From a virus (lineage: Duplodnaviria; Heunggongvirae; Uroviricota; Caudoviricetes), in the IMG/VR virus record IMGVR_UViG_2778261428_000002: a stretch of 31,495 bases of DNA; one strand, 5' to 3'. A program made the position numbers and the translations under genes. Below the pieces are notes generated by a model. It was not told the origin of the DNA and made no database searches. It saw only the letters and a list, made by a program, of their open reading frames with translations. Positions 1 to 31,495 of the stretch are shown one piece after another; positions within the stretch are counted from its first letter, which is position 1, and every line of letters starts with the position of its first letter.

Positions 1-1200
1 ATGCTGACCGATACCAAGCTGAAAAACCTCAAAGCGCGGGAAAAACTTTATAAAGTTGCAGACCGTGATGGGCTGTATGTAACCGTATCTCCCAATGGAT
101 TGGTGACGTTTCGCTATGACTATCGAATCAATGGTCGTCGTGAAACGTTAACGATTGGTCGCTATGGTGACGGTATTTCTCTGGCGCAGGCGCGCGAAAA
201 ATTAGTGGAAGCTAAAAAACGCGTAAATGCAGGAATATCGCCCGCTGGAGAGAAGCGTGACGGTAAAACAAAGCGAAAAGAAGAAAAGACACTCCACGAT
301 TTTACCGTCAGCTACATGAAACACACCCGGCTGGCGGACAGCACAAGGGCGATGAAGCAAAGCATTATCGACAGAGACATCACCCCAGTATGGGGGCGCA
401 AGCTGCTGTCAGAGATAACCCCCTCTCTCCTACGTGAGTATTGCGACAAGATAAAAGCGCGTGGTGCGCCAGCGACGGCGATTCAGGTTCGCAATATCGT
501 TAGTGCGGTATTTAAGTTCGCCGCGCTTCACGGCGACTATTACCCCAATCCTGCCGAAGAGGTTTTACCGGCTTCAATTGCGACATTCGAAGCGCGCGAC
601 AGGGCGCTCAAGCCAGAGGAGATAGGCTGGTTTTTCAATCAGCTTGAACAAACGGGTACATTACCCACCATCAAGCTGGCCATTAAATTGGTTTTATTAA
701 CGATGGTGCGTAAAAGTGAACTGCTGAACGCGCCGTGGGGTGAGGTTAATTTTAATGCCTGCCTTTGGACGATTGACGCCAGCCGGATGAAGGGATCACG
801 GGATCATAATGTTTATCTGTCCCGGCAGGCACAGGACATTCTGATTGCCCTGAAAATGTGCGCAGGAAGCAGTGATTGGGTTTTGCCTTCATGCAATCAG
901 TCGTCGCATAAGACCATGTCGGCGGCGACCTTAAACCGGGTCATTAATCTTACGGTTAAGCAGGCGCAGGAACGGGGGATCAGGCTGGCGTCGTTTTCCG
1001 TTCACGATATGCGCCGAACGGCCTCGACGTTATTGCATGAGGCGGGGTTTAATTCCGACTGGATAGAAAAATGCCTCGCGCACGAGGAAAGAAGCGTCAG
1101 AGCCGTTTATAACAAAGCGGAATACGCAGAGCAGCGCCGTGATATGTTGCAGCAGTGGGCGGATATGGTTGATGGGTGGATCAAGCAATACCGCCCGTAA
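1..1200 (+). CDS. int: Tyrosine integrase, P4/CP4-57 family
   Basis: 399-aa ORF. N-terminal arm-binding region typical of P4-type integrases (LTDTKLKNLK...YKVADRDGLYVTVSPNG). C-terminal catalytic residues present: HDMRRT (HxxR), LAHEE, VYNKAEY (Tyr). Family assignment is from memory of the fold, not a search. Confidence 0.9.
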   Translation: MLTDTKLKNLKAREKLYKVADRDGLYVTVSPNGLVTFRYDYRINGRRETLTIGRYGDGISLAQAREKLVEAKKRVNAGISPAGEKRDGKTKRKEEKTLHDFTVSYMKHTRLADSTRAMKQSIIDRDITPVWGRKLLSEITPSLLREYCDKIKARGAPATAIQVRNIVSAVFKFAALHGDYYPNPAEEVLPASIATFEARDRALKPEEIGWFFNQLEQTGTLPTIKLAIKLVLLTMVRKSELLNAPWGEVNFNACLWTIDASRMKGSRDHNVYLSRQAQDILIALKMCAGSSDWVLPSCNQSSHKTMSAATLNRVINLTVKQAQERGIRLASFSVHDMRRTASTLLHEAGFNSDWIEKCLAHEERSVRAVYNKAEYAEQRRDMLQQWADMVDGWIKQYRP

Positions 1201-1440
1201 GTACTATGCGGGGATCTTGGTACCAGAGCGCTTTGGTGCTTTGGCCAGATTCTTCTGTACCGCACTGTCAATATGGTGATGGTTATTTTCCTGCCGAGTC
1301 TTGAGCCAGCGTTCCACTTCCTCTTTGTCCCACGCGACGGCGCGCTTCGTTAGCGCAAAACGTTGGGAAACAGGCCTTTTTGCTCCAACGCATAAATCGT
1401 ACTTTCAGAGAGTGGCACCATCTGTAAAAGCACGTTTTTT

Positions 1441-1818
1441 CTAATGGCAATTTTCATTGTTTTCCCCATGCCGTTCGGCGTTCAGGTGTTGCCACTGCGC
1501 TGCAATCCGCTTCATCACCGCATTCCCCTCCGGGATCACCTCCTGCGGCTCTTTCATCAACATTATCCGCCCCCGGATAACGATCAGCGCCTGTTCCAGC
1601 AGGTCATAGTCCAGATAACAGAGGTCGGGAATATCCAGTTGCCACACGTAGCCATTCCATGCAGAAAGCAGTACCTGCGCAGCCGCGCGTCCGCCGGTGG
1701 TTTCTGTGAGAGCAACGTCGACAAGGGTATTGACAGCAAGGCGGTATTCCTCTGGCGTTACGCAAAGTCTTTGTCGTTGGGTTTCTTGCGTTGCCAGAGC
1801 CTTAAATATTTCGTTCAT
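1441..1818 (-). CDS. Hypothetical protein, 125 aa, last gene of the early operon downstream of the primase
   Basis: Complete ORF on the same strand 10 bp downstream of the primase stop. No motif I can recognise. Confidence 0.55.
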   Translation of the reverse strand: MNEIFKALATQETQRQRLCVTPEEYRLAVNTLVDVALTETTGGRAAAQVLLSAWNGYVWQLDIPDLCYLDYDLLEQALIVIRGRIMLMKEPQEVIPEGNAVMKRIAAQWQHLNAERHGENNENCH

Positions 1819-1827
1819 AACATTTCC

Positions 1828-4482
1828 TTATCGTTGAAAAACCCAACACTTCACCGTCGCCGGGTGGCGCGATGCGGCTGGGTAACGGCGGTTAAATTCA
1901 GCGTTGATGCCGCTGTTAACCGTTCTGACTTCAATAAACTTGTGGGTACGGCTGGTTTTCAGTACCCGCTTTAAATCGCTGACTGGTGGGATCTGCTGGC
2001 GACGTTCGGTGGCCAGTTGAATAAAGTGGTTAAGGTTGACGGCGATAAGCTGTTCATCGCGCGAGTGGTTGAGCTGTGGTTCGTCGTCGCCATCGAGGAA
2101 GTCGAAAATATCCCAGAACTCCTGCACCAGAGGGTGGTCGGCGCTGATGGCCTGCTGGCGCTCCAGACTGAGGCGGATAAACATTTCTCTGGTTGCCTGT
2201 AGCTGCTCCTTCGTGACCGGAATAACCAGCGCCAGCGCGTCGAGCAGCGCCATAAGCTGGGCGTGGTTTTTAATGATGCGGATATGGCGAATATCGGGGT
2301 GGGCGTGAAGCTGCTGCTCGTATAGCGGGATCTGCCGGTTGACGCACTCCAGCACGGCCTGTTCCGCCAGCGCTGCTTTCAGCATAAAGCCGGAAAGCTG
2401 TTCCACCGGCAGGCGTTCGAGCTGCTCGGCAGCGACCTTGGTCTGAGTATTCTGGCCGCTGCGGTCGGTGTACAGGTGAATAATACGTTCCAGCACCGGG
2501 TTAGAGGCGCTAACGTCGGCGTTTTGCGCAATCACAATCGAGCCCCGGAACGGAGGTTCATAGGTCTCGTTACCGCTGTTACGCAGACCGCGAGACCGCA
2601 CTGACCGCCCGTTATAGGCGGTTTTTAGCTCTTCCCAATCAAAGCCGCGTTGCTTTGCACCCTCCTGATTACGGTCACCCTCGATCAGCACCACCGGCAT
2701 GTTCGCCACCTGCGCAAAGTTGCGCGCGCGGGCGGCCAGCGTTGATTTAGACGGATCGAAACCTTCATAGTCGCGTCGGCCTAACAGCTTCCAGAGAAAC
2801 TCTATCAGCGTGGTTTTGCCGCTGCCGGGTTCGCCAACGATTTCCAGAAACGGAAAGCTCTTGTGCTTGTCGCGGATCTGTTCGGCAAACATCGTCCCAA
2901 GCCAGAACGCCAGCGCCACAAAGCCCTTTGCGCCAAACGCCTGCCAGAGTAGCTGGGGCCACTGGCTGTCCATCTGTTTTAAATTGTCGTTCAGCGTCAG
3001 GCTGACCGACTGGTTCAGGCTTTTAAGGCTGAGTTTGCCCATGTCGAAGAAGTCTTCTTCGTTGAGTGTGTACAGCCGACCATCGCGAACGGCCAGATCG
3101 TTGAACACGTAAGCGCGGTATTCTTTGCTGTAGCCGATAAAATCAGTGGTCTGGACAGTTTTGATTTTGGGAAGCTGCTTGAGCAGCAACTTATCTAACT
3201 GCTGACTGGTGCCGGTGAAGATGCCGCCCTGCGCGATATGCAGCAGGCGCTTTTTGAATTCTGAGCCGCTGGAAAGTTGGGAGCCGGTGAAGGTGTTTTT
3301 TATCGGCGGCGTGTCGTCCGGGAAGTTAATGCGAAAGTAATACCAGCTTTCGTCGGTGATGGTGTTGGCCTGATAGTAGAGGGCGGTCGGGTAGCAGTTG
3401 GCGATCTCCACCACGGCGGACGACTCTTTCAGCGCCTTCTGTTTCAGCTCTTCTTCGCTCAGGTCGTCATTGGAGAATGAGATACTTTCATGCACCCGCA
3501 TATAGCGGTCAATATCCAGCTTGAACCAGAACAGGCGGCTGTCAAACTCGAAGTGGAACTCTTTACGCTCTGTCTGTTCGTGCATCAGCAGGGCTTTGGC
3601 GGCGGGAGAGGTGGCGATCAGCAGAGAGCCGTAGTAGCGGTATTTCTTCACTAGCTCTGGGTTAAGCCGGTCGCGTTGGTGCAAATCGTTCCAGTCCAGC
3701 TTGCTGCGGGAATGCGGCGTCTGTGCGGCGGCTGCGCTCCAGCCTTCGTCCCGGCTGCGCTTTACCCATCGCCGGGTATAGCTCATGCCCGCCTTGTCGT
3801 TATCCAGCGCCCAGACCAGTAAAGGGCGCTTTTTATCCACGAACAGCGCGGCCAGTTGGCTTAACGCCTGCGCCGGATAGTTGTTACAGGTCATCAGGGA
3901 AACGGCGGCAATGCCGTGGTGGTGCAGGGCGATAGCGTCAAAAATGCCCTCAACCAGCCAGATCTCCTGCTGTTCTTCCAGCTTCAGCGTTGGCAATAGC
4001 CACCATAGCCCGCTGTAAGCGCCGTGAAAGTTGGCTTTGCGATCGCCGAAACGCTGTGGGCGGTCAACGATCCGCTCCCACCACACGCCGTCAGCCAGCG
4101 GGAAACGTACCGTCGCTGAACCGATATCACGCCGTGGGTCGTAGTAGTTCTCTTGAGTGTAACAGTCACGGATCAGCGAAAGGTCAAAGCCGCGCATCTC
4201 GCGCAGGTAGGCATCGGCGGCGGCCTGTGGGTTTTCCGGGGTTGGGGGATATCTGTCTGACCAGCTTTCAAACAGATCCGGGTACATATCTTTGATGTGG
4301 ATTTCGGCATTGCATTTATTCAGGCGACCGCAGCGCAATACCCACGGGCTGATGGCATTGGTGTACAGCTCTTTTTTCTGGCAGTCCGGGCAGATGCCCT
4401 GCCGCAGCCAGTCGCCCTGTTCTTTAAAGGAAAAGTCGGCCAGTAGTCGCCGCGTAATTTCCTGATGAAGTTGTGGTTGCAT
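1828..4482 (-). CDS. P4 alpha-like primase-helicase (zinc-finger primase plus D5-type NTPase)
   Basis: 884-aa ORF. N-terminal Cys cluster (CPDCQKK...CGRLNKC), acidic TOPRIM-like segment (LVEGIFDAIALHHHG...LDNDKAG), Walker A (GEPGSGKTT) and downstream hhhhEGD Walker B-like motif (VVLIEGD). Confidence 0.85.
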   Translation of the reverse strand: MQPQLHQEITRRLLADFSFKEQGDWLRQGICPDCQKKELYTNAISPWVLRCGRLNKCNAEIHIKDMYPDLFESWSDRYPPTPENPQAAADAYLREMRGFDLSLIRDCYTQENYYDPRRDIGSATVRFPLADGVWWERIVDRPQRFGDRKANFHGAYSGLWWLLPTLKLEEQQEIWLVEGIFDAIALHHHGIAAVSLMTCNNYPAQALSQLAALFVDKKRPLLVWALDNDKAGMSYTRRWVKRSRDEGWSAAAAQTPHSRSKLDWNDLHQRDRLNPELVKKYRYYGSLLIATSPAAKALLMHEQTERKEFHFEFDSRLFWFKLDIDRYMRVHESISFSNDDLSEEELKQKALKESSAVVEIANCYPTALYYQANTITDESWYYFRINFPDDTPPIKNTFTGSQLSSGSEFKKRLLHIAQGGIFTGTSQQLDKLLLKQLPKIKTVQTTDFIGYSKEYRAYVFNDLAVRDGRLYTLNEEDFFDMGKLSLKSLNQSVSLTLNDNLKQMDSQWPQLLWQAFGAKGFVALAFWLGTMFAEQIRDKHKSFPFLEIVGEPGSGKTTLIEFLWKLLGRRDYEGFDPSKSTLAARARNFAQVANMPVVLIEGDRNQEGAKQRGFDWEELKTAYNGRSVRSRGLRNSGNETYEPPFRGSIVIAQNADVSASNPVLERIIHLYTDRSGQNTQTKVAAEQLERLPVEQLSGFMLKAALAEQAVLECVNRQIPLYEQQLHAHPDIRHIRIIKNHAQLMALLDALALVIPVTKEQLQATREMFIRLSLERQQAISADHPLVQEFWDIFDFLDGDDEPQLNHSRDEQLIAVNLNHFIQLATERRQQIPPVSDLKRVLKTSRTHKFIEVRTVNSGINAEFNRRYPAASRHPATVKCWVFQR

Positions 4483-4570
4483 TGCCAGTACCTTTATTCA
4501 GGTAATACTTACCCGTCGCATAGACACGTTGTTTATGCGTTGTGGTTGTGAGTCTTTTATTTACTGAGCG

Positions 4571-4801
4571 TTACGCGATTTTCTGTTTTTGCAGAAATTG
4601 CCCGCGTGTGGATAGTGGTATGTGTATCTTAGGATTCGGGCAACCGCTCGGTACCACCGTTCCCATCACGGTTTCCATTGCGATAAATGAAAACGAACAG
4701 TTAACGTTTTTGCACTGGTAATAGAGCTTACGTACCAGCGGTGACATATATTCGCTGCTGCGAATTATCGCCTTACCGTCGCAGTGTGGGCATTTCATCA
4801 T
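4571..4801 (-). CDS. ogr: Ogr/Delta-family zinc-finger late transcription activator
   Basis: CPHCDGKA...YYQCKNVNCSFSF matches the Cys4 motif of P2 Ogr / P4 Delta. I moved the start to the ATG-ATG at 4801 (MMKCPHC), which has GGAGA 6 nt upstream; the ORF track start at 4819 has no RBS. Confidence 0.85.
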   Translation of the reverse strand: MMKCPHCDGKAIIRSSEYMSPLVRKLYYQCKNVNCSFSFIAMETVMGTVVPSGCPNPKIHIPLSTRGQFLQKQKIA

Positions 4802-4837
4802 GTCCTGTCTCCTTACCACTTTTAACTAACTGAAACA

Positions 4838-5044
4838 CTAACGCTTTTCGTTAACGGACTGACGAAATAGTGTGATGCCGTTCAAAAAAATGATTCTTGC
4901 CATGCTGGACATCGAACGGTTCTGATCCAGCGCTAATGCTTCCAGTTCCGCGATTTCAGCGGGGAGCAGGCGCATTGCCACCGGTTTGTTCGACATCACC
5001 CCGCGAGGCGCTCTTGAGCGTAAGACGTTCTCATTTGTTTTCAT
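4838..5044 (-). CDS. Small putative DNA-binding regulator, first gene of the early lytic operon (Cox/Apl-like position)
   Basis: 68-aa ORF divergent from the HTH repressor gene and immediately upstream of ogr-like and primase genes. Start uncertain (Met 1, 17 or 24). Confidence 0.45.
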   Translation of the reverse strand: MKTNENVLRSRAPRGVMSNKPVAMRLLPAEIAELEALALDQNRSMSSMARIIFLNGITLFRQSVNEKR

Positions 5045-5124
5045 GGTGGTATATTGTGGTTATTAACATTACACAATCTATAATTCCCTCAATTGAGTGA
5101 ATTGTCAATGGTAATTATATCCAA
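5045..5124. promoter_or_regulatory. Divergent switch region between early-operon regulator and HTH repressor gene
   Basis: 80-bp AT-rich gap between divergent starts. Contains TTGTG-N13-CACAA and repeated CAATTG/GAATTG motifs that could be operators. Promoter elements not resolved. Confidence 0.4.
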
Positions 5125-5460
5125 ATGAAAGAATTTGGCATCCGTTTGAAGGAAGAACGTATCCGACTTGGACTTGATCAAGACGGCTTTGGACAACTTG
5201 GGGGCGTGAAGAAAAACGCACAAAGCAACTATGAGAATGGGTTGCGCAAGCCGGACAGTGACTATCTTGCTGGCATAGCGGCAGCGGGAGTTGATGTTCT
5301 GTATGTTCTAACAGGCAACCGCACGCCTGTGGTTACGTTGTCCAATAAAGAGAGTGTGTTGGTGGAAAACTATCGTTCTGCTACGCCAGAACACCAGTCC
5401 ACCCTTGACACGGTTAGCGCTGCGCTTGCGCAACCGATGAATTGTCGAAAAGTACAATGA
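5125..5460 (+). CDS. XRE-family helix-turn-helix repressor (prophage C/CI-like, or cassette regulator)
   Basis: 111 aa. N-terminal HTH_XRE pattern (IRLKEERIRLGLDQDGFGQLGGVKKNAQSNYENGLRKPDSDYLAGIAAAGVDVLYVLTG). Divergent from the early operon. Confidence 0.75.
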   Translation: MKEFGIRLKEERIRLGLDQDGFGQLGGVKKNAQSNYENGLRKPDSDYLAGIAAAGVDVLYVLTGNRTPVVTLSNKESVLVENYRSATPEHQSTLDTVSAALAQPMNCRKVQ

Positions 5461-5491
5461 TTTATTAATTTCAGCTTATTAGGGAGTAATT

Positions 5492-6580
5492 ATGGCAAAT
5501 GTCGGCTTTTCTTTTGAGGGGGTGATGATTGAAAGAATTATTGCTCATCGAATCTTCCCAAGGTCTCCCGATAAGCAAATGGTTCCACCTAAGTTAAGTA
5601 ATCAGTTAATAACGTTAGAACAAGATGCTTTGGATGCACTACAGGTTCGTATAACAGAAGCCTTAGGTAATAAATCTCATGGCATTGAAATGTCTATCAC
5701 TGATACCGGTGATGATAGTTTTTTTGCACTGACAACGTCTGTACTACATGTTGAAGGCGAATCATTTATTAACGTATCTAAGCGATTGGCGCATAAGTTA
5801 ACAGAAGCTCAATATAGTGCGGGGAAGGTTTCCGGTGGTGTGTTAGTAATCATTACGGGAAAAATTGGTGAACAAGCCTGCCCATTCTTTGCTGTACTGC
5901 GTGCTGAAATGCAAAACGGATTTCGGACCAATGATACCCCAGAGAAAATAGCGATGGAGTATATTGCTGACTTATTACTTACACCAACTCAGCGGCTTTA
6001 TAAAATAGGAGTGTTGATTGAGTGTGAGTCAGGCCATGAATTGATTGATGGTCGTTGTGATACGCAATATTATCGTTCATTTTTATTTGATCACTTGATG
6101 ACATCGACGGAAACTAAAAATGCTGCGGGGTATTTTTACAGTGTTTTTCTTGGAATGGGGATCGAAAAATCCTCCAAGAAATTGACGCAGGATTTTTTTG
6201 AACATACTCGAAATTTCATTAATCAGGCTCCAGTTGATGAAGAAACTAAGTTTGATTTACACGAGTCATTACGTTCTGAACTGAGAAGTCAGAAAGCAAC
6301 TTTGAGTACCGCTTCGTTTGCTACGGAACATCTTCCTCAAGAATTACAGACGAGCTATCAGTCATTTATGGCTCAAAAAGGTTTTCCGCAGAATGCAGTG
6401 TCTAAAGATACTGATTATATTAAGAAAAAGCTTCGTCGTAGAAGTAAATTAGTGTTTACAAGCGATGTATGGATATCCATACCACCAGATCAAGTAAAAG
6501 AACTGGTACAGATTGAACAAACAGATGATGATGAGTCAACTACACTTAAAGTCAAAGGGCGGTTGAAAAGTCAAGAATGA
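5492..6580 (+). CDS. Hypothetical 362-aa protein, partner of the RSH-domain protein; function unknown
   Basis: AGGGAG RBS 8 nt upstream. AT-rich relative to the phage backbone. Stop overlaps the next start (ATGA). No catalytic motif recognised. A weak, memory-based resemblance to NA37/YejK nucleoid-associated proteins is unverified. Confidence 0.7.
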   Translation: MANVGFSFEGVMIERIIAHRIFPRSPDKQMVPPKLSNQLITLEQDALDALQVRITEALGNKSHGIEMSITDTGDDSFFALTTSVLHVEGESFINVSKRLAHKLTEAQYSAGKVSGGVLVIITGKIGEQACPFFAVLRAEMQNGFRTNDTPEKIAMEYIADLLLTPTQRLYKIGVLIECESGHELIDGRCDTQYYRSFLFDHLMTSTETKNAAGYFYSVFLGMGIEKSSKKLTQDFFEHTRNFINQAPVDEETKFDLHESLRSELRSQKATLSTASFATEHLPQELQTSYQSFMAQKGFPQNAVSKDTDYIKKKLRRRSKLVFTSDVWISIPPDQVKELVQIEQTDDDESTTLKVKGRLKSQE

Positions 6581-7578
6581 TGAGTATAGAGGATTTTAGA
6601 CGTTATCTGGTTGAAAACCATGCTGCTTATGAAGCATGGGGTAAACATATTGCGTCTGAAATCAATGCGGCTTTGATTGAACAACTTGGTGAAGGGGCCG
6701 CCCAGCTCTTCATCAAGGTACCACCCACTCCGAGAGTTAAAGGTATCGAGTCCGCATTAGGGAAGGTTGGTCGTAAAGGTTATAACAACCCTGTTCAGCA
6801 GATGACGGATCTCGTTGGCGTTCGTTTTGTCGTTTTACTTTCTGAAGATATTGAGACAATCTGTAAAATCATTCAGAATAATGAACAATGGATAGCTGTT
6901 GTTTCTAAAGATTATCAGGATGAAATAGAGGTAAACCCTAAACTATTTGATTATCAATCAAAGCATTTTGAAATAAGGCCAAAGATAAATAGCGTTATAT
7001 CGGGAGTTAATATTACAACTGATATGTGCTGTGAAGTACAAATTAGAACATTATTGCAGCATGCGTATGCAGAATTAGTTCATGATAGCGTTTATAAACC
7101 TGTTGGCCCAGTACCGAAAAAAGCGGAGCGCCAAATTGCGCGTAGTATGGCTTTGATGGAAACAACAGATGAATTATTTTGTAATACAATGCGGCTTTTA
7201 TGTGATACTAATAAACCAAGAAATGATTTTTTAAAGGAGTTAAAAGATTTTTATATAAATAAAATTGGGAGACAGTATTTAAATCAGGAAGATAAAATAA
7301 ATTATTGTTTTTTAGATGAGTATAGGTCGTTTATACAAGAAGATCTTTTGACTAATCTAATCGACCTTCTTGATAAGAAAAAATATATATCATATAAAAT
7401 CCAACAAAGGGCTACTGCCAATCTTTTTTTTGCGCAGCCAGTGGTCATTTTTACTTACTGGCTGGCAATAAATGAAGACAGTAATAAATTACAGCAAGAA
7501 TGGCCGTTACCTGGATATTTGAACGAATTGAGAATGATTTTAAGTGATGTTGGTGTAAGTAGCGGTATTGGATATTAA
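6577..7578 (+). CDS. RelA/SpoT-homologue (RSH) nucleotidyltransferase-domain protein, small alarmone synthetase / toxSAS-like
   Basis: 333 aa. Synthetase motifs in order: PRVKGIESALGKVGRKG, MTDLVGVRFVV (DxxGxR), DYQ...FDYQSKHFEI, CCEVQIRTLLQHAYAELVH (ExQxRT...H.aE). C-terminal ~140 aa is Lys-rich and very AT-rich. Stop converges on gene D with a 4-bp overlap. Confidence 0.75.
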   Translation: MMSIEDFRRYLVENHAAYEAWGKHIASEINAALIEQLGEGAAQLFIKVPPTPRVKGIESALGKVGRKGYNNPVQQMTDLVGVRFVVLLSEDIETICKIIQNNEQWIAVVSKDYQDEIEVNPKLFDYQSKHFEIRPKINSVISGVNITTDMCCEVQIRTLLQHAYAELVHDSVYKPVGPVPKKAERQIARSMALMETTDELFCNTMRLLCDTNKPRNDFLKELKDFYINKIGRQYLNQEDKINYCFLDEYRSFIQEDLLTNLIDLLDKKKYISYKIQQRATANLFFAQPVVIFTYWLAINEDSNKLQQEWPLPGYLNELRMILSDVGVSSGIGY

Positions 7579-8681
7579 TCTTCCAGCCCCAACTCACACT
7601 CCACCGCCGTCCCATACCCACTGCTGTTATCCAACGTATGCACGCACCGCGTAATCACCCACGCGGTGCCGTCAATCTCCGCCTTAAACCCCTTCACCTG
7701 CACCGACAGTTCCGGGAACAAATCGGGCCGTCCGCGCGCAAGATTCAGGCTGAACGTTGCCGCGCCTCGCTGTAATAGCTCCCACGCGCTTTTTGCCGCT
7801 CTGTAGGCGTTATTTTTGTTGGCATAGGTGTGGCGCAGCACCTTGATATTTCCCTCTTCGCCGACCATCACGTTATCGGCGTTGAATGAGGTGTCTGACG
7901 TCGGCGATTCTGTTGGTTGCGTTTGCGGAAGATTTTTCCGTGTCTTGCGCTTCACGTCAGTTGACTGCTTTTTAGCCTGCCGCGTATCCAGCCAGTAGGC
8001 CGTTACGCCGGTATAGGCTTCCCTGTCCGCGATGCTGAACCGGTGGCTGTCGCCGTCCTCGCGGTTAATGGTTGCGACCGGCAGCGGCTTGCCGCTGGCG
8101 CTTTTACCGGAACCTGTCGGCATCAGCAGCAGAGCATCATTTTTCACGCAGGCGATAGCGCCGTGCATTTGCGCCAGCCGGGTTAGGAAGGACGCATCAG
8201 ACTCGTTAGTCTGGTCAACGTGCTCAATGGCGATCCCAGCCAGCTCGCCGCTGACGGTTGATTCCAGCTTATGACGTGCCGCCACGGTTTGCACAATCGC
8301 GCCCAGCGTCACATCATGGTAGCTCTGTTCCCGTTTAACGTTCAGCGAATCGCGGAAATCGGCGCTGCGGGCGCGGAGACTGAGTACGTCCGGTGCGCCG
8401 CTGTGCTCCAGTTCGTCCACGGTGAAGACATTCTGGTGCATCACGCCGTCACCCTTCCAGCCCAGAGAAACCGTTATTTTTTCGCCCTTTGCCGGAAACG
8501 CCAGCAGGCCGTCGCTGTCGTCCAGTTCGAGCTGCAGTTCGTCGGCCTCAAAGCCCCGGTTGTCGGTGATACGCAGGCTGATTAAGCGGTTGTCCAGATT
8601 CCGCGTAATGTCCTTACCGTTCAGCACCACGCTGTACTCCGGCTGCGGCTGGGCGTTTAAGAGTGCGTTTAACATCGTCAT
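7575..8681 (-). CDS. D: Tail protein D (P2 gpD-like)
   Basis: 368 aa in the conserved position after U. Start overlaps the U stop (ATGA). Confidence 0.85.
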   Translation of the reverse strand: MTMLNALLNAQPQPEYSVVLNGKDITRNLDNRLISLRITDNRGFEADELQLELDDSDGLLAFPAKGEKITVSLGWKGDGVMHQNVFTVDELEHSGAPDVLSLRARSADFRDSLNVKREQSYHDVTLGAIVQTVAARHKLESTVSGELAGIAIEHVDQTNESDASFLTRLAQMHGAIACVKNDALLLMPTGSGKSASGKPLPVATINREDGDSHRFSIADREAYTGVTAYWLDTRQAKKQSTDVKRKTRKNLPQTQPTESPTSDTSFNADNVMVGEEGNIKVLRHTYANKNNAYRAAKSAWELLQRGAATFSLNLARGRPDLFPELSVQVKGFKAEIDGTAWVITRCVHTLDNSSGYGTAVECELGLED

Positions 8682-9106
8682 AGTCCGTCTACCATCGTGA
8701 TGATGTCGCCCAGCAAGCCACCTAGCTTCGGCGGATCGACACGTTTTAACGCCAGCGTAAACTCAATGCGCCGGGCCGCACCATCGCGAAAAAAGACGCT
8801 GCGGGTGACGTTCAGGCTCTCAATCACAAACCAGCCATGCAGCGAGCCGGTGCCTTCAATCAGCGGCCACGCCATCCCCTGATCGGCCATCTTACGCAGG
8901 AAAAACAGAGTAAAGCGCCCGCCGGTCAGTTCCGGCAACAGCACGCCGTTTAGCGTAATGGTTTCGTCACCCACGCCGATAAACTGGCTGGCCGGACGTA
9001 GCCCCACGCGGGAACTGGCAGGATGCCGCCACGCTACGGCGTGCTGCATATCCTGATAGGGCAGGGTTTTCAGGCTGAAGACGAACAGCCCCAGTACCAT
9101 CATCAT
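8678..9106 (-). CDS. U: Tail protein U (P2 gpU-like)
   Basis: Start moved to MMMVLGLFVF (GGAGG RBS 5 nt upstream). Product of about 142 aa resembles P2 gpU as I recall it (TLPYQDMQ, LPELTGG, FTLALKRVD). Confidence 0.85.
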   Translation of the reverse strand: MMMVLGLFVFSLKTLPYQDMQHAVAWRHPASSRVGLRPASQFIGVGDETITLNGVLLPELTGGRFTLFFLRKMADQGMAWPLIEGTGSLHGWFVIESLNVTRSVFFRDGAARRIEFTLALKRVDPPKLGGLLGDIITMVDGL

Positions 9107-9116
9107 AAGAGCCTCC

Positions 9117-11966
9117 TTAATCAATATCGCGCAGGCTGCTGCGGGTTCTGGCGGCATTCTGCCGTTCGCGCTTGTCCAGTTCCTGCGCCACCAGTTTCGC
9201 CAGTTGTTGTTCATTCATGCCGGGAGCAGCGTGGATGTGAATAGTGACTGGCCCGCCGCTGGTTGCTGGTGCGGAAAGGGATGCTGGCGCGAGCGGGGCG
9301 CGATTATCCGGCAGGGCGGCGAGAGGGGGCATGGCGACAGCGGCGGCGCTGAGCGTCAGCCCGGCACCGGCGGCGATTAACTGCTTCGAGAGTTGCCCTA
9401 CGCTGGCCAGCGCCGTTTGCGTGTTGCCCTCAATCCCGACCGCCAGCCCGTCCACGGTATAGCGGCCCATTTCGGCGAATACCCGCGACGGTGAGTGAAT
9501 ACCGAGCTTGTCCTTGAACCAGTTGGAAATATTGCTGCCCAGATCCAGCACACCCTGCTTAATCGCTTCCCATTTGGCGAAGATCCCCTGTTTCAGCCCT
9601 TCCATGATATTGCCGCCGATCTCGGTAAAGCGGGTGGACAGGTTACTGAAACTGTTCAGAACGTTATCCCAGACTGTGGTAAACACCGTGGACAGGTTCC
9701 AGTTGGTGAAAAAAGCAATGATGGCATTCAGGGCAGTGCTGACGGTGGTTTTAATTCCCTCCCAGATACCGGTGGCGGTAGTGGTAATGCCCGTCCATAT
9801 TTGCCCCAGAAATGCCACCACGCTGTTCCACGCTTCAACGGTCGTTGCTTTGATAGTATCCCAGTGCTGGTAAACCAGACCGGGCAGCGTCCAGTTCAGC
9901 AGGATATTCACCAGCCCGTCCCAGCAGCCGAAGAGAAACGTTTTAATCCCTTCCCAGACGGCGCTGGTTGTGGTTTTTACACTGTTCCACGCATCGCTGC
10001 ATACCTGCTTAAAACTATTCCAAAGCGCGGCGAACTTCGGCCCCAGCCAGTCCCAGTTACTCCAGATCCAGATGGCGGCACCGGCGATCAGCGCAATCAC
10101 CGCCAGAACCGGGTTAGCCATCATTGCGCGACCCAGCCAAATTACCGCTTTTCCCGCGCCTTTAAAGGCATTCGCCAGCAGCCCTAGCGCGCTGCCGCCC
10201 TTAATACCGAGCACCGACAGGCTGAGTTTTAGCGCCGCCATCGGGCCGAGGATACCGGCCAGCGTCAGGGATATGCCACCGAGCGCTACGGCGAACGCGC
10301 CGATCGCCATGCCGATTTTCACCAGTGTGGCGGTTAGCTGCGGGTTGGCCTTCATCCATGCGCCGATGGACTGTAAAACGCCGGTCATACGTTGGGTAAT
10401 GCTGCGCAACGGGCTGTCTACCGATTCGAACATCTCAATACCGAGATCTTCCCACGCTGAGTCAAGATTCTGGAGATCCCCCTTCATATTATCGGCCATC
10501 GTTTTGGCAACTTTGCCAGCGGTACCGAGGGAGGCTTTCACCTGTTCGGCATAGGCTTCAATGCGCTGCGACGGATCGAGTGACGCCTGTTTGTCGAGCA
10601 GTTCCATCATGGCGGAGGAGGCTTCCACGCCGAAAATATCCTTGATGTAGGACATTTTCTTCACGTTACCGACGCCGCCGATCCCTTTCTTCTCAAATGC
10701 GGCGGATATTTCTGCCAGTAGTTGCGGCATCTCTTTCATTTTCCCGGTACTGTCCGCCACCGAGACTTTCAGATCCTCCAGCGCCTCCGCCGCGCGTTTG
10801 GGCTGGGCTGCCAGCCGTAACAGCGCCATACGCAAAGAGGTACCCGCCTGCGATCCCTGAATCCCCACGTTGCCCAGCATCCCGACCATTGCCGACATGG
10901 TTTCAAAATCCTGCCCTGCCGCCTGCGCCGCCGGGCCAACGTATTTCATCGTTTCGCCCAACATTTGCAGGTCGGTATTAGACGTGGTGAATGTGAAAGT
11001 CAGCGCGTCGGCCATGCGTTGCATCTGGTCAGCCGGGATTTTATAGGCGCTCTGAATATTGGATGCGATATCAGAAACCTGCGCCAGTTGCGTATCCATT
11101 CCCGCCGCTTTCGCCAGATCCAGCATGTGCGGCATCGCCTTTTCGATTTTATCCGGCGTGTAGCCCGCCATTGCCAGAAAACCCTGCCCCTGCGCCACAT
11201 CGTTGGCGGTAAAGCTGGTTGATGCGCCCAAATCCCGCGATTGCGTTCGCAGCCGTTTCAGTTCATCAGAATTTTTATCGGTGCGTGTTAACGCCTGTAC
11301 GCGCGACATGCCCACGTCGAAATCGTAGCCGGGCATCATTACCCGCGCACCGCCGTAGAGCATACCCACGCCGGTGGCCGTCGCGGTTGCGCCAAATCCG
11401 GCCAGTTTGTTGCGGGTGTCCATGGCTCCGGCGTAGCTGTTTTTTGCTGCGTTCATCCGCTGTTGCTGCCGGTTTAGCCGTTCCAGTCGCCTGCGCTGTT
11501 CCTCCACGCTACGGTTAGCACTCTCCAGTCGTTGCCGTAGTTCACTCTGGCGCTGGCTAAGATTACGGGTATCGATACCAGCGTTGCACAGTGCGGTGCG
11601 GCTACGCTGCTGGGCCTGAGTAAGTTGACCATGCCGTTCTTTAAGTCGCCGCGCCTCCTGCTGGGCACGTTCAAACTCCCGACGCATCGCTGCCGTGGGC
11701 GCAGTGCTGCTTTGCATTGCCGTGGCCAGCGCCCGGACGTGATCCTGCGCGCTTTTAAGCTGGTTGCCGGTGACGGCGACATCGCGCGCCAGCTTGCGAT
11801 AGCCATCGATTTGTCCGGCCTGTTTGTTCAGGTCTTTGACCTGCTGCTGCGCCGCTTTCAGCGCTCTGGCGGTTTCGCTGCTTTGATGTGAAACAGAACG
11901 CAGCGGGCGGGTGATTTTGTCCACTGCGTTGAGGAGTACCTGCAGGCGTAGGTTCTGTGTGCTCAT
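9117..11966 (-). CDS. T: Tail tape-measure protein (gpT-like)
   Basis: 949 aa. N-terminal coiled-coil-rich region, central Gly/Ala-rich hydrophobic segments, position between E/E' and U. Confidence 0.9.
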   Translation of the reverse strand: MSTQNLRLQVLLNAVDKITRPLRSVSHQSSETARALKAAQQQVKDLNKQAGQIDGYRKLARDVAVTGNQLKSAQDHVRALATAMQSSTAPTAAMRREFERAQQEARRLKERHGQLTQAQQRSRTALCNAGIDTRNLSQRQSELRQRLESANRSVEEQRRRLERLNRQQQRMNAAKNSYAGAMDTRNKLAGFGATATATGVGMLYGGARVMMPGYDFDVGMSRVQALTRTDKNSDELKRLRTQSRDLGASTSFTANDVAQGQGFLAMAGYTPDKIEKAMPHMLDLAKAAGMDTQLAQVSDIASNIQSAYKIPADQMQRMADALTFTFTTSNTDLQMLGETMKYVGPAAQAAGQDFETMSAMVGMLGNVGIQGSQAGTSLRMALLRLAAQPKRAAEALEDLKVSVADSTGKMKEMPQLLAEISAAFEKKGIGGVGNVKKMSYIKDIFGVEASSAMMELLDKQASLDPSQRIEAYAEQVKASLGTAGKVAKTMADNMKGDLQNLDSAWEDLGIEMFESVDSPLRSITQRMTGVLQSIGAWMKANPQLTATLVKIGMAIGAFAVALGGISLTLAGILGPMAALKLSLSVLGIKGGSALGLLANAFKGAGKAVIWLGRAMMANPVLAVIALIAGAAIWIWSNWDWLGPKFAALWNSFKQVCSDAWNSVKTTTSAVWEGIKTFLFGCWDGLVNILLNWTLPGLVYQHWDTIKATTVEAWNSVVAFLGQIWTGITTTATGIWEGIKTTVSTALNAIIAFFTNWNLSTVFTTVWDNVLNSFSNLSTRFTEIGGNIMEGLKQGIFAKWEAIKQGVLDLGSNISNWFKDKLGIHSPSRVFAEMGRYTVDGLAVGIEGNTQTALASVGQLSKQLIAAGAGLTLSAAAVAMPPLAALPDNRAPLAPASLSAPATSGGPVTIHIHAAPGMNEQQLAKLVAQELDKRERQNAARTRSSLRDID

Positions 11967-12087
11967 TTATCGGCCCCGCTGCGCTGGCGGGCCTGTTCCC
12001 GCCAGTAAAGGGTTTCGCTTAGTGTGAGAGCGTCCATTGCCGACAGCGGCCAGTGAAAAATAACGGCGATATCGGCCTGCGCCTCTT

Positions 12088-12384
12088 CTATGCGTCCGGG
12101 GTATCCGCTGCTTCCGGCGAGGTCTGCGGCAAAAAACCGACAAGCGCCGTACCGAAGGCCGTCAGGTCGATAAAATCCAGTTGCGCCACCTCATGCTTAT
12201 TCAGCGCCGGTGCGGTGATGCGGGGCAGAACGGTGGTCAGTGCGTCGACGTTGAGGCTCAGCAGCTCCACCAGACTGACACCGCGCAGGTCGCCGCCCAG
12301 CGGTTTACGGATCTGGAACTCGACAAATTCGGTTTCGCCGCGTTTCAGGGGAGTATTCAGGGTCACGGTTTTACGTTCGTTCAT
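12088..12384 (-). CDS. E: Tail assembly chaperone E (gpE-like); E+E' frameshift product extends to about 11963
   Basis: 98-aa ORF directly upstream of T. A -1 frame stays open from the slippery site to a TGA overlapping the T start, giving an E+E' product of roughly 140 aa as in P2. Confidence 0.8.
   Translation of the reverse strand: MNERKTVTLNTPLKRGETEFVEFQIRKPLGGDLRGVSLVELLSLNVDALTTVLPRITAPALNKHEVAQLDFIDLTAFGTALVGFLPQTSPEAADTPDA
12130..12136 (-). other. Programmed -1 ribosomal frameshift slippery heptamer (T TTT TTG) for E/E'
   Basis: Minus-strand GGT TTT TTG in the E frame, 14 codons before the E stop. The -1 frame is open for about 55 codons beyond. Confidence 0.7.
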
Positions 12385-12393
12385 GGTTCATCC

Positions 12394-12909
12394 TTACAGG
12401 CCAATGGCCCGGCGTGCGCCAGCCAGACGGTCTTTGCCGTCAATATTTTCAATAAAGTTCACGGTGTCGATTTCAACGATGGTTTCACCGTTAACGCTCT
12501 CTTTGTAATAGGTACAAAGGGTGCTGATTTTGGTCGCGGAGTTCTCGCCTTGCTTGTATTCGCCGCGATCCAGCTCTTTGTGGCGACCACGCACCACGAT
12601 TTCCACTGCGTCGTACTCTTCGCTGTCTTCACGCTGGATAGCGCCGGAGAATCGCAGCATCACGCCGCTGATCTTCGTCCAGCCGATCTGCCGCAGCGCC
12701 AGCAGCTCATAGCCGCCGATTGACCATTCCACGCTGAGCGCCTCGTCATCCAGCCCCAGATCGACATGCGCTGCGCCGTTCATGCCGCCGCCACGATAGG
12801 CTTCCAGCTTGCGCGTCAGCTTTGCCGGAGTGAAGGACTCCACCTGCGCCAGATAGATATCGCCCTCGTTAAACAGGTTGAGGTATTTCAGTTTGCTGGG
12901 TAGTGCCAT
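12394..12909 (-). CDS. FII: Tail tube protein (gpFII-like)
   Basis: 171 aa between sheath and E, conserved P2 order. Confidence 0.85.
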   Translation of the reverse strand: MALPSKLKYLNLFNEGDIYLAQVESFTPAKLTRKLEAYRGGGMNGAAHVDLGLDDEALSVEWSIGGYELLALRQIGWTKISGVMLRFSGAIQREDSEEYDAVEIVVRGRHKELDRGEYKQGENSATKISTLCTYYKESVNGETIVEIDTVNFIENIDGKDRLAGARRAIGL

Positions 12910-12923
12910 GGTGCGTTCTCCTG

Positions 12924-14102
12924 TTACACGGTGGTGGCGATGGATTCAGCCAGATTGACCAGATAGCGGTCAGTGATGCGCTGGCGGAACATCAGGTTTT
13001 CCAGCGGCGGCACCGGGGTGTAGTCGTAGTCGATATACGCTTTACCCGCTTTCAGGATGTCCGGCGTGTTGGCGGCGGGATCGAACCATGCGGAACCATC
13101 GACGATGTAGCCGTTGCCTTTCAGTTCGCGGAATTTGGCGTTCACGCCTTCGATAATGTCGCGGAACAGAGAAGCGTGTTGCGGTTTATCTACCGCCCAG
13201 AAGTGGGCGTCGGCGATGGTATCCGCCAGCACCTGCGCGGTGCGGGTGTAGTTCTCAAAGGCAAACAGCGGATCGGTGCTGCAGGTGCGCGATCCCCAGA
13301 AGCGATAGCCGCCGTTGCAAATCAGCGTGGTGACGTCGTGGCTGTTGAGGTAATCCGAATCGGTGGCGGTGGACTGCAGATCCCAGAATACGCTGCGGGA
13401 AATGCCAGTCACGCCGTTGACGTCAACGTTGGACAGCGTTTTATGCCAGCCGATTTCTTCATCAATTTTTGCACGCAGGCCCACGGCATGGGCGGTGGCG
13501 TACAGCGTGCGTTCGGCAGCAGCCTGCGTATCAAAGCCGACAAAATCCGGCCAGATAATCATCGCCTCCCGTGCGCCGAGCTGATCGCGATACAGCACCA
13601 CCTCTTCTTTGGTCTGCGCGCCGAACGCCGACAGATAGCTGAAGGCGCGAAGCTGCTGTGAAATGCTGACCAGTTCGGTGACGACAGGCAGAGAATCCAG
13701 CCCCGGTACCGCCAGAATGCGCGGTTTTATTTTCAGTTTGGTTTGCGAGTCCAGCAGCGCCTTCATGCCGGTGTATTTCCCGGCTGGCGTGCTGCCGCCG
13801 ATGATATTGGCGGTGGTTTCGGCGGCGGAGTCGCCTTCGGCTACGCGCACGGCGACTACCACCGGCTGCGTCTGGTCGGCGATGGCATCCAGAGAGTGCG
13901 CCAGCGTACCGCTATCACCGGCTTTACCCAGCGCAGATCGCACGTCGGTTAACAGTACCGGGGTATCAAGGGGAAAGGTTTTTTCATCGGCGTCTGATCC
14001 GGTGCAGACGATGCCGATCACGGCGGTGGAGAGGGTACGGATTGGGCGCACGCCTTCATTGATTTCAATAACGCGCGCGCCGTGGTGGTAGTCGGTTGCC
14101 AT
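12924..14102 (-). CDS. FI: Contractile tail sheath protein (gpFI-like)
   Basis: Start moved to MATDYHHGARVIEINEG (GGAGG RBS 8 nt upstream). Strong similarity to P2 FI as I recall it (YTPVPPLENL, GWHKTLSNV). Confidence 0.9.
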   Translation of the reverse strand: MATDYHHGARVIEINEGVRPIRTLSTAVIGIVCTGSDADEKTFPLDTPVLLTDVRSALGKAGDSGTLAHSLDAIADQTQPVVVAVRVAEGDSAAETTANIIGGSTPAGKYTGMKALLDSQTKLKIKPRILAVPGLDSLPVVTELVSISQQLRAFSYLSAFGAQTKEEVVLYRDQLGAREAMIIWPDFVGFDTQAAAERTLYATAHAVGLRAKIDEEIGWHKTLSNVDVNGVTGISRSVFWDLQSTATDSDYLNSHDVTTLICNGGYRFWGSRTCSTDPLFAFENYTRTAQVLADTIADAHFWAVDKPQHASLFRDIIEGVNAKFRELKGNGYIVDGSAWFDPAANTPDILKAGKAYIDYDYTPVPPLENLMFRQRITDRYLVNLAESIATTV

Positions 14103-14173
14103 AGGGCGAGCCTCCATCAGGTCAATAAATGACGATGGTGGCACGATGGCGGGGGGATGTAAGATCGCTTCCA

Positions 14174-14196
14174 CTTGTAACCACAGGCACTACAAG
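14174..14196 (-). promoter_or_regulatory. Late-promoter dyad CTTGTAA-N10-TACAAG upstream of FI
   Basis: Near-perfect 23-bp inverted repeat, centre about 83 nt upstream of the FI start. Same motif occurs three more times. Confidence 0.6.
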
Positions 14197-14208
14197 CAGA
14201 AGCGGTTT

Positions 14209-14967
14209 TTAATTCAGGATAATCAGTTCTGATGTAGCGCTGGCTGGCTTTCCGCCTACGGTATAGCGAATCCCTACCGTTGAGAATGTCAGGCCGTGGA
14301 AGATATCGCGCATTTCCGGGATGTCGTTAACCGAGATAATCATCCGGCCCTGCATGGTGCGCGCCAGCTCTGCCATACGCTGGTACTGCTCAAGGCCAAA
14401 CGGTACGCCGTAGCCTTCGGTTTTCCAGTATGGCGGGTCGCAGTAGAACAGGGTATGCGGGCGGTCATAGCGGCGAATACAGTCGGCCCAGTCCAGATTT
14501 TCAATACAGACGCGCGCCAGCCGCAGATGGGCGGCGGATAAATCTTCCTCCATACGCAGCAGGTTCAGGCGTGGCGGTGAGGTGGTGGCGGTACCGAACG
14601 TGCGGCTTTCCACCTTGCCGCCGAACGCCAGCTTTTGCAGATAGTAGAAGCGCGCCGCGCGCTGGATGTCGGTCAGCGTTTCTTCCGGGGTGATCTGGAG
14701 CCAGCGGTACATTTCGCGGCTGACCAGCGACCATTTAAACTGGCGGACAAACTCTTCTAAATGGTGCTGGAGTACCCGGTAGAGGTTGGTAACGTCACCG
14801 TTGATATCATTCAGCACCTCGGCCTGAGCGGGGCGTTTCATAAAGAACAGCGCCGCCGCTCCGCAAAATGGCTCGACGTAACAGCGGTGTTCAGGAAACA
14901 GCGGCAGGATGTGTTTCGCCAGTCGGCGTTTGCCGCCGATCCACGGAATAACGGGTAACGTATTCAT
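14209..14967 (-). CDS. dam: DNA adenine methyltransferase (Dam-like, N6-adenine)
   Basis: 252 aa. SAM-binding FCGAAALFF and catalytic DPPY (YCDPPYWKTEGY). Sits between tail-fibre genes and FI. Confidence 0.85.
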   Translation of the reverse strand: MNTLPVIPWIGGKRRLAKHILPLFPEHRCYVEPFCGAAALFFMKRPAQAEVLNDINGDVTNLYRVLQHHLEEFVRQFKWSLVSREMYRWLQITPEETLTDIQRAARFYYLQKLAFGGKVESRTFGTATTSPPRLNLLRMEEDLSAAHLRLARVCIENLDWADCIRRYDRPHTLFYCDPPYWKTEGYGVPFGLEQYQRMAELARTMQGRMIISVNDIPEMRDIFHGLTFSTVGIRYTVGGKPASATSELIILN

Positions 14968-15431
14968 ATTGTCAATTTTCCAGACCGACTGCTGACCAAC
15001 GCATACAGCAGATTAGGCGACCAGCGCCAGCTATCGCGCAGGTGCAGAAATTCGGCGCAGAACTCGCTGCAAAACAGGCGTTCCTGTTTGCCCTGACTGA
15101 GTAACACAAAACCCATGGCGCCCAGCCAGTCGTAACCTTTATCGTCATGCTGACGAAAAAAGGTTTCCAGTGCCAGCGGATCGGCGTTGATCGGGAGTAA
15201 ATCCCATTTCTCAATCGGCAGCGGCATTCGTTTGCTGCGCACGCCTTTATCCCGTACCGATGATGAGTAACAGATAAACAGGCCATCCGGCTGGCGTTCG
15301 ACCAGTTCGCAGTGAGAGTAAGGGCCGCGCGTGACCTGTCGAGTCAGCCAGTCGGAGAGCCGGGCAAGGCTGAAAAAGCGTTCAGCCCGGCCACGGTAGA
15401 ACGCCGCGTAAACCTGACTCATGGTTGCCAT
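14964..15431 (-). CDS. Hypothetical Cys/His-containing protein co-transcribed with dam; possible permuted papain-like hydrolase
   Basis: 155 aa. Stop overlaps the dam start. YSHCE and FCSEFC motifs (His before Cys). Fold assignment is speculative. Confidence 0.55.
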   Translation of the reverse strand: MATMSQVYAAFYRGRAERFFSLARLSDWLTRQVTRGPYSHCELVERQPDGLFICYSSSVRDKGVRSKRMPLPIEKWDLLPINADPLALETFFRQHDDKGYDWLGAMGFVLLSQGKQERLFCSEFCAEFLHLRDSWRWSPNLLYALVSSRSGKLTI

Positions 15432-16126
15432 CCTGACGAGTAGTCGTAACCCATAACCGCCTGCACCTCCGTCAATGCTTCAATGGCGGCAATATGCTGC
15501 TGGGCAGCGGCGAACAGGCGCATATCGTGCGCCATTGTTTCGGTTTCAAACCGGGCGGCGATTTCGTTGGTCAGTTCAATCAGGTTGTGATTTTTGGTCT
15601 GCCACATTAAGCCTGCCGGTATTTGTTTAGCCACGCCCATTTTGGTGAGCGAGAGCTGCTGGATGCGGCTGTTAGCGTCGCTGTGGAAATGGTGATTATC
15701 GATGATGATGTAGTCGGCGGTGATTCGATCTCGATACTGCTTTATTTCTGCCACCTTTGCCTGTCGGGCTTTTTCGATATCGGGCCGCCAGCGTTTGCCG
15801 TCCCAACGGACAAAGGCGTTATCGGGCTTCAGCAGAGTGACGTTATCCGGCAATGGCCCCAGATGATGAAGCTGTACCTCACTGCCCGCATCGGTATCAA
15901 ACGCGGTTTTACCGCGATGATCTTCTACCGCAAGCCATGTTTCTCCGTTGAATGTCAGGGCAAAGCCGCTCTGGCATTCGGGAGGCTCGATAGTGGTACA
16001 GCATTCCGGTAAGCCGGTGTTGGGGGCGATATAGGCGTCGCTGACGCCGATAAATTCCTGAGTGTCTGCCGCGTAGTTAAAGATGCGCAGGGTTTGCGGT
16101 TCGTCGGAAAATGCGAATGTGCTCAT
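15419..16126 (-). CDS. G: Tail fibre assembly protein (gpG/Tfa-like)
   Basis: 235 aa immediately downstream of the tail fibre gene. N-terminal region typical of Tfa chaperones ([11 protein letters not shown]). Confidence 0.8.
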
Positions 16127-17634
16127 GCCAGCCTCACGATATAGTTGAAAGCGATATTTTTAACGGTGTTTTCGGCGTTCCCGGCGGCATTCACCGTAAT
16201 AGTGTGGCTGTGGGAACCTAAGACGACGGTGTGGTTATGTGCGCCGATAGCCAGCGAATGGGTATGTGCGCCGATAGCAACGGTGTGGGCGTGGTTGCCA
16301 TTGGTACTTGTCACGTCCCTGAAATCTTCATCGCTATTATCAGAACCCACCACTGACGCCATATTCTTCCCTGTTTTTATGCCGTCAGTCGGAATTTGGT
16401 GGTTGTGCGCGCCGGTGGTATTGGTCGATTTTGTCCCGTAGTCAAACGCGCTGGTATTTTTGGTACCCAAATCGGTGGAACTGGCGGTTTTAGTACCTAA
16501 ATCCGTGTTAGTGGCGCTGGCGGTGTGACCATGCGATTTAATGCCATCCTGCTCCTGAGACAGTATCGTGCGTCCGCTGGCGGGTTTCCCCTTGATTGTC
16601 CAGCCGCGCATATCCGGGATTACACCGGAGGGGTAAGCGATTGCCAGCTTAGGGTAGGAGGTTTTATTGAAGGACTGACCGACCATCAGGGCGTAGCCGC
16701 TGGGGATGGCATCGGATGACCACGGTATCGGCGCGCCGACCGGACAGGTTTCCGCCGCCAGCGCTTTGTCTACTGCCGCTTTTACCGCTTTAGGCGTGGC
16801 GGCCAGCGTTTCGCTGGTGCTGTCGATGGCGCTACTAAGCTGGGCAACCCCTTTGCGCGTCGTGGTGGCATCCTGCTCGGTATATTTTCCATTAGCCAGA
16901 TCGTAGGCCGCTTTCACCGCTTTGGGCGTGGCGGCGAGCGTTTCGCTGGTGCTGTTGGTTTCGCTGCTAAGCTGGACAACCCCTTTGCGCGCTGTGGTGG
17001 CATCCTGTTCGGTATATTTTCCATTAGCCAGATCGTAGGCTGCTTTCATCGCTTTGGGCGTGGCGGCCAGTGTTTCGCTGATGCTGTTGGTCGCGCTGCT
17101 TAATTGGGCAAATCCTTTGGCGGTTAAGGTGGCGTCAGGATGGTTACGGGACTGCGCGTGGCGGGATAGGCCTTCATCCACATACTGTCTTGTTGCCAGC
17201 ACCACGGCAGGGTCGATTTTCAGTTCCACGTTTTCCGTATGGGAGACAATCAGCACCATGCGGATAATCTGTGTGCGGCCCGAACCTTCGATTAACTGCG
17301 GCTTGTAGGTTGGCGGGCAGTTGCCGACGGCAATCAGCCGGTCGTGCTCGTCGTACAGGCCAATTTCCCTGATCCACCATCCGCCTACGTCCTCCGGCAA
17401 TACCTGTTCGGCAATAATCTGGTTGGGGTTGTTAGGGTCAATACTGAGCGTATTCAGCGGCGCACGTCGGCGTTCGTTGACTAACCGGGTTTGGCCGGTA
17501 TCCGGCGTTGGCAGGTTACCATTTCCGTCACCAACGGCCATTTGCGTCAGATGAAGAGGCGAACCCTGTGCGGTGGCGGTCGCCAGCGCGGATTCGCCGG
17601 TAGTGGTTAATAGCGTGAAATAGGTAGCGCTCAT
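16123..17634 (-). CDS. H: Tail fibre protein (gpH-like)
   Basis: 503 aa. Conserved N-terminal baseplate-attachment region, three tandem ~44-aa repeats, C-terminal HxH repeats ([24 protein letters not shown]). Confidence 0.85.
16787..17182. repeat. Three tandem ~132-bp direct repeats inside the tail fibre gene
   Basis: Units begin near 16787, 16919 and 17051 and are near-identical. They encode the repeated segment [29 protein letters not shown]. Third unit diverges at its end. Confidence 0.8.
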
Positions 17635-18245
17635 GGGGCGATCCTTAGCGTATCAATCAGATGCAGCGCAGCCCCACGGTAGTTACGGCCCACGCTGTAT
17701 ACATGTTCAGGAATAAAGGGATAAACGGTGAGCGTATCGCCGGTATAGTTCGTCGCGGTGAACCAGACGTATCCGTTGCTCTGCAGGCTGATCGCCAGTC
17801 CGATTAAGTGGCGTGAACAGGGTTTTGCATCATCGATCAGGCGCTCCAGCTCTACATACATCTGCTCGGTGATGCCCTGTTCGCGCACGCCGACTTCCAG
17901 CGCGAAGGTGCCGGGAATACCTTCCGGGCGCAGTTGCCACCATTCGGTTACCCGGATAAGGAAACCGAGCGGCTCCACCGCACGCTGTAGTGCGCCGATG
18001 GTGCCTTTGTGTTGATGGATGTAGAAAGAAGCGGCAATCACCTGCCGCTTGGTATCGGCTGGCCAGTTTTCATCCCAGCGGTCAACGGAAAACGCCCATG
18101 CCAGATAAGGCAACAGCGCGGCGGGGCAGTTATCCGGTTGCCACAGGCTACGCAGCGGAACCGGCACTCGTTCAGTCAGGCTACCTGTTTGCGCCAGATT
18201 CTGCTCCAGCGAGCTGGCATTGTTGGGGAGCAGGGAGCTATTCAT
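17631..18245 (-). CDS. I: Baseplate protein I (gpI-like)
   Basis: Start moved to [14 protein letters not shown] (ATG at 18245), overlapping the J stop by 8 nt. P2 order. Confidence 0.8.
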
Positions 18246-19149
18246 CGCTTCCCCCGATGGCAATTTGCCATCCGGTACAGTAACTGGCCTGCGTTTTGCT
18301 GATGATGACGTCAACGGCAGGGGAGAGCAGTTCTACGCGCTGAACGCCGGTGACATGCAGCGCGGCGTAAATCGCGCTACGGCGAATATCGCGCCCGATT
18401 CGATGCTGGTCATTGACGTAGCTTTTTAGCCGCTGCTCGGCGGCCTGCCGAATGGGTTCCTGCTCCGGGCCGGGATAGCAATAAAGTACGGCATCAATCT
18501 GATACGGGATCACTTCAGCGGACTGAATGGTTGGGCGATCGCCTACCGGACGAATATCAATATCGTTCAGGGCGGTATCGACGATCGCCAGCAACTCTGC
18601 GCTGGCCAGCCCGTTGCCTTCGCGGGAGAGTACCGACACGGTGACGTAACAGGGATAGGGGCTGATAGCGGAGACGTCGGCGATACGCCCGTCTGCGCTG
18701 CGGGCGTGATATTCGTAGGCGGCGGTCGGGCCTGCGACGGACAGTCCTTCAAACGCCTGCTGTGCGCGCATTCGTAAATCGCTGTCGGATTCATAAACCG
18801 GATCAACGGGCGGTATCGCCGTACTGTCTCCGGGCGAGATTTGCAGGCGAAAAACCTTAAAGTTAGCGACCAGATTATCCAGATCGTGCCTGACGGCATG
18901 GGCCAGCATATTGGCGACGGCGGCTTCATTGATGCGTACCCGCAGCGCCATCTCTAAGTAAGTATTTTCCTGCAACAGCTTGACGAAGGGTTCTGATTCA
19001 TAGCCCAGCGTGCGGGTAACTTCTGCTTGCTGTTCGGCAGGATACAGGCTGATAAAGCGCTGCTTGCGGGCGGTGAATAGGGTTTCAAAATCGAGCGTTT
19101 CCACCACATTGGGGATGGGTAACTGGCTTAAATCGGTCAGCGCGCTCAT
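18238..19149 (-). CDS. J: Baseplate assembly protein J (gpJ-like)
   Basis: Start moved to MSALTDLSQ (ATG at 19149), overlapping the W stop (ATGA). About 303 aa. Confidence 0.85.
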   Translation of the reverse strand: MSALTDLSQLPIPNVVETLDFETLFTARKQRFISLYPAEQQAEVTRTLGYESEPFVKLLQENTYLEMALRVRINEAAVANMLAHAVRHDLDNLVANFKVFRLQISPGDSTAIPPVDPVYESDSDLRMRAQQAFEGLSVAGPTAAYEYHARSADGRIADVSAISPYPCYVTVSVLSREGNGLASAELLAIVDTALNDIDIRPVGDRPTIQSAEVIPYQIDAVLYCYPGPEQEPIRQAAEQRLKSYVNDQHRIGRDIRRSAIYAALHVTGVQRVELLSPAVDVIISKTQASYCTGWQIAIGGSDE

Positions 19150-19496
19150 GAACGTCTCCTGTCGATCGGAATGGAGAATGTCCACGGCTGGCCGGGGATA
19201 TCGGTACGTTCGGCTTCAATGGTGACGCTGAGATCGGCATTATCCGCAGCAAAGTCCACGCCGATAATCTCGATGCGAGGTTCCCAGCGCGTCAGCGCCA
19301 TGACCACCGCCGACATCACCCGTAGCCGGGTAGCGCCATCGTTGGGCTGGTCGATCAGGTTGCCGACCAGTGAGCCATAATCGCGGCGCATCACGCGCGT
19401 ACCTACTGGTGTGGTCAGAATGTCTTTTACGGATTGCTTAATGTGCAACTCATCGCTTAATGCTCTGCCGGTTTCGGCGTTCATACCGAGGTACAT
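19146..19496 (-). CDS. W: Baseplate protein W (gpW/GPW-gp25 family)
   Basis: 116 aa in the conserved V-W-J-I order. Confidence 0.85.
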   Translation of the reverse strand: MYLGMNAETGRALSDELHIKQSVKDILTTPVGTRVMRRDYGSLVGNLIDQPNDGATRLRVMSAVVMALTRWEPRIEIIGVDFAADNADLSVTIEAERTDIPGQPWTFSIPIDRRRS

Positions 19497-20095
19497 TACT
19501 GCGGTCCTCCGGTATTGCTACCCCCGCGCTCCACGCCTGTATGCGTATGGGTATGGACGGTGACGCCGTTAGAGGTAAAGCTGCCGCCGCTGTGGGTGTA
19601 AGCGCCTTTAAGCGTGCCGCCTTTTTTAACCGACAGCGTGGCGGTTTCCAGATGCTGAGTGCAGACGACGAGCGGTGTATCCAGCGTGACGCGGGTGCTG
19701 GCTTCGACCAGTGCGGTTTTGATGCCGGTCGCTTTTAACGCGCTGGAGCGCGGATCGTATTCAATCACCGCACCATCGGGGTAAACGCTATGGTGAACCT
19801 GTTCATCCAGCAGCGGGGCGGGGCTGGCGTCAGAGTAAATGGCCGGAAGCGCCACGGCGGTGGTTAACTCTCCGCTTAAACAGAGCAGTAACACCTGCTC
19901 GCCTGTTGATGGCCGCCACCACGTCCGGGCATCATCGGCGCGTAGCGTCAGCCATGGTATCCAGTTGGTGGTCAGTTCACCAGTGTGAATGCGTACTCGA
20001 TCGCCCTTCACCTCTTCAACGGTGCCGGTACGGATCAGGTTCTCTATGCGCCGGTGCAGTTCGGCGAGGTTGGCTGGGTGGTTTGCGTCGCTCAT
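19496..20095 (-). CDS. V: Baseplate central spike/assembly protein V (gpV-like)
   Basis: Start set at ATG MSDANHPANLAEL; the ORF track start at 20125 is a TTG. C-terminal region resembles P2 V as I recall it (RVTLDTP.VVCT, KGGT). Confidence 0.85.
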   Translation of the reverse strand: MSDANHPANLAELHRRIENLIRTGTVEEVKGDRVRIHTGELTTNWIPWLTLRADDARTWWRPSTGEQVLLLCLSGELTTAVALPAIYSDASPAPLLDEQVHHSVYPDGAVIEYDPRSSALKATGIKTALVEASTRVTLDTPLVVCTQHLETATLSVKKGGTLKGAYTHSGGSFTSNGVTVHTHTHTGVERGGSNTGGPQ

Positions 20096-20139
20096 GCCGG
20101 AATCATTGGTATTCTGGCATGACAATGGTAGCTTTAACG

Positions 20140-20162
20140 CTTGTATTGTGGATTTTTACAAG
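20140..20162 (-). promoter_or_regulatory. Late-promoter dyad CTTGTAT-N10-TACAAG upstream of V
   Basis: 23-bp inverted repeat between the moron stop (20166) and the V start. Spacing to V is shorter than at the other three sites. Confidence 0.55.
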
Positions 20163-20165
20163 CGG

Positions 20166-20621
20166 TTAAATCCAGTGGATTTCGGTAACTTCAGGGTTCG
20201 CACAGCCTGTTTTAAGAGACACAAAAACGGCATATTTATAACCCAATTGTTCTTTAAACGCCTGCAGCTTGAGGAGGTCTTTTTCTCTGCCATTTCTTTG
20301 GTTGTTGGTCGATTTTTTCAGTTCGAACGCAATCAGGTTTTCATCGGTTCCTCGGTGGTGAACGATAATATCCGGGATAACATCACGTTCGCTTGCATTT
20401 CCGTTAGGTTCAACTGCGTAAATTAATCTTTTAACTGCATCCCCATTTCTATTGTATTCACAGTCTACATCCCATTCCGGGAAGTTATTTTCCAGATATC
20501 TACCCAAGCGGTTGGCGATAGCCCGTTCACTATTATCTGTAATCAGCAAATGAGCATCGTTACGCAAAAGTTCATTGATAGCGGCTCGCGTTGATTCTTC
20601 AACAGTATGTTGATTAGGCAT
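20166..20621 (-). CDS. Moron: hypothetical 151-aa protein with possible PD-(D/E)xK nuclease-like motif
   Basis: AT-rich ORF between S and V (P2 orf30 position). AAGGA RBS. Residues VIPDIIVHH...IAFELKK give a D-x19-ExK pattern. Confidence 0.65.
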   Translation of the reverse strand: MPNQHTVEESTRAAINELLRNDAHLLITDNSERAIANRLGRYLENNFPEWDVDCEYNRNGDAVKRLIYAVEPNGNASERDVIPDIIVHHRGTDENLIAFELKKSTNNQRNGREKDLLKLQAFKEQLGYKYAVFVSLKTGCANPEVTEIHWI

Positions 20622-20660
20622 GGCAGGTAGTAATCCTTTTGAATATGAGAAAGTTTGTTA

Positions 20661-21110
20661 TTACACCGCTAAATATTGCATGATAATAGATTGAATTTGT
20701 AAATAATCTTGCTGAGAAAATCCCAGCAACTGCCTTTGTGCGTAATCCACCTCCAACCCGTAGCGATTTACCCGATCGCGCAGGCCATACTGATGAACGG
20801 CGGCCATATGTCGAACGCTGCTGAGAAACGAAATGGTTGCTCCCTGCCCATCGCCTTTCCCTTTCATATAGCGTGCGGTACGCAGCTTACGGAACATCTG
20901 GCGGCGGATCTTTCCTTTTTTACTGCGTAGCTGAGGCTTACGGGGGGCGAACGGTGAGCCATCCGGGTTTTTCTGTGCGGTTATCCGCTGGCTTTGCGAC
21001 TGACGCAGGCTGTGGGCGATTTCCCGCGCCAGTTGGGTTCGGCTTGCCGGGGAGAGCTTTGCAAGCAGGCCATCGGCCCAGCGGTGGAGTTGTTGCAGGT
21101 CGTCGCTCAT
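20661..21110 (-). CDS. S: Tail completion protein S (gpS-like)
   Basis: 149 aa in conserved order. 3' end is AT-rich. Confidence 0.8.
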   Translation of the reverse strand: MSDDLQQLHRWADGLLAKLSPASRTQLAREIAHSLRQSQSQRITAQKNPDGSPFAPRKPQLRSKKGKIRRQMFRKLRTARYMKGKGDGQGATISFLSSVRHMAAVHQYGLRDRVNRYGLEVDYAQRQLLGFSQQDYLQIQSIIMQYLAV

Positions 21111-21568
21111 CAGGTACTCACTATCGTTTCACCGCGACAGGCGATTTCCCAGCCATTGTAACCGCTTTCTGGCTGCTGGTCGTTACAGTGCTTTGCTTCC
21201 AGCCCGCCGTCGCGCGGGCGCACAATGACGCGCTCGGTCAGCGCCAGCTTGATGCTGATATCGTAACTTTGGTGGTCGATGGCTTCGGCTTCAAACTGAA
21301 ATGCCTGCTGGCGCAGATCGCTGTTGGCGAAGGCTTCCTGCTGGTGAAGCGACATCCAGCCGACCAGCGGCACCATCAGCGTATCGGGATCGGCGGCGTA
21401 GTCGGTGATCAACAGTTCCAGCGTGTACTGGTATTCAAAACTGGTGCTGCGCCCTGCGGTGGCGACGATCCGGCCCTTATTGATAAAGACCCGCAGCGCG
21501 TCCGGGTTGTGTTGTAAGTGCGGGATACTGGCGGTCAGTAGTTCACGGATGAGCTGCGCTTTGTGCAT
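21110..21568 (-). CDS. R: Tail completion protein R (gpR-like)
   Basis: 152 aa, conserved position upstream of S. Confidence 0.8.
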   Translation of the reverse strand: MHKAQLIRELLTASIPHLQHNPDALRVFINKGRIVATAGRSTSFEYQYTLELLITDYAADPDTLMVPLVGWMSLHQQEAFANSDLRQQAFQFEAEAIDHQSYDISIKLALTERVIVRPRDGGLEAKHCNDQQPESGYNGWEIACRGETIVST

Positions 21569-21818
21569 CGATACGCTCCTGACAACTAATCGTCATATCC
21601 ACCTGCGCAGCGCACTGGTGCCACGCGTTTTCAGTTTCCAGCAGCGCGCGGCTTAAATCTTCATTACTCTGCGGTTGAAGCGCCGGAAGCTGGCAGGGGA
21701 TCAGCTTCGGGCAATTGGCGGTAAGCCGCACTGCCGGTAATGGTGGCGTGCTGGTGCAGGCGGATAATATCAGCGGGCAAAGCAGTATCAGCCCATTCAC
21801 GAAGCTGTTGATTTTCAC
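21543..21818 (-). CDS. lysC: Outer-membrane spanin lipoprotein (LysC/Rz1-like)
   Basis: 91 aa. Signal peptide with lipobox LSAC. Starts inside lysB in another frame, the usual spanin arrangement. Confidence 0.75.
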   Translation of the reverse strand: MKINSFVNGLILLCPLILSACTSTPPLPAVRLTANCPKLIPCQLPALQPQSNEDLSRALLETENAWHQCAAQVDMTISCQERIDAQSAAHP

Positions 21819-22113
21819 GTTTCAGTTTCTCCAGTTGCTGGTTGCGCTGCTTTAGCTGGTCATGGGCGGCGGCGGTTTGCTGTTGCAGCGTCAGGTATGC
21901 CTGCTGGTTGGCGTCGGCCTGTTGCTGGAGTTCGTCCAGTTCCTGCACCTTCGTCATCAGGGATTCGGTCAGGCTGGCAATCTCAGTGTCGGCCAGCCTG
22001 ATGCGCTGCTGTTGTTCAATAAGCTGTTCCTGCTGCGTCATACGCTGCCAGTTCGTCCAGAGCAGCATCACGACGAGCAACAGCAGTGGCGCGGTTTTCA
22101 TCCAGCTCATCAT
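21664..22113 (-). CDS. lysB: Inner-membrane spanin (LysB/Rz-like)
   Basis: 149 aa. N-terminal transmembrane segment followed by Gln/Glu-rich coiled coil. Confidence 0.75.
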   Translation of the reverse strand: MMSWMKTAPLLLLVVMLLWTNWQRMTQQEQLIEQQQRIRLADTEIASLTESLMTKVQELDELQQQADANQQAYLTLQQQTAAAHDQLKQRNQQLEKLKRENQQLREWADTALPADIIRLHQHATITGSAAYRQLPEADPLPASGASTAE

Positions 22114-22700
22114 GCTGCCGCCTGACTGAATTTTTCGAAGGCGACCGCCAGCTTCGTATCGTACTGGTTGCGTTTGTACTGCGGCCCGTTGTAGCGGCGG
22201 GCGAACTCTGGCCAGTTCTGCGCCTTTATTGCGTCGTGGATCTTTGGGTTGGCCTCAACGAAGCGCACGAAGGTGTCAAGCTGCATCTGCTCGCTGTCGT
22301 TCATCTGCTTTTCAAAGTCGGCGGCAGAGGCGTAGCCCAGCGCTTTCCAGTGAAAGCCCATAATCTGGAACAGTCCCCAGCTTGCGCTCTCAATAGCGGC
22401 GGCGCTGTGGATCTGTTTCGCCAGATTCAGGCGGTAGTGCTCACGGCTTCCGCCCTGATAGCCGCCTGCGCTCTTGTTCACCAAATCCGGGTAATTCTGC
22501 GCCAGCCGGTCGGCGTCCAGTCCGTGGCTTCTTAACTGGCGGTACATGATATGGCGTTCAAATAGAAGGGCCGGACGGCCATCGGGCAGGAAGCCGCGAG
22601 AACGGGCTTCAACCTCCTGCACCGCCTGTAACGCCGCCAGCGGGATACCCAGATACAACGCGGCGGCCTGCTGTTGATCATGGGTGAGTGTACGAGTCAT
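22110..22700 (-). CDS. Endolysin (putative muramidase-family lysozyme)
   Basis: 196 aa between the holin-like genes and spanins. WGLFQIMGFHW motif. Family assigned from memory. Confidence 0.7.
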   Translation of the reverse strand: MTRTLTHDQQQAAALYLGIPLAALQAVQEVEARSRGFLPDGRPALLFERHIMYRQLRSHGLDADRLAQNYPDLVNKSAGGYQGGSREHYRLNLAKQIHSAAAIESASWGLFQIMGFHWKALGYASAADFEKQMNDSEQMQLDTFVRFVEANPKIHDAIKAQNWPEFARRYNGPQYKRNQYDTKLAVAFEKFSQAAA

Positions 22701-22992
22701 GGCGTGGCTCCTTCGGGTGGTGACGTAAGGGTTTAATCAGACTGGCGACATTGCCGCGTGCAGCGCTCAGGCAAATCAGCAGCACGATGTTGATGGCGGT
22801 TTCGGCGATAAACACGTAGCGGTACAGGCTGAAACAAATCAGTACCGCTACCGATGCGGTGCAGCACATCAGCAGCCACGCCAGCCAGCTATACAGCGGG
22901 CGATAGGTGGTACCGTGAACGCGGCGATAGAGGAACAGACGGATGGTAATCAGCAGGCAAATAATGGCGTTAAGGCTCAGGATCAGTTTCAT
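22678..22992 (-). CDS. Small multi-pass membrane protein, putative holin/antiholin-like
   Basis: 104 aa with three hydrophobic segments, between holin and endolysin. Confidence 0.55.
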   Translation of the reverse strand: MKLILSLNAIICLLITIRLFLYRRVHGTTYRPLYSWLAWLLMCCTASVAVLICFSLYRYVFIAETAINIVLLICLSAARGNVASLIKPLRHHPKEPRHDSYTHP

Positions 22993-23378
22993 TTGCGTCC
23001 CCTTAAAAAGTCGAGCAATTGACCGGGGTTATCCAGTTGTCGGATGGCCCATAGCAGCGCCTTGACGGTCAGCGCCGATGAGAGCAGCGCCCCGATACCA
23101 GGGGAGACTTTTTCCATCAGATGCTGCGGCAGATATCCGGCGACCAGCGCGGTGAACAGGTCGGCGGTCAGCAGGCCGATCACAAACGCCACGCAGAAGA
23201 AAATGATGCGCAGGAACAGGCCGATCTCTTTTTGCGAAATCACCAGCAGCAGCGCGCCACACAATGCGCCTAGCACTACCGGAGCCTGTAGCGTCGGGAA
23301 CAGCGTGGCAATGGAGAATGCGCTTACGGAAGCGGCAACGACGGTGCCGGTTACGGGTTCGTTCATAGTCAGTCCCAC
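22989..23378 (-). CDS. Holin (gpY-like)
   Basis: 129 aa hydrophobic membrane protein immediately downstream of X. Confidence 0.65.
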   Translation of the reverse strand: MGLTMNEPVTGTVVAASVSAFSIATLFPTLQAPVVLGALCGALLLVISQKEIGLFLRIIFFCVAFVIGLLTADLFTALVAGYLPQHLMEKVSPGIGALLSSALTVKALLWAIRQLDNPGQLLDFLRGRK

Positions 23379-23572
23379 AGGTTGATTCGTTGACGCGTGG
23401 CGGCGGAAGCCTGTTCAGGTACGTTCACCGCCGTACCGTGCGGCAGGCGCAGCGGCAGTTCGCACAGGCGCGGGTTGTCGCGGTAAAGCCGTTCGACAAT
23501 CCCGGCAGTGCGCCCGAAGGTGCGCCAGCAGATCTGGTCGAGCGTTTCGTTTTGCAGGCTATAGACGATCAT
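23369..23572 (-). CDS. X: Tail protein X (gpX-like)
   Basis: Start moved to ATG MIVYSLQNETLDQICWRTFG, giving 67 aa. Resembles P2 gpX as I recall it. Confidence 0.8.
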   Translation of the reverse strand: MIVYSLQNETLDQICWRTFGRTAGIVERLYRDNPRLCELPLRLPHGTAVNVPEQASAATRQRINLWD

Positions 23573-23644
23573 GGCGTTTCCCACGCGGCGTCAGGTGATG
23601 CGGGGATGGTGGCACAGGGGCGGGAAGTGAAGGGAAGGCTTCCG

Positions 23645-23667
23645 CTTGTAACTGAGGGCAGTACAAG
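23645..23667 (-). promoter_or_regulatory. Late-promoter dyad CTTGTAA-N10-TACAAG upstream of X
   Basis: 23-bp inverted repeat, centre about 84 nt upstream of the X start, just downstream of the island's small minus-strand genes. Confidence 0.6.
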
Positions 23668-23685
23668 CGGGAGCGATTGGCGGGG

Positions 23686-24006
23686 TTATGCCTCGCCGGT
23701 GTCGGTGTTGATGATTTGCCGTTCTGCGGACTTCTGGATTTGGATCAGCGCCGGGATCAGCAGTGCACTGGCTAGCAGGCCGTGTCCTAACTGGCACAGG
23801 CTTTCCGGTGAGAACTCCAATACGTTGCTGTCGGCGAAGGATACGAAGGTTTTACCCAGAAAGTGCAGGCCGTGGCACAATCCGGCGCAGCACTCCTCGC
23901 TGCTGTTGGCCAGTTGCAGGGTGTCGTCTGCGTTGAGATTCGAAATATCCAGCTTGCGGATCACATCGGCCAGTTCGGAAGAAAGCAGGTTGGTTTCAGG
24001 CACCAT
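23686..24006 (-). CDS. Hypothetical 106-aa protein, second gene of a coupled pair
   Basis: ATG at 24006 with GGAGGTG RBS. Start overlaps the upstream gene's stop by 11 nt. Contains a Cys-rich stretch (EECCAGLCHGLH). Confidence 0.5.
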   Translation of the reverse strand: MVPETNLLSSELADVIRKLDISNLNADDTLQLANSSEECCAGLCHGLHFLGKTFVSFADSNVLEFSPESLCQLGHGLLASALLIPALIQIQKSAERQIINTDTGEA

Positions 24007-24202
24007 GGCGCACCTCCAGCGGCTTGCAGGAGACAAATACCAGCGGGAAACCCGCCAGCAGGTCGCGAGCCTCGATCTCTGTTGTTGCCAGTACGGACAC
24101 CAGACGCAATGGCTGGATCTCGCGCAGCAGGCGGTTGGAACGGGCGTTCAGGAAGGTGTAGAGCTTTGAATGTGCGCGTATGTTACTATTAGCGGTAGCC
24201 AT
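23996..24202 (-). CDS. Hypothetical 68-aa protein, first gene of a coupled pair
   Basis: ATG at 24202 with GAGG RBS. Divergent from the RHH/Doc operon. Confidence 0.5.
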   Translation of the reverse strand: MATANSNIRAHSKLYTFLNARSNRLLREIQPLRLVSVLATTEIEARDLLAGFPLVFVSCKPLEVRHGA

Positions 24203-24273
24203 AGCATTAGCCTCAATAATGTTGTGGTCAGAGGCCCGTTGGTGTTGGTAGCACCTGCGGGCTTCGTTGTTTT

Positions 24274-24293
24274 TGTATGACTGTTGTCATACA
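24274..24293. promoter_or_regulatory. Perfect 8-bp inverted repeat (TGTATGAC-tgtt-GTCATACA), candidate operator in a divergent promoter region
   Basis: Lies in the 134-bp gap between the 68-aa gene and the RHH gene. Followed by a possible sigma70 promoter TTGCTT-17-TATAGC. Confidence 0.5.
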
Positions 24294-24336
24294 CTTGCTT
24301 TACTAACTGTAGGAAAATATAGCAGGAGTATAGCAA

Positions 24337-24516
24337 GTGTCAACCATTTCTATTCAAGGCAAAGGCAGTAAGCAAATCGCGTTACGAGTAGATCCTGCTC
24401 TTGAGGCCGGAATTCAGCAGGCACTTAAAGCTGATGGTGATGCCTCTGTTTCCGCGTGGATTAAGCGAATTATCAGGAAAGAGCTTCAGTCACGAGGCAT
24501 TGAAACAAAAGATTAG
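24337..24516 (+). CDS. Ribbon-helix-helix (Arc/CopG-like) DNA-binding protein, GTG start
   Basis: 59 aa, not in the ORF track because it starts with GTG. AGGAG RBS 7 nt upstream. KQIALRVDPALEAGIQQALKADG...WIKRIIRKEL fits a strand-helix-helix pattern. Confidence 0.6.
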   Translation: MSTISIQGKGSKQIALRVDPALEAGIQQALKADGDASVSAWIKRIIRKELQSRGIETKD

Positions 24517-24562
24517 CAGATAGGTATATACTTTTAATAAAGAGTATTAGAGGTAAAAAATA

Positions 24563-24751
24563 ATGGCGAAGAATAGCAGTCCTGCCAGCCGATACGGTAT
24601 CAAGGTCGTAAAAAGAGACAGTATGAGTGGGCAGTTCGTACCCGTCGAAATGAAACTGGACGGCCCGGAAGGTGAGCGTGTGATTAAAAAGTCGGCAGAA
24701 CGTATTTATGCCAGACACAACAAAGTCATTAAGGCGCTGGCTAACCGATGA
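24563..24751 (+). CDS. Putative antitoxin partner of Doc (family not recognised)
   Basis: 62 aa with GAGGT RBS. Stop overlaps the doc start (ATGA). Confidence 0.55.
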   Translation: MAKNSSPASRYGIKVVKRDSMSGQFVPVEMKLDGPEGERVIKKSAERIYARHNKVIKALANR

Positions 24752-25125
24752 TTGATGCACATTTGGTGATTGGAATTCACGATTTTATTCTTGCTCATGA
24801 GCCGGGATTGGTTGGTTATCAGGATGCTGGCCGGGTCGAGGCAACACTGGCGCGGGTGGATAACCGTATTCTGTATGAGCAGATGAATGATATTTTCCAG
24901 ATCGCCGCATCTTATGCGGTTGCCATCGCCAGAGGGCACGTTTTTGCTGATGCCAACAAGCGAACGGCACTGGTGACGGCGTTGACATACCTTGATATGC
25001 AGGGTGTGAACCTCAAGCGAACACAAAAGCTGGAAGATATTATGGTGGATGTGGCTGAGGGAACGCTGAATCTGGATGATTTAGCCGATATTTTCTATAC
25101 CCTTAGTGATGTAAATGCTTCCTGA
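24748..25125 (+). CDS. doc: Doc (death-on-curing) / Fic-family toxin
   Basis: 125 aa. Fic/Doc active-site motif HVFADANKRT (HxFx(D/N)(A/G)NKR). Confidence 0.85.
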   Translation: MIDAHLVIGIHDFILAHEPGLVGYQDAGRVEATLARVDNRILYEQMNDIFQIAASYAVAIARGHVFADANKRTALVTALTYLDMQGVNLKRTQKLEDIMVDVAEGTLNLDDLADIFYTLSDVNAS

Positions 25126-25130
25126 CGTTA

Positions 25131-25155
25131 CAGCCCGACAGATCGGGCTGTTTTT
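25131..25155. terminator. Rho-independent terminator hairpin after doc
   Basis: CAGCCCGA-caga-TCGGGCTG followed by TTTTT. Lies between the convergent doc and 91-aa gene stops. Confidence 0.7.
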
Positions 25156-25157
25156 AA

Positions 25158-25394
25158 TTATGCCGCCTCAATACCCGCGCTGGTTAACATATAGTGGCCC
25201 CAGTGGGTTTTCTTCAGGTAACCGGCCAGTTCCATCTGCGTCACAATAAATTCAGCGTTAACCATTTCTATACCTGCGTAGTCGGCCAGATCGCTCAGCG
25301 GCCATGTGCTGCGAACGCCGACGCTAACTATGGTGTCTCTGATGCGGCGGGCGGTATCGGTCATTGGGCGGGTTCTGGCGGCCTGAATAGTCAT
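25158..25394 (-). CDS. Small hypothetical protein, possible winged-helix DNA-binding protein
   Basis: ORF track start (25433) is a GTG. I prefer the internal ATG (MTIQAAR) with AGGGGA RBS, giving about 78 aa. Fold call is a guess. Confidence 0.5.
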   Translation of the reverse strand: MTIQAARTRPMTDTARRIRDTIVSVGVRSTWPLSDLADYAGIEMVNAEFIVTQMELAGYLKKTHWGHYMLTSAGIEAA

Positions 25395-25509
25395 GGTATT
25401 TTCCCCTGTAGGTTCTTTCGTTGGGTCAGACACTAACTCTGGTGGGGAAGGGGCATCCAGCGTTCAGATGAGGCGATACGGTGATGCGCATCGCATATCC
25501 GTACTCTTT

Positions 25510-25977
25510 TTATACCAGAACAAACGTACTGCGCGGCTTGCCCAGAATATCCCGCACGGCGAAGCGGGCATCGCGCGCCAGATCGTCAGCGATGCTTTCC
25601 TTCTGTTCCGCCAGTTTGCTGCCGTGGGTGGTGGCATCAAAGTTACGATAGTGTTCCAACAGGTTCGCGTGCGTCAGGCTGTACACCGCGCGGCGGTAGC
25701 GGTGCTGGTTAACGCTTTCGCCGTCCAGCCGTTCGGTCGTGGTTTCCGCAATGTAAGTTGTGCCACGGTTTTCCTGTTCCAGCCGCCATTCCCGCAGGTC
25801 GTCGTTTACGCTGGCCAGCGCAATCAGCAGTGCCTCGCGCAGACGTTCGTTGGTAATGGTGCTGTCCAGCCGTTGGGTTGCACGCAGATGTTGCGTATCA
25901 ATATCGGGAAAGAAAGGGTGGTTGCTGATAACCAACCCCGGCAGACTGGCGGCGGGGGCAACCTGAATAAAGCTCAT
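25510..25977 (-). CDS. L: Head completion/stabilisation protein L (gpL-like)
   Basis: Start moved to ATG MSFIQVAPAASLPG (GGGAGA RBS). Conserved order after M. Confidence 0.8.
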   Translation of the reverse strand: MSFIQVAPAASLPGLVISNHPFFPDIDTQHLRATQRLDSTITNERLREALLIALASVNDDLREWRLEQENRGTTYIAETTTERLDGESVNQHRYRRAVYSLTHANLLEHYRNFDATTHGSKLAEQKESIADDLARDARFAVRDILGKPRSTFVLV

Positions 25978-26062
25978 TATATTCTCCCTGTTCGGCGGTG
26001 GACGGCGGGCGTTGCAGTGGTATAACCACGCGCGGCCAGCCGTGCCGCCGGTCGTGAGGGTC

Positions 26063-26725
26063 TCACTCTGTGGACTGGTCGGGCGGGTTATTGCGAATTT
26101 GCCGCTCCAGTTGCTCAATCAGCTTTTTCACGCCGACGTTCTCATCCAGTTGTAGTGCGCGCAGGAACTGCGCCAGCGCCTCCTGCGGCTGGCTTTCGCT
26201 TTGTGCCAGCCCCAATGCCTTGTGCAGGCGAGCGCGAACCTGATCCGGCATGTCCTGATCGGCTAACAGCCCGGCAAAGGCCAGCAGGCTGTCCAGCGCC
26301 GCAAAGGTACCGGCGGTAAGCTGTTTCAGGGCGGTGTCGGCGACTTCTTCAGCCACCATGCAGGCGGTCTGCCGCTGGTACTGATCCGGCGTTACCCAGC
26401 CGTGTTTCAGGGCGTGTTCCGCCATGGGGTAGGCAGCGGGAAAGTCGCCGGTATCCAGCGTCCAGAGCAGCACCGTCATAAACACATCGTCCTGCTGTTG
26501 GCTGTCGGCAGCCAGAACGCCGCTTACCCACGGCTGGTAATCGGGCAGCAGTTCACCCTTAACCTCGATTTTGCGTTCAATGGACTGGATCGCTTTCAAG
26601 CGGCGTTTATCGGTTGCCAGCTTTGCCAGCATTAGTTCATAGCCGTTGGCGTAGGTCTGGTTTTCCTGTTGATTTGCGGCCTGCGCCTGATGGCGCAGCA
26701 GGTGGCGGCGGGCAGGCGTCATCAT
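26063..26725 (-). CDS. M: Terminase small (endonuclease) subunit M (gpM-like)
   Basis: 220 aa. Resembles P2 gpM as I recall it (DDVFMTVLLWTLDTGDF, ENVGVKKLIEQLERQ). Confidence 0.85.
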   Translation of the reverse strand: MMTPARRHLLRHQAQAANQQENQTYANGYELMLAKLATDKRRLKAIQSIERKIEVKGELLPDYQPWVSGVLAADSQQQDDVFMTVLLWTLDTGDFPAAYPMAEHALKHGWVTPDQYQRQTACMVAEEVADTALKQLTAGTFAALDSLLAFAGLLADQDMPDQVRARLHKALGLAQSESQPQEALAQFLRALQLDENVGVKKLIEQLERQIRNNPPDQSTE

Positions 26726-27741
26726 ACGTCTTTATCCTCAAACTTGATATTCTCAAACAGGCAACCGCAGCCGAAGTCTTCCACCACAAAGGCATCGTTG
26801 GAGGACTCGAAGTTCTTTACCCGGTCACGTTTGGGGTTATCAATAATGGCGCGGCGGCGAGTGCCTTTCTGGACATAGATAGACAGGTTACTGAAGGCGG
26901 TGACCAGAATGGTGTTGCGCGGGAAACCCGGCACGCGCACGGCAGGGCGACCGCCGATGGTTTTCTGGCTGACCAGAATCTGCCCCGCCAGTTTTTCGCT
27001 GTTCTCATTGTGCTGGTTGAGTATCGGGAAGTATTTGTCGTGCAGGACGCCACGGCCACAAATGGCGACCAGATCTGCGCCGTCGACATGCCATTCGTCA
27101 ATCAGGTTTTCTTCGCCGTCATTGACCATGACGTCCAGATTCTCATAGTCGCCGCCTTTGCCAATGATGATTTTGCCGGAACCTTCCACACCTTCGTTCA
27201 TGACGCGTTCCGGGGCGTGGTCGCGATACTGCTGCAGCCAGCCTTTGTTAACGTCCTGCAGAAGGGGGTAACGCTGGAAGTCGGTCTGGGCTGCAACGAG
27301 GATACCGTTGAAGCCAATCAGGATGCGGTCTAATCCCTGTCGCCGGGTGATGCTGTCGCGCACGCGGATCTGAAAATCCGGGTGGGCGGCCCATGCGTCC
27401 AGTTTGGCGTATTTCAGCGCGGTGTCGTAGTTGGTTTTTTCGCAGCGGTAGCGGTTAGTCGTCATCGACGTGGGGTCGACGGGTTCACGCTCACGCTGGC
27501 TGGTATCGGTGCGGCTGGCCGTGGGGCGATCAATGCCGATGCCGACTTTTTCTCCTTCCTGATCCACCACTTCATGGACGTTGATTTTGGTCAGGAATTC
27601 TACGGACGCCTGAATTTTGGTTTCCAGCGTCTGCTGTACGGAAGGTTCTACCGTGAATTCGACGGCGGCGCTCTGGACACCGGACAGCCCGGCGACGGTT
27701 TCAACGTAAGCGTTGTATTTTAAGCGGGTTTCGTTACGCAT
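26722..27741 (-). CDS. N: Major capsid protein N (gpN-like)
   Basis: 339 aa. Resembles P2 gpN as I recall it (TRLKYNAY, FTVEPSVQQTL, GKGGDYENLD). Confidence 0.9.
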   Translation of the reverse strand: MRNETRLKYNAYVETVAGLSGVQSAAVEFTVEPSVQQTLETKIQASVEFLTKINVHEVVDQEGEKVGIGIDRPTASRTDTSQREREPVDPTSMTTNRYRCEKTNYDTALKYAKLDAWAAHPDFQIRVRDSITRRQGLDRILIGFNGILVAAQTDFQRYPLLQDVNKGWLQQYRDHAPERVMNEGVEGSGKIIIGKGGDYENLDVMVNDGEENLIDEWHVDGADLVAICGRGVLHDKYFPILNQHNENSEKLAGQILVSQKTIGGRPAVRVPGFPRNTILVTAFSNLSIYVQKGTRRRAIIDNPKRDRVKNFESSNDAFVVEDFGCGCLFENIKFEDKDV

Positions 27742-27751
27742 CGGGGGTTCC

Positions 27752-28579
27752 TTAACAGTCGGTTTTCAGGTCGGTGTTGCCACCGGTGGCAGGCTGGCGC
27801 GATGGTGTGGCCGGTTGCTTTGCAAGCTGAGTTTTCAGCGTGGAATAATCGGCCTGTAGCTGCTGATGCTGCGTTTGCAGTTCAGACAGCTCAGCGCGAA
27901 TTTGGTCGACCTGTTCGCTACAGAACGTCGCTACTTCCTCCACCGCCAGATGCACGTCGTCCCGTTGCTGGTCGTCGTGGTTCTGCTTTTTACTTAACAG
28001 CGCCTTGATGCGGGTAAACAGCGATTCGCCGCTGCTTTCCTCCACTTCTTCAAACTCCAGTTCAATCTCTTCTGCCACGCTGAAAATGTTCTCCGGCGAG
28101 CGCTTACGCGCCGCCAGCGGGTTGCTCTGCGCGCTGGCGCAGAAGGAGAGCATTTCGGTGCCGAGACTGGCCGGATCGTCGGTGACTGCCAGCCCGACCA
28201 GATAGGCTTTGCCTGTATCGGCAAATTTCGGATCGACTTCCACCGAGGTATAAACCTTCTGCCCTTTGCGGTTCATTTCGACCAATGAATCCGTTGGGGC
28301 CAGACGTGCCAGCAGCGCCAGTTTGCCTTTCAGGGGGCCGTCTTCGGCGATCTCTTCTTTCTTCACCATCGCCACGTCGCCGTAGCGTTGGAACGGGCCG
28401 TCCGGCAGGATGCCTTTCAGGTGCTCCAGATTAATGCGCGCGCCGTACACTTTTGGGCTGTATGTATCGGCCATTTGCTCGATCCACTGGCGTTCAATAG
28501 TGCGCTTGTCGCAGGTTGCGCCTTCTACGGCGATACGCACCCATTTAGAGAGCAGTTTTTTCTTTGGCTTTTTGTCCAT
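27752..28579 (-). CDS. O: Capsid scaffolding protein O (gpO-like)
   Basis: 275 aa, acidic coiled-coil C-terminal half, first gene of the head operon. Confidence 0.85.
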   Translation of the reverse strand: MDKKPKKKLLSKWVRIAVEGATCDKRTIERQWIEQMADTYSPKVYGARINLEHLKGILPDGPFQRYGDVAMVKKEEIAEDGPLKGKLALLARLAPTDSLVEMNRKGQKVYTSVEVDPKFADTGKAYLVGLAVTDDPASLGTEMLSFCASAQSNPLAARKRSPENIFSVAEEIELEFEEVEESSGESLFTRIKALLSKKQNHDDQQRDDVHLAVEEVATFCSEQVDQIRAELSELQTQHQQLQADYSTLKTQLAKQPATPSRQPATGGNTDLKTDC

Positions 28580-28651
28580 AACGTTCAGTCCCGGCGTTGG
28601 CTAAATAAGCGAATGGTCGGGTAGTCCTCCGCTATCAGGCAACGGGCTTCG

Positions 28652-28674
28652 CTTGTAATCATCCGGGTTACAAG
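28652..28674. promoter_or_regulatory. Late-promoter dyad CTTGTAA-N10-TACAAG in the O/P divergent intergenic region
   Basis: Perfect 23-bp inverted repeat, centre about 84 nt from the O start and 72 nt from the P start. A degenerate half-site lies nearer P. Confidence 0.6.
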
Positions 28675-28734
28675 CGGCATTGCTACGCGCAGGCAGCGGC
28701 TTGTTTACGCTGACGGCAGAAACGAGAGGACGTT

Positions 28735-30518
28735 ATGCCGCCAGACATCGAAAAACATCTGCTTGCCCTTCAGGATGAAGATCCACGCCGCAAAGCCCGC
28801 TATCTGTACTGGCAGGGTTTTCGCATCGCGCGGATCGCCGAACTGTTGGGGGTGAAAGTTACCACGCTGCATAGCTGGAAGCGGCGCGACGGCTGGGATG
28901 AATCCGCCCCGCTGGAGCGGGTGACGGCGGTGACCGAGGCGCGTCTGATCCAGCTCACGGTGAAGGAAAATAAAGAGGGGAAGGATTTTAAGGAGATCGA
29001 CCTGCTCTGGCGGCAGATGGAGCGCGGGGCAAGGGTTGAACGCTATCAGCAGGGAGGCAATGAGGTCGACCTGAATCCTGCTCTTGCGAAGCGTAACGCC
29101 GGGCCGCGCAGACAGCCGGAAACCAACCATATCAGCGAGGAGCAGGCGGAGAAGCTGAAACAGCTATTTCTGGACGGGCTGTATCCGCACCAGAAACACT
29201 GGTACCGCGCCGGACTGGAACACCGTATCCGCGATATCAACAAGTCGCGCCAGATTGGGGCGACGATGTTCTTCGGGCGGGAAGGGTTTATGGATGCGGT
29301 GGAAAGTGGGCGCAACCAGATCTTTCTCTCTGCTTCCAAAGCGCAGGCGCACCAGTCCGCCAGTACATTGTCGATTTTGCTCGTGAGGCGGATGTTGAGC
29401 TGAAAGGCGAAGTCATTCACCTGCCGCATAATGATAGCCGGATGTATTTTCTCGGCACTAATGCCCGCACCGCCCAGACCTATCATGGCAACCTGTATCT
29501 GGATGAATACTTCTGGATACACCGCTTTCTGGAACTGCGCCGTAACGCGGCGGGGATGGCCAGCCAGAAGCGCTGGCGGCAAACCTACTTCTCCACGCCG
29601 TCCAGCATCACCCATGAAGCCTATAAGTTCTGGACAGGGCAACTGTTCAACAAGGGCAGGCCGAAGAGCGAACAGATTCGACTGGATATCAGCCATCGGG
29701 CGCTGTCGGCAGGGCGGTTGTGTGAAGACGGCCAGTGGCGGCAAATCGTCACCGTTGAGGATGCCATCAATCAGGGTTATGACCTGTTCGACCTTGAGCA
29801 ACTCAGGCTGGAGAACTCGCCGGAAGAGTTCGCCAACCTGTTTATGTGCCAGTTTATTGACGATACCGCATCGGTATTCCCGCTCAGCATGTTGCAGGGT
29901 TGCATGGTCGATAGCTGGGAAGTCTGGGACGACTACAAGCCGTTTGCCCTGCGTCCGCTCGGCGAACGCTCGGTATGGGTGGGCTACGATCCGGCGTTAA
30001 GCGGCGACAGCGCCGGATGCGTGGTGGTCGCGCCGCCGGTCATTGAGGGCGGCAAGTTTCGGGTAATTGAAAAGCACCAGTGGCACGGGATGGACTTCGC
30101 GGCGCAGGCGGAAAATATCCGCAAAATTACCGAGCGCTATAACGTGACTTACATCGGTATTGACGTGACCGGCATCGGCCACGGCGTGCATCAACTGGTG
30201 AAACAGTTCTTCCCGGCAGTGCAGGCATTCTCTTATTCCCCAGAAGTGAAACAGCGTCTGGTGCTGAAAACGCTGGACGTTGTCCGTAAACGCCGACTGG
30301 AGTTTGACGCCGGATGGACGGATCTGGCGCAGGCATTTATGGCGATCCGCAAAACCCTGACTCCGTCCGGGCGTCAGGTAACCTTCGAGGCCAGCCGTTC
30401 GGAAGAAGTCTCCCACGCGGATCTGGCATGGGCGTGTATGCACGCCATTATCAATGAACCACTGGAAAGCTCCGGCGGCGCGAACAGCGGGCGGGGCTTA
30501 ATTAAGGTGTACGGATGA
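28735..30518 (+). pseudogene. P: Terminase large (ATPase) subunit P (gpP-like), interrupted by a frameshift
   Basis: Two adjacent ORFs in different frames (28735-29403 and 29442-30518) together cover a full terminase. The second frame reads [21 protein letters not shown] through the first ORF's stop. Total length is 3n-1, so a 1-nt loss near 29350-29362. Confidence 0.7.
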
Positions 30519-31495
30519 ATAACACAATGGCTTTCACCTTCGGTGAACCCGAAGCTCTGCTGGACAGGCGGGAAATACTGAACTATCTGGAGTGCGTAGA
30601 CTTTGGCAAATGGTATGCGCCGCCGGTGGATTTTAATTCGCTGGCGCTGTCGTTCCGCGCTTCGGCACATCATACCAGCCCGATCTGCGTGAAGCGCAAT
30701 GTGCTGGTTGGTACCTTCATACCTCATACGTTGTTGACCCGGCAGGCGTTCAGCCGCCTTGCGCTGGACTATCTGGTGTTCGGCAATGCCTATCTGGAGC
30801 GGCAGGATAACCGGCTGGGCCAGCCGTTAACGCTGGTGCCTGCGCTGGCGAAGTATGTCCGGCGCGGCAAGGCGCTGGACAGCTATTTCTTTGTTCAGCC
30901 CGGTAAAGTGGATCATGAGTTTGCGTCGGGCAGTATCGGCCACCTACTGGAGCCGGATATCAATCAGGAAATCTACGGCCTGCCTGAATACCTCTCTGCG
31001 CTGAACGCGGCATGGCTGGATAACTCCGCCACGCTGTTTCGCCGTCGCTACTACAAGAACGGCAGTCATGCCGGTTTCATCCTCTACCTGAGCGACCCAG
31101 CCCATAACGAGGCGGATATTGGGGCGTTACAGGAGGCGCTGGCGAATAGCCGTGGCCCCGGCAACTTCCGCAATCTGCTGATGTATCTGCCGAACGGCAA
31201 ACCGGACAGCGTAAAGGTGATCCCGATTGGCGAGGTGGCGGCGAAAGATAACTTCTCCGATATTAAAAGCGTCAGCCGTGACGACCAGTTAGCCGCGCAC
31301 CGGGTACCGCCCGCGCTCATGGGCGTGGTACCGAGTAACGCCGGTGGCTTTGGTGATGCCATCAAAGCGGCGAAGGTATTCAACTGCAATGAGATCGAGC
31401 CGCTGCAGGAACGCTTTAAGGAACTGAACGACTGGTTGGGGCTGGAGGTTATTCGCTTCAAAAAGTACCGCCTTGCCGACGACGATTCAGAGTAA
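30515..31495 (+). CDS. Q: Portal protein Q (gpQ-like)
   Basis: 326 aa. Start overlaps the P stop (ATGA). Ends at the window edge with TAA. Confidence 0.85.
   Translation: MNNTMAFTFGEPEALLDRREILNYLECVDFGKWYAPPVDFNSLALSFRASAHHTSPICVKRNVLVGTFIPHTLLTRQAFSRLALDYLVFGNAYLERQDNRLGQPLTLVPALAKYVRRGKALDSYFFVQPGKVDHEFASGSIGHLLEPDINQEIYGLPEYLSALNAAWLDNSATLFRRRYYKNGSHAGFILYLSDPAHNEADIGALQEALANSRGPGNFRNLLMYLPNGKPDSVKVIPIGEVAAKDNFSDIKSVSRDDQLAAHRVPPALMGVVPSNAGGFGDAIKAAKVFNCNEIEPLQERFKELNDWLGLEVIRFKKYRLADDDSE

Follow-up and report, generated by a model that had tools for sequence, protein, structure and literature searches.

The stretch of DNA analysed here (the window, 31,495 nt) is one complete P2-like (Peduoviridae) prophage, delimited by the start codon of int at one end and the stop codon of the portal gene at the other. 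ORF, Pfam and phrog analyses place all genes that the earlier note had described within positions 1–5044 where it had put them. E. coli L725 carries a 98%-identical prophage, from which the PGAP gene names were taken. The following features are considered:

1–1200, plus strand: int, P4-family tyrosine integrase with an arm-binding N-terminal domain, 399 aa (Pfam, BLASTP)
1204–1457, minus strand: AlpA/Vis-type excisionase/regulator gene (xis), frameshifted (alignment to L725)
1441–1818, minus strand: DUF7673 protein, 125 aa, directly downstream of the primase-helicase (PF24720, 2.4e-17; phrog_6694, 3e-40)
1828–4482, minus strand: 884-aa primase-helicase of the phiCTX ORF37 / RSY1 ORF47 family (Pfam, phrog, BLASTP, AF2 model)
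4571–4801, minus strand: Ogr/Delta-type zinc-finger late-gene activator, 76 aa (PF04606, 1.2e-19)
4838–5044, minus strand: Arc-like ribbon-helix-helix protein, 68 aa (phrog_3431 'Arc-like repressor', 4e-24)
5045–5124: switch region with candidate operators (promoter-like sites face to face and a 40-bp imperfect palindrome)
5125–5460, plus strand: cI-type HTH repressor, 111 aa, divergent from the early operon (HTH_3 and HTH_31, about 3e-5; phrog_8 and phrog_4 repressors)
7575–8681: gpD, with a low-GC two-gene cargo and then the divergent cI-like repressor, not ogr, as its 3' neighbours
14174–14196: late-promoter palindrome of the FI (sheath) operon, CTTGTA-N11-TACAAG
20140–20162: late-promoter palindrome of the V (baseplate) operon, same motif
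23645–23667: late-promoter palindrome of the X/lysis/R/S operon, same motif
28652–28674: late-promoter palindrome in the divergent P/O intergenic region, its position matching the shared activator site of P2 pP/pO

The virion genes are P2-like in content and order, as had been claimed. Specifically, when the window ORFs were compared by tblastn with P2, phiCTX and RSY1, they were found to follow the P2 order Q-P / O-N-M-L-X-lysis-R-S / V-W-J-I-H-G / FI-FII-E-T-U-D. Amino acid identity to the P2 structural proteins is 37–67%, and the structural genes are approximately equidistant from the three phages. Outside the structural genes the picture is different: among the non-structural proteins of P2, tblastn finds a match in the window for Ogr alone, and homologues of A, B, Cox, C and Int are absent from it. 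Among the P4 proteins only Int and Delta match, and Psu, Sid, Epsilon, cII, Gop and Beta have no tblastn match in the window. Megablast of positions 1–8700 against the phage collection found nothing except a 188-bp integrase fragment in epsilon15. By these comparisons no cultured phage is close at the DNA level; for the head genes the nearest phage DNA is that of the RSY1 group.

The integrase belongs to the P4 family and is not P2-type, in agreement with the earlier note. BLASTP aligns it with P4 Int end to end (E 4e-40, 30% identity over 410 aa), whereas neither P2 Int nor phiCTX Int is matched significantly. All three domains were found by Pfam: Arm-DNA-bind_3 (DUF4102; PF13356) at residues 2–86 (2.9e-21), the central SAM-like Phage_int_M (PF22022, 8e-11) and the C-terminal catalytic Phage_integrase (PF00589, 7e-20). 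In the alignment with P4 Int the catalytic R...HxxR...H...Y residues coincide, namely R237, H335/R338, H361 and the tyrosine of RAVY. Between int and the DUF7673 gene lies the AlpA/Vis-type gene, which the earlier note had overlooked. It matches Pfam Phage_AlpA (7e-13) and shares 34–39% identity with P4 Vis and 38% with RSY1 ORF48.

The 3' end of a tRNA gene is a typical, though not strictly defining, target of arm-type P4-family integrases. A tRNA-associated attachment site, which the earlier note had proposed to look for, was not found, and there are no tRNA genes in the window. In relatives, i.e. the near-identical E. coli L725 prophage and also the Edwardsiella copy, the att core consists of the last codons of guaA. 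In E. coli L725 ATYGAGTGGGAATGATT is located at the guaA stop, and its second copy lies 34.2 kb away. A single att pair brackets the entire 34-kb element, with no internal copy of the core. The guaA core was seen in near-identical prophages, beyond the limits of the window, and the arm sites of Int, likewise beyond the window, solely in the L725 relative. We propose that the P4-family Int together with the AlpA-type Xis would recombine at this 17-bp core formed by the last guaA codons.

The 884-aa replication protein combines a Cys4 zinc ribbon, a DnaG-type Toprim primase, an N-terminal helicase domain, a P-loop ATPase and a putative C-terminal helical/winged-helix part. It matches phrog_1139 'DNA primase' with E=0 (residues 3–884 on profile positions 2–889 of 895) and Pfam Toprim_2 with 3e-12, plus a P-loop; many of its relatives have precomputed PF13362 matches, and NCBIfam gives only a weak DnaG Toprim match. 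Over 98–100% of its length the protein is 41–58% identical to phiCTX orf37 (48.6%), RSY1 ORF47 (57%), ESSI2_ev239 gp29 (52.5%) and the Smp131 primase. Among the candidates scored, 1934 relatives from across Proteobacteria have E <= 1e-5. Residues C31/C34/C51/C57, E178, D227, Walker A G550–T558, E601/D603 and Q653/N654 are invariant in 40 relatives and cover the Zn-Cys4, the Toprim E/DxD, Walker A and B, and sensor-1.

Searching solved structures by sequence gave nothing meaningful. In the AF2 model (pLDDT 83.7) the C-terminus is a helical part with a beta-hairpin. Foldseek aligns the model with Cch (5dgk, 1.8e-15), SaPIbov1 Rep (8tch, 2.7e-12) and DnaG RNA-polymerase domains (5e-7 to 1.4e-4). 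Cch of SCCmec and SaPI Rep are mobile-element helicases, and 8tch was deposited under the name of a replication-initiation protein. Of the solved structures these two match the C-terminal ~550 residues best, at 10–13% sequence identity, and it is by its modelled fold that the helicase appears related to Cch. Their solved chains have 484–519 residues and comprise approximately the helicase part only, whereas the window protein adds a fused DnaG-type primase. The BFVD fold search returned DUF927 proteins at about 1e-15, with Toprim+DUF927 phage proteins among the neighbours; the Pfam DUF927 profile itself is not matched by the protein at E <= 0.01.

The earlier note had called this protein P4 alpha-like. 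Both proteins share the functional plan of a zinc ribbon, a Toprim primase and a P-loop helicase in one polypeptide, but homology does not bear the label out. BLASTP against P4 alpha is not significant: two weak matches, E 0.07 (P-loop region) and 0.12, are collinear and lie at the Toprim and Walker A regions. In hhalign against the P4 alpha family the Toprim alone was aligned (residues 150–311 with 184–345, probability 63%, E 7e-5), and a helicase alignment was not found. The domains that define P4 alpha, PF08273, PF08706, PF19263 and PF03288, are absent in the 884-aa protein and its relatives; PF03288 is the marker by which alpha is called in satellite searches (PMC8628076). More specifically, zinc-binding PF08273 is present in those P4 alpha relatives for which Pfam domains are listed, whereas the window family has a Cys4 ribbon without PF08273. 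The helicase part is not of the D5_N/DUF5906/Pox_D5 type as in P4 alpha, the Toprim being the only detectable homology, and P4 alpha is missing from the top 50 BFVD fold matches. The C-terminal winged-helix domain of P4 alpha binds the type-I repeats of ori and crr; P4-type repeats were not found in the window. The 884-aa protein falls outside the P4 alpha family, and its likeness to P4 alpha is one of architecture and probable role only. It is also unrelated to P2 A (best BLASTP E 4.5), and P2 A and B gave no tblastn match in the whole window, which agrees with the earlier statement that the P2-type replication gene is missing.

From its motifs and fold, the protein would have primase, helicase and origin-recognition roles. 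It would act as a single-polypeptide initiator, in which the DnaG-type zinc ribbon and the Toprim primase are joined to a hexameric helicase of the Cch/SaPI-Rep kind, and which most likely handles the recognition and opening of an iteron origin, unwinding and priming. Replication would then start by theta-type initiation as in P4 or SaPIs, whereas P2 gpA works by nick-primed rolling circle. Six AAGGTAA(C/T)C iterons make up the candidate origin, which lies past the right end of the window and was seen only in the L725 relative (L004, 33940–34225); no convincing iteron family was found within positions 1–8000. The DUF7673 gene is a conserved partner of the primase, present in the same place in Edwardsiella (L008) and Erwinia (L009).

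The Arc-like gene comes first in the early operon, where P2 has Cox and 186 has Apl. Its orthologues in Edwardsiella and Erwinia are 75–82% identical and have the same position; the cI-type repressor likewise has orthologues in the same place at the Edwardsiella and Erwinia loci, at locus L011 and at Pseudomonas loci. In and around the region between the two genes there is a promoter-like site on the minus strand (TTGACA-17-AATTAT, 5108–5080) facing one on the plus strand (TTCTCA-16-TATATT with an upstream TG, 5028–5055), both of them consensus matches only, and the imperfect palindrome I1 occupies 5073–5112. It is likely that the repressor and the divergent early promoter make up the immunity switch. 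After derepression one leftward transcript would probably carry the Arc-like protein, Ogr, the 884-aa primase-helicase, DUF7673 and the AlpA-type Xis. The Arc-like gene, ogr and the primase gene are on the same strand with gaps of 36 and 88 nt, and between them there is neither a sigma-70-like promoter nor a conserved intrinsic terminator. The earlier note had ogr co-transcribed upstream of the primase rather than following gene D. Its position in the early operon stands, and co-transcription with the primase is suggested by the gene geometry. A weak hairpin with a T-rich tail between the Arc-like gene and ogr (4856–4836) was considered as an attenuator and rejected; it is not conserved in the Edwardsiella and Erwinia spacers.

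The ogr gene starts with ATG behind an AAGGAG ribosome-binding site, and the 88-nt gap separates it from the ATG of the primase. The translation contains the motif CX2CX22CX4C as C-PH-C-(22)-C-KNVN-C, and the protein is 47% identical to RSY1 ORF40, 42% to P2 Ogr and 31% to phiCTX orf34. The sequence CTTGTA-N11-TACAAG occurs exactly four times in the window, where chance would give 0.02 occurrences, and each copy is located 55–85 bp upstream of a late operon. The P2 late consensus TGT-N12-ACA has two matches in the window, which is below chance, and neither is at a promoter. The spacing of the TGT...ACA dyad is N13, the same as in RSY1 (PMC5694545). We suggest that Ogr expressed from the early operon would bind these palindromes and activate the four late promoters.

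Among the closest known layouts is that of RSY1 (Ralstonia; Peduoviridae, Arsyunavirus; PMC5694545), with the same order of T-U-D, cargo, leftward repressor and rightward early operon. From D through cargo and repressor to Ogr, primase, Xis and P4-type Int the window follows the RSY1 order. The RSY1 integrase ORF49 is a convergent arm-type P4-family enzyme, 26% identical to that of the window, and the structural proteins are 38–69% identical. RSY1 differs in having extra small early ORFs between ogr and the primase, a betaproteobacterial host and no DUF7673 match. Moreover, it integrates into tRNA-Ser, whereas the window element uses guaA, judging by its relatives, and its late palindrome is TGTTGT-N13-ACAACA as compared to CTTGTA-N11-TACAAG in the window. 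In phiCTX (Pseudomonas; Citexvirus), which also has P2-like structural genes, the early operon stands behind D, cargo and repressor, with the ogr-like orf34 upstream of the orf37 primase-helicase. Its integrase is of another tyrosine-recombinase type, co-oriented with the early operon and targeting tRNA-Ser. In Smp131 the Ogr gene orf34 is upstream of orf39, a primase of the same family as in the window (PMC3931495). Locus comparison found the window layout also in Edwardsiella ictaluri, Erwinia, Azorhizophilus, Mycoavidus and Propionivibrio.

P2 (Peduovirus) and 186 (Eganvirus) share with the window the head, lysis, tail and baseplate genes, which come in the same order, late promoters that carry a TGT...ACA dyad and depend (in the window, putatively) on Ogr, and the face-to-face arrangement of the repressor/early promoter switch. 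In contrast to them, the window has no homologues of A (the HUH nickase), B, Cox/Apl, C and the P2-type Int, its ogr is in the early operon and not after D, and int and att are cos-proximal instead of being beside ogr. ESSI2_ev239 (Escherichia; Evevirus) has a primase-helicase of the window family followed by a small gene of similar size, yet its Int, C and Cox are P2-type, its ogr-like gene lies beside the portal gene on the opposite strand, and its structural genes have diverged much further from those of the window. As judged from its gene content, ESSI2_ev239 shows that replication and integration modules reassort within the family.

Taken together, positions 1–5044 very probably hold the module for lysogeny, early functions and replication of a P2-like prophage belonging to the phiCTX/RSY1 branch, not of a P2 x P4 hybrid. 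Finding a P4-family integrase, a primase-helicase fusion and an ogr gene in the early operon beside P2-like head and tail genes is ordinary, the arrangement having been published with phiCTX, Smp131 and RSY1. The closest phage DNA of the head genes being that of the RSY1 group points to inheritance of the layout within this lineage rather than to a recent exchange.

Whether the module still works in this particular copy is a separate matter. There is an even chance that it does not and that what is left is a defective prophage, locked in place and retained for the cargo genes that it carries. The AlpA/Vis-type gene has a 1-bp deletion at 1362 relative to E. coli L725, where the counterpart is an intact ORF of 84 aa, and the terminase gene gpP has a 1-bp deletion at 29355 relative to the intact L725 copy. 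E. coli CEC15 also has an intact copy of the prophage. Since xis and gpP are each frameshifted by 1 bp, the copy in the window is probably defective. The shortened xis allele recurs in three further assemblies (L042, L043 and L046), two with a truncated primase of 819 aa and one with a split tape-measure gene. Defective P2 and P4 elements are reported to retain conserved, likely functional defence genes (PMC13586616). Against this, both deletions are in short homopolymers (TTT to TT and TT to T) and may be sequencing errors in the record, and the remaining genes, including int, the primase-helicase and ogr, are all intact.

The earlier note had regarded the early region as a modular swap. In its strict form, a P2-type phage would recently have exchanged its int, cox, A, B region for a P4-type satellite's int and alpha module. 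The window does share with P4 the integrase family with its three-domain architecture, the AlpA/Vis family and the Ogr/Delta family, as well as the order of functions in the replication protein, and the weak alpha matches are collinear. These identities are at the level of deep families (about 30% for Int, 34–39% for Vis), below what is expected after a recent transfer, and the alpha-defining domains, the helicase alignment and the alpha fold neighbours are all lacking. Moreover, the entire layout is found in RSY1 and in distant genera, Ogr precedes the same primase in phiCTX and Smp131, and the best phage match of the head genes is again the RSY1 group. We regard such an exchange as highly improbable and largely refuted. 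There is next to no probability that two elements lie side by side, i.e. a satellite-like int/xis/primase-helicase/ogr-delta element next to a P2-like prophage stripped of early genes: although the block is at one prophage end and its int, alpA, primase-helicase and ogr/delta are four of the seven 'core components' of P4-like satellites (PMC8628076), a tandem is rejected on account of the single att pair and the absence of psu, sid and epsilon, the window has no second repressor/switch or P2 early genes, and in RSY1 and phiCTX, both of which were isolated as virions, this layout is packaged in one genome (PMC5694545).

The window element has the full virion gene set and no psu, sid, epsilon or cII as compared to P4; annotation pipelines and satellite finders should not take int + alpA + primase + ogr/delta as P4-derived. 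We know of no biochemical characterisation of any member of the phiCTX ORF37 family, which makes this very abundant family a reasonable target for enzymology.

It is improbable, but conceivable, that the Int–AlpA/Vis–primase-helicase–Ogr/Delta block, which adjoins the att site and, in relatives, the iteron field, represents the phage-side ancestral module of P4-like satellites, from which virion genes were lost, psu, sid and epsilon gained and the alpha helicase domain later replaced. If this is true, it would address where P4-like elements come from, a question stated as open (PMC8628076).

The main value of the analysis is a correction: the P2 A nickase is not used by every 'P2-like' prophage. 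A large and widespread branch appears to rely instead on a Cch-like helicase with a Toprim primase fused to it, and the same branch would put Ogr under the direct control of the immunity switch.

The early region of this prophage departs from P2 in exactly the way already described for Ralstonia phage RSY1 (PMC5694545). The window is a single 31.5-kb P2-like prophage that ends exactly at the int start codon and the portal stop codon. E. coli L725 and CEC15 each have in the chromosome, flanked by guaA and yfgI, a stretch that is 98.5% identical to window 1-8700. According to the NCBI annotation of the L725 copy and tblastn, the P2 gene order is complete (Q-P / O-N-M-L ... X-lysis-R-S / V-W-J-I-H-G / FI-FII-E-T-U-D), and by tblastn the window's proteins are 37-67% identical to those of P2, 37-65% to Pseudomonas phage phiCTX and 36-69% to RSY1. 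For the head genes the closest phage DNA is that of the RSY1 group (66% identity), and the Escherichia P2/186 phages are not the best match. When all P2 non-structural proteins were compared with the window by tblastn, Ogr was the sole match; among all P4 proteins only Int and Delta matched. The early region contains the following genes:

1-1200, plus strand: int, with the three-domain architecture of arm-type integrases
1204-1457, minus strand: AlpA/Vis-type excisionase gene (xis), overlooked in the earlier note and frameshifted in the window
1828-4482, minus strand: 884-aa ORF with a Toprim domain and a P-loop
4571-4801, minus strand: Ogr/Delta zinc finger (late-gene activator family), with an exact CX2CX22CX4C motif and an AAGGAG ribosome-binding site
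4838-5044, minus strand: Arc-like gene, 68 aa, first in the early operon
5125-5460, plus strand: cI-type HTH gene, divergent from the early operon

The int, 884-aa and Ogr/Delta genes named in the earlier note thus exist at these positions. Its observation that ogr precedes the primase gene instead of following gpD also holds: ogr lies 88 nt upstream on the same strand, and low-GC cargo occupies its place downstream of gpD. In the 80-bp spacer between cI and the early operon, promoter-like hexamers face each other and an imperfect palindrome spans 40 bp. Some 40 nt before the start codon of the primase gene there is a small CGCATA...TATGCG hairpin (4500-4545, minus strand), and after it comes a conserved leader, TATTACCTGAATAAAGG; hairpin and leader have the same location in the Edwardsiella and Erwinia orthologues. 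The hairpin is ruled out as an intrinsic terminator because it has no U-tract.

The earlier note read this arrangement as a modular swap, a question that was decided by comparison with phages already in the literature. In RSY1, T-U-D and cargo are followed by leftward regulators, then by ORF40 (Ogr, 47% identical to the window's), small ORFs, the primase gene ORF47, the AlpA-type excisionase gene ORF48 (38%) and, convergent with these, ORF49 for an arm-type integrase (26%). In phiCTX the ogr-like orf34 lies three genes upstream of orf37, and the early region of the P2-like phage Smp131 includes an Ogr homologue and a primase (PMC3931495). The D / cI / ogr / primase order is common to Edwardsiella, Erwinia, Azorhizophilus, Mycoavidus and Propionivibrio loci. 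In many Pseudomonas prophages and in Escherichia phage ESSI2_ev239 this primase occurs together with an ogr near the portal gene. The shared layout and the RSY1-group match of the head genes therefore indicate that the layout is inherited within a known Peduoviridae branch; it is the standard phiCTX/RSY1-type organisation and not a swap. Reassortment of modules does occur in this family: the Int of ESSI2_ev239 is P2-type, whereas some Pseudomonas loci with portal-proximal ogr have P4-type Int genes. The observation behind the earlier interpretation is confirmed, the interpretation itself partly supported.

Regarding the integrase, BLASTP aligned 410 residues with P4 Int at 30% identity (E 4e-40); the catalytic residues (Arg, His-x-x-Arg, His, Tyr) are in register. 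Similarity to P2 Int and phiCTX Int was not significant. The designation as a P4-family enzyme is therefore correct. The tRNA-associated att site that the earlier note proposed to look for did not materialise: no tRNA gene was found across the window, and the att core in L725 is at guaA. The sole long-range direct repeat bracketing the L725 element, ATYGAGTGGGAATGATT, consists of guaA's final codons and its stop (attL 213-229 and attR 34454-34470 in the coordinates of the L725 locus, L004). An 88-90%-identical Edwardsiella ictaluri prophage is located at the same guaA end. Outside the window, ACGGTA(A/T)A repeats on either side of the att core (L004 357, 394, 421 and 34375, 34387) are candidate Int arm sites.

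The 884-aa protein is unrelated to P2 A, so replication is indeed not P2-type. The label "P4 alpha-like" stands as a functional analogy and fails as family membership. BLASTP against P4 alpha was not significant, giving two weak collinear segments (Toprim region, E 0.12; Walker A to motif C, E 0.07), and in a profile-profile comparison of 40 relatives with 16 alpha homologues the Toprim domain alone aligned (probability 63%, E 7e-5). Alpha homologues have the Pfam domains PF08273, PF13362, PF08706, PF19263 and PF03288, the protein's own family only PF13155 with or without PF13362. It matches phrog_1139 end to end (E=0) and is 57% identical to RSY1 ORF47, 52.5% to ESSI2_ev239 gp29, 48.6% to phiCTX orf37 and 45.6% to its Smp131 counterpart, in a very large family spread over Gamma- and Betaproteobacteria. 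Across the 40 relatives there is no variation in the four cysteines of the zinc site, in the Glu and DxD of Toprim, in Walker A (GxxGxGKT) and Walker B (E601/D603), or in a Q-N sensor motif. The top PDB neighbours of its AlphaFold model (mean pLDDT 83.7) are two helicases, Cch of SCCmec (E 2e-15) and Rep of SaPIbov1 (3e-12), followed by DnaG RNA-polymerase domains, PriRep1 and T7 gp4 primase. Comparison with a viral structure library placed it beside phage proteins of the Toprim+DUF927 type, and P4 alpha was not found among the best 50. We conclude that the protein lies outside the P4 alpha family and, judging from motifs and model, would work like alpha, a single polypeptide priming and unwinding and probably also recognising the origin. 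Beyond the window's right end, L725 has six AAGGTAA(C/T)C iterons (L004 33942-34221) within a 67% A+T stretch that lies between the portal gene and attR and none elsewhere in its prophage; this stretch is a candidate origin for the primase-helicase.

This copy is probably defective. Relative to L725, where xis is whole (84 aa; Pfam Phage_AlpA, 7e-13), one T lost at 1362 frameshifts xis and a 1-bp deletion at 29355 frameshifts the large terminase gene gpP, both in short T runs. Three other assemblies share this xis allele, and some of them are decayed further (819-aa primase, split tape-measure gene); its frameshift is therefore probably genuine.

A cargo of two genes with low GC (38-43%) separates the repressor gene from gpD (5492-7578, plus strand). 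It encodes a 362-aa NA37-family nucleoid-associated-like protein and a 333-aa RelA/SpoT-domain protein, the latter a partial match to PADLOC candidate PDC-S33 (1e-13). In the GMF054 prophage, which is 99.4% identical, this slot contains DUF6037, another NA37-family protein (20% identical) and an unknown of 418 aa; NA37-like genes thus recur with varying partners, and the slot resembles a modular locus that is a candidate for defence. The P2 orf30 slot, a low-GC island flanked by V and S, holds a 151-aa ORF (20166-20621, minus strand; PADLOC PD-Lambda-3_A, 1.3e-38); there L725 encodes a distinct "abortive phage resistance protein". The L/X cargo slot contains a 62-aa ORF followed by a 125-aa Fic/DOC-family ORF (24563-25125, plus strand; PF02661, 2.6e-10), probably a toxin-antitoxin pair of the Phd-Doc type; in L725 a RelE/ParE pair takes this place. 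A gene for a Dam-type DNA adenine methyltransferase (14209-14967, minus strand; PADLOC MTase_II, 4e-114) occupies the P2 Z/fun position, with the sheath gene on one side and the tail-fibre genes on the other. The tail-fibre gene H region (16775-17100) aligns in several registers to three tandem 132-bp repeat units in the tail-fibre gene of L725 (L004 17225-17700), so copy number differs between the two prophages.

The P2 consensus TGT-N12-ACA was absent from promoter positions. CTTGTA-N11-TACAAG occurs exactly four times in the window (0.02 expected): once in the P/O spacer and once ahead of each of the X, V and FI operons, with 55-85 bp between site and start codon. Its TGT/ACA core has N13 spacing, as in RSY1 (PMC5694545). 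These predicted sites support a working Ogr regulon. Because ogr lies behind the repressor-controlled early promoter, derepression would probably be linked directly to late activation.

Follow-up and report, generated by a model that had tools for sequence, protein, structure and literature searches.

Organization and boundaries of the cassette

The DNA analysed here (the window) is a stretch of 31,495 nt from a tailed-phage record, IMGVR_UViG_2778261428_000002, and it carries a compact two-gene cassette on the plus strand. Gene 1 (pag1A-like; 5492..6580, ATG start) encodes a 362-aa protein of 40.8 kDa, a nucleoid-associated protein (NAP) of the YejK/NA37 type that is predicted to act as a DNA-bound sensor and activator. 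Gene 2 (pag1B-like; 6577..7578, ATG start) encodes a 333-aa protein of 38.4 kDa, a RelA/SpoT small alarmone synthetase of the GRel type and the predicted effector. The first-pass annotation of this DNA had described two plus-strand ORFs overlapping by 4 bp, and its coordinates are exact. The overlap (6577-6580) must read ATGA, because the ATG of gene 2 begins at 6577 and the stop codon of gene 1 finishes at 6580.

The GC content is 0.32-0.41 over 5501-7500, against about 0.57 elsewhere (about 0.53-0.63 in the flanks), in agreement with the AT-rich composition noted earlier. When the window was compared by blastn with two sister prophages (L002 and L003), identity ended at 5436, 24 nt ahead of the repressor stop codon, and restarted at 7629, within the 3' end of a gene for a P2 gpD-type tail/baseplate protein. 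These breakpoints, together with the low GC, delimit an exchangeable cargo module at 5437..7628 and bear out the proposal that the cassette was acquired horizontally just 3' of the immunity gene. The gpD-type gene (7575..8681, minus strand; Pfam Phage_GPD, E 1.7e-22) provides the phage context. It is convergent with the pag1B-like gene, and the two overlap by 4 bp at their stop codons. A tRNA scan found no tRNA genes.

Repressor gene and upstream control region

Upstream of the cassette and on the same strand, as previously annotated, lies an XRE/HTH_3 gene (5125..5460, plus strand; 111 aa; Pfam HTH_3, E 2.9e-5; HTH_31, E 2.7e-5), whose product is a putative P2-type immunity repressor. This ORF ends 31 nt before gene 1. 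The gap contains a Shine-Dalgarno-like AGGGAG, and a scan reported no terminator-like site in it. Judged by this short spacing and the missing terminator signal, the cassette is probably co-transcribed with the repressor. On the other side of the XRE gene, a divergent intergenic control region (5028..5124) separates it from a 68-aa gene on the minus strand (4838..5044). A consensus scan found promoter-like hexamers on both strands of this region, in numbers not above the shuffled expectation. The region is the probable origin of a transcript made in the lysogen that would extend into the cassette.

We also considered the XRE gene as a member of the cassette, since Dickeya shares 670 bp upstream. 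However, the Dickeya stretch has no intact ORF, and the sister prophages retain the same XRE gene ahead of a different cassette. Membership was therefore ruled out, and by sequence comparison the XRE gene is assigned to the phage backbone, separate from the cassette.

Identity of gene 1: a nucleoid-associated protein with the YejK fold

The 362-aa protein had been annotated as unknown, a description that no longer applies. Pfam NA37 covers the whole protein with an E of 9.5e-15, the alignment taking in positions 1-319 of the 325 in the profile, and RefSeq annotates it as 'nucleoid-associated protein'. The AF2 model (pLDDT 79.8) has a single significant fold match in the PDB, E. coli YejK (9be2, E 1.5e-8); a PDB sequence search with the NAP gave no match. 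A basic patch, KKKLRRRSK, is located at residues 311-319, apart from the positions that align with the DNA contacts of Pag1A-Ff (see below). Gene 1 thus encodes a YejK-fold NAP, and the earlier view of the partner as a large protein other than a hydrolase is correct. The DefensePredictor resource includes the protein cluster of this NAP (WP_074388881.1) among predicted defence genes.

Gene 2 encodes a small alarmone synthetase with a helical C-terminal domain

The RelA/SpoT signature attributed to the 333-aa protein was recovered by Pfam (RelA_SpoT, E 1.7e-18) and at the level of single motifs: R53-x-K55, D78-LV-G81-V-R83, E153-V-Q155-I-R157-T158 and H162-AYA-E166. The motif residues are invariant across 34 homologues except T158, which is conserved in at least 90% of them, and the G-loop column of Tyr126 is Y in all 34 sequences. 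In the AF2 model (pLDDT 88) these residues fall in an alpha/beta synthetase (toxSYNTH) domain at residues 51-173 (6727..7095, plus strand), which holds R53/K55, D78/G81/R83, Tyr126 and E153/Q155/R157. It is followed by a long linker helix assigned by DSSP on the same model (residues 181-229; 7117..7263, plus strand) and by an all-helical C-terminal domain (residues 239-324; 7291..7548, plus strand), which aligns with the C-terminal domain of Pag1B-Ff (see below) and corresponds to the 'DMK' domain through which Pag1B binds Pag1A; for the helix and this domain pLDDT is mostly above 90. The RSH fold, which the first-pass annotation had left to structure prediction, was found: the best Foldseek match is RelP (6fgk, TM 0.84, E 8e-9), ranks 1-39 are all RelQ or RelP, and so are all PDB sequence matches. 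In the gene 2 product, then, an RSH small-alarmone-synthetase fold leads into a long linker helix and from there into a helical C-terminal domain, and by analogy with RelQ and RelP its expected chemistry is (p)ppGpp synthesis.

Two closer assignments were tried and rejected. NCBIfam matches of the cassette are far under cut-off, and with NF053588, the RelQ/YjbM equivalog model, the 333-aa protein reaches 48.9 bits where 320 are required. In the PADLOC check proposed earlier the NAP had no match, and residues 34-166 of the synthetase matched positions 52-176 of the 349 in PDC-S33 (E 1.1e-13), that is, only the shared RelA_SpoT core.

The cassette as a probable type I PANGU system

The pairing was thought to be undescribed. 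However, a NAP paired with a GRel toxSAS is the composition of type I PANGU (Pag1A and Pag1B, respectively), reported in April 2026 (Li et al., bioRxiv 10.64898/2026.04.06.716658). We recovered the PANGU-Ff pair of Ferrimonas futtsuensis (locus L046), in which 15 of 15 published residue identities agree, and compared it with the window proteins by BLASTP. The NAP is 34% identical to Pag1A-Ff end to end (E 2e-71), and the synthetase is 30% identical to Pag1B-Ff over residues 2-328 (E 1e-54). Window Y126 aligns with the catalytic G-loop Y129 of Pag1B-Ff, and the monomer masses (40.8 and 38.4 kDa) are near those reported for P. aeruginosa Pag1A (40.6 kDa) and Pag1B (37.5 kDa). On this homology, the 333-aa protein is predicted to belong to the GRel subfamily. 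We therefore interpret the cassette as type I PANGU, an anti-phage system that a P2-like E. coli prophage bears as accessory cargo, with a probability of roughly 75%; the defence function is assigned by homology. As far as sequence goes, the pair belongs to a family that was described recently, of which it is a divergent representative located in a prophage, and it may coincide with PANGU-Ec, an E. coli operon that is also included in the preprint (bioRxiv 10.64898/2026.04.06.716658). The abortive-infection role suggested earlier is retained as likely, by analogy with the characterised homologues.

The description of PANGU by Li et al. also bears on how the two proteins may work together. In that study, phage-induced genome degradation frees Pag1A from the nucleoid, and freed Pag1A activates the otherwise inactive GRel synthetase Pag1B by forming the complex Pag1A2:Pag1B with it. 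The complex synthesises (p)ppGpp while using up ATP and GTP, so that infection is aborted. Pag1A is accordingly described as an activating sensor and not as an antitoxin. The first-pass annotation had implied a toxin with a 362-aa antitoxin. Such a classical type II toxSAS system, in which the RSH protein is constitutively toxic, the 362-aa protein is an unusually large antitoxin and defence follows antitoxin loss, would fit the bicistronic, translationally coupled layout with its 4-bp overlap, and several toxSAS subfamilies are toxins with unrelated antitoxins. Nevertheless, in PANGU-Ff and PANGU-Pa neither protein is toxic, singly or jointly; the NAP is needed for enzyme activity in vitro, and its deletion ends defence and unmasks no toxicity (bioRxiv 10.64898/2026.04.06.716658). 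Since the window pair is homologous to these proteins over the full length, its NAP would by analogy activate the synthetase, and we regard a toxin-antitoxin pair as very unlikely.

The product of the synthetase was weighed in the same way. A NAP-activated effector might resemble CapRel, FaRel2 or PhRel2 and carry out pyrophosphorylation of the tRNA 3' end, as suggested earlier, or make (pp)pApp instead of (p)ppGpp. The identity to Pag1B-Ff is only 30%, toxSAS chemistry differs among subfamilies, and the fold of CapRel does match significantly (E 1.8e-5). As a whole-protein match that takes in its fused C-terminal antitoxin domain, however, CapRel was rejected: 7ztb is only 40th by fold, behind 39 RelQ/RelP structures that, like every PDB sequence match, make (p)ppGpp, and its overall alignment is poor (TM 0.42-0.43, rmsd 14 Å over 243 columns). 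Moreover, tRNA was not labelled by Pag1B-Ff, whose only substrates were ATP together with GTP, GDP or GMP (bioRxiv 10.64898/2026.04.06.716658). By analogy with the characterised homologues, the altered chemistry appears unlikely and (p)ppGpp is the probable product of this putative type I PANGU member.

Divergence of the predicted interfaces

The residues by which PANGU-Ff binds DNA and couples its two proteins are largely different in the window. Among the DNA-contact residues of Pag1A-Ff, R203 is kept as K209, in a column that is R or K in 32 of 37 sequences, whereas K200 and K204 are replaced by T206 and N210. The Pag1B-Ff residues R258, R306 and H314, shown by mutation to be essential for binding, correspond to E255, N299 and E308. 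As for the Pag1A-Pag1B salt bridges, K6-E272 is charge-swapped to E9-K269, E47-R279 corresponds to Q51-K274, and the remaining pairs are not conserved. Across 45 paired loci, with kinship ignored, charge complementarity exceeded that of shuffles at two of the five published salt-bridge pairs. The 'acidic DNA-mimic' feature, sought by net charge, gave a weak signal in the window C-terminal domain: -1 for residues 206-333 and -3 for residues 230-333 (pI 4.8), against -10 and -7 in Pag1B-Ff. Searches of the PDB with the window proteins, by sequence or by fold, found no PANGU structure.

Occurrence, sister prophages and exchange

The cassette was found in two of 5,426 complete E. coli genomes, and neither it nor a full-length homologue was found in 50,697 phage records by megablast and tblastn. 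Of 49 loci taken as species representatives, 45 have the NAP gene immediately upstream of the synthetase gene and in the same orientation, and NAP-synthetase loci are present in Pseudomonadota, Verrucomicrobiota, Planctomycetota, Bacteroidota, Actinomycetota and Bacillota. In the homologue lists of the two proteins identity falls in parallel, with contigs in common. The pairing is essentially obligate across phyla.

The sister prophages share a backbone that is 95-99.9% identical and lack the cassette. In the same slot they carry a different NA37-based cassette, which in L002 spans 9405-12408 and is composed of a DUF6037 gene, a distant NA37 protein (20% identity) and a 418-aa protein with no known domain. 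We make a joint proposal, held tentatively and at somewhat less than even odds: that the repressor-gpD slot of this P2-like prophage family may be a dedicated exchange site for NAP-sensor defence cassettes; that the three genes of the sister cassette could form a PANGU-like system, so far uncharacterised, whose effector is new; and that in the window's clade, where the C-terminal domain is weakly acidic and the residues of the interface and of DNA contact are not conserved, the coupling of NAP to effector could differ from the DNA-mimic model.

The place of the cassette, immediately behind the immunity repressor, points to its being expressed by the lysogen, and might also be seen as the mark of a lysogenic-conversion or phage-regulatory module, in which the NAP and the alarmone synthetase tune host physiology or the maintenance and induction of the prophage, with no role in defence. 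(p)ppGpp acts globally on host growth, and foreign NAPs of mobile elements are known regulators. However, homologous pairs also occur outside prophages, on plasmids, within ICE-like elements and as neighbours of DarTG and HicAB, as well as in a prophage; the pair is missing from sister prophages of the shared backbone and therefore is not required for the phage life cycle; and PANGU homologues protect by 3-4 log (bioRxiv 10.64898/2026.04.06.716658). We consider a purely regulatory module very unlikely.

Proposed mechanism and significance

For the preferred reading, a type I PANGU system, a mechanism can be outlined; its basis is a single preprint and homologues only 30-34% identical to the window proteins. 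The lysogen would make both proteins, probably from the repressor transcript. The NAP dimer would be kept on chromosomal DNA, while the synthetase would form an inactive oligomer in the cytoplasm. If a lytic phage then superinfects the lysogen and breaks down its chromosome, as T4 does with EndoII and further nucleases, the NAP would be released and would bind the C-terminal domain of the synthetase to form an active 2:1 complex. This complex would move pyrophosphate from ATP to GTP, GDP or GMP; as (p)ppGpp is made and ATP and GTP are drained, transcription and translation would stop and the infection would be aborted. Because the freed NAP would switch the synthetase on, it would be a sensor and activator rather than an antitoxin.

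The cassette reveals no new kind of system. What it does is to place a predicted genome-integrity-sensing NAP/alarmone-synthetase defence system within a temperate phage. Since it is probably expressed with the immunity repressor, the prophage would shield its host from chromosome-degrading lytic phages. As a natural E. coli member at this distance from the characterised system, it offers material with which the generality of the PANGU mechanism can be examined, and it shows a single prophage slot alternating between two unrelated NA37-based cassettes.

Comparison with known systems

The housekeeping synthetases RelQ (SAS1/YjbM) and RelP (SAS2/YwaC) are the best structural and sequence match to residues ~51-200 of the window synthetase and share its catalytic motifs. 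In contrast to them, the window synthetase continues into ~130 aa of additional linker helix and C-terminal domain, has an obligate NAP partner and sits in mobile AT-rich cargo. YejK (NdpA), the chromosomal NAP of E. coli, has the NA37 family and the fold in common with the window NAP; however, identity in the structural alignment is ~15%, and the window NAP, which is prophage-encoded and coupled to an effector gene, is not its chromosomal orthologue.

CapRel SJ46, a fused toxSAS toxin-antitoxin from a Salmonella prophage, resembles the window synthetase in being a prophage-encoded RSH-fold protein with an extra C-terminal domain; that domain is regulatory and the protein is an effector of abortive infection, roles that are predicted for the window protein. 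It is, however, one polypeptide that is auto-inhibited in cis, whereas the window has a separate NAP partner; it is triggered by direct binding of a phage capsid protein and acts by tRNA pyrophosphorylation. DS-1 of DefensePredictor, a validated two-gene E. coli system, likewise has a YejK/NA37-domain protein. Its NAP (WP_000355468.1; 391 aa) carries a zinc-ribbon-like N-terminal extension, and its partner is a 404-aa hypothetical protein, where the window has an RSH enzyme.

Type I PANGU shares with the window the gene order from NAP to synthetase, the tight coupling of the two genes and a mobile or defence context, and the layout of a SYNTH domain (51-173), a helix (181-229) and a C-terminal domain (239-324) agrees with that published for Pag1B, with its alpha-helical linker. 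The window pair differs from PANGU-Ff in its sequence divergence and in the much less acidic C-terminal domain of its synthetase. Its carrier, too, is a P2-like prophage, in which it directly follows the immunity repressor; the main text of the preprint makes no mention of prophages (bioRxiv 10.64898/2026.04.06.716658).

Organization of the cassette and its two products

The cassette consists of two plus-strand ORFs, 5492..6580 (362 aa) and 6577..7578 (333 aa). They share 4 bp and begin 31 nt behind an HTH_3/XRE gene (5125..5460, +), an arrangement that agrees with the first-pass annotation. The gap contains a Shine-Dalgarno-like AGGGAG, and the sequence scan reported no terminator-like site in it. 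The AT-rich composition was also confirmed, the GC content being 0.32-0.41 across 5501-7500 versus ~0.53-0.63 in the flanking sequence.

The 362-aa product had been listed as unknown, which is now outdated. NA37 is the YejK/NdpA family of 37-kDa nucleoid-associated proteins (NAPs), and the 362-aa protein matches this Pfam family over the entire profile (E 9.5e-15); it is named 'nucleoid-associated protein' in RefSeq, and the sole significant PDB match of its AlphaFold2 model (pLDDT 79.8) is E. coli YejK (9be2; E 1.5e-8, with 15% identity over 353 aligned columns). The 333-aa product is an RSH synthetase with additional domains. It carries a RelA_SpoT domain (E 1.7e-18), and the motif residues noticed in the first pass (R53/K55, D78/G81/R83, E153/Q155/R157/T158 and H162/E166) are invariant across 34 homologues, T158 nearly so. 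In its model (pLDDT 88.2), residues 51-173 form an alpha/beta synthetase domain, 181-229 a helix of 49 residues, and 239-324 a C-terminal domain that is helical throughout. The expected RSH fold was found: Foldseek ranks 1-39 are all RelQ/RelP, small alarmone synthetases making (p)ppGpp (best TM 0.84), while CapRel first appears at rank 40 (TM 0.42). A PDB sequence search with the synthetase agrees with this result.

Relationship to PANGU

The pairing had been considered undescribed; however, full-text search located a bioRxiv preprint of April 2026 on PANGU, bicistronic defence operons built around a YejK-like NAP, wherein type I combines the NAP Pag1A with the GRel toxSAS Pag1B (10.64898/2026.04.06.716658). 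In Pag1B, an N-terminal toxSYNTH domain is followed by a helical linker and, at the C-terminus, an acidic 'DMK' domain. PANGU gives 3-4 logs of protection against T4 or Bas34 through abortive infection, and T4 escape mutations fall in denA (EndoII) (10.64898/2026.04.06.716658). By analogy, the first-pass guess of abortive-infection defence appears to have been a good one. Pag1B alone is an inactive tetramer, which the Pag1A dimer converts to an active 2:1 heterotrimer making pppGpp, ppGpp or pGpp from ATP and GTP/GDP/GMP; tRNA is not labelled by the complex (10.64898/2026.04.06.716658). Considering this and the RelQ/RelP matches, a NAP-activated synthetase with tRNA-directed or (pp)pApp chemistry is unlikely in the window. 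Pag1A binds long DNA and quits the nucleoid upon infection, a Pag1A defective in DNA binding makes the system auto-toxic, and the two genes are non-toxic singly or combined (10.64898/2026.04.06.716658). The toxin/antitoxin framing of the first pass, which would suit two overlapping genes, thus fits poorly, since by analogy with PANGU the partner would be an activating sensor; for the same reason an assay of toxicity and rescue would probably fail. A classical toxin-antitoxin pair is accordingly very improbable.

The genome of Ferrimonas futtsuensis DSM 18154 was recovered by the genome scan, and it encodes adjacent ORFs of 355 aa (from the MSFEFK start) and 338 aa. The former has K6, E47, K52, K200, R203, K204, E278 and D282 of Pag1A in place, and the latter Y129, R258, R306, H314, R279, E272 and E337 of Pag1B. 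As 15/15 residues named in the preprint occur at the stated positions, these ORFs encode the PANGU-Ff proteins characterised there. Aligned end to end, the window NAP has 34% identity to Pag1A-Ff (E 2e-71), and the window synthetase aligns with Pag1B-Ff over residues 2-328, C-terminal domain included (30% identity, E 1e-54). Membership of the window pair in the type I PANGU family is therefore well supported, and the cassette is a divergent, prophage-borne member; it may be identical with PANGU-Ec, the E. coli operon of the preprint. In addition, the cluster of WP_074388881.1, the RefSeq protein at the NAP locus in E. coli L725, is a predicted defence gene in the supplementary table of the DefensePredictor study, which validated DS-1, a different YejK-domain system. 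A non-defence role in lysogenic conversion, which the prophage location would allow, is hardly to be expected.

An exchangeable slot in a P2-like prophage

The window is a P2-like prophage with an integrase (1..1200), a Toprim primase-like gene, Ogr/Delta, gpD, tail genes and a portal gene, and its relatives sit beside guaA in E. coli chromosomes. It shares the attachment site, repressor and tail genes with two sister prophages (L002 and L003), which match it to base 5436 and again from 7629 on (95-99.9% identity). The stretch between these positions, 5437-7628, is therefore exchangeable cargo and the XRE gene is backbone; the pair is thus variable rather than core. In the sisters the slot (L002 9405-12408; L003 9405-12407) encodes DUF6037 together with a distant NA37 relative and a 418-aa product without Pfam domain. 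This alternative cassette may be an uncharacterised PANGU-like system. Its DUF6037 and NA37 proteins are of 190 and 382 aa, the latter having only 20% identity to the window NAP, over 172 residues, and the 418-aa protein is split in L003 (209 + 193 aa). The defence genes predicted by DefensePredictor include that of a 382-aa E. coli NAP, WP_120130707.1. The prophage location directly behind the immunity repressor, and one slot alternating between two unrelated NA37-based cassettes, go beyond the preprint; the word 'prophage' was not found in the portion of its text available to us (10.64898/2026.04.06.716658).

At 7575-7628, the synthetase gene and gpD are convergent with stop codons overlapping by 4 bp (6 bp in a comparable overlap in L002). 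The last ~18 codons of gpD fall inside the exchanged module, so that each cassette supplies its own gpD C-terminus.

E. coli L725 and CEC15 carry the cassette at 100% identity; it was not found in the remaining 5,424 complete E. coli genomes, even with blastn 'distant' sensitivity. A collinear prophage of Salmonella enterica also has this cassette in the equivalent slot, and is ~85.7% identical to the window in backbone and cassette alike.

Two other regions were noted. A second low-GC island (24337-25125, +), on the strand opposite to the neighbouring late genes, encodes 59 aa (RHH-like), 62 aa and 125 aa (Pfam Fic/DOC, E 2.6e-10), the latter two ORFs overlapping by 4 bp, and is probably Phd/Doc-type toxin-antitoxin cargo. 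A D12-class Dam-like DNA adenine methyltransferase gene (14209-14967, -) lies among the tail genes. L003 (compare 4311-5123) and the Salmonella relative carry an extra methyltransferase near the primase gene, a site that is a further variable position in this phage family.

Distribution of the pair

The homologue lists of the NAP and the synthetase mirror each other, with identity falling in parallel and contigs of matching length in both. Scanning one genome per species yielded 49 loci encoding synthetase relatives, 45 of which are directly preceded by an NA37 gene in the same orientation; the remaining four are either truncated at a contig end or hold disrupted genes. NAP and synthetase genes thus form an essentially obligate pair. 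Its hosts include Gamma- and Betaproteobacteria, Verrucomicrobiota, Planctomycetota, Bacteroidota, Coriobacteriia and Bacillota; it occurs on plasmids of Clostridium, Klebsiella and Ochrobactrum, near DarTG in Pseudomonas lurida, and near two HicAB pairs in Gallionellaceae. In Neisseria gonorrhoeae (L043, strain DSM 9188, and the plasmid-collection matches H18 and H19), the upstream NA37 gene is intact and the synthetase homologue matches in two pieces or from residue 125 onwards only; this Pag1B has probably been frameshifted or become a pseudogene.

In Dickeya oryzae ZYY5 (L006 6244-9025), the pair lies within an ICE-like element (MobA, TraD, shufflon, integrase, Mrr) and is 84% identical to the window cassette. 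It is accompanied by ~670 bp homologous to the window 68-aa gene and XRE region, in which no intact ORF is left. The arrangement points to capture from a P2-like phage and subsequent decay of the immunity genes.

Proposed mechanism and comparison with PANGU-Ff

We consider a PANGU-type defence, family and mechanism taken together, to have a probability of about 0.75; the mechanism is carried over from one preprint, on homologues of 30-34% identity. Both products would be made in the lysogen, probably from the transcript of the repressor, and the NAP would reside on the chromosome. If a superinfecting phage destroyed the chromosome, the NAP would be set free to bind the synthetase C-terminal domain, whereupon (p)ppGpp synthesis would be switched on, ATP/GTP depleted and the infection aborted.

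The catalytic tyrosine is common to both synthetases (Y126 in the window, Y129 in Pag1B-Ff). However, the C-terminal domain has a net charge of -1 to -3 in the window versus -7 to -10 in Pag1B-Ff, and the RRH interface residues of Pag1B-Ff correspond to E255, N299 and E308 in the window protein. Of the KRK DNA-contact triad of Pag1A-Ff, only R203 is kept, as K209. The Pag1A-Pag1B pairs are reported to co-evolve (10.64898/2026.04.06.716658). Among 45 paired loci, charge complementarity exceeds that of shuffles at only 2/5 bridge positions, phylogeny being uncorrected, which fits such co-evolution, and the interface in the window clade is a predicted one. The salt bridge K6-E272 of PANGU-Ff appears charge-swapped in the window pair, as E9-K269.

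Follow-up and report, generated by a model that had tools for sequence, protein, structure and literature searches.

Four copies of a perfect dyad stand ahead of the late operons of a P2-like prophage, and comparison with characterised phages and related prophages makes it very probable that they are the sites of the prophage's own Ogr-type activator, which would define five late promoters, FI, V, X, O and P. The dyads lie in a stretch of 31,495 nucleotides, which was analysed as a whole and is termed the window here. The motif and the activator system are those of the familiar late-gene switch of the P2 phage family, and the N13 spacing of the half-sites has already been published for phiRSA1 and phiRSY1, whose late motif was given as TGTTGT-N13-ACAACA (PMC5694545). 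No paper was found in the literature under the plain form TGT-N13-ACA. The dyads raise no new question on transcription activation, and their main value is one of annotation, in that they delimit the late operons of this prophage family and point to the likely regulator. In addition, the N13 dyad of the phiCTX/phiRSA1 type reaches prophages for which Edwardsiella ictaluri harbours the nearest relative in the genome collection.

Occurrence and spacing of the dyad

The symmetric core of the motif is CTTGTA-N11-TACAAG, equivalent to TGT-N13-ACA, which occurs exactly four times in the 31.5-kb window. The preliminary description gave the motif as CTTGTAA-N10-TACAAG, in which the seventh base, A, has no mirrored partner in the opposite arm. 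This string does match at the four places reported there, on the minus strand at 20140-20162 and on both strands at 28652-28674:

14174-14196, minus strand: dyad before the tail sheath gene FI (PF equivalent), CTTGTAGTGCCTGTGGTTACAAG on the late strand
20140-20162, minus strand: dyad before the baseplate spike gene V (PV equivalent), CTTGTAAAAATCCACAATACAAG
23645-23667, minus strand: dyad before the tail gene X and the lysis/tail-completion genes, CTTGTACTGCCCTCAGTTACAAG
28652-28674, both directions: single dyad common to the divergent genes O (minus strand) and P (plus strand), CTTGTAATCATCCGGGTTACAAG

The identities of the downstream genes are based on Pfam, i.e., FI as sheath, V as spike, X as tail, O as scaffold and P as terminase. 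The motif scan covered the 31.5-kb window, and thus the prophage as far as a point within Q, and copies at non-promoter positions, which would have spoken against the proposal, did not turn up. No match to the string was obtained in 100 dinucleotide-preserving shuffles, compared with the four in the window. When up to three mismatches were allowed, the window contained no copies with one or two mismatches and five extra matches with three, and the total of nine is at the chance level (7.8 expected). The absence of near-copies therefore confines the motif to four places in the window. The spacing from TGT to ACA is 13 nt, as had been counted earlier, against N12 in P2. The form TGT-N12-ACA occurs only twice in the window, fewer than expected by chance, and each time within a large ORF.

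The presumed activator gene and the early region

A candidate for the protein that binds the dyads is encoded in the early operon, where an Arc-like gene (4838-5044) lies on one side of it and the primase gene (1828-4482) on the other:

4571-4819, minus strand: Ogr/Delta-family zinc-finger gene, presumed dyad-binding activator (Pfam PF04606, E 1.2e-19, with a family cut-off of 26.3 bits)

The same ORF matches phrog_603 (E 1.4e-27), and the motif CX2CX22CX4C can be read in its translation. Its start codon is likely one of the two adjacent ATGs before KCPHC, at 4801 or 4798. The protein shows 40% identity to P2 Ogr, and full-length alignments with the activators of P2, 186 and phiRSA1 (P2 Ogr, 186 B and phiRSA1 ORF38) gave only 32-38% identity; consequently, the DNA specificity of the Ogr homologue is unproven by homology. 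The values of 38, 34 and 32% among these four sequences also do not separate the N13-type activators from the N12-type ones. Two other DNA-binding proteins are encoded by the prophage, the Arc-like one and a CI-like one (5125-5460). The early switch region between their genes carries a different palindrome, ATTGTG-N13-CACAAT (5053-5077), and no late dyads.

Candidate promoters downstream of the dyads

The preliminary description placed three of the dyads at 83-84 nt from the downstream start codon, which agrees with our measurements from the dyad centre of 83 nt for FI (centre at 14185, ATG at 14102), 84 nt for X and 84 nt for O. The corresponding distances are 72 nt for P and 56 nt for V, so that the V ATG (20095) falls where the transcript start would be expected. 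At every dyad, a hexamer resembling a -10 element is found at an offset of 43-50 from the centre, although these assignments are weak matches picked by eye at a common offset:

14135-14140, minus strand: putative -10 hexamer CACCAT of the FI promoter, offset 45-50 from the dyad centre
20102-20107, minus strand: putative -10 hexamer AATGAT of the V promoter, offset 44-49
23606-23611, minus strand: putative -10 hexamer CACCAT of the X promoter, offset 45-50
28613-28618, minus strand: putative -10 hexamer GACCAT of the O promoter, offset 45-50
28706-28711, plus strand: putative -10 hexamer TACGCT of the P promoter, offset 43-48

The sequence CTTACA is present 17 nt upstream of the FI hexamer, and an identical 11-mer, gtgccaccatc, occurs at the FI and X promoters. 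The 155-bp gap between O and P contains one dyad with -10-like hexamers on either side. A scan of 13500-29500 for consensus sigma-70 promoters reported nine promoter-like sites elsewhere and none in any of the four intervals between dyad and start codon. Judged from the sequence, the hexamer positions together with the missing sigma-70 consensus appear to reproduce the geometry of the P2 late promoters.

The proposal that the dyads mark activator-dependent late promoters is thus supported, on comparative grounds, by several features, that is, their location at the heads of late operons, the presence of an Ogr/Delta gene, the exact arms in relatives, the constant offset of the -10-like hexamers and the lack of a sigma-70 consensus. 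P2 Ogr binds its dyad, and activation needs the C-terminal domain of the alpha subunit of RNA polymerase. By analogy with P2, 186 and P4, we infer binding of the Ogr homologue, a -55 geometry and a contact with the alpha subunit for the prophage. After induction, the early operon with the Arc-like gene, ogr and the primase gene would yield the activator, which would bind each CTTGTA-N11-TACAAG dyad, with its centre some 55-57 nt ahead of the transcript start, and bring in the host sigma-70 RNA polymerase at promoters in which a -10 can be recognised but a usable -35 is missing. The O/P site would act in both directions, and the V transcript would probably start at or beside the V start codon. 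It should be noted that the terminase gene P appears to carry a frameshift at 29355-29356 in the window copy, a possible sign that the prophage is defective and that its late circuit is not in use.

Comparison with characterised phages

In P2, dyads with TGT/ACA half-sites are located ahead of the same operons (P/O, V and FI) as here, and the activator is likewise a small C4 zinc-finger protein encoded by the phage (Ogr); P4 Delta uses the same P2 promoters. In the P2 record, pF and pV have activator sites upstream of them and a single site is shared by pO and pP, with the transcript starts of the latter two at 55-56 nt on either side of the site centre; for P2 dyads generally, the distance is about 55-58 nt. 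According to the same record, V transcription begins at the V start codon itself, and the annotated V start is 57 nt from the dyad centre, compared with 56 nt here. In most lineages where both the dyad and the ATG could be located, P2 included, the V start codon is 55.5-58.5 nt from the centre. However, the repeats in the P2 sites are not exact (PF and PO/PP have TGT-N12-CCA, PV has TTGT-N11-ACAA), whereas the arms here are perfect over 6 bp with N13. The position of ogr also differs, since in P2 the gene is served by a promoter of its own downstream of D and here it is inside the early operon.

In 186, the promoters that depend on B, an Ogr homologue, are p12, pV, p32 and pJ; the record gives one B-protein site for the divergent pV and p12 and another (pJ) ahead of the sheath gene. 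The 186 sites differ from the present ones in their spacing, TGT-N12-CCA, and in that there is no site before the X homologue. The suggestion that one dyad may serve both O and P is consequently in line with the arrangement annotated in the curated P2 and 186 records, and it is also assumed for Stenotrophomonas phage Smp131, where the predicted PP' and PO' were assigned to one 18-bp site (PMC3931495). Smp131 has sites ahead of its tail operons as well and encodes an Ogr-like CX2CX22CX4C protein; by the description in that paper, it differs in having mostly N12 sites, with one site of 19 bp by its coordinates, and a rearranged operon content (PMC3931495).

The spacing TGT-N12-(C)CA is shared by P2, 186 and SW9, while N13 is usual in the phiRSA1/phiCTX/Acica branch. 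For example, phiRSA1 and the phiCTX-like BR319a (Citexvirus) have N13 dyads upstream of P/O, V and FI, as here, and the BR319a core, (C)TTGTA-N11-TACAA(G), is essentially that of the prophage, while the outer arm bases of phiRSA1 differ. The early layout of the phiCTX-like/phiRSA1 group is also the same, with integrase, primase, ogr in the early operon, a divergent HTH repressor and gene D, although its Ogr proteins reach at most 45% identity with the one in the window. This group has three sites and four promoters, to which the clade described here adds a fourth site, before X. In all the Peduoviridae genomes examined (P2, 186, phiRSA1, BR319a and Acica), a TGT...ACA dyad before P/O, V and FI accompanies an ogr homologue.

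Conservation in related prophages

No close phage emerged when the DNA of 12000-31495 was searched for near-identical sequence in the phage collection, the best hit being 73% and confined to the sheath gene. The genome contigs were scanned with the V protein, which gave only six loci; one of these, L004, is a vestige in which just the V dyad and a truncated V are left. Four relatives have intact late regions (L002, L008, L009 and L010; 84-99% O identity). In the four relatives, the arms are exact at 13 of the 13 orthologous positions present (4 of 4 in L002, and all three positions within the locus in each of L008, L009 and L010), while the spacers and flanks diverge.

At the V dyad, identical arms enclose five different spacers and lie in unrelated flanks in the window, L008, L002/L010, L009 and L004. 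This dyad stands 56 nt from the V ATG in the window and also in L002, L008 and L009, against 53 nt in L004. The hexamer AATGAT is present in the window and all four intact relatives; in L004, it is shifted one base downstream. The FI dyad of L002 has exact arms at the same place with a different spacer. At O/P, the arms are exact in the four intact relatives and the spacer differs in L002, L009 and L010, in which the O hexamer GACCAT is identical. On the other side, at the putative -10 element of P, gtttacgctgacggcagaaacg is conserved in L002 and L009. The X dyad has the same spacer as the window in all four.

Alternative explanations

The dyads could instead be bound by another regulator, Arc-like, CI-like or a host factor, with the Ogr homologue acting elsewhere. 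Such a reading draws on the fact that the binding of the dyads by the Ogr homologue is inferred only, and on the two further DNA-binding proteins of the prophage, 4838-5044 and 5125-5460. However, the switch region between the genes of these two proteins has its own palindrome and zero late dyads, and dyad and ogr homologue were found together in every Peduoviridae genome examined, which leaves this reading very little probability. Among host factors, sites of the CRP type were rejected on spacing, since the consensus TGTGA-N6-TCACA corresponds to N10 between TGT and ACA, as against N13. It is next to inconceivable that the repeats are a chance or mobile-repeat feature without a regulatory role. 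Short palindromes are generally common, and nothing else speaks for chance, whereas the shuffled sequences contained no match, all four copies are in short intergenic gaps before late operons, and several relatives preserve the arms where the orthologous sites lie.

The dyads might also act at the RNA level, as hairpins at the ends of the upstream operons involved in termination, attenuation or transcript stability, rather than as protein sites on DNA. In favour of this, the FI and X sites are 12 and 18 nt past the stop codon of the preceding gene, their stems extend to about 13-14 bp with folds of -22.2 and -20.6 kcal/mol (z -5.2 and -5.9), and the sequence TTTTT comes directly after the FI hairpin when the opposite strand is read. 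However, none of the sites has a U tract behind its hairpin on the late-gene strand, and a terminator scan reported none of the four; the strong FI and X hairpins were accordingly rejected as rho-independent terminators. The O/P site is between divergent start codons, where no upstream operon ends, and its fold on the O strand is no better than those of shuffled sequences (z -1.3). The V and O/P sites form only about 7-9 pairs, and a search of the whole window against Rfam at the gathering threshold matched no family. Moreover, the six arm bases are invariant without compensatory substitutions, while the loop and flanks are replaced, which indicates recognition by a sequence-specific protein. 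As a general explanation, hairpins are therefore highly improbable, while a second or alternative role is possible at FI and X in view of their longer palindromes and strong predicted RNA hairpins. Binding by the Ogr-type activator remains the preferred reading for all four dyads.

A probable additional promoter before X

In P2, the O operon continues through X to S without a promoter before X, whereas the prophage has a dyad there. A promoter at this position is found in none of P2, 186 and phiRSA1, and the X-upstream dyad was absent from all 70 other distinct X-upstream regions examined. In its sequence, the X promoter resembles a duplicate of the FI promoter, with 57% identity between them outside the arms and with the -10 region and an extended palindrome in common; the palindrome is imperfect at FI (cgcttctg...tggaagcg).

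A broader scenario, which we put forward only tentatively and consider rather unlikely as a whole, is that the Edwardsiella-type clade added a fifth Ogr-dependent promoter at X, that the long X and FI palindromes may also serve as RNA hairpins by which the 3' ends of the operons before them are marked or protected, and that the L-X junction is safe for insertions. If true, the X promoter would divide the long P2-type O operon in two, with O-N-M-L as the head unit and X to S as the unit for lysis and tail completion, and promoter and hairpins together would make the junction a safe place for accessory genes, such as a toxin-antitoxin block. The extra X promoter is, in any case, a small testable example of late operon structure drifting among P2-like phages. 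In the window, a toxin-antitoxin accessory block of 1.85 kb is indeed located between L and X. An origin of the X promoter from this block was rejected, as L002, L009 and L010 have the X dyad without the block; the dyad-to-dyad distance is 3168-3169 nt in these three relatives, compared with 5007 nt where the accessory block is present.

Probable late-promoter dyads in the window

The preliminary description reported four copies of CTTGTAA-N10-TACAAG. The string is indeed present at 14174-14196, 20140-20162, 23645-23667 and 28652-28674, with 0 matches in 100 dinucleotide-preserving shuffles. The core, CTTGTA-N11-TACAAG, is symmetric and can be written TGT-N13-ACA; the N13 counted in that description is correct. 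The flanking genes were identified with Pfam and PHROGs as follows.

Genes around the dyads
12924-14102, minus strand, tail sheath FI
19496-20095, minus strand, baseplate spike V
23369-23572, minus strand, tail protein X
within 25510-26118, minus strand, head completion L
26063-26725, minus strand, small terminase M
27752-28579, minus strand, scaffold O
from 28735, plus strand, terminase P

A scan of the window with up to three mismatches found no copies with one or two mismatches and five with three, and the total of nine is about that of chance (7.8 expected). The motif is thus not spread over many non-promoter positions. TGT-N12-ACA has only two matches in the window, fewer than expected, both within large ORFs.

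The dyad centres are 83, 84 and 84 nt from the start codons of FI, X and O, which agrees with the 83-84 nt described for three dyads, and 72 nt from that of P. When the promoters are aligned on the dyad, putative -10-like hexamers occur at a nearly constant offset in all five.

Putative -10-like hexamers and their offsets from the dyad centre
FI promoter, CACCAT, 45-50
X promoter, CACCAT, 45-50
O promoter, GACCAT, 45-50
V promoter, AATGAT, 44-49
P promoter, TACGCT, 43-48

From these offsets, transcript starts would be expected about 55-57 nt from the dyad centres. No consensus sigma-70 promoter was found in the dyad-to-start-codon intervals (scan of 13500-29500), as expected for activator-dependent promoters. 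The V start codon (ATG at 20095) is 56 nt from the dyad centre (window 20095-20162), at the expected transcript start. This distance is 55.5-58.5 nt in most P2-like lineages with a locatable dyad and an ATG start (for example, 10239-10310 in L001 and 13332-13399 in L092, two comparison loci), and in the P2 record, transcription of V is annotated as beginning at the V ATG. Therefore, the V mRNA may be leaderless across the P2-like family.

Comparison with characterised phages

In the curated record of P2, activator-binding sites are annotated upstream of pF and pV, and pO and pP have a single site (3057-3087), with transcript starts (3127 and 3016) at a distance of 55-56 nt from its centre in either direction. 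Similarly, pV and p12 share one B-protein site in the 186 record, and pJ has another. Consequently, one dyad serving the divergent O and P promoters, as had been proposed, is a known arrangement. The sequence of the sites is TGT-N12-CCA in P2 and 186, except that P2 pV has TTGT-N11-ACAA. Ralstonia phage phiRSA1 has TGT-N13-ACA upstream of P/O, V and FI, and TGTTGT-N13-ACAACA has been published for phiRSY1 and phiRSA1 (PMC5694545). At the same three positions, the phiCTX-like phage BR319a carries (C)TTGTA-N11-TACAA(G), essentially the core in the window, and Acica has N13 spacing at P/O and V. Thus phages of the branch with the early-region layout listed below normally have N13 spacing. Among the four activator sequences available, no tracking of activator sequence with dyad spacing was shown.

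Left part of the window
1-1200, plus strand, tyrosine integrase
1828-4482, minus strand, toprim primase
4571-4819, minus strand, Ogr/Delta zinc-finger gene (PF04606, E 1.2e-19; 40% identity to P2 Ogr)
4838-5044, minus strand, Arc-like gene
5125-5460, plus strand, divergent HTH repressor gene

The layout is the same in Burkholderia phage KL3, phiRSA1 and the phiCTX-like Pseudomonas phage, whereas that of P2 differs. A perfect palindrome, ATTGTG-N13-CACAAT (5053-5077), lies within the 80 bp that separate the Arc-like gene from the divergent repressor gene. It differs from the late dyads and is probably an operator of the lysis-lysogeny switch. Downstream of the repressor gene lies a low-GC (38-43%) cassette (5492-7578) of two genes, one for an NA37/NdpA-like protein and one for a RelA/SpoT-domain protein that weakly matches the PADLOC candidate PDC-S33. 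This cassette, which occupies the slot beside gene D, may have an accessory anti-phage or toxin function.

Conservation and nature of the dyads

Among species-representative genomes, the closest match is an Edwardsiella ictaluri prophage (L002; V 90% identical), and the O proteins of three viral contigs (L008-L010) are 84-99% identical to that of the window. Exact CTTGTA and TACAAG arms occur at every orthologous position held (4/4 in L002, 3/3 in each contig). L002 also has a two-mismatch copy, TTTGTTTCCCAGCTTTTTACAAG (9248-9270), about 700 nt upstream of its V dyad, without counterpart in the window. A prophage remnant (L004, 9955-10561) on the Acerihabitans sp. KWT182 chromosome retains a truncated V gene and a dyad that matches CTTGTA-N11-TACAAG exactly, with no further dyad and no recognisable late operon within 10 kb.

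Five versions of the region upstream of V (window, L008, L002/L010, L009 and L004) differ completely in the spacer and in both flanks, and the arms lie 56 nt from the V ATG in the window, L002, L008 and L009, and 53 nt in L004. No compensatory changes in the arms were found among the compared loci. Fixed arms amid replaced surroundings point to a putative site of sequence-specific protein binding and not to a stem in RNA. A per-position conservation table is circular, the sites having been chosen by their arms, and is not counted as evidence.

As RNA, the long palindromes around the FI and X dyads are predicted to form stable folds (-22.2 and -20.6 kcal/mol), and a secondary RNA role may exist there. 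However, these palindromes lack a following U tract on the late strand, a terminator scan gave no matches at them, the O/P dyad sits between two start codons, and no Rfam family matches, so that RNA elements as the main role are very improbable. A protein other than the Ogr homologue is also unlikely to bind the dyads, since the early switch region has its own distinct palindrome and each of the genomes compared has an ogr homologue alongside the TGT...ACA dyad. Homology and comparative conservation support the original reading of the dyads as predicted late-promoter sites of the well-described Ogr type, in the already reported N13 subtype, at which an Ogr-type activator would act. The dyads are ordinary for this class of phage; the clade-specific feature is one predicted extra promoter.

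A predicted additional promoter before X

In P2, 186, phiRSA1, KL3 and BR319a, L and X abut or overlap, without a site between them. A TGT-N11-14-ACA dyad lies within 160 nt of X in 4 of the 74 distinct X-upstream regions (85 loci). These four regions belong to L002, L008 and L009, and one of them also stands for a second locus. On this distribution, the clade of the window has a predicted fifth late promoter, before X, which would set the head genes O, N, M and L apart from X, two holin genes, the endolysin gene and the genes for tail completion.

Identity outside the arms is 57% between the FI and X promoters (14160-14215 and 23630-23685), compared with 20-43% for other pairs. These two promoters also have in common the 11-mer gtgccaccatc at the -10 position and the extended palindrome GCTTCCG-CTTGTA...TACAAG-CGGAAGC. 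These features suggest that they are paralogous, one copied from the other.

Between L and the X dyad, the window contains a 1.85-kb accessory block (23686-25510) that the E. ictaluri relative lacks.

Accessory block
23686-24036, minus strand, ORF of unknown function (phrog_19484)
24343 to 24316, minus strand, near-consensus sigma-70 promoter (11/12 matches)
24563-25125, plus strand, Fic/Doc-like toxin gene, preceded by a small ORF
25130-25151, terminator-like hairpin at the toxin gene

The X promoter as a response to this insert was rejected, since L002, L009 and L010 keep the dyad without it.

The terminase large-subunit gene P (28735-30518) is broken into two ORFs near 29355-29356 because one T present in L008 (99% identical) is missing. 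P of L008 is an uninterrupted ORF of 594 aa, and P is also intact in the other assemblies carrying an identical O protein. The copy in the window either is defective or contains a sequencing error. In one assembly with an identical O protein (L096, 3001-4652), gene calls pass from O straight to L; genes N (capsid) and M (small terminase) may have been deleted there or have escaped gene calling.

Follow-up and report, generated by a model that had tools for sequence, protein, structure and literature searches.

The stretch of DNA analyzed here (IMG/VR record IMGVR_UViG_2778261428_000002, 31,495 nucleotides, hereafter the window) comes from a rare P2-like Escherichia coli prophage. On its minus strand lies a P2 H-like tail fiber gene (16123 to 17634, 503 amino acids) that matches the Phage_tail_fib, Phage_fiber_2, and Collar models and whose stop shares bases with the start of the next gene. 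That gene (15419 to 16126, minus strand) encodes a G-like tail fiber assembly chaperone of 235 amino acids, which consists of a Caudo_TAP N-terminal part (Pfam E value of 1.5e-4) and a DUF4376 domain (E value of 4.7e-13) and matches phrog_1807 and phrog_105. Two further genes follow on the same strand: a 155-amino-acid open reading frame (14964 to 15431) for a predicted Cys-His-Tyr enzyme of the permuted NlpC/P60 (YaeF/YiiX-like) type, called the hydrolase below, and, downstream of it, a gene (14209 to 14967) for an orphan D12-class N6-adenine DNA methyltransferase of 252 amino acids that belongs to the B3 ORF48/phiE125 gp27/VP882 family. Downstream of the methylase is an FI-like tail sheath gene (12924 to 14102, minus strand, 392 amino acids) with Pfam sheath domains. 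An earlier note on this DNA had reported two overlapping open reading frames at a tail operon site that is variable in P2. Both are present on the minus strand, and the flanking genes, fiber and chaperone upstream and sheath downstream, identify the site as the G/FI interval, which holds fun(Z) in P2.

ATGA overlaps couple the fiber gene to the chaperone gene, the chaperone gene to the hydrolase gene, and, over 4 nucleotides, the hydrolase gene to the methylase gene. The hydrolase and methylase genes are the last cistrons of the late operon V-W-J-I-H-G. No sigma-70-like promoter or intrinsic terminator was predicted within the block from fiber through methylase, and the GC content of the block (56 to 57%) matches that of the rest of the phage. 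A megablast search of the region against the phage collection returned no match. Translation of the hydrolase probably begins at the second ATG (15422) and yields 152 amino acids, because this codon and the stop of the tail fiber assembly gene before it share the ATGA, most homologs start at the equivalent methionine, and the closest cluster representative has 152 residues. The true start of the sheath gene is the ATG at 14102 and not the GTG at 14174 of the open reading frame list, since the sheath protein has 392 amino acids in public assemblies and the longer reading frame would cross a promoter dyad. An alternative-frame open reading frame inside the hydrolase gene (14972 to 15286, 104 amino acids) was judged spurious because the conserved frame is that of the 155-amino-acid protein.

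The dyad upstream of the sheath gene, TGTAGTGCCTGTGGTTACA (14176 to 14194, minus strand), begins 14 nucleotides past the methylase stop and is a probable late-activator (Ogr-type) site of a pF-like promoter. Its center lies ∼84 nucleotides before the sheath ATG, and the annotated pF activator site of P2 lies ∼83 nucleotides before FI. Three further TGTA-N11-TACA dyads were found at 20142, 23647, and 28654. The first of these, TGTAAAAATCCACAATACA (20142 to 20160, minus strand), is located just upstream of V and is the probable late promoter site for V-W-J-I-H-G-hydrolase-methylase; the dyad at 28654 is located between the divergent capsid-scaffold and portal-side genes. Given the ATGA coupling and the sheath late promoter directly after the methylase, both genes should be made only late in lytic growth. 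We infer this timing from the gene arrangement and the promoter-like dyads, and no expression of the methylase gene is expected in lysogeny. The epigenetic role that had been suggested for the two genes in the lysogen is not supported, in view of their translational coupling within the late tail operon, where no promoter of their own was detected. As ATGA-coupled terminal cistrons of a late operon, they should be regarded as late lytic genes and not as lysogenic-conversion genes. Cargo of the Z/fun lysogenic-conversion type was accordingly rejected as an explanation: both genes are co-oriented with the late operon and resemble their neighbors in GC content, and fun(Z) has no sequence similarity to either the hydrolase or the methylase.

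Judged by its sequence, the 252-amino-acid protein is a D12-class N6-adenine DNA methyltransferase with intact catalytic motifs. It matches PF02086 (MethyltransfD12) across residues 9 to 225 with an E value of 2e-28 (100.3 bits against a cutoff of 22) and the PADLOC MTase_II model PDLC03253 with an E value of 3.7e-114. Catalytic motif IV, DPPY (residues 177 to 180; 14428 to 14439, minus strand), is kept in every aligned family member. Motif I, which binds AdoMet, reads EPFCGAAALF from residue 34, with Ala at the position of the last Gly, as in its relatives. The family is present in 153 phage records, and the methylases of B3 (where it adjoins Com), phiE125, VP882, and PhiKM are 64 to 72% identical to that of the window.

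The earlier note had described this enzyme as a Dam-type methylase with a DPPY motif acting at GATC sites. Its placement in the D12 class, and thereby in the Dam superfamily, holds, as does the motif, but the specificity is not supported. The methylase scores 103.6 bits against TIGR00571 (the Dam family), below the cutoff of 114.85, and 61 against the E. coli Dam equivalog NF008152, for which the cutoff is 441. Dam residues K9, L122, R124, and P134 are P, K, E, and S in the window methylase and are replaced throughout its family, and K9 is a residue with which Dam contacts the bases of GATC. The same is true of R124, L122, and P134 (PMC4417163). With a score below the TIGR00571 cutoff and without the GATC-contact residues of Dam, GATC specificity is unsupported, and the target is probably a sequence other than GATC. 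The possibility that the methylase is nevertheless a true GATC methylase of the Dam type, like those of P1 or T4, topping up GATC methylation during rapid replication, draws on its D12 class, on the RefSeq name "DNA adenine methylase," and on the fact that its best relatives of solved structure are E. coli Dam and DpnM (E values of about 1e-13). We consider it unlikely in view of the replaced contact residues, the family-specific motif of the target-recognition hairpin, which differs from that of Dam, and the score under the cutoff. Furthermore, the number of GATC sites in the window shows neither avoidance nor enrichment (131 observed versus 120 expected), and a host that is already Dam+ would have little need of further GATC methylation.

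Other affiliations were also discarded. Membership in the nonspecific Hia5/Hin1523 subfamily was rejected, the Hia5-type enzyme of SuMu matching the window methylase with a BLASTP E value of 0.023, and a resemblance to M.EcoGIX was dropped, M.EcoGIX being plasmid borne and single-strand specific according to the literature. A literature search for the experimental specificity of the VP882 or phiE125 methylases found nothing usable, and, according to PMC3299994, no activity of B3 ORF48 had been demonstrated. Once phage DNA has been replicated, the methylase would be expected to methylate it ahead of packaging and thereby to let progeny resist restriction in the next host. In Mu-like phages, this function belongs to mom or to the Com-controlled methylases that occupy the equivalent position. 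Replacement of mom by methylases at the same relative position has been described in Mu-like phages (PMC3299994), and the P2-like Burkholderia phage KS5 likewise has com and a methylase between G and FI (PMC3091744).

That the 155-amino-acid open reading frame is a real gene follows from its more than 4,000 homologous clusters and from residues that are invariant across 77 diverse members (His40, Glu42, Trp76, Tyr100, and Cys121). The permuted papain-like motifs that had been noticed in it were borne out by fold and profile searches: its predicted papain-like alpha/beta fold superposes on those of YiiX and BcPPNE. A search of the PDB with the 155-amino-acid sequence alone gave no match; YiiX and BcPPNE were reached by family profiles only. 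The predicted catalytic histidine, His40 (codon 15312 to 15314, minus strand), lies in the motif YSHCE at the start of strand 40-46 and aligns with "YSH" of YiiX (catalytic His49) and "FSH" of BcPPNE. Tyr100 (codon 15132 to 15134, minus strand; motif YDW), the predicted oxyanion-hole tyrosine, falls in "G-K-x-YD" and aligns with "PYDF" of YiiX (Tyr115). Cys121 (codon 15069 to 15071, minus strand; motif FCSEF), the predicted nucleophile, aligns with "YCSE" of YiiX (Cys128) and "ICSEF" of BcPPNE (Cys154). The circular permutation is evident from the catalytic His preceding the catalytic Cys and from the position of the Cys at the N terminus of a helix (121-128).

The third triad position, Glu64 in YiiX and BcPPNE, aligns with a Ser/Ala column (S57) in the hydrolase family, so that the active site may be incomplete. 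The invariant Glu42, two residues past His40, may orient the histidine or substitute for the third triad residue, which, as PPPDE1 and LRAT show, is not always required. The window hydrolase had no Pfam match at an E value of ≤0.1, including PF05708 (Peptidase_C92), and none of the 77 family members matched PF05708 at an E value of ≤0.05. We therefore file it in the permuted NlpC/P60 superfamily and not in this Pfam family. No signal peptide or membrane segment was found in the protein. Taken together, the 152/155-amino-acid product is predicted to be a soluble, circularly permuted NlpC/P60 enzyme with Cys121 as nucleophile, His40, and Tyr100 at the oxyanion hole, whose catalysis would pass through an acyl-thioester intermediate and result either in hydrolysis of an acyl amide or ester or in acyl transfer. 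PHROGs gives the protein a different name: it matches phrog_1128, designated enoyl-CoA hydratase, with an E value of 3.6e-53, and the same name is used in the SuMu, Pm86, and RP12 records. This name originated in a similarity note of the SuMu record. The crotonase Pfam model was matched by none of the 77 family members, no crotonase appeared among the fold matches, and the fold and catalytic residues are those of NlpC/P60 enzymes, so that an enoyl-CoA hydratase or carnitine racemase-like metabolic enzyme is effectively refuted.

The hydrolase family comprises 4,133 clusters at 50% identity and occurs in at least 586 viral contigs, and nearly all of its members are stand-alone proteins of 135 to 185 amino acids. 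Domain fusions were sought as a clue to function, and the two longer family members had no Pfam match. RefSeq labels the family hypothetical, no Pfam, NCBIfam, or PADLOC model covers it, and a literature search for a permuted NlpC/P60 gene beside tail fiber assembly genes found no earlier description. The gene occurs in many prophages of Enterobacterales, Pasteurellaceae, Neisseriaceae, Moraxella, and Pseudomonas, and the identified hosts are all diderm Proteobacteria. Nearly always it is found beside a tail fiber assembly gene or, in prophages of Pseudomonas, between gene X and the holin gene. DUF4376 chaperones make up 28 of 68 distinct upstream neighbors in viral contigs and 39 of 75 in genomes, and the gap to the upstream gene is −10 to +5 nucleotides at 61 of 78 genome loci. 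Among distinct downstream neighbors, D12 methylases account for 21 to 37% (19 of 51 in viral contigs and 13 of 61 in genomes), usually preceded by a separate Com zinc-finger open reading frame.

These neighborhoods bear on whether the hydrolase and methylase form a single anti-restriction or epigenetic module, as had been proposed, in which the Cys/His protein would activate, regulate, or partner the methylase or would inactivate a host restriction factor, with the methylase protecting the DNA. The two genes adjoin and are translationally coupled in the window, and their closest relatives (contigs L008 to L010) retain the pair. At 20 of 51 viral and 16 of 61 genomic distinct loci, the next gene of any size encodes a DNA modification enzyme (D12 methylase, C5 methylase, or Mom), and a phage methyltransferase has been described in which the choice of substrate depends on an auxiliary subunit (PMC10810198). 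Against a module, most hydrolase family loci lack a methylase: E. coli prophages exist with chaperone and hydrolase only, and in the Pseudomonas lysis cassette the hydrolase likewise stands without one, keeping to fiber assembly or lysis genes whether or not a methylase is present. Where a methylase does follow, a gap and the separate Com regulator usually come first, marking a separate operon, and the methylases belong to different subfamilies, as the SuMu Hia5-like enzyme illustrates (E value of 0.023 to the window methylase). Conversely, within the 153 phage records of the methylase family, the close relatives in B3 and PhiKM follow Com or a small hypothetical gene and have no hydrolase neighbor. 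We thus regard a functional module as very unlikely and tentatively attribute the high methylase co-occurrence to shared genome architecture and not to function.

The gene order of L008 is D-V-W-J-I-H-chaperone-hydrolase-methylase-end, and its chaperone, hydrolase, and methylase are 61%, 67%, and 73% identical to those of the window. The fiber-chaperone-hydrolase-methylase block was probably inherited as a unit from myophages with a Mu-type gene order, in which it makes up the right end of the genome. On balance, we favor the interpretation that the window carries two separate late cargo genes inherited with the tail fiber cassette, one for an anti-restriction methylase and one for a thiol enzyme that probably acts on the envelope.

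With regard to the latter, the hydrolase probably uses its thiol to hydrolyze or transfer acyl groups in the cell envelope, a role that we propose with lower confidence. Acting late, it would attack an envelope substrate of lipid or lipoprotein type in the Gram-negative host. The lack of a signal peptide and of any membrane segment counts against this role. An envelope target would require holin-dependent release, and the hydrolase would reach its substrate once the holin opens the inner membrane. There it could aid lysis or egress or prevent the trapping of progeny on debris.

The location of the gene also suggests a different substrate, namely, that the Cys/His enzyme processes, acylates, or deacylates the tail fiber or its chaperone or is itself a minor virion component at the fiber tip. 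Its synteny and translational coupling with DUF4376, Caudo_TAP, and unclassified assembly genes are tight and widespread, spanning Mu-order, P2-like, and siphovirus genomes. The S1' site of BcPPNE binds lysine, and the matching residues S39, H40, and D61 are kept, which is compatible with a protein-lysine substrate. However, in eight Pseudomonas-group prophages, the hydrolase gene lies between gene X and holin-endolysin-Rz, far from the fiber genes, and in jumbo phage RP12, its homolog stands alone. P2, Mu, and many relatives build similar fibers without the hydrolase, and the text of the SuMu virion proteomics paper does not mention the homolog. A fiber-directed enzyme is therefore a rather unlikely alternative to an envelope-acting one. 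We judge it highly improbable that the enzyme is an anti-defense isopeptidase, one that, for example, strips host-attached ubiquitin-like modifiers from phage tail proteins. Its closest relatives are by far YiiX and BcPPNE, whose hydrophobic S1 pockets hold fatty acid, there is no PADLOC match and no evidence of co-occurrence, and the defense systems to be countered have a far narrower distribution than the family itself.

A broader and more tentative possibility is that proteins of ∼150 amino acids with the permuted NlpC/P60 fold constitute a hitherto unrecognized and very widespread class of late phage enzymes in Gram-negative hosts that act on the envelope or, alternatively, on the fiber or chaperone. 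Released at holin triggering, such enzymes would either break an acyl or isopeptide bond of the envelope or transfer it, with lipoprotein, lipopolysaccharide, phospholipid, or the lipoprotein-peptidoglycan link as candidate targets. Action on either the envelope or the fiber would explain why the gene is welded to fiber chaperone or holin genes in hundreds of phages.

There is nothing unusual about the methylase itself, which is one more orphan methyltransferase of a phage at a known cargo site, but it should be neither called Dam nor assumed to target GATC. The small hydrolase is the more valuable result, belonging as it does to a family of more than 4,000 clusters that lacks model coverage and that PHROGs misnames. 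Its placement among the lipid-directed permuted NlpC/P60 proteins, with a Cys-His-Tyr active site, yields a concrete, testable biochemical hypothesis, as does its near-obligate coupling to tail fiber chaperone or lysis genes in phages of Proteobacteria.

Like the two genes described here, P2 fun(Z) is found between the fiber assembly gene and the pF promoter, but it encodes 528 amino acids on the opposite strand, follows the V operon terminator, and is annotated as a lysogenic-conversion gene. The locus shows that the P2 Z/fun slot and the right end of phages with the Mu gene order are one cargo position just downstream of the fiber chaperone and that the contents of the two can be swapped along with the fiber cassette. 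The window methylase has the class, fold, and catalytic motifs of E. coli Dam, T4 Dam, and DpnM, but its similarity to Dam reaches an E value of only about 1e-13, and it differs in falling below the TIGR00571 cutoff and in not keeping the GATC-contact residues. It is closer to B3 ORF48, phiE125 gp27, and the VP882 methylase, with which it shares 64 to 68% identity over the full length, the same motifs, and the family-specific recognition hairpin. B3 ORF48 takes the mom position after Com, whereas the window methylase has no Com and is translationally coupled to the preceding late gene in a P2-type operon. The nonspecific enzymes Hia5, Hin1523, and Nma1821 of Mu-like prophages are likewise late methylases located downstream of tail fiber genes in place of mom, and in SuMu the Hia5-type methylase comes after a homolog of the 155-amino-acid protein and Com.

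For the hydrolase, the nearest known proteins are YiiX of E. coli (PDB 2if6) and BcPPNE of Bacillus cereus (PDB 3kw0), to which its similarity is marginal (profile E value of about 1e-3). It differs from them in being shorter (∼150 amino acids), phage borne, and without a signal peptide and in having Ser/Ala in place of Glu64. Both YiiX and YaeF are either exported or of the lipoprotein type. Other members of the permuted NlpC/P60 superfamily are the LRAT and HRASLS (PLAAT) acyltransferase-phospholipases, Staphylococcus aureus LnsA, and the type VI secretion effectors Tox-Act1 and TseH, which share a Cys-His acyl-thioester mechanism and have lipid or lipoprotein substrates. An envelope-acting phage enzyme of this kind can be likened to the mycobacteriophage lipid esterase LysB, of which the hydrolase, if it does act on the envelope, would be the Gram-negative counterpart.

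A P2-like prophage of Escherichia coli makes up the window. It shows 100% identity with strain GMF054 across the 2.1 kb tested, and the complete block is rare, with only 4 carriers among 5426 complete E. coli genomes. Reading along the minus strand, the tail fibre gene (16123-17634) is followed by a tail-fibre assembly chaperone with Caudo_TAP and DUF4376 domains (15419-16126), a 155-aa ORF (hydrolase, 14964-15431), a 252-aa ORF (methylase, PF02086, 14209-14967), and the sheath gene (12924-14102). ATGA stop-start overlaps join H to the chaperone, the chaperone to the 155-aa ORF, and the latter to the methylase ORF, where the overlap claimed in an earlier note is indeed present and spans 4 nt. 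Because of the ATGA overlap with the chaperone, the second ATG at 15422 is probably the real hydrolase start (152 aa), with which the N termini of homologues agree. The mechanical sheath ORF (12924-14174) begins at GTG 14174 and reads through a promoter dyad; the true start is ATG 14102 (392 aa), as called in public assemblies.

The 155-aa protein has no match in Pfam, NCBIfam, or PADLOC and, as a single-sequence query, none in the PDB. When a family profile was searched against all PDB sequences, the sole significant match was BcPPNE of Bacillus cereus (E value of 7e-4), and another such search returned only E. coli YiiX (1.8e-3) and BcPPNE (1.9e-3) as significant; both are YaeF/YiiX-like permuted NlpC/P60 enzymes. 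In profile alignments to these proteins, YSH40, Y100-D, and FC121SE fall on the catalytic His, Tyr, and Cys, and His40, Glu42, Trp76, Tyr100, and Cys121 are invariant among 77 diverse family members. The predicted fold, the profile matches, and the catalytic-residue alignment bear out the earlier suggestion that this is a permuted papain-like enzyme. Which residue completes the triad is uncertain. Xu et al. list His49, Tyr115, and Cys128 of YiiX as catalytic, with Glu64 as the fourth residue (PMC3142127); the Glu64 column is Ser or Ala in the hydrolase family, and Glu42 may take the third-triad role.

The 155-aa protein matches phrog_1128, "enoyl-CoA hydratase/carnithine racemase-like," a name that originated in the annotation of phage SuMu. 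A crotonase signal was absent from all 77 members tested, so this name is wrong and an enoyl-CoA hydratase identity was rejected. Its use in the SuMu, Pm86, and RP12 GenBank records, like the PHROG category "moron, auxiliary metabolic gene," represents an annotation error spread from a similarity note. None of the 77 members matched Pfam, and the BFVD neighbours of the hydrolase are all named "uncharacterized." An exhaustive HMM search (E ≤ 1e-3) yielded 4133 clusters at 50% identity, nearly all of them stand-alone proteins of 135 to 185 aa, and at least 586 IMG/VR contigs encode a member. We conclude that this is a large, uncharacterised, misannotated phage family inside a known superfamily. 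Identified hosts are all diderm Proteobacteria (Enterobacterales, Pasteurellaceae, Neisseriaceae, Moraxellaceae, Pseudomonas, and hosts of Ralstonia phages). A 6.6-kb contig of a "Bacillota bacterium" MAG (L095) encodes a homologue 57% identical to the hydrolase downstream of an enterobacterial-type chaperone; it is probably misbinned and not proof of Gram-positive hosts. Four copies occur in each of Avibacterium paragallinarum NCTC11296 (L153-L156) and Eikenella halliae (L105, L106, L120, and L137), reflecting several Mu-like prophages per genome.

The gene neighbourhood of the hydrolase is conserved on its upstream side. IMG/VR contig L008 has the order D-V-W-J-I-H-chaperone-hydrolase-methylase and then ends, and its last three products are 61%, 67%, and 73% identical, respectively, to those of the window. 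What follows the fibre chaperone forms the right end under Mu-type order and the G/FI junction under P2-type order; by this equivalence, the Z/fun slot of the window (the P2 G/FI interval) holds cargo travelling with the fibre cassette. The preceding gene nearly always touches or overlaps the hydrolase start; the distance between them falls within -10 to +5 nt at 61 of 78 genome loci. DUF4376, marking chaperones, is present in 28 of 68 distinct upstream proteins from viral contigs and 39 of 75 from genomes, and Caudo_TAP in a further 6 and 10, respectively. That the hydrolase modifies the fibre or chaperone would suit these neighbours but is rather doubtful; in eight Pseudomonas-group P2-like prophages (L147, L148, L157, L161, L163, L164, L169, and L170) it lies away from the fibre genes, and in jumbo phage RP12 the homologue stands alone. 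In the Pseudomonas aestuarii prophage among the eight (L163, 3328-6123), the hydrolase gene has an overlap with the end of gene X, and holin-like, muramidase endolysin, and Rz-like genes come directly after it.

Downstream, D12 methylases account for 19 of 51 distinct proteins from viral contigs and 13 of 61 from genomes; other neighbours include Mom once, C5 methylases three times, sheath proteins, and endolysins, among others. Where a methylase follows the hydrolase in Mu-type-order contigs, the gap usually holds a Com-type CxxC...CxxC ORF, a mark of the com-mom-type operon with its separate control. In other E. coli prophages, chaperone and hydrolase close the element with no methylase after them. 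These data across loci indicate that the hydrolase is linked in a conserved way with late structural and lysis genes rather than with the methylase, and the idea that the two ORFs form one module is not supported. A functional pairing, to which the D12 neighbours would lend some colour, is accordingly quite unlikely. Contig L011 (6462-7442) carries chaperone, hydrolase, a Com-like zinc finger, and then a 240-aa ORF, which is likely the one PF25680 (Mom) match (E value of 7e-71) among 51 downstream proteins scanned. If so, the hydrolase family lies upstream of both kinds of Mu-type DNA-modification operon. Two E. coli chromosomes (L088 and L089, near rluF/yjbD) hold a distinct prophage type whose last genes are chaperone and hydrolase. 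Past them, opposite-strand genes encode a nucleotidyltransferase-domain protein and a slipin (SPFH) family protein, which may be another defence pair at the prophage edge. The L089 prophage keeps intact chaperone and hydrolase genes, but its fibre gene is a pseudogene.

Permuted NlpC/P60 enzymes are lipid directed. The YiiX crystal structure contains a fatty acid, and that of BcPPNE has lysine bound at S1' (PMC3142127). LRAT and PLAAT enzymes are acyltransferase-phospholipases, work on effectors that target lipids named Tox-Act1 as an acyltransferase toxin, and LnsA, which is needed for lipoprotein N-acylation, has exclusively permuted NlpC/P60 enzymes as its top HHpred matches. The hydrolase would work by an acyl-thioester mechanism. 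The diderm hosts, predicted late expression, and adjacency to lysis cassettes in some phages suggest an envelope target. Canonical endolysins without signal peptides reach their substrate after the holin has acted, and the hydrolase could do likewise. Our tentative proposal is a late envelope-directed acyl-amide/ester hydrolase or transferase. An anti-defence isopeptidase is highly improbable. What makes the locus of interest is mainly the hydrolase family, with its conserved ties to fibre-chaperone and lysis genes.

The methylase, by contrast, is an unremarkable orphan enzyme of a common phage kind. It had been described as a Dam-type N6-adenine methyltransferase with a DPPY motif; the D12 class (PF02086, E value of 2e-28), DPPY (residues 177 to 180), and an intact motif I stand, and the Dam/GATC part is not supported. 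It scores 103.6 bits against TIGR00571, under the 114.85 cutoff, and matches E. coli Dam only at an E value of about 1e-13. Dam reads the G:C pair through R124 and touches the central pairs through L122 and P134 (PMC4417163); the methylase has E, K, and S at these three aligned positions and P at that of K9. Its whole family keeps a conserved hairpin of its own. By sequence, then, it is not a Dam equivalog, and the Dam label is inappropriate. The evidence does not support GATC specificity; the window has 131 GATC sites versus 120 expected, showing neither depletion nor enrichment. Methylases of Escherichia phage PhiKM, Klebsiella phage KP12, Vibrio phage VP882, and Burkholderia phage phiE125, and ORF48 of Pseudomonas phage B3 (beside Com), are 64 to 72% identical. 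Hia5-type membership was rejected, as the SuMu Hia5-type enzyme matches only at an E value of 0.023. Most likely, the methylase would modify progeny DNA and so protect it from restriction. In Burkholderia P2-like phage KS5, com and a methylase separate the fibre-assembly gene from the sheath gene (PMC3091744), so a late methylase at this position has precedent.

Two further regions of the window hold candidate cargo. A 151-aa protein (20166-20621, minus strand) lies between tail-completion gene S and V, in the P2 "orf30" slot, just upstream of a P_V-like dyad (20142-20160); it has no Pfam match, matches PADLOC PD-Lambda-3_A (E value of 1.3e-38), and may serve anti-phage defence, filling a second P2 cargo slot. 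Adjoining gene D, a low-GC island (5125-7578, plus strand; 32 to 44% versus about 57% for the phage) has three co-oriented genes encoding a 111-aa HTH protein, a 362-aa NA37-like nucleoid-associated protein (E value of 9.5e-15), and a 333-aa RelA/SpoT-domain protein (1.7e-18) that is also PADLOC candidate PDC-S33 (1.1e-13). The island has the look of a toxin or defence cassette of the small-alarmone-synthetase type, gained by horizontal transfer.

Inside the block, prediction gave neither a sigma-70-like promoter nor an intrinsic terminator, and its GC content is that of the surrounding structural genes. From the gene arrangement we infer that the late V operon ends with the hydrolase and methylase cistrons; both would be expressed late in lytic growth and silent in the lysogen. 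The dyad TGTAGTGCCTGTGGTTACA (14194-14176, minus strand) begins 14 nt past the methylase stop codon. It is one of four TGTA-N11-TACA dyads in the window (14176-14194; 20142-20160, just upstream of V; 23647-23665; and 28654-28672, between the divergent capsid-scaffold and portal-side genes). Its centre is ~84 nt ahead of the sheath ATG (14102), comparable to the annotated pF activator-binding site of P2, centred ~83 nt ahead of FI, although the spacing is TGT-N13-ACA in the window versus TGT-N12 at pF. The two ORFs do lie inside the tail operon at the position variable in P2, as first noted, in the same interval as fun(Z). Neither protein is similar to fun(Z) by sequence comparison. In P2, fun(Z) occupies the matching interval on the opposite strand, behind the V-operon terminator, whereas the hydrolase and methylase genes of the window are co-oriented with the tail operon.

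Follow-up and report, generated by a model that had tools for sequence, protein, structure and literature searches.

The closest experimentally validated relative of the gene described here is a component of PD-lambda-3, a system obtained from strain ECOR28 by selecting against lambda (Vassallo et al. 2022, PMC9519451). According to the tables of that study, PD-lambda-3 consists of three proteins encoded over 2,759 bp, and in the available portions of the paper HHpred gave A a remote PD-(D/E)xK similarity, B an AbiJ_NTD3 region with a Hypoth_Ymh HEPN domain, and C a beta-propeller (PMC9519451). The accessible text of that paper and of a later one describes the full system as protecting against lambda by abortive infection (PMC9519451; PMC13190303), and the later paper used it as an abortive-infection control (PMC13190303). 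The complete system has been reported in Proteobacteria only. The available text reports no requirement for A within PD-lambda-3; thus, homology to A alone is not proof of a role in defense.

The position of the gene likewise has a described counterpart. P2-like phages have three variable regions of horizontal origin, one of which is the orf30 region (PMC3091744; PMC6823313), and in phage P2 itself orf30 lies between genes S and V (AF063097 annotation). The P2 genes old, tin, and fun are exclusion or defense genes, and recent surveys of defense hotspots named Q-A (old/tin), Z/fun, and D-cI but not S-V.

We analyzed a 31,495-nucleotide stretch of DNA (the window), which is a P2-like E. coli prophage; from 7629 to 31495, it matches a prophage of strain GMF054 at 99.96% identity. 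Its S-V slot holds a single open reading frame (ORF) on the minus strand (20166 to 20621, ATG to TAA, 151 amino acids [aa]). Upstream lies gene S (20661 to 21110, minus strand; tail completion or virion morphogenesis; Pfam Phage_tail_S, E = 1.1e-38), itself preceded by a P2_Phage_GpR gene, and downstream lies gene V, which encodes the baseplate spike gpV (19496 to 20095, minus strand; Pfam Phage_base_V, Phage_spike, and Apex). We took V to start at the ATG at 20095 (199 aa), as PGAP and our calls in loci L001 to L004 do, which leaves a 70-nt gap between the ORF and V. The ORF has a GC content of 0.417 and a third-position GC content (GC3) of 0.382, compared to 0.54 to 0.60 and 0.59 to 0.72, respectively, for genes H, I, J, W, V, S, and R and the lysis genes. 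In 300-nt intervals, GC content is 0.39 to 0.43 across 20150 to 20749 and about 0.58 on either side. The composition of the ORF is foreign, and the initial annotation, which had described a 151-aa gene of lower GC content at the P2 orf30 position, is confirmed.

PGAP labels the product a hypothetical protein. Homologs of the 151-aa protein, with E values down to 1e-41, occur in many phyla, and comparison with an 83%-identical copy in a diverged prophage (L007) gave a dN/dS ratio of 0.25, whereas S and V each gave 0.09 for the same pair. These data show that the ORF is a real gene rather than a chance reading frame, and the ratio points to purifying selection that is looser than that on the structural genes S and V.

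The slot that this gene occupies is exchanged as a cassette. Roughly 600 bp, from about 20110 to about 20710, are swapped for unrelated cargo in otherwise collinear prophages that are 80 to 98% identical. Relatives found through S contain at this site nothing (a 76-bp gap), HicA/HicB, a Gp49-like toxin with an HI1420-type antidote, RelE with a helix-turn-helix (HTH) protein, AbiTii, an aerolysin toxin with an insertion sequence (IS) fragment, or small proteins of unknown function. The gene is dispensable, since close relatives with 95 to 97% identical flanks hold unrelated cargo or none. The prophage lineage was present in 4 of 5,426 complete E. coli genomes, and its S-V cargo was AbiTii in two, HicAB in one, and the nuclease gene in only one, making the last a rare cargo. 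The exact 151-aa protein was present in 392 index blocks of an assembly collection; every contig read placed it in the S-V location of the same prophage, and its solo arrangement was identical in all contigs sampled. The L007 copy is also solo and occupies the same place. When the S-V region was compared by megablast with 50,697 phage records, no match was obtained.

Alignment located both edges of the exchanged module. Among related prophages, S homology stops after ...QRQLLGFS, at about 20710, in every cargo type. Beyond this point, the AT-rich last 15 or so codons of S (20661 to 20710, minus strand; ...DYLQIQSIIMQYLAV) form the left junction and move with the cargo; GC content is 0.24 over the final 45 nt of S, and this AT-rich tail is common to the window and L007, which carry the same cargo. 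On the other side, the stretch from the dyad to the V leader (20110 to 20132, minus strand) varies by cargo type in an alignment of V upstream regions, and homology resumes at about 20109 with CCAATGATTCCGGC-ATG, 14 nt before the V start codon. Thus, both the last 15 or so S codons and the pV region are specific to the cargo type, except that the dyad arms are preserved. The initial annotation had proposed an inserted module on the basis of an AT-rich tract that reaches into the 3' end of S; the tract is there, and the cargo exchange across related prophages, with shared breakpoints at about 20710 and 20109, supports the insertion. A terminator-like hairpin inside S (20709 to 20729, minus strand; 9-bp stem, weak T tail) sits exactly at the S homology breakpoint and could represent either a landmark for recombination or what is left of a terminator. 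The slot of a P2-like prophage that is more distant and has a flanking GC content of 0.67 (L015, 4633 to 5943) contains a gene for a 436-aa aerolysin-family pore-forming toxin (Pfam E = 7e-68), which adjoins a possible IS or transposase fragment recognized by eye; thus, the S-V slot also holds virulence-type cargo.

Like the P2 morons orf30, Z/fun, tin, and old, the gene is AT rich, nonessential, and located in a classical variable region, and it shares with orf30 the slot between S and the pV activator site. In P2, however, orf30 is antisense, follows the O-operon terminator, and encodes a 261-aa product, whereas the window gene is in the sense orientation and follows no terminator. Homology between the two products was ruled out (BLASTP E = 6.9). 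The AbiTii, HicAB, and RelE-type modules of sister prophages share the slot, the junctions, and the cassette-like exchange with the window gene; their proteins, however, are unrelated to the nuclease, and the toxin-antitoxin (TA) modules come with an antitoxin of their own and with a longer spacer that bears a promoter.

The stop codon of the ORF had been said to abut the V late-promoter dyad, and its TAA in fact overlaps the outer arm of that inverted repeat (20133 to 20169; TTTAACGCTTGTA at 20133 to 20145 and TACAAGCGGTTAA at 20157 to 20169). The core of the repeat, GCTTGTA-N11-TACAAGC, occurs exactly four times in the window (14175 to 14195, 20141 to 20161, 23646 to 23666, and 28653 to 28673), compared to about 0.5 matches to the eight specified bases of the core that we estimate by chance. 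All four copies are intergenic, three of them upstream of the sheath gene, V, and tail gene X, respectively, and the fourth between the divergent O and P genes, and each precedes a late operon. In the alignment, the dyad upstream of V is kept in all relatives regardless of cargo, and the P2 annotation places a pV activator-binding site at the equivalent position upstream of V (AF063097). Collectively, these observations justify naming the repeat the V late-promoter dyad. By our count, the TGT...ACA half-sites are 13 nt apart in the window dyads versus 11 nt in the annotated P2 site, which suggests that the Ogr/Delta-like activator of this lineage has a different spacing preference.

The 39-nt spacer between S and the ORF (20622 to 20660, minus strand) contains a purine-rich AAAGGA 12 nt before the ATG. 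Our promoter/terminator scan found no terminator in this spacer, so read-through from the upstream late operon is possible; around the ORF, the scan detected no consensus sigma-70 promoter or intrinsic terminator on the coding strand except for the weak hairpin at 20709 to 20729. A weak candidate sigma-70 promoter, TTTACA-17-TGCAAT (20675 to 20703, minus strand), lies inside the S 3' end and is identical in L007; the consensus scan missed it because its -10 hexamer lacks an A at position 2. This candidate could drive expression in the lysogen; in addition to it, or in its place, transcription of the late operon beginning at the 23646 dyad may read through into the ORF. Since the ORF lacks a consensus promoter and lies in late-gene orientation 39 nt after S with no intervening terminator, its expression may be confined to the late stage of the lytic cycle.

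Three lines of evidence identify the product as a small nuclease-fold protein, as the initial annotation had suggested. An AlphaFold2 model built with an alignment of 86 family sequences (pLDDT 94.5, pTM 0.88) begins with three helices, after which come a mixed sheet and an alpha-beta-beta-beta-alpha-beta core, which is the core of the PD-(D/E)xK (restriction-endonuclease-like) superfamily. The best match among viral structure predictions (BFVD) is a PD-(D/E)XK nuclease. In addition, the alignment reveals a conserved motif, which differs in register from the one first proposed. The literal pattern D80-x19-E100-x-K102 is present as described, but D80 varies in the family (T, S, R, or N), and the conserved aspartate, invariant in 86 of 86 sequences, is D84, four residues on. 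The family signature is P83-D84-x15-E100-x-K102 (PD-x15-ExK), with E32 on the preceding helix. Invariant among the 86 sequences are E32, D53, E55, D84, I86, H88, N95, and E100; K102 (84 of 86), K103, P83, R58, R90, D115, and K118 are nearly so. We propose an active site comprising E32, D53, E55, D84, E100, and K102 in this single-domain protein. The nuclease fold is thus well supported by the model, and catalysis is predicted. At residue 37 (codon at about 20511 to 20513), the window protein has N and PD-lambda-3A has F, whereas H is found in 79 of the 86 family members; loss of this conserved histidine near the active-site helix may have occurred in the enterobacterial mobile-element clade.

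Library searches gave few matches. In Pfam, only subthreshold similarity to Hjc (E = 0.039) and BsuBI_PstI_RE (E = 0.12) was seen, PHROGs gave a weak match to a Holliday-junction-resolvase family, none of the NCBIfam models matched, and a sequence profile search of the PDB found no relative. Relative to the restriction-endonuclease-like proteins PDB 3ijm, R.SwaI, Cas4 SSO0001, and Hjc, the window protein is only 8 to 19% identical, has an extra invariant "WDVDCEYNR" strand motif, and lacks a DNA-recognition or Fe-S domain. The sole match to a curated model was PADLOC PD-Lambda-3_A (E = 1.3e-38), which aligns residues 3 to 151 with positions 12 to 159 of a 159-position profile.

We compared the window with a three-gene operon on the E. 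coli IncHI1B plasmid NZ_ON934556 (NZ_ON934556.1, 43741 to 46499; L106), which has the layout and the 2,759-bp span of PD-lambda-3. Its A protein (159 aa) matches PD-Lambda-3_A (PADLOC E = 2e-100), its B protein, a 267-aa TIGR02391 protein, matches PD-Lambda-3_B (E = 1e-179), and its C protein is a 477-aa "restriction endonuclease" with an Mrr nuclease domain and a beta-propeller; PADLOC-DB 2.0 has PD-lambda-3 models for A and B only, and C gets no match. From the A and B matches and the span, we infer that this is the published operon; it lies a few kilobases from the BREX gene brxL. The window protein is 45% identical to plasmid A over its full length (E = 6e-40) and scores 130 bits against the PD-Lambda-3_A model, compared to 331 bits for the plasmid copy. 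The two share a small PD-(D/E)xK domain, with the motif placed as in the HHpred matches of the original authors, and both are carried by an E. coli mobile element. Unlike the A-B-C operon, however, the window gene is solo and sits at a prophage tail-gene junction rather than beside BREX on a plasmid.

Neither partner accompanies it. A tblastn search of the window found no B (AbiJ_NTD3 with Hypoth_Ymh/TIGR02391 HEPN), the S-V gap contains a single gene, and the window morons that we scanned encode no HEPN protein; no C (Mrr with beta-propeller) was found by tblastn in the window or at any other locus. The possibility that B and C are encoded elsewhere in the window was ruled out by these tblastn searches and scans. 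Nor did the other prophage loci or any of the 80 genome loci with family members contain either one. The only other trace of B was on a Klebsiella IncFII plasmid (L107, NZ_CP143509.1), where an IS5 interrupts it after residue 101 and A is effectively solo. With an A-type match and B and C absent, the window gene belongs to the PD-lambda-3 A family without constituting a PD-lambda-3 system.

The A family, for which neither Pfam nor NCBIfam offers a model, proved to be large. A profile search of 1.84 billion representative proteins recovered 5,932 clusters at 50% identity with E values of 1e-3 or lower and 1,289 with E values of 1e-30 or lower, nearly all of them single-domain proteins of 145 to 200 aa; in rare fusions, TPR repeats are appended at the C terminus or a HicB-like domain at the N terminus. 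When one genome per species was scanned for the motif, 139 carriers were found across many bacterial phyla and several archaeal lineages, and neighbors were clustered for 80 loci from these carriers. No universal partner gene emerged across the 80 loci, with no neighbor in more than 11, and the candidate partners that we compared (337 and 346 aa; 200 and 142 aa) were unrelated to each other. What recurs instead is the context: 17 of the 80 loci lie in restriction-modification (R-M) surroundings, as identified by PADLOC models and precomputed Pfam assignments. Eleven are within type I R-M operons (HsdM-X-HsdS-HsdR), and six are beside a Dcm methylase, Vsr, and a gene for a restriction endonuclease-like protein. 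Judged from the locus counts rather than from an enrichment statistic, this placement is far above chance. The members between hsdM and hsdS/hsdR (L039, L054, L058, L065, L067, L077, L088, L090, L094, L099, and L100; also L023) come from Actinobacteria, Bacteroidetes, Planctomycetes, Methanoregula, and others, and L054 has two copies in one operon. Copies are also present in 49 plasmid records, mostly of conjugative enterobacterial plasmids, and tblastn against the 50,697 phage records found one weak 32% match, on an unannotated contig.

Abi and toxin genes are known from within type I R-M operons, as with PrrC between hsdM and hsdS of EcoprrI, and placement between hsdM and hsdS/hsdR is typical of second-line Abi effectors. 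The 11 family members at that position resemble PrrC in this respect; unlike PrrC, which is an ABC-ATPase/anticodon nuclease, they have an unrelated nuclease fold, and the window copy has no R-M partner. The profile of the family is that of a mobile, defense-associated effector, normally without a fixed partner. None of the individual elements is of a new kind: P2 morons are known from the orf30 slot, PD-(D/E)xK proteins are a known class, and the homology is to a defense component already catalogued. Compared to the searchable literature, what is new is that the A-type nuclease forms a large, normally solo family that recurs in R-M operons and that it occurs alone in a prophage slot otherwise holding Abi and TA modules.

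The window contains further accessory regions. A second, larger AT-rich island (4500 to 7578; GC content, 0.32 to 0.47) lies between a Toprim primase-like gene and gpD, and its plus-strand genes (5125 to 5460, 5492 to 6580, and 6577 to 7578) encode an HTH protein, an NA37 nucleoid-associated-like protein (Pfam E = 9.5e-15), and a RelA_SpoT-like protein (Pfam E = 1.7e-18) that matches the PADLOC candidate PDC-S33 (E = 1e-13). At this site, the GMF054 prophage, elsewhere 99.96% identical, differs in its cargo (a DUF6037 protein, a nucleoid-associated protein, and a hypothetical protein), and the island is a candidate defense or toxSAS module. Between head-completion gene L and tail gene X is a moron (24473 to 25125) in which small ORFs lie upstream of an opposite-strand gene for a 125-aa Fic/Doc toxin (24748 to 25125) with the motif HVFADANKRTA; PGAP labels the GMF054 copy a death-on-curing toxin, and sister prophages have RelE/HTH or Gp49/HTH_37 at the L-X site. 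At the P2 Z/fun position, between the tail-fiber assembly and sheath genes, the minus strand encodes a D12-class Dam methylase (PADLOC MTase_II, E = 4e-114) and a 155-aa protein of unknown function (14209 to 15431); sister prophages whose S-V cargo differs have the two genes as well, which makes them part of the lineage backbone. Finally, the terminase ATPase (gpP) gene (28735 to 30518) has a 1-nt deletion relative to GMF054 (1,784 versus 1,785 nt, 99.94% identity) that introduces a stop at codon 222 and splits it into two ORFs (28735 to 29403 and 29442 to 30518), reflecting either a defective prophage or a sequencing error.

We consider the chance somewhat better than even that the ORF encodes an autonomous, metal-dependent PD-(D/E)xK nuclease that acts in defense or exclusion as a moron of the prophage. 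The prophage acquired the gene horizontally, in its S-V (orf30) slot. Under this hypothesis, the predicted catalytic core would combine the helix residue E32 with D84 on one strand and E100-x-K102 on the strand that follows, D53 and E55 being invariant as well, and the lysogen would most likely benefit through cleavage of the nucleic acid of superinfecting phages or, in the manner of abortive infection, of that of the infected cell itself. Expression would come from the weak promoter in the AT-rich S end, from late-operon read-through, or from both, and sparing of the host is assumed to depend on recognition of a particular structure, of a modification, or of a state induced by infection. Expression and self-sparing are the weakest links of this proposal. 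No antitoxin, immunity gene, or linked methylase lies near the ORF, which counts against a solo defense nuclease: the flanking gaps of only 39 and 70 nt contain no second ORF that could be a type II TA partner, the only Rfam match in 19900 to 21300 is a chance microRNA match (E = 0.72), and the only methyltransferase is the D12 Dam (14209 to 14967), 5 kb away. A split R-M system with this Dam was ruled out, because Dam, being present also in an AbiTii-carrying sister prophage that lacks the nuclease, is backbone rather than cargo. We also count against a defense role the asparagine at position 37, where 79 of 86 relatives have histidine, and the presence of this cargo in just 1 of 5,426 genomes.

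Several other explanations have to be weighed against a defense nuclease. That the nuclease instead serves the lytic cycle of the prophage, cotranscribed with the late X...R-S genes and degrading host or competitor DNA or resolving branched DNA before packaging, with no protection of the lysogen, is unlikely. The sense orientation after S does not discriminate between a lytic and a defense role, as AbiTii has the same orientation at that place in sister prophages, and the gene is dispensable, with other cargo or none in its place within 95 to 97% identical flanks. Moreover, most family members are chromosomal, many of them within R-M operons, and among the 50,697 phage records the family is limited to its single weak match. 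We place slightly lower the likelihood that the gene is a nonautonomous or vestigial part of a multigene system, either requiring PD-lambda-3 B and C encoded elsewhere or being an inert remnant. The only validated relative does work in a three-gene operon, a defense-annotation tool would flag this locus as an incomplete system, and H37 is replaced by N. On the other hand, the catalytic residues are all intact, the gene is under purifying selection, the complete system is confined to reports from Proteobacteria, and the absence of B and C from the window, the 80 genome loci, and the prophage loci suggests that the solo gene is the ancestral and normal state and the three-gene operon the exception.

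A selfish, free-standing homing-type endonuclease that cuts S-V junctions without the gene and coconverts the flanks would account for the foreign composition of a gene between two conserved genes, the cotransfer of the adjacent S 3' end, and the patchy phyletic distribution, and PD-(D/E)xK homing endonucleases are known. We nevertheless regard this as improbable: the S 3' end is also replaced along with TA and Abi cargos that encode no nuclease, which makes its coreplacement a property of the slot; just one of the four related prophages in complete E. coli genomes has the gene; and the family occurs in many unrelated contexts with no single cognate site. Least probable of all, with very little likelihood in our assessment, is an anti-defense factor that degrades a host immune component or signaling nucleotide. 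The initial annotation had raised both defense and anti-defense, and counter-defense genes are indeed also found in accessory slots of phages. The defense half of that suggestion gained support, with PADLOC PD-Lambda-3_A as the only curated match, while the anti-defense half acquired no specific support: the protein has no similarity to known anti-defense families, relatives of it sit within R-M operons of hosts from many phyla, the one characterized relative is part of a defense system, and the other cargo types of the S-V slot are TA and Abi modules.

A broader generalization is one that we put forward tentatively, as it is more doubtful than the defense role of the window gene itself. The roughly 150-aa proteins with the motifs "WDVDCEYNR," "PDIIVHHRG," and "ExKK" might constitute a widespread, single-gene, minimal immune nuclease that would need to tell phage nucleic acid apart, or detect infection, with no methylase, antitoxin, or sensor partner; PD-lambda-3 might have been derived from this family, and S-V might be an overlooked fourth defense hotspot of P2-like phages. 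If the gene proves inactive alone, PD-lambda-3A needs its partners, and homology to a single component is easily overread. If the solo gene does protect, tools that require all PD-lambda-3 components discard a large class of working single-gene nucleases. Such a nuclease, only 151 residues long, acting alone, and sparing its host, would then offer a very small and tractable model of self/nonself discrimination, and searches for new anti-phage genes could extend from the old/tin, Z/fun, and D-proximal hotspots to the S-V (orf30) junction.

What the first reader, a model, noticed from the sequence alone, without database searches (positions are those of the whole stretch)
23590..25500. Accessory island splits the head/tail late operon, with its own terminator and an extra late promoter
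In P2 the genes L and X are adjacent in one operon. Here about 1.9 kb of small regulatory and toxin genes lies between them. A bidirectional terminator hairpin (25131-25155) ends the island, and a full late-promoter dyad (23645-23667) sits directly upstream of X. That would let X and the lysis genes still be expressed late despite the insertion. This marks the L/X junction as a cargo hotspot.
Basis: partly seen in the sequence, partly recalled or inferred. Interest (0 to 1): 0.45.

Follow-up and report, generated by a model that had tools for sequence, protein, structure and literature searches.

The report
Cargo island between two late operons
A rare P2-like E. coli prophage carries a 1.8 kb swappable block of toxin-antitoxin-type genes between head gene L and tail gene X, at a spot where this phage lineage, unlike P2, already has a late promoter in front of X; this is an ordinary kind of prophage cargo hotspot in a position not previously listed.

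Summary
L (25510-25977, minus) and X (23369-23572, minus) are 1,937 bp apart. The dyad at 23645-23667 and the hairpin at 25130-25151 are both real.

The interpretation needs correcting in three ways.

1. The dyad CTTGTA-N11-TACAAG occurs exactly four times in the window: in front of the sheath gene, V, X and O/P. It is therefore a genuine late-promoter operator. However, near relatives with no island (Edwardsiella and two viral contigs) have the same dyad in a 109-112 bp L-X gap. The promoter belongs to the lineage and was not added to rescue X. P2 and 58 of 62 other P2-like loci have L abutting X with no gap.

2. The hairpin has a U-tract on the plus strand only. It ends the RHH-antitoxin-Doc operon, not the island, and it is not bidirectional.

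3. The island (23681-25509) is a true hotspot: there are seven cargo layouts plus the empty site. All islands keep one module next to X: an RHH gene, an Icd-like gene and a 106-aa gene. A structured antisense RNA resembling SymR covers the Icd-like start codon.

This is a new position for a known kind of feature, of moderate interest.

The parts
25510..25977 (-). Head completion gene L, the last core gene of the O-N-M-L head operon
   Evidence: Pfam Phage_GPL, E 2.7e-45. RefSeq annotates it as head completion/stabilization protein.
23681..25509 (.). The accessory island: 1,829 bp that replace about 1 nt in island-free relatives
   Evidence: Alignment of the window to the empty site of L005 shows homology stopping at the L stop codon and resuming at 23680. 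GC content is 0.507, and 0.461 for the RHH-Doc part, against 0.58 in the flanks. No repeats flank the island.
25158..25394 (-). 78-aa ORF in the same orientation as L; function unknown
   Evidence: It matches phrog_331, function unknown, E 6e-7. It is present at 88-100% identity in all island variants except the Erwinia one.
25130..25156 (+). Intrinsic terminator of the plus-strand RHH/62-aa/Doc operon, lying between convergent stop codons
   Evidence: The stem has 9 bp, 6 of them G-C, and is followed by TTTTT on the plus strand. Folding energy is -15.7 kcal/mol. On the minus strand the stem is followed by AACGUCAGG, with no U-tract.
24748..25125 (+). Doc (death-on-curing) toxin gene
   Evidence: Pfam Fic/DOC, E 2.6e-10. 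NCBIfam TIGR01550 DOC_P1 scores 88.5 bits against a cut-off of 38.65. It also matches phrog_577, Doc-like toxin. The motif HVFADANKR can be read in the translation.
24563..24751 (+). 62-aa ORF whose stop overlaps the doc start (ATGA); called a putative antitoxin from its position only
   Evidence: ORF list. It has no Pfam or NCBIfam match and matches only phrog_11529, function unknown. It travels with doc in L002, L007, L024 and L110-113.
24337..24516 (+). 59-aa ribbon-helix-helix protein (YlcI/YnfO-like), divergent from the Icd-like gene; inferred to repress the module
   Evidence: NCBIfam YlcI_YnfO_N, E 4e-4, below its cut-off. PHROG Arc-like repressor, E 6e-4. A divergent 54-61 aa ORF accompanies the Icd-like gene in most contexts examined (not L026/L027 or L019/L020). 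The palindromes around the promoter differ between loci whose divergent small gene differs.
24316..24343 (-). Sigma-70 promoter-like site pointing into the Icd-like gene: TTGACA, 16 nt, TG-TATATT
   Evidence: It matches 11 of 12 consensus positions and has an extended -10. A TTGACA stands upstream of the Icd-like gene in 10 of the 11 contexts compared (not L026).
24197..24275 (+). Candidate cis-antisense small RNA resembling SymR; it covers the ribosome-binding site and start codon of the Icd-like gene
   Evidence: The Rfam symR model scores 33.8 bits, E 5e-4, against a gathering score of 61. An independent hit of 33.7 bits lies at the same place in the Erwinia island. The fold is -39.3 kcal/mol with z -5.75. 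In nine sequences from seven genera the 5' stem is invariant, including 3 G-U pairs. Seven pairs of the 3' stem show compensatory changes. The sequence TGnTACTAT (TGATACCAT in one locus), an extended -10, sits upstream in all but the L009 element.
23996..24202 (-). 68-aa Icd-like protein (Icd is a cell-division inhibitor)
   Evidence: NCBIfam phage_ICD_like scores 24.1 bits against a cut-off of 25, E 2.8e-5. It matches phrog_20855, E 1.5e-45. NCBI names homologues at 79-88% identity as Icd-like.
23686..24006 (-). 106-aa helical protein of unknown function; its start overlaps the end of the Icd-like gene by 11 nt
   Evidence: It matches phrog_19484, E 2.6e-53. The family is small, 22 clusters, with invariant motifs GLCH and LCQLGH. 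The AlphaFold model has pLDDT 86 and three helices. No PDB fold match reaches E<0.001.
23638..23674 (-). Operator of the late promoter PX. The core dyad is CTTGTA-N11-TACAAG at 23645-23667, and the arms extend to 13 bp
   Evidence: It is one of only four exact copies in the window. It is centred 84 nt upstream of the X start codon, as at O (84) and the sheath gene (83). The arms are conserved and the spacer varies across 12 relatives, with or without the island.
23369..23572 (-). Tail gene X, the first gene of the X-holin-endolysin-spanin-R-S operon
   Evidence: Pfam Phage_tail_X, E 8e-17. RefSeq annotation.
14174..14196 (-). Late promoter dyad upstream of the tail sheath gene (PF); the closest paralogue of PX
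   Evidence: The PX/PF alignment score is 24, against shuffles of 3.0 +/- 1.8 with a maximum of 15.
20140..20162 (-). Late promoter dyad upstream of baseplate gene V (PV)
28652..28674 (.). A single late promoter dyad shared by the divergent O and P genes
   Evidence: P2 likewise has one annotated activator site between pO and pP.
4571..4801 (-). Ogr/Delta-like zinc-finger late activator gene
   Evidence: RefSeq annotation of the near-identical GMF054 prophage. The CX2CX22CX4C motif is present in the translation.

Best explanation
**What it is.** The window is a P2-like prophage of a rare enterobacterial lineage. In this lineage the P2 'O operon' is split into two late units.
- O-N-M-L is driven by the shared O/P operator.
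- X-holins-endolysin-spanins-R-S is driven by its own Ogr-type late promoter, PX.

The few bases between the L stop codon and the PX operator form an inter-operon gap. Foreign genes can sit there without breaking late expression, and the gap has become a cargo hotspot.

**The three units of the island in this window.**
1. Next to X is a mobile, doubly controlled module. An RHH protein is transcribed divergently from a strong sigma-70 promoter that drives an Icd-like gene and an overlapping 106-aa gene. A SymR-like antisense RNA covers the Icd-like ribosome-binding site and start codon.
2. A 62-aa/Doc toxin-antitoxin pair follows, ended by a one-way terminator.
3. A 78-aa ORF lies next to L, in the same orientation as L.

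**How it probably works.**
- In the lysogen, the island genes would run from their own sigma-70 signals.
- The plus-strand terminator would stop Doc transcripts from running antisense into the 78-aa ORF and L.
- After induction, Ogr would fire PO, PX, PV and PF. X and the lysis genes would then not depend on read-through across 1.8 kb that is partly antisense.

**Shown here.** The anatomy, the operator family, the empty site, the cargo turnover and the RNA structure with covariation.

**Inferred.** Promoter activity, terminator activity, repression by the RHH protein, toxicity of the Icd-like protein, and the antitoxin role of the 62-aa ORF.
For: **PX is a late-promoter operator.**
- There are four exact copies of CTTGTA-N11-TACAAG, each at the start of a late operon; 0.67 are expected.
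- An Ogr-like activator gene with the CX2CX22CX4C motif is present.
- P2 late promoters use TGT-N12-ACA and depend on Ogr (PMC3931495).

**PX exists without the island.**
- The same PX sequence is present in the island-free relatives L005, L013 (Edwardsiella ictaluri) and L029.
- The island boundaries map to the L stop codon and to 13 nt before the dyad.
- P2 has L overlapping X.
- 58 of 62 other P2-like loci have the same arrangement as P2.

**The junction is a hotspot.**
- Seven cargo layouts are found between conserved flanks.
- GC content is lower in the island, and there are no flanking repeats.

**The module is mobile.** It also occurs in:
- the tail-fibre/sheath hotspot of Yersinia and Photorhabdus P2-like elements, among many toxin-antitoxin pairs;
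- chromosomal sites in Kosakonia and Leminorella;
- E. coli integrase/primase elements, at the head of the replication operon, in a diverged form in which only the Icd-like gene, the RHH family and the RNA hairpin are recognisable.

**Other support.**
- Antisense RNA.
- Doc.
- Terminator.
Against: - No transcript data exist; every promoter and terminator is a sequence prediction.
- The dyad spacing is N13 between TGT and ACA, not the N12 of P2.
- The PV dyad lies only 56 nt from its start codon, so the promoter geometry is not uniform.
- The order of events is unresolved. The most divergent member (Erwinia) has an island and the Edwardsiella phage does not, so the empty site could be a secondary loss.
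- PX resembles PF over about 100 nt. This fits a copied promoter and could mean that PX arrived together with cargo.
- No terminator was found on the minus strand between L and X, so read-through from PO may also reach X.
- The strong Icd-like promoter points towards X and the lysis genes. Nothing I found clearly stops it. A terminator-like hairpin at 24060..24038 does not look conserved in the Erwinia variant, by eye only.
Confidence: 0.75

Rival explanations
1. The promoter came in with the cargo. On this view, a block made of accessory genes plus a copy of the sheath promoter PF was recombined into an ancestral P2-type L/X overlap. The island-free Edwardsiella phages later lost the cargo but kept the promoter. 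That would restore the first reader's idea that the promoter is linked to the insertion.
For: - PX and PF are the most similar pair of late promoter regions. Their alignment score is 24, against a shuffle maximum of 15, and the similarity extends into the spacer and the -10 area.
- In Yersinia and Photorhabdus P2-like elements the same Icd-like/106-aa module sits in the hotspot upstream of the sheath gene or beside the tail fibre genes.
- The most divergent lineage member (Erwinia) already has both the island and PX.
Against: - Three island-free loci have a clean junction of about 1 nt between the L stop codon and the PX homology. Leaving the promoter exactly intact would need a precise deletion.
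- The Erwinia module is far more diverged than its flanks (106-aa protein 33% and Icd-like 58%, against L 83% and X 78%). This points to replacement rather than inheritance.
- PX/PF similarity could instead reflect shared constraints on the two promoters.
Confidence: 0.2
2. The long inverted repeat at PX (13-bp arms) acts mainly as an RNA hairpin that ends or attenuates transcripts coming from L and the island. On this view it is a terminator or processing site rather than, or as well as, an activator-binding site.
For: - As RNA the element folds at -20.6 kcal/mol with z -5.6.
- PX and PF both lie downstream of a co-oriented operon, and both have arms of 13-14 bp. The O/P and V sites have arms of only 8 bp.
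Against: - The stem is followed by CUUCCCUUCACUU, which is not a U-tract.
- The same core dyad lies between the divergent O and P genes, where no upstream transcript needs ending.
- Across relatives the arms are conserved while the spacer varies freely. That is the pattern expected of a protein-binding dyad.
Confidence: 0.15
3. The part of the island nearest X (RHH, Icd-like and 106-aa genes) is not cargo. On this view it is a working part of the phage's own development, for example lysis timing or host division arrest. It would feed transcription from its sigma-70 promoter into X and the lysis genes.
For: - The module is kept next to X, in the same orientation, in every island-bearing relative, while the rest of the island turns over.
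- Its promoter points into X, and no clear terminator lies between them.
Against: - Close relatives do without the module entirely.
- The same module occurs alone in bacterial chromosomes and in other hotspots. That behaviour fits a selfish, toxin-antitoxin-like unit.
Confidence: 0.1

Closest known systems
P2 late operon organisation: four Ogr-dependent promoters PP, PO, PV and PF, with the O operon running O-N-M-L-X-Y-K-...-R-S
   Same: - The gene order is the same.
- An Ogr-type zinc-finger activator is encoded.
- Hyphenated dyad operators are used.
- One operator is shared by the divergent O and P genes (PMC3931495).
   Different: - There is a fifth operator in front of X. L and X are separated by a gap (109-112 bp when empty), whereas they overlap in P2.
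- The dyad spacing is TGT-N13-ACA rather than N12.
Known cargo hotspots of P2-like phages: old/tin between A and Q, Z/fun between tail fibre and sheath genes, and the D-to-repressor site
   Same: - Content varies between conserved core genes.
- The cargo is rich in toxin-antitoxin and defence genes.
- The site lies at an operon boundary.
- The cargo has its own expression signals (bioRxiv 10.1101/2024.10.15.618418; PMC9122126; PMC13586616).
- The window also has cargo upstream of PF and beside the repressor gene, and a further cargo site upstream of PV that is not one of the three named hotspots.
   Different: - The position differs. The L/X junction is not among the hotspots those papers describe.
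- PMC13586616 reports a hotspot 'downstream of GpL' but equates it with the tail-gene hotspot.
- The L/X site exists only because this lineage has a gap and a promoter there.
Morons of lambdoid phages: a gene with its own promoter and terminator inserted between late genes (recalled from memory, not checked here)
   Same: It is an autonomous transcription unit with a terminator, inserted in a late gene cluster, and it differs from its flanks in composition.
   Different: It is several stacked units rather than one. It sits between two promoters rather than inside one transcript.
Phd/Doc toxin-antitoxin of phage P1
   Same: The Doc toxin family and its catalytic motif are present, and a small upstream gene overlaps the toxin start.
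   Different: The 62-aa partner has no detectable Phd/YefM similarity. The location is a prophage late region, not a plasmid-prophage.
SymE/SymR type I toxin-antitoxin of E. coli (PMC1891008)
   Same: - A small cis-antisense RNA of about 77 nt has two hairpins, and its 5' end lies 3 nt inside the target ORF.
- It matches the Rfam symR model at E 5e-4, and independently in an Erwinia homologue.
- The loop motif GUGUU..GCAC is shared.
   Different: - The score is far below Rfam's gathering threshold (33.8 against 61).
- The target is an Icd-like protein, not the AbrB-fold SymE.
- No conserved LexA box was seen (checked by eye only).
immI region of phages P1 and P7: c4 antisense RNA, icd, ant (recalled from memory, not checked here)
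   Same: An Icd-family gene has its translation start targeted by an antisense RNA, and a downstream gene overlaps its end.
   Different: - The RNA is cis-encoded on the opposite strand rather than processed from the same transcript.
- There is no Rfam C4 match even at E<=10.
- The 106-aa downstream protein gave no Pfam or NCBIfam match of any kind; it was not compared with P1 Ant directly.

Membership tests
Ogr/Delta-dependent P2-type late promoter | A hyphenated dyad, TGT-N12-ACA, upstream of the promoter | tested here: inconclusive
   A perfect dyad is present, but as TGT-N13-ACA (CTTGTA-N11-TACAAG). The consensus is quoted from PMC3931495.
Ogr/Delta-dependent P2-type late promoter | The same operator recurs at the starts of the other late operons of the same genome | tested here: met
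   There are four exact copies only, upstream of the sheath gene, V, X and O/P. 0.67 are expected, and 0 of 100 shuffles reach 4.
Ogr/Delta-dependent P2-type late promoter | The genome encodes an Ogr-family CX2CX22CX4C zinc-finger activator | tested here: met
   The gene lies at window 4571-4801 (minus). The motif can be read in the translation, and RefSeq names it Ogr/Delta-like.
Ogr/Delta-dependent P2-type late promoter | Transcription starts about 55 nt downstream of the dyad centre and needs the activator | not testable with these tools
   This needs 5' end mapping or reporter fusions.
Prophage cargo hotspot (moron site) | Different gene content between the same conserved flanking genes in related genomes | tested here: met
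   Seven layouts are found between L and X.
Prophage cargo hotspot (moron site) | An empty site exists in a close relative | tested here: met
   L005, L013 and L029 have a 109-112 bp L-X gap, with L 86-87% and X 88% identical to the window.
Prophage cargo hotspot (moron site) | The cargo has its own transcription signals and a foreign composition | tested here: met
   A sigma-70-like promoter and a plus-strand terminator are present, as consensus matches only. GC content is 0.46-0.51 against 0.58 in the flanks.
Bidirectional intrinsic terminator | A G+C-rich hairpin with a U-tract on both strands, meaning an A-tract upstream and a T-tract downstream | tested here: not met
   The hairpin is present. 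TTTTT follows the stem on the plus strand only. On the minus strand the stem is followed by AACGUCAGG.
Doc toxin (Fic/Doc family, TIGR01550) | The domain match is above the curated cut-off, and the HxFx(D/N)(A/G)NKR motif is present | tested here: met
   TIGR01550 scores 88.5 bits against 38.65. Pfam Fic scores 41.5 against 24. HVFADANKR is in the translation.
Phd/YefM antitoxin | Sequence membership of the upstream partner gene | tested here: not met
   The 62-aa ORF has no Pfam or NCBIfam match. Only its position and co-occurrence with doc support an antitoxin role.
SymR RNA (Rfam RF01809) | Reaches the family's gathering score | tested here: not met
   The score is 33.8 bits against 61, and 33.7 bits in L014.
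SymR RNA (Rfam RF01809) | A cis-antisense RNA over the start codon of its target, with a conserved two-hairpin fold | tested here: met
   The fold has z -5.75. The invariant 5' stem has 3 G-U pairs, and 7 pairs of the 3' stem show compensatory changes.
SymR RNA (Rfam RF01809) | The target gene is symE (AbrB-fold toxin) | tested here: not met
   The target's best match is to the Icd-like family, and it has no Pfam hit.
Icd-like cell-division inhibitor (NCBIfam NF033153) | Score above the curated cut-off | tested here: inconclusive
   The score is 24.1 bits against a cut-off of 25, E 2.8e-5. NCBI names homologues at 79-88% identity as Icd-like.

The most novel reading that the evidence does not exclude
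The conserved trio (RHH gene, SymR-like antisense RNA plus Icd-like gene, and 106-aa gene) may be an undescribed mobile toxin module under double control.
- An RHH repressor with variant-specific operators would control transcription.
- A SymR-family antisense RNA would block translation.

It recurs at the edge of toxin-antitoxin pile-ups in at least two different P2-like hotspots. A diverged version (Icd-like gene, RHH family and RNA hairpin, with an unrelated 106-aa gene) heads the replication operon of integrase/primase elements in E. coli. This would extend the SymR RNA family to a second, unrelated class of target genes.

In the L/X island its strong promoter points into PX, X and the lysis genes. 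Release of the module might therefore feed lysis gene expression independently of Ogr.
Probability: 0.3. Interest if true: 0.55.

Novelty: new variant of a known kind. Interest (0 to 1): 0.38.

Why it matters
- **A rule for finding hotspots.** In this prophage the three internal late operators (PX, PV, PF) each have accessory genes immediately upstream of them, as far as the late region was examined. This suggests a simple rule: in P2-like phages, cargo collects in the gap just before a late promoter. The rule could guide automated hotspot and defence-gene mining. Current surveys name the A/Q, tail-fibre/sheath and D/repressor sites but not L/X.
- **Operon structure is not fixed.** The four-operon late plan of P2 does not hold across the family. 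One lineage has a fifth late promoter that appears related to PF.
- **A candidate new RNA-controlled module.** The SymR-like RNA opposite Icd-like genes is a well-supported candidate regulatory RNA that could be tested directly. It links prophage cargo islands with integrase/primase elements in E. coli.

None of this changes how prophage cargo or late gene control is understood.

Tried and rejected
**Searches that found nothing**
- Megablast of the island against 50,697 phage records gave no match.
- tblastn of the 106-aa and 78-aa proteins against the same records gave no match. No sequenced phage isolate in that collection carries the island.
- The Rfam gathering scan of the whole window gave no hit. 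No C4/c4-type RNA was found even at E<=10, so homology to P1 immI or the P4 CI RNA is not supported.
- PADLOC gave no hit for the RHH, Icd-like, 106-aa or 78-aa proteins.
- Two pattern searches failed through my own errors: a variable-gap pattern and a wrong loop length.

**Ideas considered and dropped**
- *Fold of the 106-aa protein.* The model is good (pLDDT 86), but no PDB match reaches E<0.001, so no fold-based function is claimed.
- *Relation to P4 ORF106.* P4's ORF106 is annotated DUF5375 and o106 gave no Pfam match at all, so the equal length is treated as coincidence; no direct comparison was run.
- *The 106-aa gene of the E. coli integrase/primase elements.* It shows no sequence similarity to the window's 106-aa protein. 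Only the Icd-like gene, the RHH family and the RNA hairpin are shared.
- *Internal terminator-like hairpin in the Icd-like gene (24060..24038).* I considered it as an attenuator coupling translation to read-through. By eye, the Erwinia sequence shows no equivalent stem, so I dropped it.
- *LexA box.* A LexA-like CTGT-N8-ATAG overlaps the -10 of the Icd-like promoter. By eye it is absent from the Erwinia variant, so I dropped it too.
- *Site-specific insertion.* No direct or inverted repeats of 8 nt or more flank the island, so nothing points to site-specific insertion or transposition.

**Low yield**
- The genome-contig scan with the L alignment returned only two loci. The lineage is rare and the sample of relatives is small.

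Full report
**What the window is.** The island region, window 23300-25700, is 100% identical to a prophage of E. coli GMF054. Only 4 of 5,426 complete E. coli genomes carry this prophage type. Its RefSeq annotation shows a P2-like layout: integrase, a toprim replication protein, an Ogr/Delta-like zinc finger, a repressor-like HTH gene, then tail, baseplate, lysis and head genes, all late genes on the minus strand. The nearest sequenced phage isolates are only about 65% identical over the head genes, and the island itself has no match in 50,697 phage records. The window is not identical to GMF054 everywhere: the region after the repressor gene differs.

**Checking the observation.**
- L is a Pfam Phage_GPL match and ends at 25510. 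X is a Phage_tail_X match and starts at 23572. They are 1,937 bp apart.
- In P2 the L stop overlaps the X start. In phiCTX a 65-aa ORF fills the space with no gap.
- The interval holds six ORFs:
  - a 78-aa ORF in the same orientation as L;
  - a Doc toxin (TIGR01550, 88.5 bits against a cut-off of 38.65);
  - a 62-aa ORF overlapping the doc start;
  - a 59-aa RHH protein resembling YlcI/YnfO;
  - a 68-aa Icd-like protein (24.1 bits against a cut-off of 25);
  - an overlapping 106-aa protein of unknown function.

**The dyad is a genuine late-promoter operator.**
- CTTGTA-N11-TACAAG occurs exactly four times in 31.5 kb, with no further sites at 1-2 mismatches. 0.67 are expected by chance, and 0 of 100 shuffles reach four.
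- The four sites lie upstream of the sheath gene, upstream of V, upstream of X, and once between the divergent O and P genes. P2 likewise has a single annotated activator site between pO and pP.
- The dyad centre lies 84, 83 and 84 nt from the start codons of X, the sheath gene and O.
- The prophage encodes an Ogr-like protein with the CX2CX22CX4C motif.
- P2 late promoters are described as TGT-N12-ACA and Ogr-dependent (PMC3931495). Here the spacing is N13.

**The promoter is not a response to the insertion.**
- Three loci from the same lineage have no island: L005 and L029 from IMG/VR, and L013 from Edwardsiella ictaluri ATCC 33202. L is 86-87% and X is 88% identical to the window.
- In these loci L and X are 109-112 bp apart, and that gap contains the identical dyad and the same downstream sequence.
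- Aligning the empty site to the window places the island at 23681-25509. That is 1,829 bp between the L stop codon and a point 13 nt before the dyad arms, replacing about one base.
- All 12 lineage members examined keep PX. The arms are conserved and the spacer varies. The Erwinia variant has one arm mismatch.
- In a survey of 80 IMG/VR loci that carry an X gene, L was found upstream in 62. Of these, 58 have the P2 arrangement (stop overlapping start). The only locus with an intergenic gap of this size is the lineage's own empty site.
- The lineage therefore has a fifth late promoter compared with P2, and the cargo sits in the gap between two late operons.
- Which came first is open. PX and PF are clearly the most similar pair of promoter regions, with an alignment score of 24 against a shuffle mean of 3.0 and maximum of 15. 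PX may therefore be a copy of PF.

**The terminator.**
- The hairpin has a 9-bp stem (-15.7 kcal/mol) followed by U5 on the plus strand.
- It lies in the 32 nt between the doc stop codon and the stop codon of the convergent 78-aa ORF.
- On the minus strand it is followed by AACGUCAGG.
- It is a one-way terminator for the plus-strand RHH/62-aa/Doc transcripts. It does not end the island.
- I found no convincing minus-strand terminator between L and X. The PX inverted repeat itself folds strongly as RNA (-20.6 kcal/mol, z -5.6) but lacks a U-tract.

**The hotspot.** Between the same L and X flanks I found eight states:

| State | Content between L and the conserved module | Loci |
|---|---|---|
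| 1 | 78-aa ORF, 62-aa/Doc | window, GMF054, L110, L111 |
| 2 | As state 1, with a different RHH gene and an altered Icd-like gene | L002, L113 |
| 3 | 78-aa ORF, 223-aa unknown | L004, L112, L114 |
| 4 | 78-aa and 68-aa ORFs, RelE/HTH, 177-aa unknown | E. coli L725 |
| 5 | 78-aa and 68-aa ORFs, RelE/HTH, Doc | L007, Serratia symbiotica |
| 6 | A decayed RelE/HTH version | Salmonella L021 |
| 7 | Rpn (YhgA-like) nuclease | Erwinia L006, L014 |
| 8 | Empty site | L005, L013, L029 |

The RHH-Doc part has GC 0.46 against 0.58 in the flanks, and no repeats flank the island.

Published surveys of P2-like hotspots name the A/Q (old/tin), tail-fibre/sheath (Z/fun) and tail/repressor sites (bioRxiv 10.1101/2024.10.15.618418). 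A 2026 study reports a hotspot 'downstream of GpL' but equates it with the tail-gene hotspot (PMC13586616). I found no description of the L/X junction itself.

**The conserved module next to X.**
- Every island keeps the RHH gene, the Icd-like gene and the 106-aa gene adjacent to X.
- A near-consensus sigma-70 promoter (TTGACA, 16 nt, TG-TATATT) points into the Icd-like gene. A TTGACA stands upstream of the gene in 10 of the 11 contexts compared. The palindromes around it differ between loci whose divergent small gene differs, as expected for operators of a repressor (the repressor role is inferred).
- On the opposite strand, 24197 to about 24275 matches Rfam symR: 33.8 bits, E 5e-4, against a gathering score of 61. 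An independent 33.7-bit hit lies at the same place in the diverged Erwinia island.
- The RNA folds into two hairpins at -39.3 kcal/mol, z -5.75.
- In nine distinct sequences from seven genera the 5' stem is invariant and contains three G-U pairs. These would be mismatches on the other strand. Its loop is complementary to the Shine-Dalgarno sequence. Seven pairs of the 3' stem show compensatory changes.
- An extended -10 (TGnTACTAT; TGATACCAT in one locus) precedes the predicted 5' end in all but the E. coli integrase/primase element L009.
- The RNA begins 3 nt inside the ORF, as the SymR model alignment implies. SymR is a cis-encoded antisense RNA to symE (PMC1891008). Here the target is an Icd-like gene, not symE.

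**Where else the module occurs.**
- It lies in the tail-fibre/sheath hotspot of Yersinia P2-like prophages and beside the tail fibre genes of a Photorhabdus P2-like element. There it sits among VapC, HigB, RelE, YafQ, PemK and Rpn genes.
- It occurs at chromosomal sites in Kosakonia, next to SIR2-type or other cargo, and on its own in Leminorella.
- A diverged version heads the replication operon of integrase/DUF927-primase elements in E. coli. There a 44-nt stretch of the RNA's 3' hairpin is 93-95% identical, while the proteins are not detectably similar by BLAST.
- This behaviour fits a selfish, toxin-antitoxin-like unit. Toxicity was not tested.
- The 106-aa protein models as three helices (pLDDT 86) with conserved Cys/His motifs, but has no informative fold match.

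**Most likely mechanism.**
- Shown: the anatomy, the operator family, the empty site, the cargo turnover, and the RNA structure with covariation.
- Inferred, in the lysogen: the island runs from its own sigma-70 signals. Doc is neutralised by the 62-aa partner. The Icd-like gene is held off by the RHH protein and the antisense RNA. The plus-strand terminator protects the 78-aa ORF and L from antisense transcription.
- Inferred, after induction: Ogr fires PO, PX, PV and PF, so X and the lysis genes do not depend on transcription crossing the island.
- Open: whether PO transcripts read through, and whether the strong Icd-like promoter leaks into X and the lysis genes.

**Verdict.** The finding is real and mostly well read. 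However, the 'extra promoter' is a lineage trait present with or without cargo, and the terminator is neither bidirectional nor at the island's end. This is a new position for a familiar kind of prophage cargo hotspot. Two modest new points come with it: a fifth Ogr-type late promoter that appears related to PF, and a SymR-like antisense RNA paired with Icd-like genes.

Noticed in passing
window 24197-24275 (+); also L014 8873-8944 (-), L009 about 3971-4050: A conserved two-hairpin antisense RNA resembling SymR lies opposite the start of Icd-like genes. It was found in prophage islands, in chromosomal sites and in E. coli integrase/primase elements. Its 3' stem shows compensatory changes across seven genera. 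A 44-nt stretch of it is 93-95% identical in about 20 E. coli genomes whose flanking proteins are otherwise dissimilar.
   Followed up: yes
window 20166-20621 (-): The 151-aa ORF between tail gene S and the PV dyad matches the PADLOC defence protein PD-Lambda-3_A (E 1.3e-38). Relatives carry HicA/HicB (L002, L024) or an AbiTii-type abortive-infection gene (L003, L021) at the same spot. This is a second hotspot immediately upstream of a late operator.
   Followed up: partly
window 5492-7578 (+): Downstream of the repressor-like HTH gene the window carries an NA37 nucleoid-associated-like protein and a RelA/SpoT-domain protein (PADLOC PDC-S33, E 1e-13). The otherwise near-identical GMF054 prophage has three different genes there (DUF6037, nucleoid-associated, hypothetical). 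This is a third variable site, and it shows that the window is not from GMF054 itself.
   Followed up: partly
window 14209-15431 (-): A Dam-type adenine methylase (Pfam MethyltransfD12) and a 155-aa ORF sit between the tail fibre genes and the PF dyad, in the position equivalent to Z/fun in P2. All three internal late operators (PX, PV, PF) therefore have accessory genes directly upstream.
   Followed up: no
window 23572-23700 and 14102-14230 (-): The PX and PF promoter regions are similar over about 100 nt beyond the dyad, sharing GGAAGC, GTGCCACCATC and ACCTGA. Their inverted-repeat arms are 13-14 bp long, against 8 bp at PV and PO/PP. This suggests that one promoter was copied from the other.
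   Followed up: partly
window 20095-20162 (-): The PV dyad centre is only 56 nt from the annotated V start codon, against 83-84 nt at PX, PF and PO. If transcription starts about 55 nt downstream of the dyad centre, as annotated for P2, the V mRNA would have almost no leader. Either the geometry differs at PV or the V start is misplaced.
   Followed up: no
window 24270-24345; L021, L028, L017 upstream of their Icd-like genes: The palindromes around the Icd-like promoter differ between variants. Examples are ACACTTGCT...AGCAAGTGT and TGTATGAC-N4-GTCATACA here, TGTAATTACA in Salmonella, GGTAATTACC in Yersinia and GGTATATACC in Photorhabdus. They differ between loci whose divergent small gene also differs (RHH identities were computed for L021 and related islands only), much like immunity specificities.
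   Followed up: partly
L032 (IMGVR_UViG_3300011232_000058) 1582-4704, and 17 other loci: In 18 of 80 viral contigs that carry an X gene, no L gene lies within 4.5 kb upstream. In L032, the only one of these examined, X is preceded by a 729-aa ORF and a 160-aa ORF that were not identified by any search, instead of an L gene.
   Followed up: no
alignment A2 (106-aa family), window 23686-24006: The 106-aa protein family has two invariant motifs rich in Cys and His: GLCH at residues 42-45, followed by a nearly invariant GLHFLGK, and LCQLGH at 70-75. They lie on the two long helices, which hints at metal binding.
   Followed up: partly

Follow-up and report, generated by a model that had tools for sequence, protein, structure and literature searches.

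In the hok/mok/sok system of plasmid R1, the effector requires for its translation an upstream reading frame that overlaps it, and the start site of this frame is the target of an antisense RNA. In phage P22, the RHH repressor Mnt is encoded divergently from the antisense-controlled ant gene. In phage P1, as Heinrich et al. are said to have described in 1994 in work that PMC8546580 cites, an RNA blocks translation of icd, to which ant is coupled. SymE/SymR has so far been regarded as a curious, stand-alone type I system of the chromosome. Expression of symE is repressed by LexA, SymR and Lon, with SymR blocking translation, and a mutation of the symR promoter raised SymE sevenfold (PMC1891008; PMC4147584). 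This promoter lies inside the symE open reading frame (Kawano 2007, PMC1891008). In P4-like satellites, an Icd-like protein has been put forward as a likely cell-death effector (Silas et al.). Here we describe two small genes of a P2-like prophage, opposite the start site of which a putative relative of SymR is located.

The analysed stretch of viral DNA (IMG/VR record IMGVR_UViG_2778261428_000002, 31,495 nucleotides; hereafter the window) carries the pair, termed ORF1 and ORF2, within a P2-like prophage (Table 1). In phage P2, gene X directly follows gene L. The flanking genes of the pair were identified as those of head completion protein L (PF05926) and tail protein X (PF05489), and the pair occupies a moron position, in agreement with an earlier note which had placed it between L and X. 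The coordinates, lengths, minus-strand orientation and 11-nt overlap given in that note were all recovered unchanged. A mechanical list of reading frames had moved the start of ORF2 out to a TTG codon at position 24036. The stop codon of ORF1 (TGA, 23998–23996) lies within ORF2, and the ribosome binding sites assigned to both genes were located as Shine-Dalgarno motifs GAGG (24214–24211, 8 nt 5′ of the ATG) for ORF1 and GGAGG (24017–24013, 6 nt 5′ of the ATG) for ORF2.

Table 1. Coordinates of the ORF1/ORF2 cassette and its surroundings in the window.
Feature	Position	Strand	Remarks
Gene X (gpX)	23369-23584		PF05489; tail protein X
ORF2	24006..23686	-	106 aa, ATG start
ORF1/ORF2 overlap	23996..24006	-	ATGGTGCCTGA; 11 nt, ORF2 start codon within the end of ORF1
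ORF1	24202..23996	-	68 aa, ATG start
Putative extended -10 promoter of antisense RNA	24181..24189	+	TGTTACTAT; inside ORF1 codons 5-7
Predicted SymR-like cis-antisense RNA	24197..24276	+	About 76-80 nt; SymR match, covariance model, folding
Predicted hairpin 1 of antisense RNA	24198-24228	+	Anti-SD CCUC in loop
Predicted hairpin 2 of antisense RNA (terminator)	24231-24265	+	Followed by U-run to about 24276
Operator-like inverted repeat	24291..24340		Arms 24291-24304 and 24327-24340, bracketing the sense promoter
Sigma-70 promoter of ORF1-ORF2 transcript	24316..24343	-	TTGACA, 16 nt with TG, TATATT
59-aa YlcI/YnfO-like (Arc/RHH-like) gene	24337..24516	+	Presumed cassette repressor; also first gene of the 62-aa gene/Doc operon
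62-aa gene and Doc toxin gene (PF02661)	24563..25125	+	Context only
Gene L (gpL)	25510-26118		PF05926; head completion protein L

Both reading frames are real, conserved genes. An identical locus is carried by E. coli GMF054, where RefSeq annotates the two ORFs as hypothetical proteins, and full-length matches lead to PHROG families of unknown function (phrog_20855 with 1.5e-45 for ORF1, phrog_19484 with 2.6e-53 for ORF2). Homologues of conserved length reach down to 42% identity, and dN/dS values of 0.05–0.32 for ORF1 and 0.09–0.33 for ORF2 (0.05–0.33 across both) point to purifying selection. The overlap, of the form ATGnTGCCTGA, is kept in E. coli, Leminorella, Kosakonia, Yersinia and further loci. 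A single frameshifted gene, considered in the note as an alternative, is excluded by the separate conservation of two ORFs with the same overlap in many genera. Translational coupling, also proposed there, is probable in view of the overlap. Around the Shine-Dalgarno motif of ORF2 a sequestration hairpin can be folded in some sequences; since this local folding is no more stable than that of shuffled sequences, it adds no support, and it is the overlap itself that argues for coupling.

ORF2 represents an uncharacterised, rare family of helical proteins and is presumed to be the effector or cargo of the locus. The family comprises 22 clusters and is matched by 39 out of 1.84 billion representatives. 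The AF2 model depicts a three-helix protein (pLDDT 86), for which structure searches returned generic helical folds only. Sequence searches of Pfam, NCBIfam, PADLOC and PDB gave no match, an Ant, KilA or Bro domain was not found by Pfam, and neither similarity to any toxin nor a predicted membrane segment could be detected. The Cys-rich stretch previously pointed out in ORF2 is present (C39, C40 and C44); across the family, however, invariance of cysteines is limited to C44 and C71. The invariant motifs GLCH and LCQLGH are also displayed by the family. PADLOC returned nothing for the pair of ORF1 and ORF2, and tblastn searches of the INPHARED phages gave zero matches for either protein.

No family had been recognised for ORF1, which does not hold. 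Residues 28–57 match the NCBIfam family NF033153 ("host cell division inhibitor Icd-like protein") with 24.1 bits (E 2.8e-5), just under the curated cut-off of 25 bits, and several homologues at 81–88% identity are named Icd-like by NCBI. From these sequence matches, ORF1 can be regarded as a borderline member at the edge of the Icd-like family. Its similarity to the Icd-like protein of the satellites amounts to about 40% identity over 30 residues only, and tblastn of the satellite protein against the INPHARED phages matched one induced prophage only and did not recover P1 Icd. The AF2 model of ORF1 is a small β/α unit (pLDDT 74) with no informative structural neighbour. In profile searches of Pfam and NCBIfam neither ORF1 nor ORF2 displayed a DNA-binding domain, a known toxin domain or a match to AbrB/SymE. 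In addition to its Icd-like character, ORF1 probably serves as a leader ORF, the translation of which is coupled to that of ORF2.

The main feature of the locus, which went unnoticed in the earlier note, is likely a conserved SymR-like antisense RNA opposite the start of ORF1, with a likely role as antitoxin or regulator. At gathering thresholds, Rfam yields no match in the whole window. A permissive Rfam scan of positions 23500–24600 gave one meaningful match, to SymR (RF01809) on the plus strand (24197–24268), which covers the full length of the model (positions 1–77) with 33.8 bits (E 2.5e-4), well below the gathering threshold of 61 bits. In four further related loci, SymR is the sole Rfam match as well, again over the full length and in all cases under the gathering threshold (28.7–41.3 bits). 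The match in the window starts 3 nt behind the ATG of ORF1, as described for symR. A covariance model of our own (R1), built from 10 sequences, recovered the element across from the start site in all related loci that were searched and contain this region (55.8–97.7 bits). With filters off, R1 also matched K-12 symR at 2836–2920 (annotated 2836–2912) with the same 5′ end (31.6 bits, E 2e-7). It is concluded that the predicted RNA is a diverged relative of SymR which falls below the Rfam threshold. A 47-nt stretch of the ORF1 leader (24221–24267) shows about 92% identity to about 20 E. coli genomes, and in the 3 genomes inspected it has Icd-like genes of P4-like satellites as neighbours. A C4 RNA (RF01695), which came to mind through the Icd-like match, gave no match at E ≤ 10, and the strand analysis favours the opposite strand.

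Two stem-loops, the second of which resembles a terminator, make up the predicted structure. In the R1 alignment 93.3% of the cells are paired, compared to 31–45% in slid controls, and nine pairs covary, with both partners changed. Five of these belong to the terminator stem, which has nine pairs in total; because the sequences were aligned by the covariance model itself, these counts lean toward the proposed structure. The slid controls and unfitted folding concur with the structure of the alignment. RNAalifold on a MAFFT alignment missed hairpin 2 due to arms that were out of register, which was resolved by the covariance-model alignment. The structure is strand-specific, since 124 G·U cells are found versus 14 A·C cells. 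Pairing decreases to 79.4% on the mRNA strand, and the minimum free energy is -39.3 kcal/mol (z -7.2) for the plus strand versus -20.1 kcal/mol (z -1.9) for its complement. The plus-strand fold is the more stable one in 29 of 29 distinct homologues, with means of -35.4 and -21.6 kcal/mol, respectively. Hairpin 1 forms on the plus strand only, and likewise only there does a U-run follow the hairpin; part of hairpin 2 can also be formed by the sense-strand leader.

The predicted RNA is complementary to the first codons, the start codon, the Shine-Dalgarno motif and the 5′ leader of ORF1. Its putative promoter, situated within the coding region of ORF1, consists of an extended -10 element followed by a 7-nt discriminator and a predicted +1 at A24197. 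This arrangement (TGnTA(C/T)NAT, 7 nt, A) is conserved in 22 of 22 distinct upstream sequences, and the residues encoded at the -10 element vary between NSN, NGI, NGT, DSN and DCN. The K-12 symR promoter (TAGAAT, 7 nt, A) has an identical geometry. Similarity extends to the first seven codons, as seen from MTDTHSI in symE and MADTDSN in Pectobacterium ORF2. Taken from the sequences compared here, it is very likely that the antisense RNA exists and is under selection.

The sense transcript of ORF1 and ORF2 is served by a strong promoter which agrees with the consensus at 11 of 12 positions and gives rise to a predicted 5′ leader of about 105 nt. Its -35 sequence TTGAC is invariant across loci, and no LexA box was seen in the promoter on inspection by eye. 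The arms of the surrounding inverted repeat are 14 nt long and 93% complementary; a separate 8-bp palindrome is located at 24274–24293. At the corresponding place, other lineages carry repeats, inverted or direct, that differ from those of the window, as expected for lineage-specific pairs of repressor and operator.

Divergent from this promoter lies the 59-aa gene, which matches NF041551 (YlcI/YnfO) with 20.4 bits (E 4e-4), under the curated cut-off of 30, and a PHROG family of Arc-like repressors with 6e-4. A convincing sigma-70 site for this gene was not found on the plus strand. The earlier note had described a divergent promoter region shared with an RHH/Doc operon. The 134-nt gap between ORF1 and this operon is real, but the RHH gene is not primarily a partner of Doc, as it travels with ORF1 and ORF2 to Doc-free loci. 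In most loci an RHH homologue is situated divergently upstream of ORF2, in none of them with Doc nearby, and E. coli L725 has kept the pair together with the RHH gene and carries other genes in place of Doc. Among 75 distinct contexts, a YlcI-like gene starts 40–130 nt past the 3′ end of the RNA in 55 and is undetected in 20. A gene annotated as YlcI/YnfO is found at the equivalent position in E. coli satellites, paired likewise with an Icd-like gene. Because it accompanies ORF2 into loci without Doc, the RHH gene is assigned to the ORF1/ORF2 cassette, and the 62-aa gene and Doc are variable cargo downstream of it, outside the conserved part.

The cassette is not specific for P2. Outside P2 it is found alone in chromosomes, in prophage hotspots rich in toxin-antitoxin genes and as the head of operons in P4-like satellites. 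In Leminorella the three genes lie alone between cysC and housekeeping genes, while in Kosakonia they adjoin SIR2/ParA-like genes or a gene for a 1315-aa protein, and also TacA/TacT. In Photorhabdus the cassette is located beside HigBA-like pairs and a P2-type tail cluster, in Yersinia within a P2-type cluster between tail-fibre assembly and sheath genes amid VapBC, MazEF, RelB/YafQ and HigBA, in Serratia symbiotica at the same L–X site as in the window, and in Pectobacterium immediately after the integrase. VapBC, MazEF and HigBA thus surround it in P2-type hotspots of both Yersinia and Serratia. A description of this cassette was not found in the literature searched on Icd-like proteins, YlcI/YnfO or SymR with Icd.

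Across these loci the RNA and the start site that it would control are constant, while the cargo behind them varies. ORF1 (66–68 aa) together with ORF2 is found in E. coli, Salmonella, Yersinia, Leminorella and Photorhabdus. What is left of ORF1 in Kosakonia, Enterobacter and Phytobacter is a 40-aa remnant without the Icd-like core, still overlapping ORF2 by 11 nt. A direct fusion of ORF2 to the start site of ORF1 is seen in Pectobacterium, Erwinia, Brenneria, Symbiopectobacterium and Serratia marcescens. Further IMG/VR contigs carry a degenerate leader of 41–51 aa with an 8-nt overlap to a different protein of 119–136 aa, and in another variant a truncated ORF1 precedes a HigB-like toxin. The same head is present in E. 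coli satellites, followed by an Icd-like gene (67 aa), a gene for a 106-aa protein with an 8-nt overlap, DUF4222 and the primase gene. By hhalign, ORF2 is not significantly similar to the 135-aa representative of the alternative cargo or to the 106-aa protein of the satellites. Icd-like genes also occur without ORF2 and with other partners.

Taken together, we favour the reading that ORF1 and ORF2 are carried as cargo by a portable expression cassette with a double lock, in which a SymR-type lock and a repressor are placed on coupled, probably toxic effectors; we consider this reading reasonably likely. Here the RHH protein would repress the sense promoter by binding to the inverted repeat. 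Transcripts that escape would pair with the antisense RNA, which is perfectly complementary to them, over the Shine-Dalgarno motif and AUG of ORF1, resulting in a SymR-like block of translation, and the block would pass on to ORF2, the initiation site of which lies inside ORF1. Repression, antisense block and its transfer to ORF2 are suggested by the anatomy of the locus and the homology to SymR. That the antisense RNA represses both ORF1 and ORF2 is judged probable. A leader-coupled block is supported by the loci in which the leader ORF and the overlap survive the loss of the Icd-like core, and by those in which ORF2 is fused directly to the controlled start site.

The last step is the least certain part of the mechanism. 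ORF2, and possibly also the Icd-like ORF1, would act as a growth-inhibiting effector that is released upon loss or inactivation of the repressor or the RNA, for instance by an incoming phage, which could lead to addiction or superinfection exclusion. A role of the two proteins as toxic or exclusion effectors is conceivable, with chances slightly short of even. Double repression, the genomic contexts and the Icd-like effector of Silas et al. are indirect pointers to toxicity. With respect to the pairing of an RNA with the toxin mRNA, as in type I toxin-antitoxin systems, complementarity and a conserved candidate RNA gene were observed.

The earlier note had asked whether the pair behaves as a toxin-antitoxin module. 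A role of this kind is reasonable, but ORF1 and ORF2 are unlikely to be toxin and antitoxin to each other, as ORF2 occurs without ORF1. A conventional type II pair, based on mutual neutralisation and autoregulation of the operon, would be in keeping with genes that are small, overlapping, co-transcribed and situated in toxin-antitoxin-rich prophage hotspots, and with their joint occurrence in the five taxa named above. However, it is disfavoured because the two genes are not always found together: ORF2 lacks ORF1 in at least five genera (the direct fusions described above), follows a 40-aa remnant devoid of the Icd-like core in three others, and Icd-like genes have other partners. Moreover, neither protein displays a DNA-binding or known toxin domain, and it is the RHH gene and the antisense RNA that are conserved as regulators. 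A type II pair seems improbable. A lysis/lysogeny module resembling P1 immI, in which ORF2, as an antirepressor or regulator acting on the prophage or a satellite, would be silenced in the lysogen by the RNA and the RHH protein, is likewise unlikely, if a little less so. It follows the same logic as P1, with an RNA blocking icd and the coupled ant, its architecture matches the arrangement of Mnt and ant in P22 mnt/arc-ant/sar, and E. coli P4-like satellites carry the same head in front of their replication operon. However, the three-gene cassette is also located alone amid housekeeping genes and in non-phage islands, in late-gene regions it resides at moron sites and not in an immunity region, ORF2 is devoid of an Ant, KilA or Bro domain, and a C4 RNA was not detected even at the permissive limit.

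Alternatively, the genes could form a moron for anti-defence or host takeover, or be what is left of a decaying satellite early operon, which would be expressed in the lytic cycle only and be non-toxic to its own host. Purifying selection, intact regulators and the chromosomal occurrences argue against this, and it is held to be as improbable as a type II pair. Finally, conservation opposite the start site might reflect the structure of the sense 5′ UTR and coding constraint only, with no antisense RNA being made. The RNA is indeed deduced from sequence, the sense leader can form part of hairpin 2 and the alignment made with the covariance model follows the structure proposed. This explanation is nevertheless very improbable in view of G·U pairs that are almost confined to the plus-strand reading, of hairpin 1 and the placement of the U-run on that strand only, of a -10 element conserved across differing amino acid sequences, and of the reciprocal match with the experimentally proven SymR at the same start position.

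If the favoured reading of a doubly locked cassette is correct, SymR RNA and the start-site cassette would constitute a widespread mobile control unit of P2-like hotspots, chromosomal islands and P4-like satellites, and the ORF2 family would be a new candidate for a toxin or exclusion factor. The cassette would also illustrate how Icd-like effector genes implicated in satellite-borne cell death may stay silent. A wider interpretation, in which a SymR-family regulatory head serves as a portable expression lock for interchangeable dangerous cargo in enterobacterial mobile elements, is put forward tentatively and appears possible rather than probable. The head would comprise the divergent RHH repressor, operators, the cis-antisense RNA promoted from the first codons and the leader ORF, and SymE, Icd-like proteins, the ORF2 family, a duplicated helical protein and HigB would all count among its cargo. 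On this wider interpretation, the chromosomal type I system SymE/SymR would be linked with the immunity regions of P4-like satellites, and ORF2 would represent a new type I toxin of non-membrane character or a phage-exclusion effector. Annotation pipelines miss the predicted antisense RNA because it scores below the Rfam threshold, and over-extended protein-coding calls sometimes cover it.

Comparison with known systems reveals the closest resemblance to SymE/SymR. Both loci are characterised by a cis-antisense RNA of about 77 nt, predicted in the case of the cassette, with a promoter in the first codons of the target, a 5′ end 3 nt behind the start codon, and two stem-loops and a terminator within an RNA that covers the Shine-Dalgarno motif and the AUG. 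The covariance models match reciprocally, the first 7 codons are homologous, and a transcriptional repressor provides a second layer of control, which in the case of symE is LexA (PMC1891008). In contrast to SymR itself, the RNA of the cassette scores under the Rfam gathering threshold. The cargo consists of an Icd-like protein and a new helical protein instead of the AbrB-fold SymE, a leader-ORF coupling step is added, the presumed repressor is a dedicated divergent RHH gene and not LexA, and the cassette is mobile, being carried by prophages and satellites.

With hok/mok/sok the cassette shares an antisense RNA directed at the start site of an upstream overlapping frame, but there is no similarity in sequence or structure. 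With its 106 aa, ORF2 looks like a soluble helical protein, unlike the small membrane peptide Hok, and fold-back processing of the mRNA is not evident in the cassette. The c4-icd-ant region of P1 (immI) shares with the cassette a small Icd-type ORF that the next gene overlaps and whose start, and with it the downstream gene, an RNA blocks, or in the cassette would block; ORF1 stands on the margin of the Icd-like family of NCBIfam. However, C4 differs from a cis-antisense RNA, being co-transcribed from the same strand and processed, and Ant and ORF2 are unrelated. The early operon of E. coli P4-like satellites has a head arranged as int, HTH and YlcI/YnfO, divergent from Icd-like, 106 aa, DUF4222 and DUF927 primase. 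It has in common with the cassette the divergent YlcI/YnfO gene, the predicted SymR-like RNA (47.8 bits with R1; 47 nt with about 92% identity) and an Icd-like first gene overlapped by a second gene for a 106-aa protein. The cassette of the window differs in that it ends after two genes, without primase or DUF4222, and its ORF2 is not detectably related to the 106-aa protein of the satellite. What is new in the cassette is thus the combination of a SymR-type antisense lock with new cargo, leader coupling and a dedicated RHH repressor, present on prophages, satellites and islands.

Comparison of the window with E. coli L725 gives a dS of 0.17 for ORF1 (23996-24202) and of 0.74 for ORF2 (23686-24006), which places the synonymous divergence of ORF1 about four times below that of the gene overlapping its 3′ end. 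Because of this difference, the sequence comparison indicates either a recombination junction between the head (RHH gene, operator-like repeats, SymR-like RNA and leader ORF) and the cargo behind it, or an additional constraint acting on ORF1 at the nucleotide level.

Some 20 nt upstream of the Shine-Dalgarno sequence of ORF2, still within the 3′ part of ORF1, is a terminator-like hairpin (see table), which could cause transcription attenuation or modulate the initiation of ORF2. The stability of local folding at this position is not significantly above that of shuffled sequences.

Coordinates of additional features in the window
Feature	Position	Strand	Location	Assignment
62-aa gene	24563-24751		directly upstream of Doc, 4-nt overlap	phrog_11529 (2.2e-5), unknown function
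GC-rich hairpin, 10 bp, followed by T-rich tract	24038-24060	minus		terminator-like
Conserved ORF, 91 aa (RefSeq: 78 aa)	25158-25433		Doc-gpL interval	phrog_331, unknown function

Alternative cargo is found behind the same RNA-controlled start site at seven IMG/VR loci (L058, L068, L072, L077, L087, L089 and L091), in the form of a 119-136-aa protein belonging to phrog_35285. This protein is internally duplicated (…YRAGLxxSLF…ECxxxLNNLIALAxxI…), has no Pfam match and displays a local likeness to the LCQLGHGL motif of ORF2 that is not significant. In the Photorhabdus locus L046, two head cassettes are arranged in tandem (6240-7420 and 7500-8348). In the upstream cassette, ORF1 is truncated and hairpin 2 of the RNA is degenerate; behind this cassette lies a HigB/HigA-like (Gp49/HTH_37) pair. 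The downstream cassette carries ORF1 together with ORF2.

The product of the plus-strand 62-aa gene matches neither Phd nor any other antitoxin family, phrog_11529 being its only match; presumably it represents the antitoxin of Doc. A search of positions 24276-24337 for a plus-strand sigma-70 promoter of the RHH/Doc operon yielded no convincing candidate. The antisense RNA terminator precedes the start of the RHH gene by about 60 nt on the same strand, so transcription of this gene might result from read-through that originates at the antisense promoter.

The 91-aa ORF shows a weak winged-helix-like signal and is also present in E. coli L725 and Serratia symbiotica, despite the different cargo adjoining it. 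A second variable slot of the P2-like prophage is situated between gpS (virion morphogenesis) and baseplate V, at about 20166-20621 (567-1022 in locus L001). In the window the slot is occupied by a hypothetical protein of 151 aa; its occupants in E. coli L725 and Serratia symbiotica are an 'abortive phage resistance protein' and HicA/HicB, respectively.

In the E. coli P4-like satellite, which possesses the same head, the Icd-like gene is followed by a gene of 106 aa (2960-3280 in locus L092) overlapping it by 8 nt. The encoded protein is assigned to phrog_15327 and its similarity to ORF2 is undetectable (hhalign probability 0.1%); the gene is a positional analogue of ORF2. The Icd-like gene itself is called by PGAP with 125 aa in E. 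coli A36 (2737-3114 in locus L003), where the N-terminal extension covers the SymR-like RNA and the leader, and comprises 67 aa in two other strains (3273-3476 in loci L092 and L093). Silas et al. mentioned a 'long N-terminal extension' of the Icd-like protein. Given that the length of the same gene differs between A36 and the other strains in this way, this extension may be an annotation artefact concealing the RNA.

Follow-up and report, generated by a model that had tools for sequence, protein, structure and literature searches.

In a P2-like prophage of E. coli, three co-oriented genes, here termed ORF-A, ORF-B, and doc, are located between the head gene L and the tail gene X. The window that was analysed, i.e. 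the whole stretch of prophage DNA, comprises 31,495 nt, and the block is flanked in the late region by gpL (25510-25977) and gpX (23369-23572). The GC content of the block is 42-46% compared to 57-62% in the flanks, and the insertion inside the late region that had been noted in a preliminary description of this DNA is thereby confirmed. A second E. coli copy, annotated by PGAP, is 100% identical over the region. Values of dN/dS range from 0 to 0.15 for ORF-A, ORF-B, and doc and indicate purifying selection on all three genes. The last two genes form a predicted toxin-antitoxin (TA) pair, a cassette which is probably carried as a moron of low GC content inserted between L and X.

The Toxin Gene doc

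The third gene (24748-25125, plus strand) encodes a protein of 125 aa which belongs to the Doc family of toxins with the fold of a Fic kinase. It matches TIGR01550 with an E-value of 3.7e-25 and 88.5 bits (cut-off 38.65), the Pfam family Fic (PF02661) with 2.6e-10 and 41.5 bits (cut-off 24), and the structure of P1 Doc (3K33) with 1.5e-25, P1 Doc being about 42% identical to the prophage protein. The active site of Doc-type proteins is characterized by the motif HxFx(D/N)(A/G)NKR. Here it reads H64-VFADANKR-72, encoded at positions 24937-24963, and an alignment including P1 Doc shows no variation at H, F, D, N, K, and R. The extended motif HVFADANKRT (24937-24966) had been regarded as clear from the beginning, and together with the matches to TIGR01550, Pfam, and 3K33 it identifies a genuine Doc. 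The dN/dS of doc amounts to 0.02-0.04. From its homology to P1 Doc, the protein would be expected to phosphorylate EF-Tu and to stop translation. Downstream of the gene, a hairpin resembling an intrinsic terminator and followed by a T-run (25130-25157, plus strand; ACAGCCCGACAGATCGGGCTGT TTTTAA; 9 pairs, 6 of them GC) probably ends the doc transcript.

ORF-B, a Predicted Minimal Antitoxin

ORF-B (24563-24751, plus strand) encodes 62 aa and is preceded by the Shine-Dalgarno sequence AGAGG. Its stop codon overlaps the start codon of doc in the sequence ATGA (24748-24751), which would couple translation of the two genes. The alignment of its tail (motif ...RIYARHNKVIKALANR) to the C-terminal segment of Phd (Phd-C) and the synteny with doc point to an antitoxin. 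A beta-hairpin (residues 11-32) and a long helix (residues 34-60) are predicted for the protein (AF2 pLDDT 80), and dN/dS is 0.06.

Searches of Pfam, NCBIfam, PHROGs (DNA-binding families), and the PDB gave no match to ORF-B, and its profile found nothing meaningful among PDB sequences. A Foldseek comparison of the single-chain model with the PDB returned noise only (best E=0.63) and no structural neighbour. BLASTP produced no alignment to P1 Phd, which receives -1.3 bits from the ORF-B HMM. Searches with the single sequence recovered just three close clusters, and a phage collection searched at the DNA and protein level contained no match. The ORF-B family comprises at least 161 clusters, all annotated as hypothetical and without a Pfam family. 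In about 30 lineages its members immediately precede doc, mostly with an overlap of 4 nt, and this synteny spans Betaproteobacteria, Burkholderia phages, and contigs from IMG/VR or metagenomes. Family members vary at the N-terminus and are conserved over their last ~38 residues; the N-terminal ~40 residues of ORF-B match no known domain and include a conserved stretch, PVxMxLxGxEGxRVV. The antitoxin of this pair appears to be devoid of a DNA-binding domain, although a missing family match is no proof of absence.

The 62-aa protein had been described as not looking like a canonical Phd, and a profile comparison had been suggested. This view holds for the N-terminal part, as the PF02604 domain is absent from ORF-B and from 59 family members scanned against Pfam, but the C-terminal 16-22 residues carry the motif by which Phd neutralizes Doc. 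In the profile comparison, no standard Phd/YefM protein emerged, but the tail was aligned to Doc-partnered Phd by hhalign with a probability of 82% and E=1e-5, placing ORF-B 47-62 on Phd 58-73 and thus covering the last 16 columns only. When anchored at the C-terminus without gaps, the last 22 residues reach z=3.9 against residues 52-73 of Salmonella Phd and z=3.0 against P1 Phd, for a likeness that spans 16-22 residues, was noticed before testing, and has its register set by the C-terminus; this register is the sole one with a positive score. Four plasmid-borne Phd/YefM proteins annotated by PGAP (a Doc gene is annotated immediately behind three of them, but not behind the one from Cedecea) and one IMG/VR protein gave z=4.2-5.5 with the ORF-B tail, the score being reached by 0-3 of 20000 shuffles.

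The experimentally defined hot spots of Phd are I59, M60, H63, L67, and L70 (PMC9207808). They correspond to V/I48, I/Y49, H52, I56, and L59 in the ORF-B family, where H52, L59, and A60 are invariant within the Phd-C segment (~residues 41-62). At another locus (L103), the partner consists of a PF02604 N-domain (E=1e-6) joined to a tail of the ORF-B type, and Phd-C has been described as a portable neutralizing element (PMC10440598). Judged from its sequence, ORF-B is predicted to be a 'Phd-C-only' minimal antitoxin, which would have lost, or never had, the N-terminal dimerization and DNA-binding domain of Phd/YefM, and whose Phd-C segment should occupy the active-site groove of Doc like Phd 52-73. 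An interpretation of the ORF-B beta-hairpin as a vestige of the Phd strands beta2-beta3 was rejected because hhalign aligns the tail only.

ORF-A and the Divergent Control Block

ORF-A (24337-24516, plus strand) encodes a small regulator-like protein of 59 aa and starts with GTG, 8 nt downstream of the Shine-Dalgarno sequence AGGAG. The comparison with the Serratia copy revealed 11 synonymous and no non-synonymous differences, so that ORF-A can be taken as translated. PGAP assigns the name 'phage protein' in the identical E. coli copy and YlcI/YnfO to the variant in strain 24A16. The YlcI/YnfO family NF041551 is matched at 4e-4 with 20.4 bits, below the cut-off of 30, and the Arc-like phrog_228 at 6e-4; among the 44 relatives of ORF-A, 31 match YlcI/YnfO weakly (best 7e-5). 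The AF2 model contains two helices (20-33 and 38-52), and hhalign against Arc was not significant. Nothing relevant on the function of YlcI/YnfO was found in the literature searched. The separate GTG-initiated gene with its own ribosome binding site is therefore real and conserved as proposed, but its designation as a ribbon-helix-helix gene is supported only by weak profile matches; the protein is probably a small DNA-binding protein of this type.

Upstream of ORF-A, a palindrome with perfect arms of 8 bp (TGTATGAC-tgtt-GTCATACA, 24274-24293) constitutes a candidate ORF-A operator. It occurs once in the window, where 0.03 chance matches are expected at up to 3 mismatches, and it is preserved in Edwardsiella, the spacer alone being changed. 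Its right arm continues into the heptamer ACACTTG (24291-24297), a conserved element in front of ORF-A genes of the 'KQIALRV' type. The initial notion of a perfect palindromic operator is valid for the arms and their conservation, but the 4-nt centre is not symmetric, and the element is not assignable to autoregulation of the TA pair because the divergent block also holds a leftward promoter-like site and antisense hairpins. The promoter scan detected this sigma-70-like site (24316-24343, minus strand; TTGACA-16-TGnTATATT, 11/12) reading towards an Icd-like gene. The -35 hexamer of this site shares nucleotides with the start codon of ORF-A, and the TTGACA on the minus strand is conserved there across loci.

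The hairpins, a conserved pair followed by a T-run (24197-24272, plus strand), lie outside the TA pair and represent a candidate cis-antisense small RNA with terminator. They are antisense to the Shine-Dalgarno sequence and the ATG of the Icd-like gene, show a minimum free energy of -39.3 kcal/mol (z=-5.4), and display compensatory changes at 9 of 18 pairs in 28 loci. Against Rfam SymR (RF01809), the element scores 33.8 bits, below the gathering threshold of 61. An assignment as C4/CI-type RNA was not supported, as there was no Rfam match at the gathering threshold and SymR is sub-threshold. The Icd-like gene (23996-24202, minus strand; 68 aa), divergent from ORF-A, matches NF033153 at 2.8e-5, just below the cut-off, and phrog_20855 at 1.5e-45. 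The 106-aa gene downstream of it (23686-24006, minus strand) matches phrog_19484 at 3.6e-53, and its homologues were found by tblastn to accompany ORF-A relatives in other genomes. Together, a ribbon-helix-helix-like gene, operator repeats, an antisense hairpin RNA, and an Icd-like gene form a conserved block in P4/PICI-like satellites and some P2-like prophages. In the literature searched, we found no description of this control block and nothing relevant on antisense RNAs with Icd-like genes in satellites.

Distribution of ORF-A and of the TA Pair

Relatives of ORF-A with 43-93% identity occur at 44 species loci, and ORF-B with doc follows in one of these, which is the same prophage. The other relatives are found mostly in P4/PICI-like satellites, where they face a primase or an Icd-like operon, or beside divergent Icd-like/106-aa genes. 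Homology between ORF-A loci stops at the ORF-A stop codon. At one locus (L011), a variant of ORF-A is followed by relB-yafQ and then by an orphan ORF-B. Two further ideas on these loci were abandoned: that ORF-A genes elsewhere are usually terminated by their own terminator was dropped (9 of 47 by a simple hairpin-plus-T criterion), and a co-directional cargo slot downstream of satellite ORF-A was rejected as a general rule, the genes there being mostly on the minus strand. Strain 24A16 carries a mosaic junction within ORF-A. The 5' half of this gene has been exchanged along with the operator and the leftward genes, and its 3' half, the spacer, and the TA pair are ~99% identical. The N-terminal type of ORF-A co-varies with the upstream repeat (18/25 vs 0/20; 0/25 vs 16/20), which could be simple linkage of adjacent sequences.

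These data bear on the proposal of the preliminary description that regulator, antitoxin, and toxin constitute a three-gene TA system. In a dedicated system of this kind, ORF-A would be the cognate regulator, acting at the palindrome in the manner of omega-epsilon-zeta and replacing the DNA-binding domain which is not detectable in ORF-B. An ORF-A variant is indeed present upstream of every ORF-B-doc copy in Enterobacterales, on the same strand as ORF-B and separated from it by a terminator-free gap of 46 nt, but 43 of 44 ORF-A loci lack doc and ORF-B, most of them in P4/PICI-like satellites. The palindrome is non-random and conserved, yet it is also part of the leader of the leftward operon. 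Moreover, one and the same TA cassette is found behind three different 'specificity' variants of ORF-A, the site of recombination lying within this gene, and the variant upstream of relB-yafQ precedes a pair which has its own DNA-binding antitoxin. Small helix-turn-helix-like or RHH_1-like genes upstream of other ORF-B-doc loci would fit a tripartite organization, whereas about 24 ORF-B-doc lineages contain no third gene at all. Altogether, we regard a dedicated three-component system at this locus as unlikely.

Among ORF-B-doc loci, ORF-A is restricted to the enterobacterial prophage lineage. A helix-turn-helix-like third gene accompanies the pair in five betaproteobacterial lineages, so that dedicated third components do exist for this TA family, and the three-gene idea is thereby kept alive for the family in general. 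As for ORF-A, its association with doc at one of 44 loci and the presence of relB-yafQ in the same slot elsewhere argue for a neighbour instead of a dedicated component, probably one that supplies transcription to the TA pair. Its home would be the divergent control block of P4/PICI-like satellites, the TA cassette having been dropped in behind it.

Transcription of the TA Pair

The spacer between ORF-A and ORF-B (24517-24562, plus strand) is AT-rich and 46 nt long, and neither a terminator-like nor a promoter-like site was found on its plus strand. Since no sigma-70 promoter of convincing quality was detected on this strand for either ORF-A or ORF-B, co-transcription of the three genes is deduced from their spacing. 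Transcription most likely enters the TA pair from the ORF-A promoter, as the gap is short and terminator-free, and the genes are likely to act as a functional operon through read-through. Autoregulation in the style of Phd is not expected because ORF-B has no recognizable DNA-binding domain.

Alternatively, the TA pair could be autonomous and have ORF-A as a mere neighbour. Its promoter would then lie within the spacer or the 3' end of ORF-A, and the AT-rich inverted repeat at 24527-24547 would serve as its operator or as an RNA element tuning translation of ORF-B. A weak hairpin (24529-24555; RNA fold -8.3 kcal/mol, z=-2.5) includes the Shine-Dalgarno sequence of ORF-B, and the mosaic strain, in which the 3' half of ORF-A moves with spacer and TA pair, as well as the plain two-gene units at many betaproteobacterial loci, would be in line with such independence. 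The weak candidate promoter TTGAAA-N19-TATATA (24500-24530), however, has a spacer of 19 nt and is not conserved in Edwardsiella, the plus-strand scan found nothing, and neither protein possesses a recognizable DNA-binding domain to make use of an operator. This arrangement is considered improbable.

Discussion

The locus is a variant of the known phd-doc kind and not a new three-part type. We assign a probability of about 0.7 to the reading that it carries a two-gene type II TA cassette of this kind, with ORF-B as a Phd-C-only antitoxin and ORF-A contributed by the neighbouring control block. The biological role may be addiction or abortive infection; the TA pair is absent from the defence systems of PADLOC, where Doc gives a weak match to PDC-M59B only.

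A more far-reaching and rather speculative possibility is that ORF-B stands for a class of Phd-C-only antitoxins, widespread but unannotated, which are unable to control their own operon and have therefore repeatedly captured regulators in trans, so that release of Doc is wired to a satellite-type switch. Betaproteobacteria would have recruited a dedicated helix-turn-helix-like gene for this purpose, and this prophage would have recruited the ribbon-helix-helix-like gene from a bistable switch, where a conserved cis-antisense RNA over the Icd-like gene is present as well. A flip of the switch or a shut-off of transcription by an infecting phage would then lead to decay of ORF-B, liberation of Doc, and a stop of translation, making the TA pair a device for enforcement or abortive infection that is coupled to the regulation between satellite and helper.

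The reading of ORF-B as a Phd-C-only antitoxin provides a family of at least 161 clusters, all annotated as hypothetical and partnering Doc in prophages, plasmids, and chromosomes, with a name and with a mechanism open to testing. ORF-B would also provide a natural example for the modular-antitoxin model, in which a linear neutralizing tail is retained and DNA binding can be dispensed with, and the case would show that a minimal TA pair can be plugged in behind a foreign regulator. For annotation it follows that a small DNA-binding gene beside a TA pair should not be taken as a third component until its distribution has been checked.

The phd-doc modules of P1 and Salmonella are type II TA systems in which Doc is an EF-Tu kinase of the Fic fold and Phd a protein of the YefM fold with a C-terminal neutralizing helix. 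The PF02604 N-domain of Phd dimerizes, binds the operator, and mediates conditional cooperativity. The prophage locus shares with these modules a Doc homologue with HxFxDANKR, the order of antitoxin and toxin with overlapping stop and start codons, the location on a prophage, and the neutralization motif including the hot-spot positions in the last 16-22 residues of the antitoxin. In contrast to Phd, the 62-aa ORF-B lacks the PF02604 N-domain and has a short predicted beta-hairpin in its place.

Omega-epsilon-zeta and other tripartite type II systems embody the idea that a ribbon-helix-helix regulator is encoded separately, ahead of a non-DNA-binding antitoxin, and in this respect they resemble the present arrangement. 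However, omega is inherited together with epsilon-zeta, and ORF-A shows no such co-inheritance with ORF-B-doc (1 of 44 species loci). In Doc:PanA_Phd-C of Corynebacterium doosanense (NetFlax), Phd-C is attached to a non-Phd N-terminal part and neutralizes Doc, as is predicted for ORF-B, and stabilized Phd-C alone suffices there (PMC10440598). A globular Panacea domain makes up the N-terminal part of that antitoxin, whereas that of ORF-B consists of ~40 residues without a known domain.

The closest analogue is paaR2-paaA2-parE2 from the cryptic prophage CP-933P of E. coli O157:H7, for which regulation has been demonstrated (PMC8630535) and with which the present locus is compared at the level of sequence. 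In both cases a small antitoxin without a DNA-binding domain and its toxin lie directly downstream of a co-oriented regulator gene, and this regulator is part of a divergent genetic switch native to the mobile element. The toxin is ParE there and Doc here; paaR2 encodes a CI-like helix-turn-helix protein from a lambdoid immunity region, whereas ORF-A is YlcI/YnfO-like, probably of the ribbon-helix-helix type, and part of a satellite-type block.

Genomic setting of the Doc module

The window represents a P2-like prophage of Enterobacterales in which the GC content drops to 42-46% over 24200-24800, against 57-62% in the late genes on either side. This drop indicates that the block of ORF-A (a probable ribbon-helix-helix gene), ORF-B (a putative antitoxin gene) and doc (a toxin gene) is a moron inserted in the late region, as the preliminary description had proposed. 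The 1.9 kb surrounding these genes is 100% identical in E. coli GMF054, for which the PGAP annotation gives the order tail protein X, two minus-strand hypothetical genes, a plus-strand trio (a ‘phage protein’ of 59 aa, a hypothetical protein of 62 aa and a death-on-curing family toxin), a further hypothetical gene on the minus strand and head completion protein gpL. Most of this stretch is present in just 2 of the 5,426 complete E. coli genomes and in none of the phage records searched.

The L-X insertion site presents itself as a hotspot rich in toxin-antitoxin (TA) genes. At this site, a Gp49/HTH_37 (HigB/HigA-like) pair adjoins doc in Serratia symbiotica (L003-L010, 4600-5263), and a Yersinia locus (L033, 2755-4633) carries a RelE/MqsA-like pair as well as a 192-aa Fic protein and its 149-aa partner with a Phd/YefM domain. 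In another P2-like prophage (L011, 1651-2665), this site carries an ORF-A variant (52% identity), then relB-yafQ and an orphan ORF-B homologue of 54 aa without doc, which appears to be the leftover of a replaced Doc cassette.

Further cargo genes are found elsewhere in the prophage. A 151-aa gene among the tail/baseplate genes (20166-20621, minus strand) matches PADLOC PD-Lambda-3_A (E=1.3e-38) and probably represents a moron for anti-phage defence. The interval from ogr to gene D (5125-7578, plus strand) carries genes for a helix-turn-helix protein, a nucleoid-associated protein of the NA37 type (E=9.5e-15) and a 333-aa protein with a RelA/SpoT domain (PF04607, 1.7e-18; PADLOC PDC-S33, 1.1e-13). 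Since GMF054 has other cargo at this spot, consisting of DUF6037, a hypothetical gene and a nucleoid-associated protein, the window comes from a different strain and the spot can be considered a variable hotspot. In the E. coli record that matches here, the gene at 14209-14967 (minus strand), among the tail fibre/sheath genes, is annotated as a DNA adenine methylase.

ORF-B as a putative reduced antitoxin of Doc

The assignment of the 125-aa product of doc (24748-25125, plus strand) to the Doc family was confirmed by matches to TIGR01550 (88.5 bits; cut-off 38.65), to Pfam Fic and to the solved P1 Doc (E=1.5e-25). The active-site motif H64-VFADANKR-72 is intact, and its residues H, F, D, N, K and R do not vary across an alignment including P1 Doc. 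A terminator-like hairpin (25130-25151) follows 3′ of doc. ORF-A, ORF-B and doc are all under strong purifying selection, with dN/dS values of 0.00-0.15 relative to the Serratia and Edwardsiella copies.

ORF-B (24563-24751, plus strand, 62 aa) has an AGAGG ribosome-binding site and shares an ATGA overlap with doc. No match was obtained in Pfam, NCBIfam or PDB sequences, the sole library match being a PHROG of unknown function. Its relatives form eight 50%-identity clusters in an exhaustive HMMER search and at least 161 clusters in a profile search, chiefly from Betaproteobacteria; all 161 carry the name ‘hypothetical’ and lack a Pfam domain. The N-terminus of the family is variable and the C-terminal ~38 residues are conserved (PVxMxLxGxEGxRVVxxAAKRVIxxHxxVIKALA(K/N)R). 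Pairs of ORF-B and doc occur on a Robbsia plasmid, on the chromosomes of Undibacterium, Herbaspirillum and Chitinimonas, in a P2-like tail region from a metagenome, in Burkholderia Stanholtvirus phages and on contigs from IMG/VR and JGI. In all readable contexts the Doc gene lies immediately 3′, usually with a 4-nt overlap, except for L015, L165, L168, L175 and L011, where doc is visibly lost or degraded. This conserved pairing identifies ORF-B as the predicted cognate antitoxin of Doc. An AlphaFold2 model from the single sequence (pLDDT 80) pairs a beta-hairpin at residues 11-32 with a single long helix at 34-60, and has no structural neighbour in the PDB.

The neutralisation of Doc maps to Phd residues 52-73, with F56, I59, M60, H63, L67 and L70 as hot spots in the Salmonella protein (PMC9207808), and this portable element, ‘Phd-C’, still neutralises Doc as a SUMO fusion (PMC10440598). 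We compared Phd tails with the C-terminal 22 residues of 56 members of the ORF-B family in C-anchored, ungapped alignment, using 20,000 shuffles. Residues 52-73 of Salmonella Phd gave z=3.9 (score reached by 3 of 20,000 shuffles) and those of P1 Phd z=3.0 (53 and 58 of 20,000 in two runs). For Phd/YefM antitoxins of Pantoea, Cedecea, Rahnella and an E. coli plasmid, together with the IMG/VR protein L103, values of z=4.2-5.5 were obtained (0-3 of 20,000 shuffles); the first four are plasmid-borne and PGAP-annotated, and each except that of Cedecea is immediately followed by an annotated Doc gene. Scores were positive in the C-anchored register only, and the shared motif is visible by eye (Pantoea Phd ends in ...FADIMGRHSRTVKALADR, ORF-B in ...SAERIYARHNKVIKALANR). 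Profile-profile comparison aligned ORF-B 47-62 with Phd 58-73 (probability 82%, E=1e-5) and gave no alignment upstream of this segment. L103 itself has a PF02604 N-domain, slightly below the cut-off at E=1e-6, combined with an ORF-B-type tail. Thus, the earlier view of ORF-B as a non-Phd partner stands for the N-terminus, where no Phd/YefM domain was found, and fails for the Phd-like C-terminus; from these two features, ORF-B is best described as a putative minimal ‘Phd-C-only’ antitoxin.

ORF-A and the control block

ORF-A (24337-24516, plus strand, 59 aa) starts with GTG, with AGGAG 8 nt upstream, and differs from its Serratia copy by 11 synonymous and no non-synonymous changes, in keeping with a translated gene. 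Wherever a protein identical to it occurs, ORF-B and doc accompany it in the same prophage. When one genome per species was scanned, relatives appeared at 44 loci (43-93% identity), and ORF-B and doc follow at just one of these, the same prophage in Edwardsiella. The others show one of two settings: integrative elements with integrase, AlpA and D5_N-type primase (P4- or PICI-like satellites), in which ORF-A diverges from the operon leading to the primase, and a position beside divergent homologues of the 68-aa Icd-like and 106-aa genes of the window (23996-24202 and 23686-24006, minus strand). Homology between loci ends at the ORF-A stop codon. Strain 24A16 shows a mosaic in which a joint replacement extends from the leftward genes across the intergenic region into ORF-A, taking in its 5′ half; the 3′ half, the spacer and the TA genes remain ~99% identical. 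Furthermore, ORF-A type varies with the upstream repeat: ACACTTG precedes 18 of the 25 ‘KQIA(L/F)RV’ loci and none of the 20 ‘PPFQFRL’ loci, and ATGTGT-N2-4-ACACAT precedes 16 of the latter and none of the former. This fits a sequence-specific DNA binder with its operator in the divergent region, and simple linkage could also produce such co-variation. Together, distribution, mosaic and co-variation argue that ORF-A is a member of the control block and not of the TA module.

The order of ORF-A, operator repeats, antisense hairpins and a divergent Icd-like or 89-aa gene leading to the primase is constant (loci L029-L078) and was found across many Enterobacterales and Pasteurellaceae in P4/PICI-like satellites, which carry integrase, AlpA and D5_N primase; the P2-like prophage of the window holds a fragment of it at 23686-24516 (ORF-A, 68-aa and 106-aa genes). 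A strong promoter-like site that points leftward (TTGACA-16-TATATT with an upstream TG) overlaps with the start codon of ORF-A. On the plus strand, 24197-24272 contains two conserved hairpins with a T-run, antisense to the translation start of the 68-aa gene (ribosome-binding site and ATG). They fold with -39.3 kcal/mol (MFE; z=-5.4); across 28 loci, compensatory changes at 9 of 18 pairs preserve both stems, and the G-U pairs, many of which would be mismatched on the opposite strand, speak for the plus strand. The score against the SymR antitoxin RNA model (RF01809) is sub-threshold (33.8 bits; GA 61). These elements resemble a cis-antisense small RNA that carries its own terminator and covers the start of the Icd-like gene.

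The palindrome TGTATGAC-N4-GTCATACA (24274-24293), previously put forward as an operator candidate, indeed has perfect 8-bp arms and is unique in the window (0.03 chance matches expected). It lies between the leftward promoter-like site and the 68-aa gene and thus within the control block together with that promoter and the antisense element, so that it cannot be assigned to TA autoregulation. A second inverted repeat, ACACTTGCT...AGCAAGTGT (24291-24304/24327-24340; 14-nt arms, 93% complementary), flanks the -10 of the promoter-like site and spans the ribosome-binding site and GTG of ORF-A. In Phytobacter (L036) and Kosakonia (L038, L041), the same half-sites form the tight palindrome CAAGTGT-cat-ACACTTG.

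Arrangement of the three genes

A functional unit of ORF-A, ORF-B and doc may well arise through transcription. The 46-nt gap between ORF-A and ORF-B contains neither a terminator-like nor a promoter-like site in our scan, its sole structure being a weak hairpin over the ORF-B ribosome-binding site, so that read-through from the ORF-A promoter would be the simplest source of TA transcription and would place the TA genes de facto under ORF-A control. This AU-rich hairpin (24529-24555, plus strand; -8.3 kcal/mol, z=-2.5) pairs with the Shine-Dalgarno sequence, and its arms are retained in Serratia and Edwardsiella.

The dedicated regulator-antitoxin-toxin system suggested earlier is not upheld: beyond the single Edwardsiella case among the ORF-A relatives, a third gene is absent in ~24 ORF-B-doc lineages, one lineage has an RHH_1-like gene upstream, and five betaproteobacterial lineages have a different, conserved helix-turn-helix-like gene of 66-85 aa (weak HTH_3, E=6e-4) just upstream of ORF-B-doc (L013, 2221-2421; L019, 1740-1952; L170, 978-1235; L176, 789-995; L183, 8-229). 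The latter family shares the motif QQEFL..A...L.MTR.EFA.RI....RTLD.WLLP and may form a genuine three-gene Doc system with ORF-B and doc. From these varied neighbours, putative trans-acting regulators appear to recur beside the ORF-B family and to differ by lineage.

Comparison with known systems

Judged from sequence comparison, the module is a phd-doc-type TA system with a reduced antitoxin of an unannotated family, inserted downstream of a regulator that was borrowed from a switch of the satellite type. Portable Phd-C, neutralisation-only antitoxins and regulators supplied in trans are already in the literature; the main value of this analysis lies in naming the ORF-B family and in the conserved control block of antisense RNA and Icd-like gene. 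The closest described case is paaR2-paaA2-parE2, in which an antitoxin without DNA binding and its toxin (paaA2-parE2) follow the gene for the CI-like repressor that belongs to the switch of a cryptic prophage (PMC8630535).
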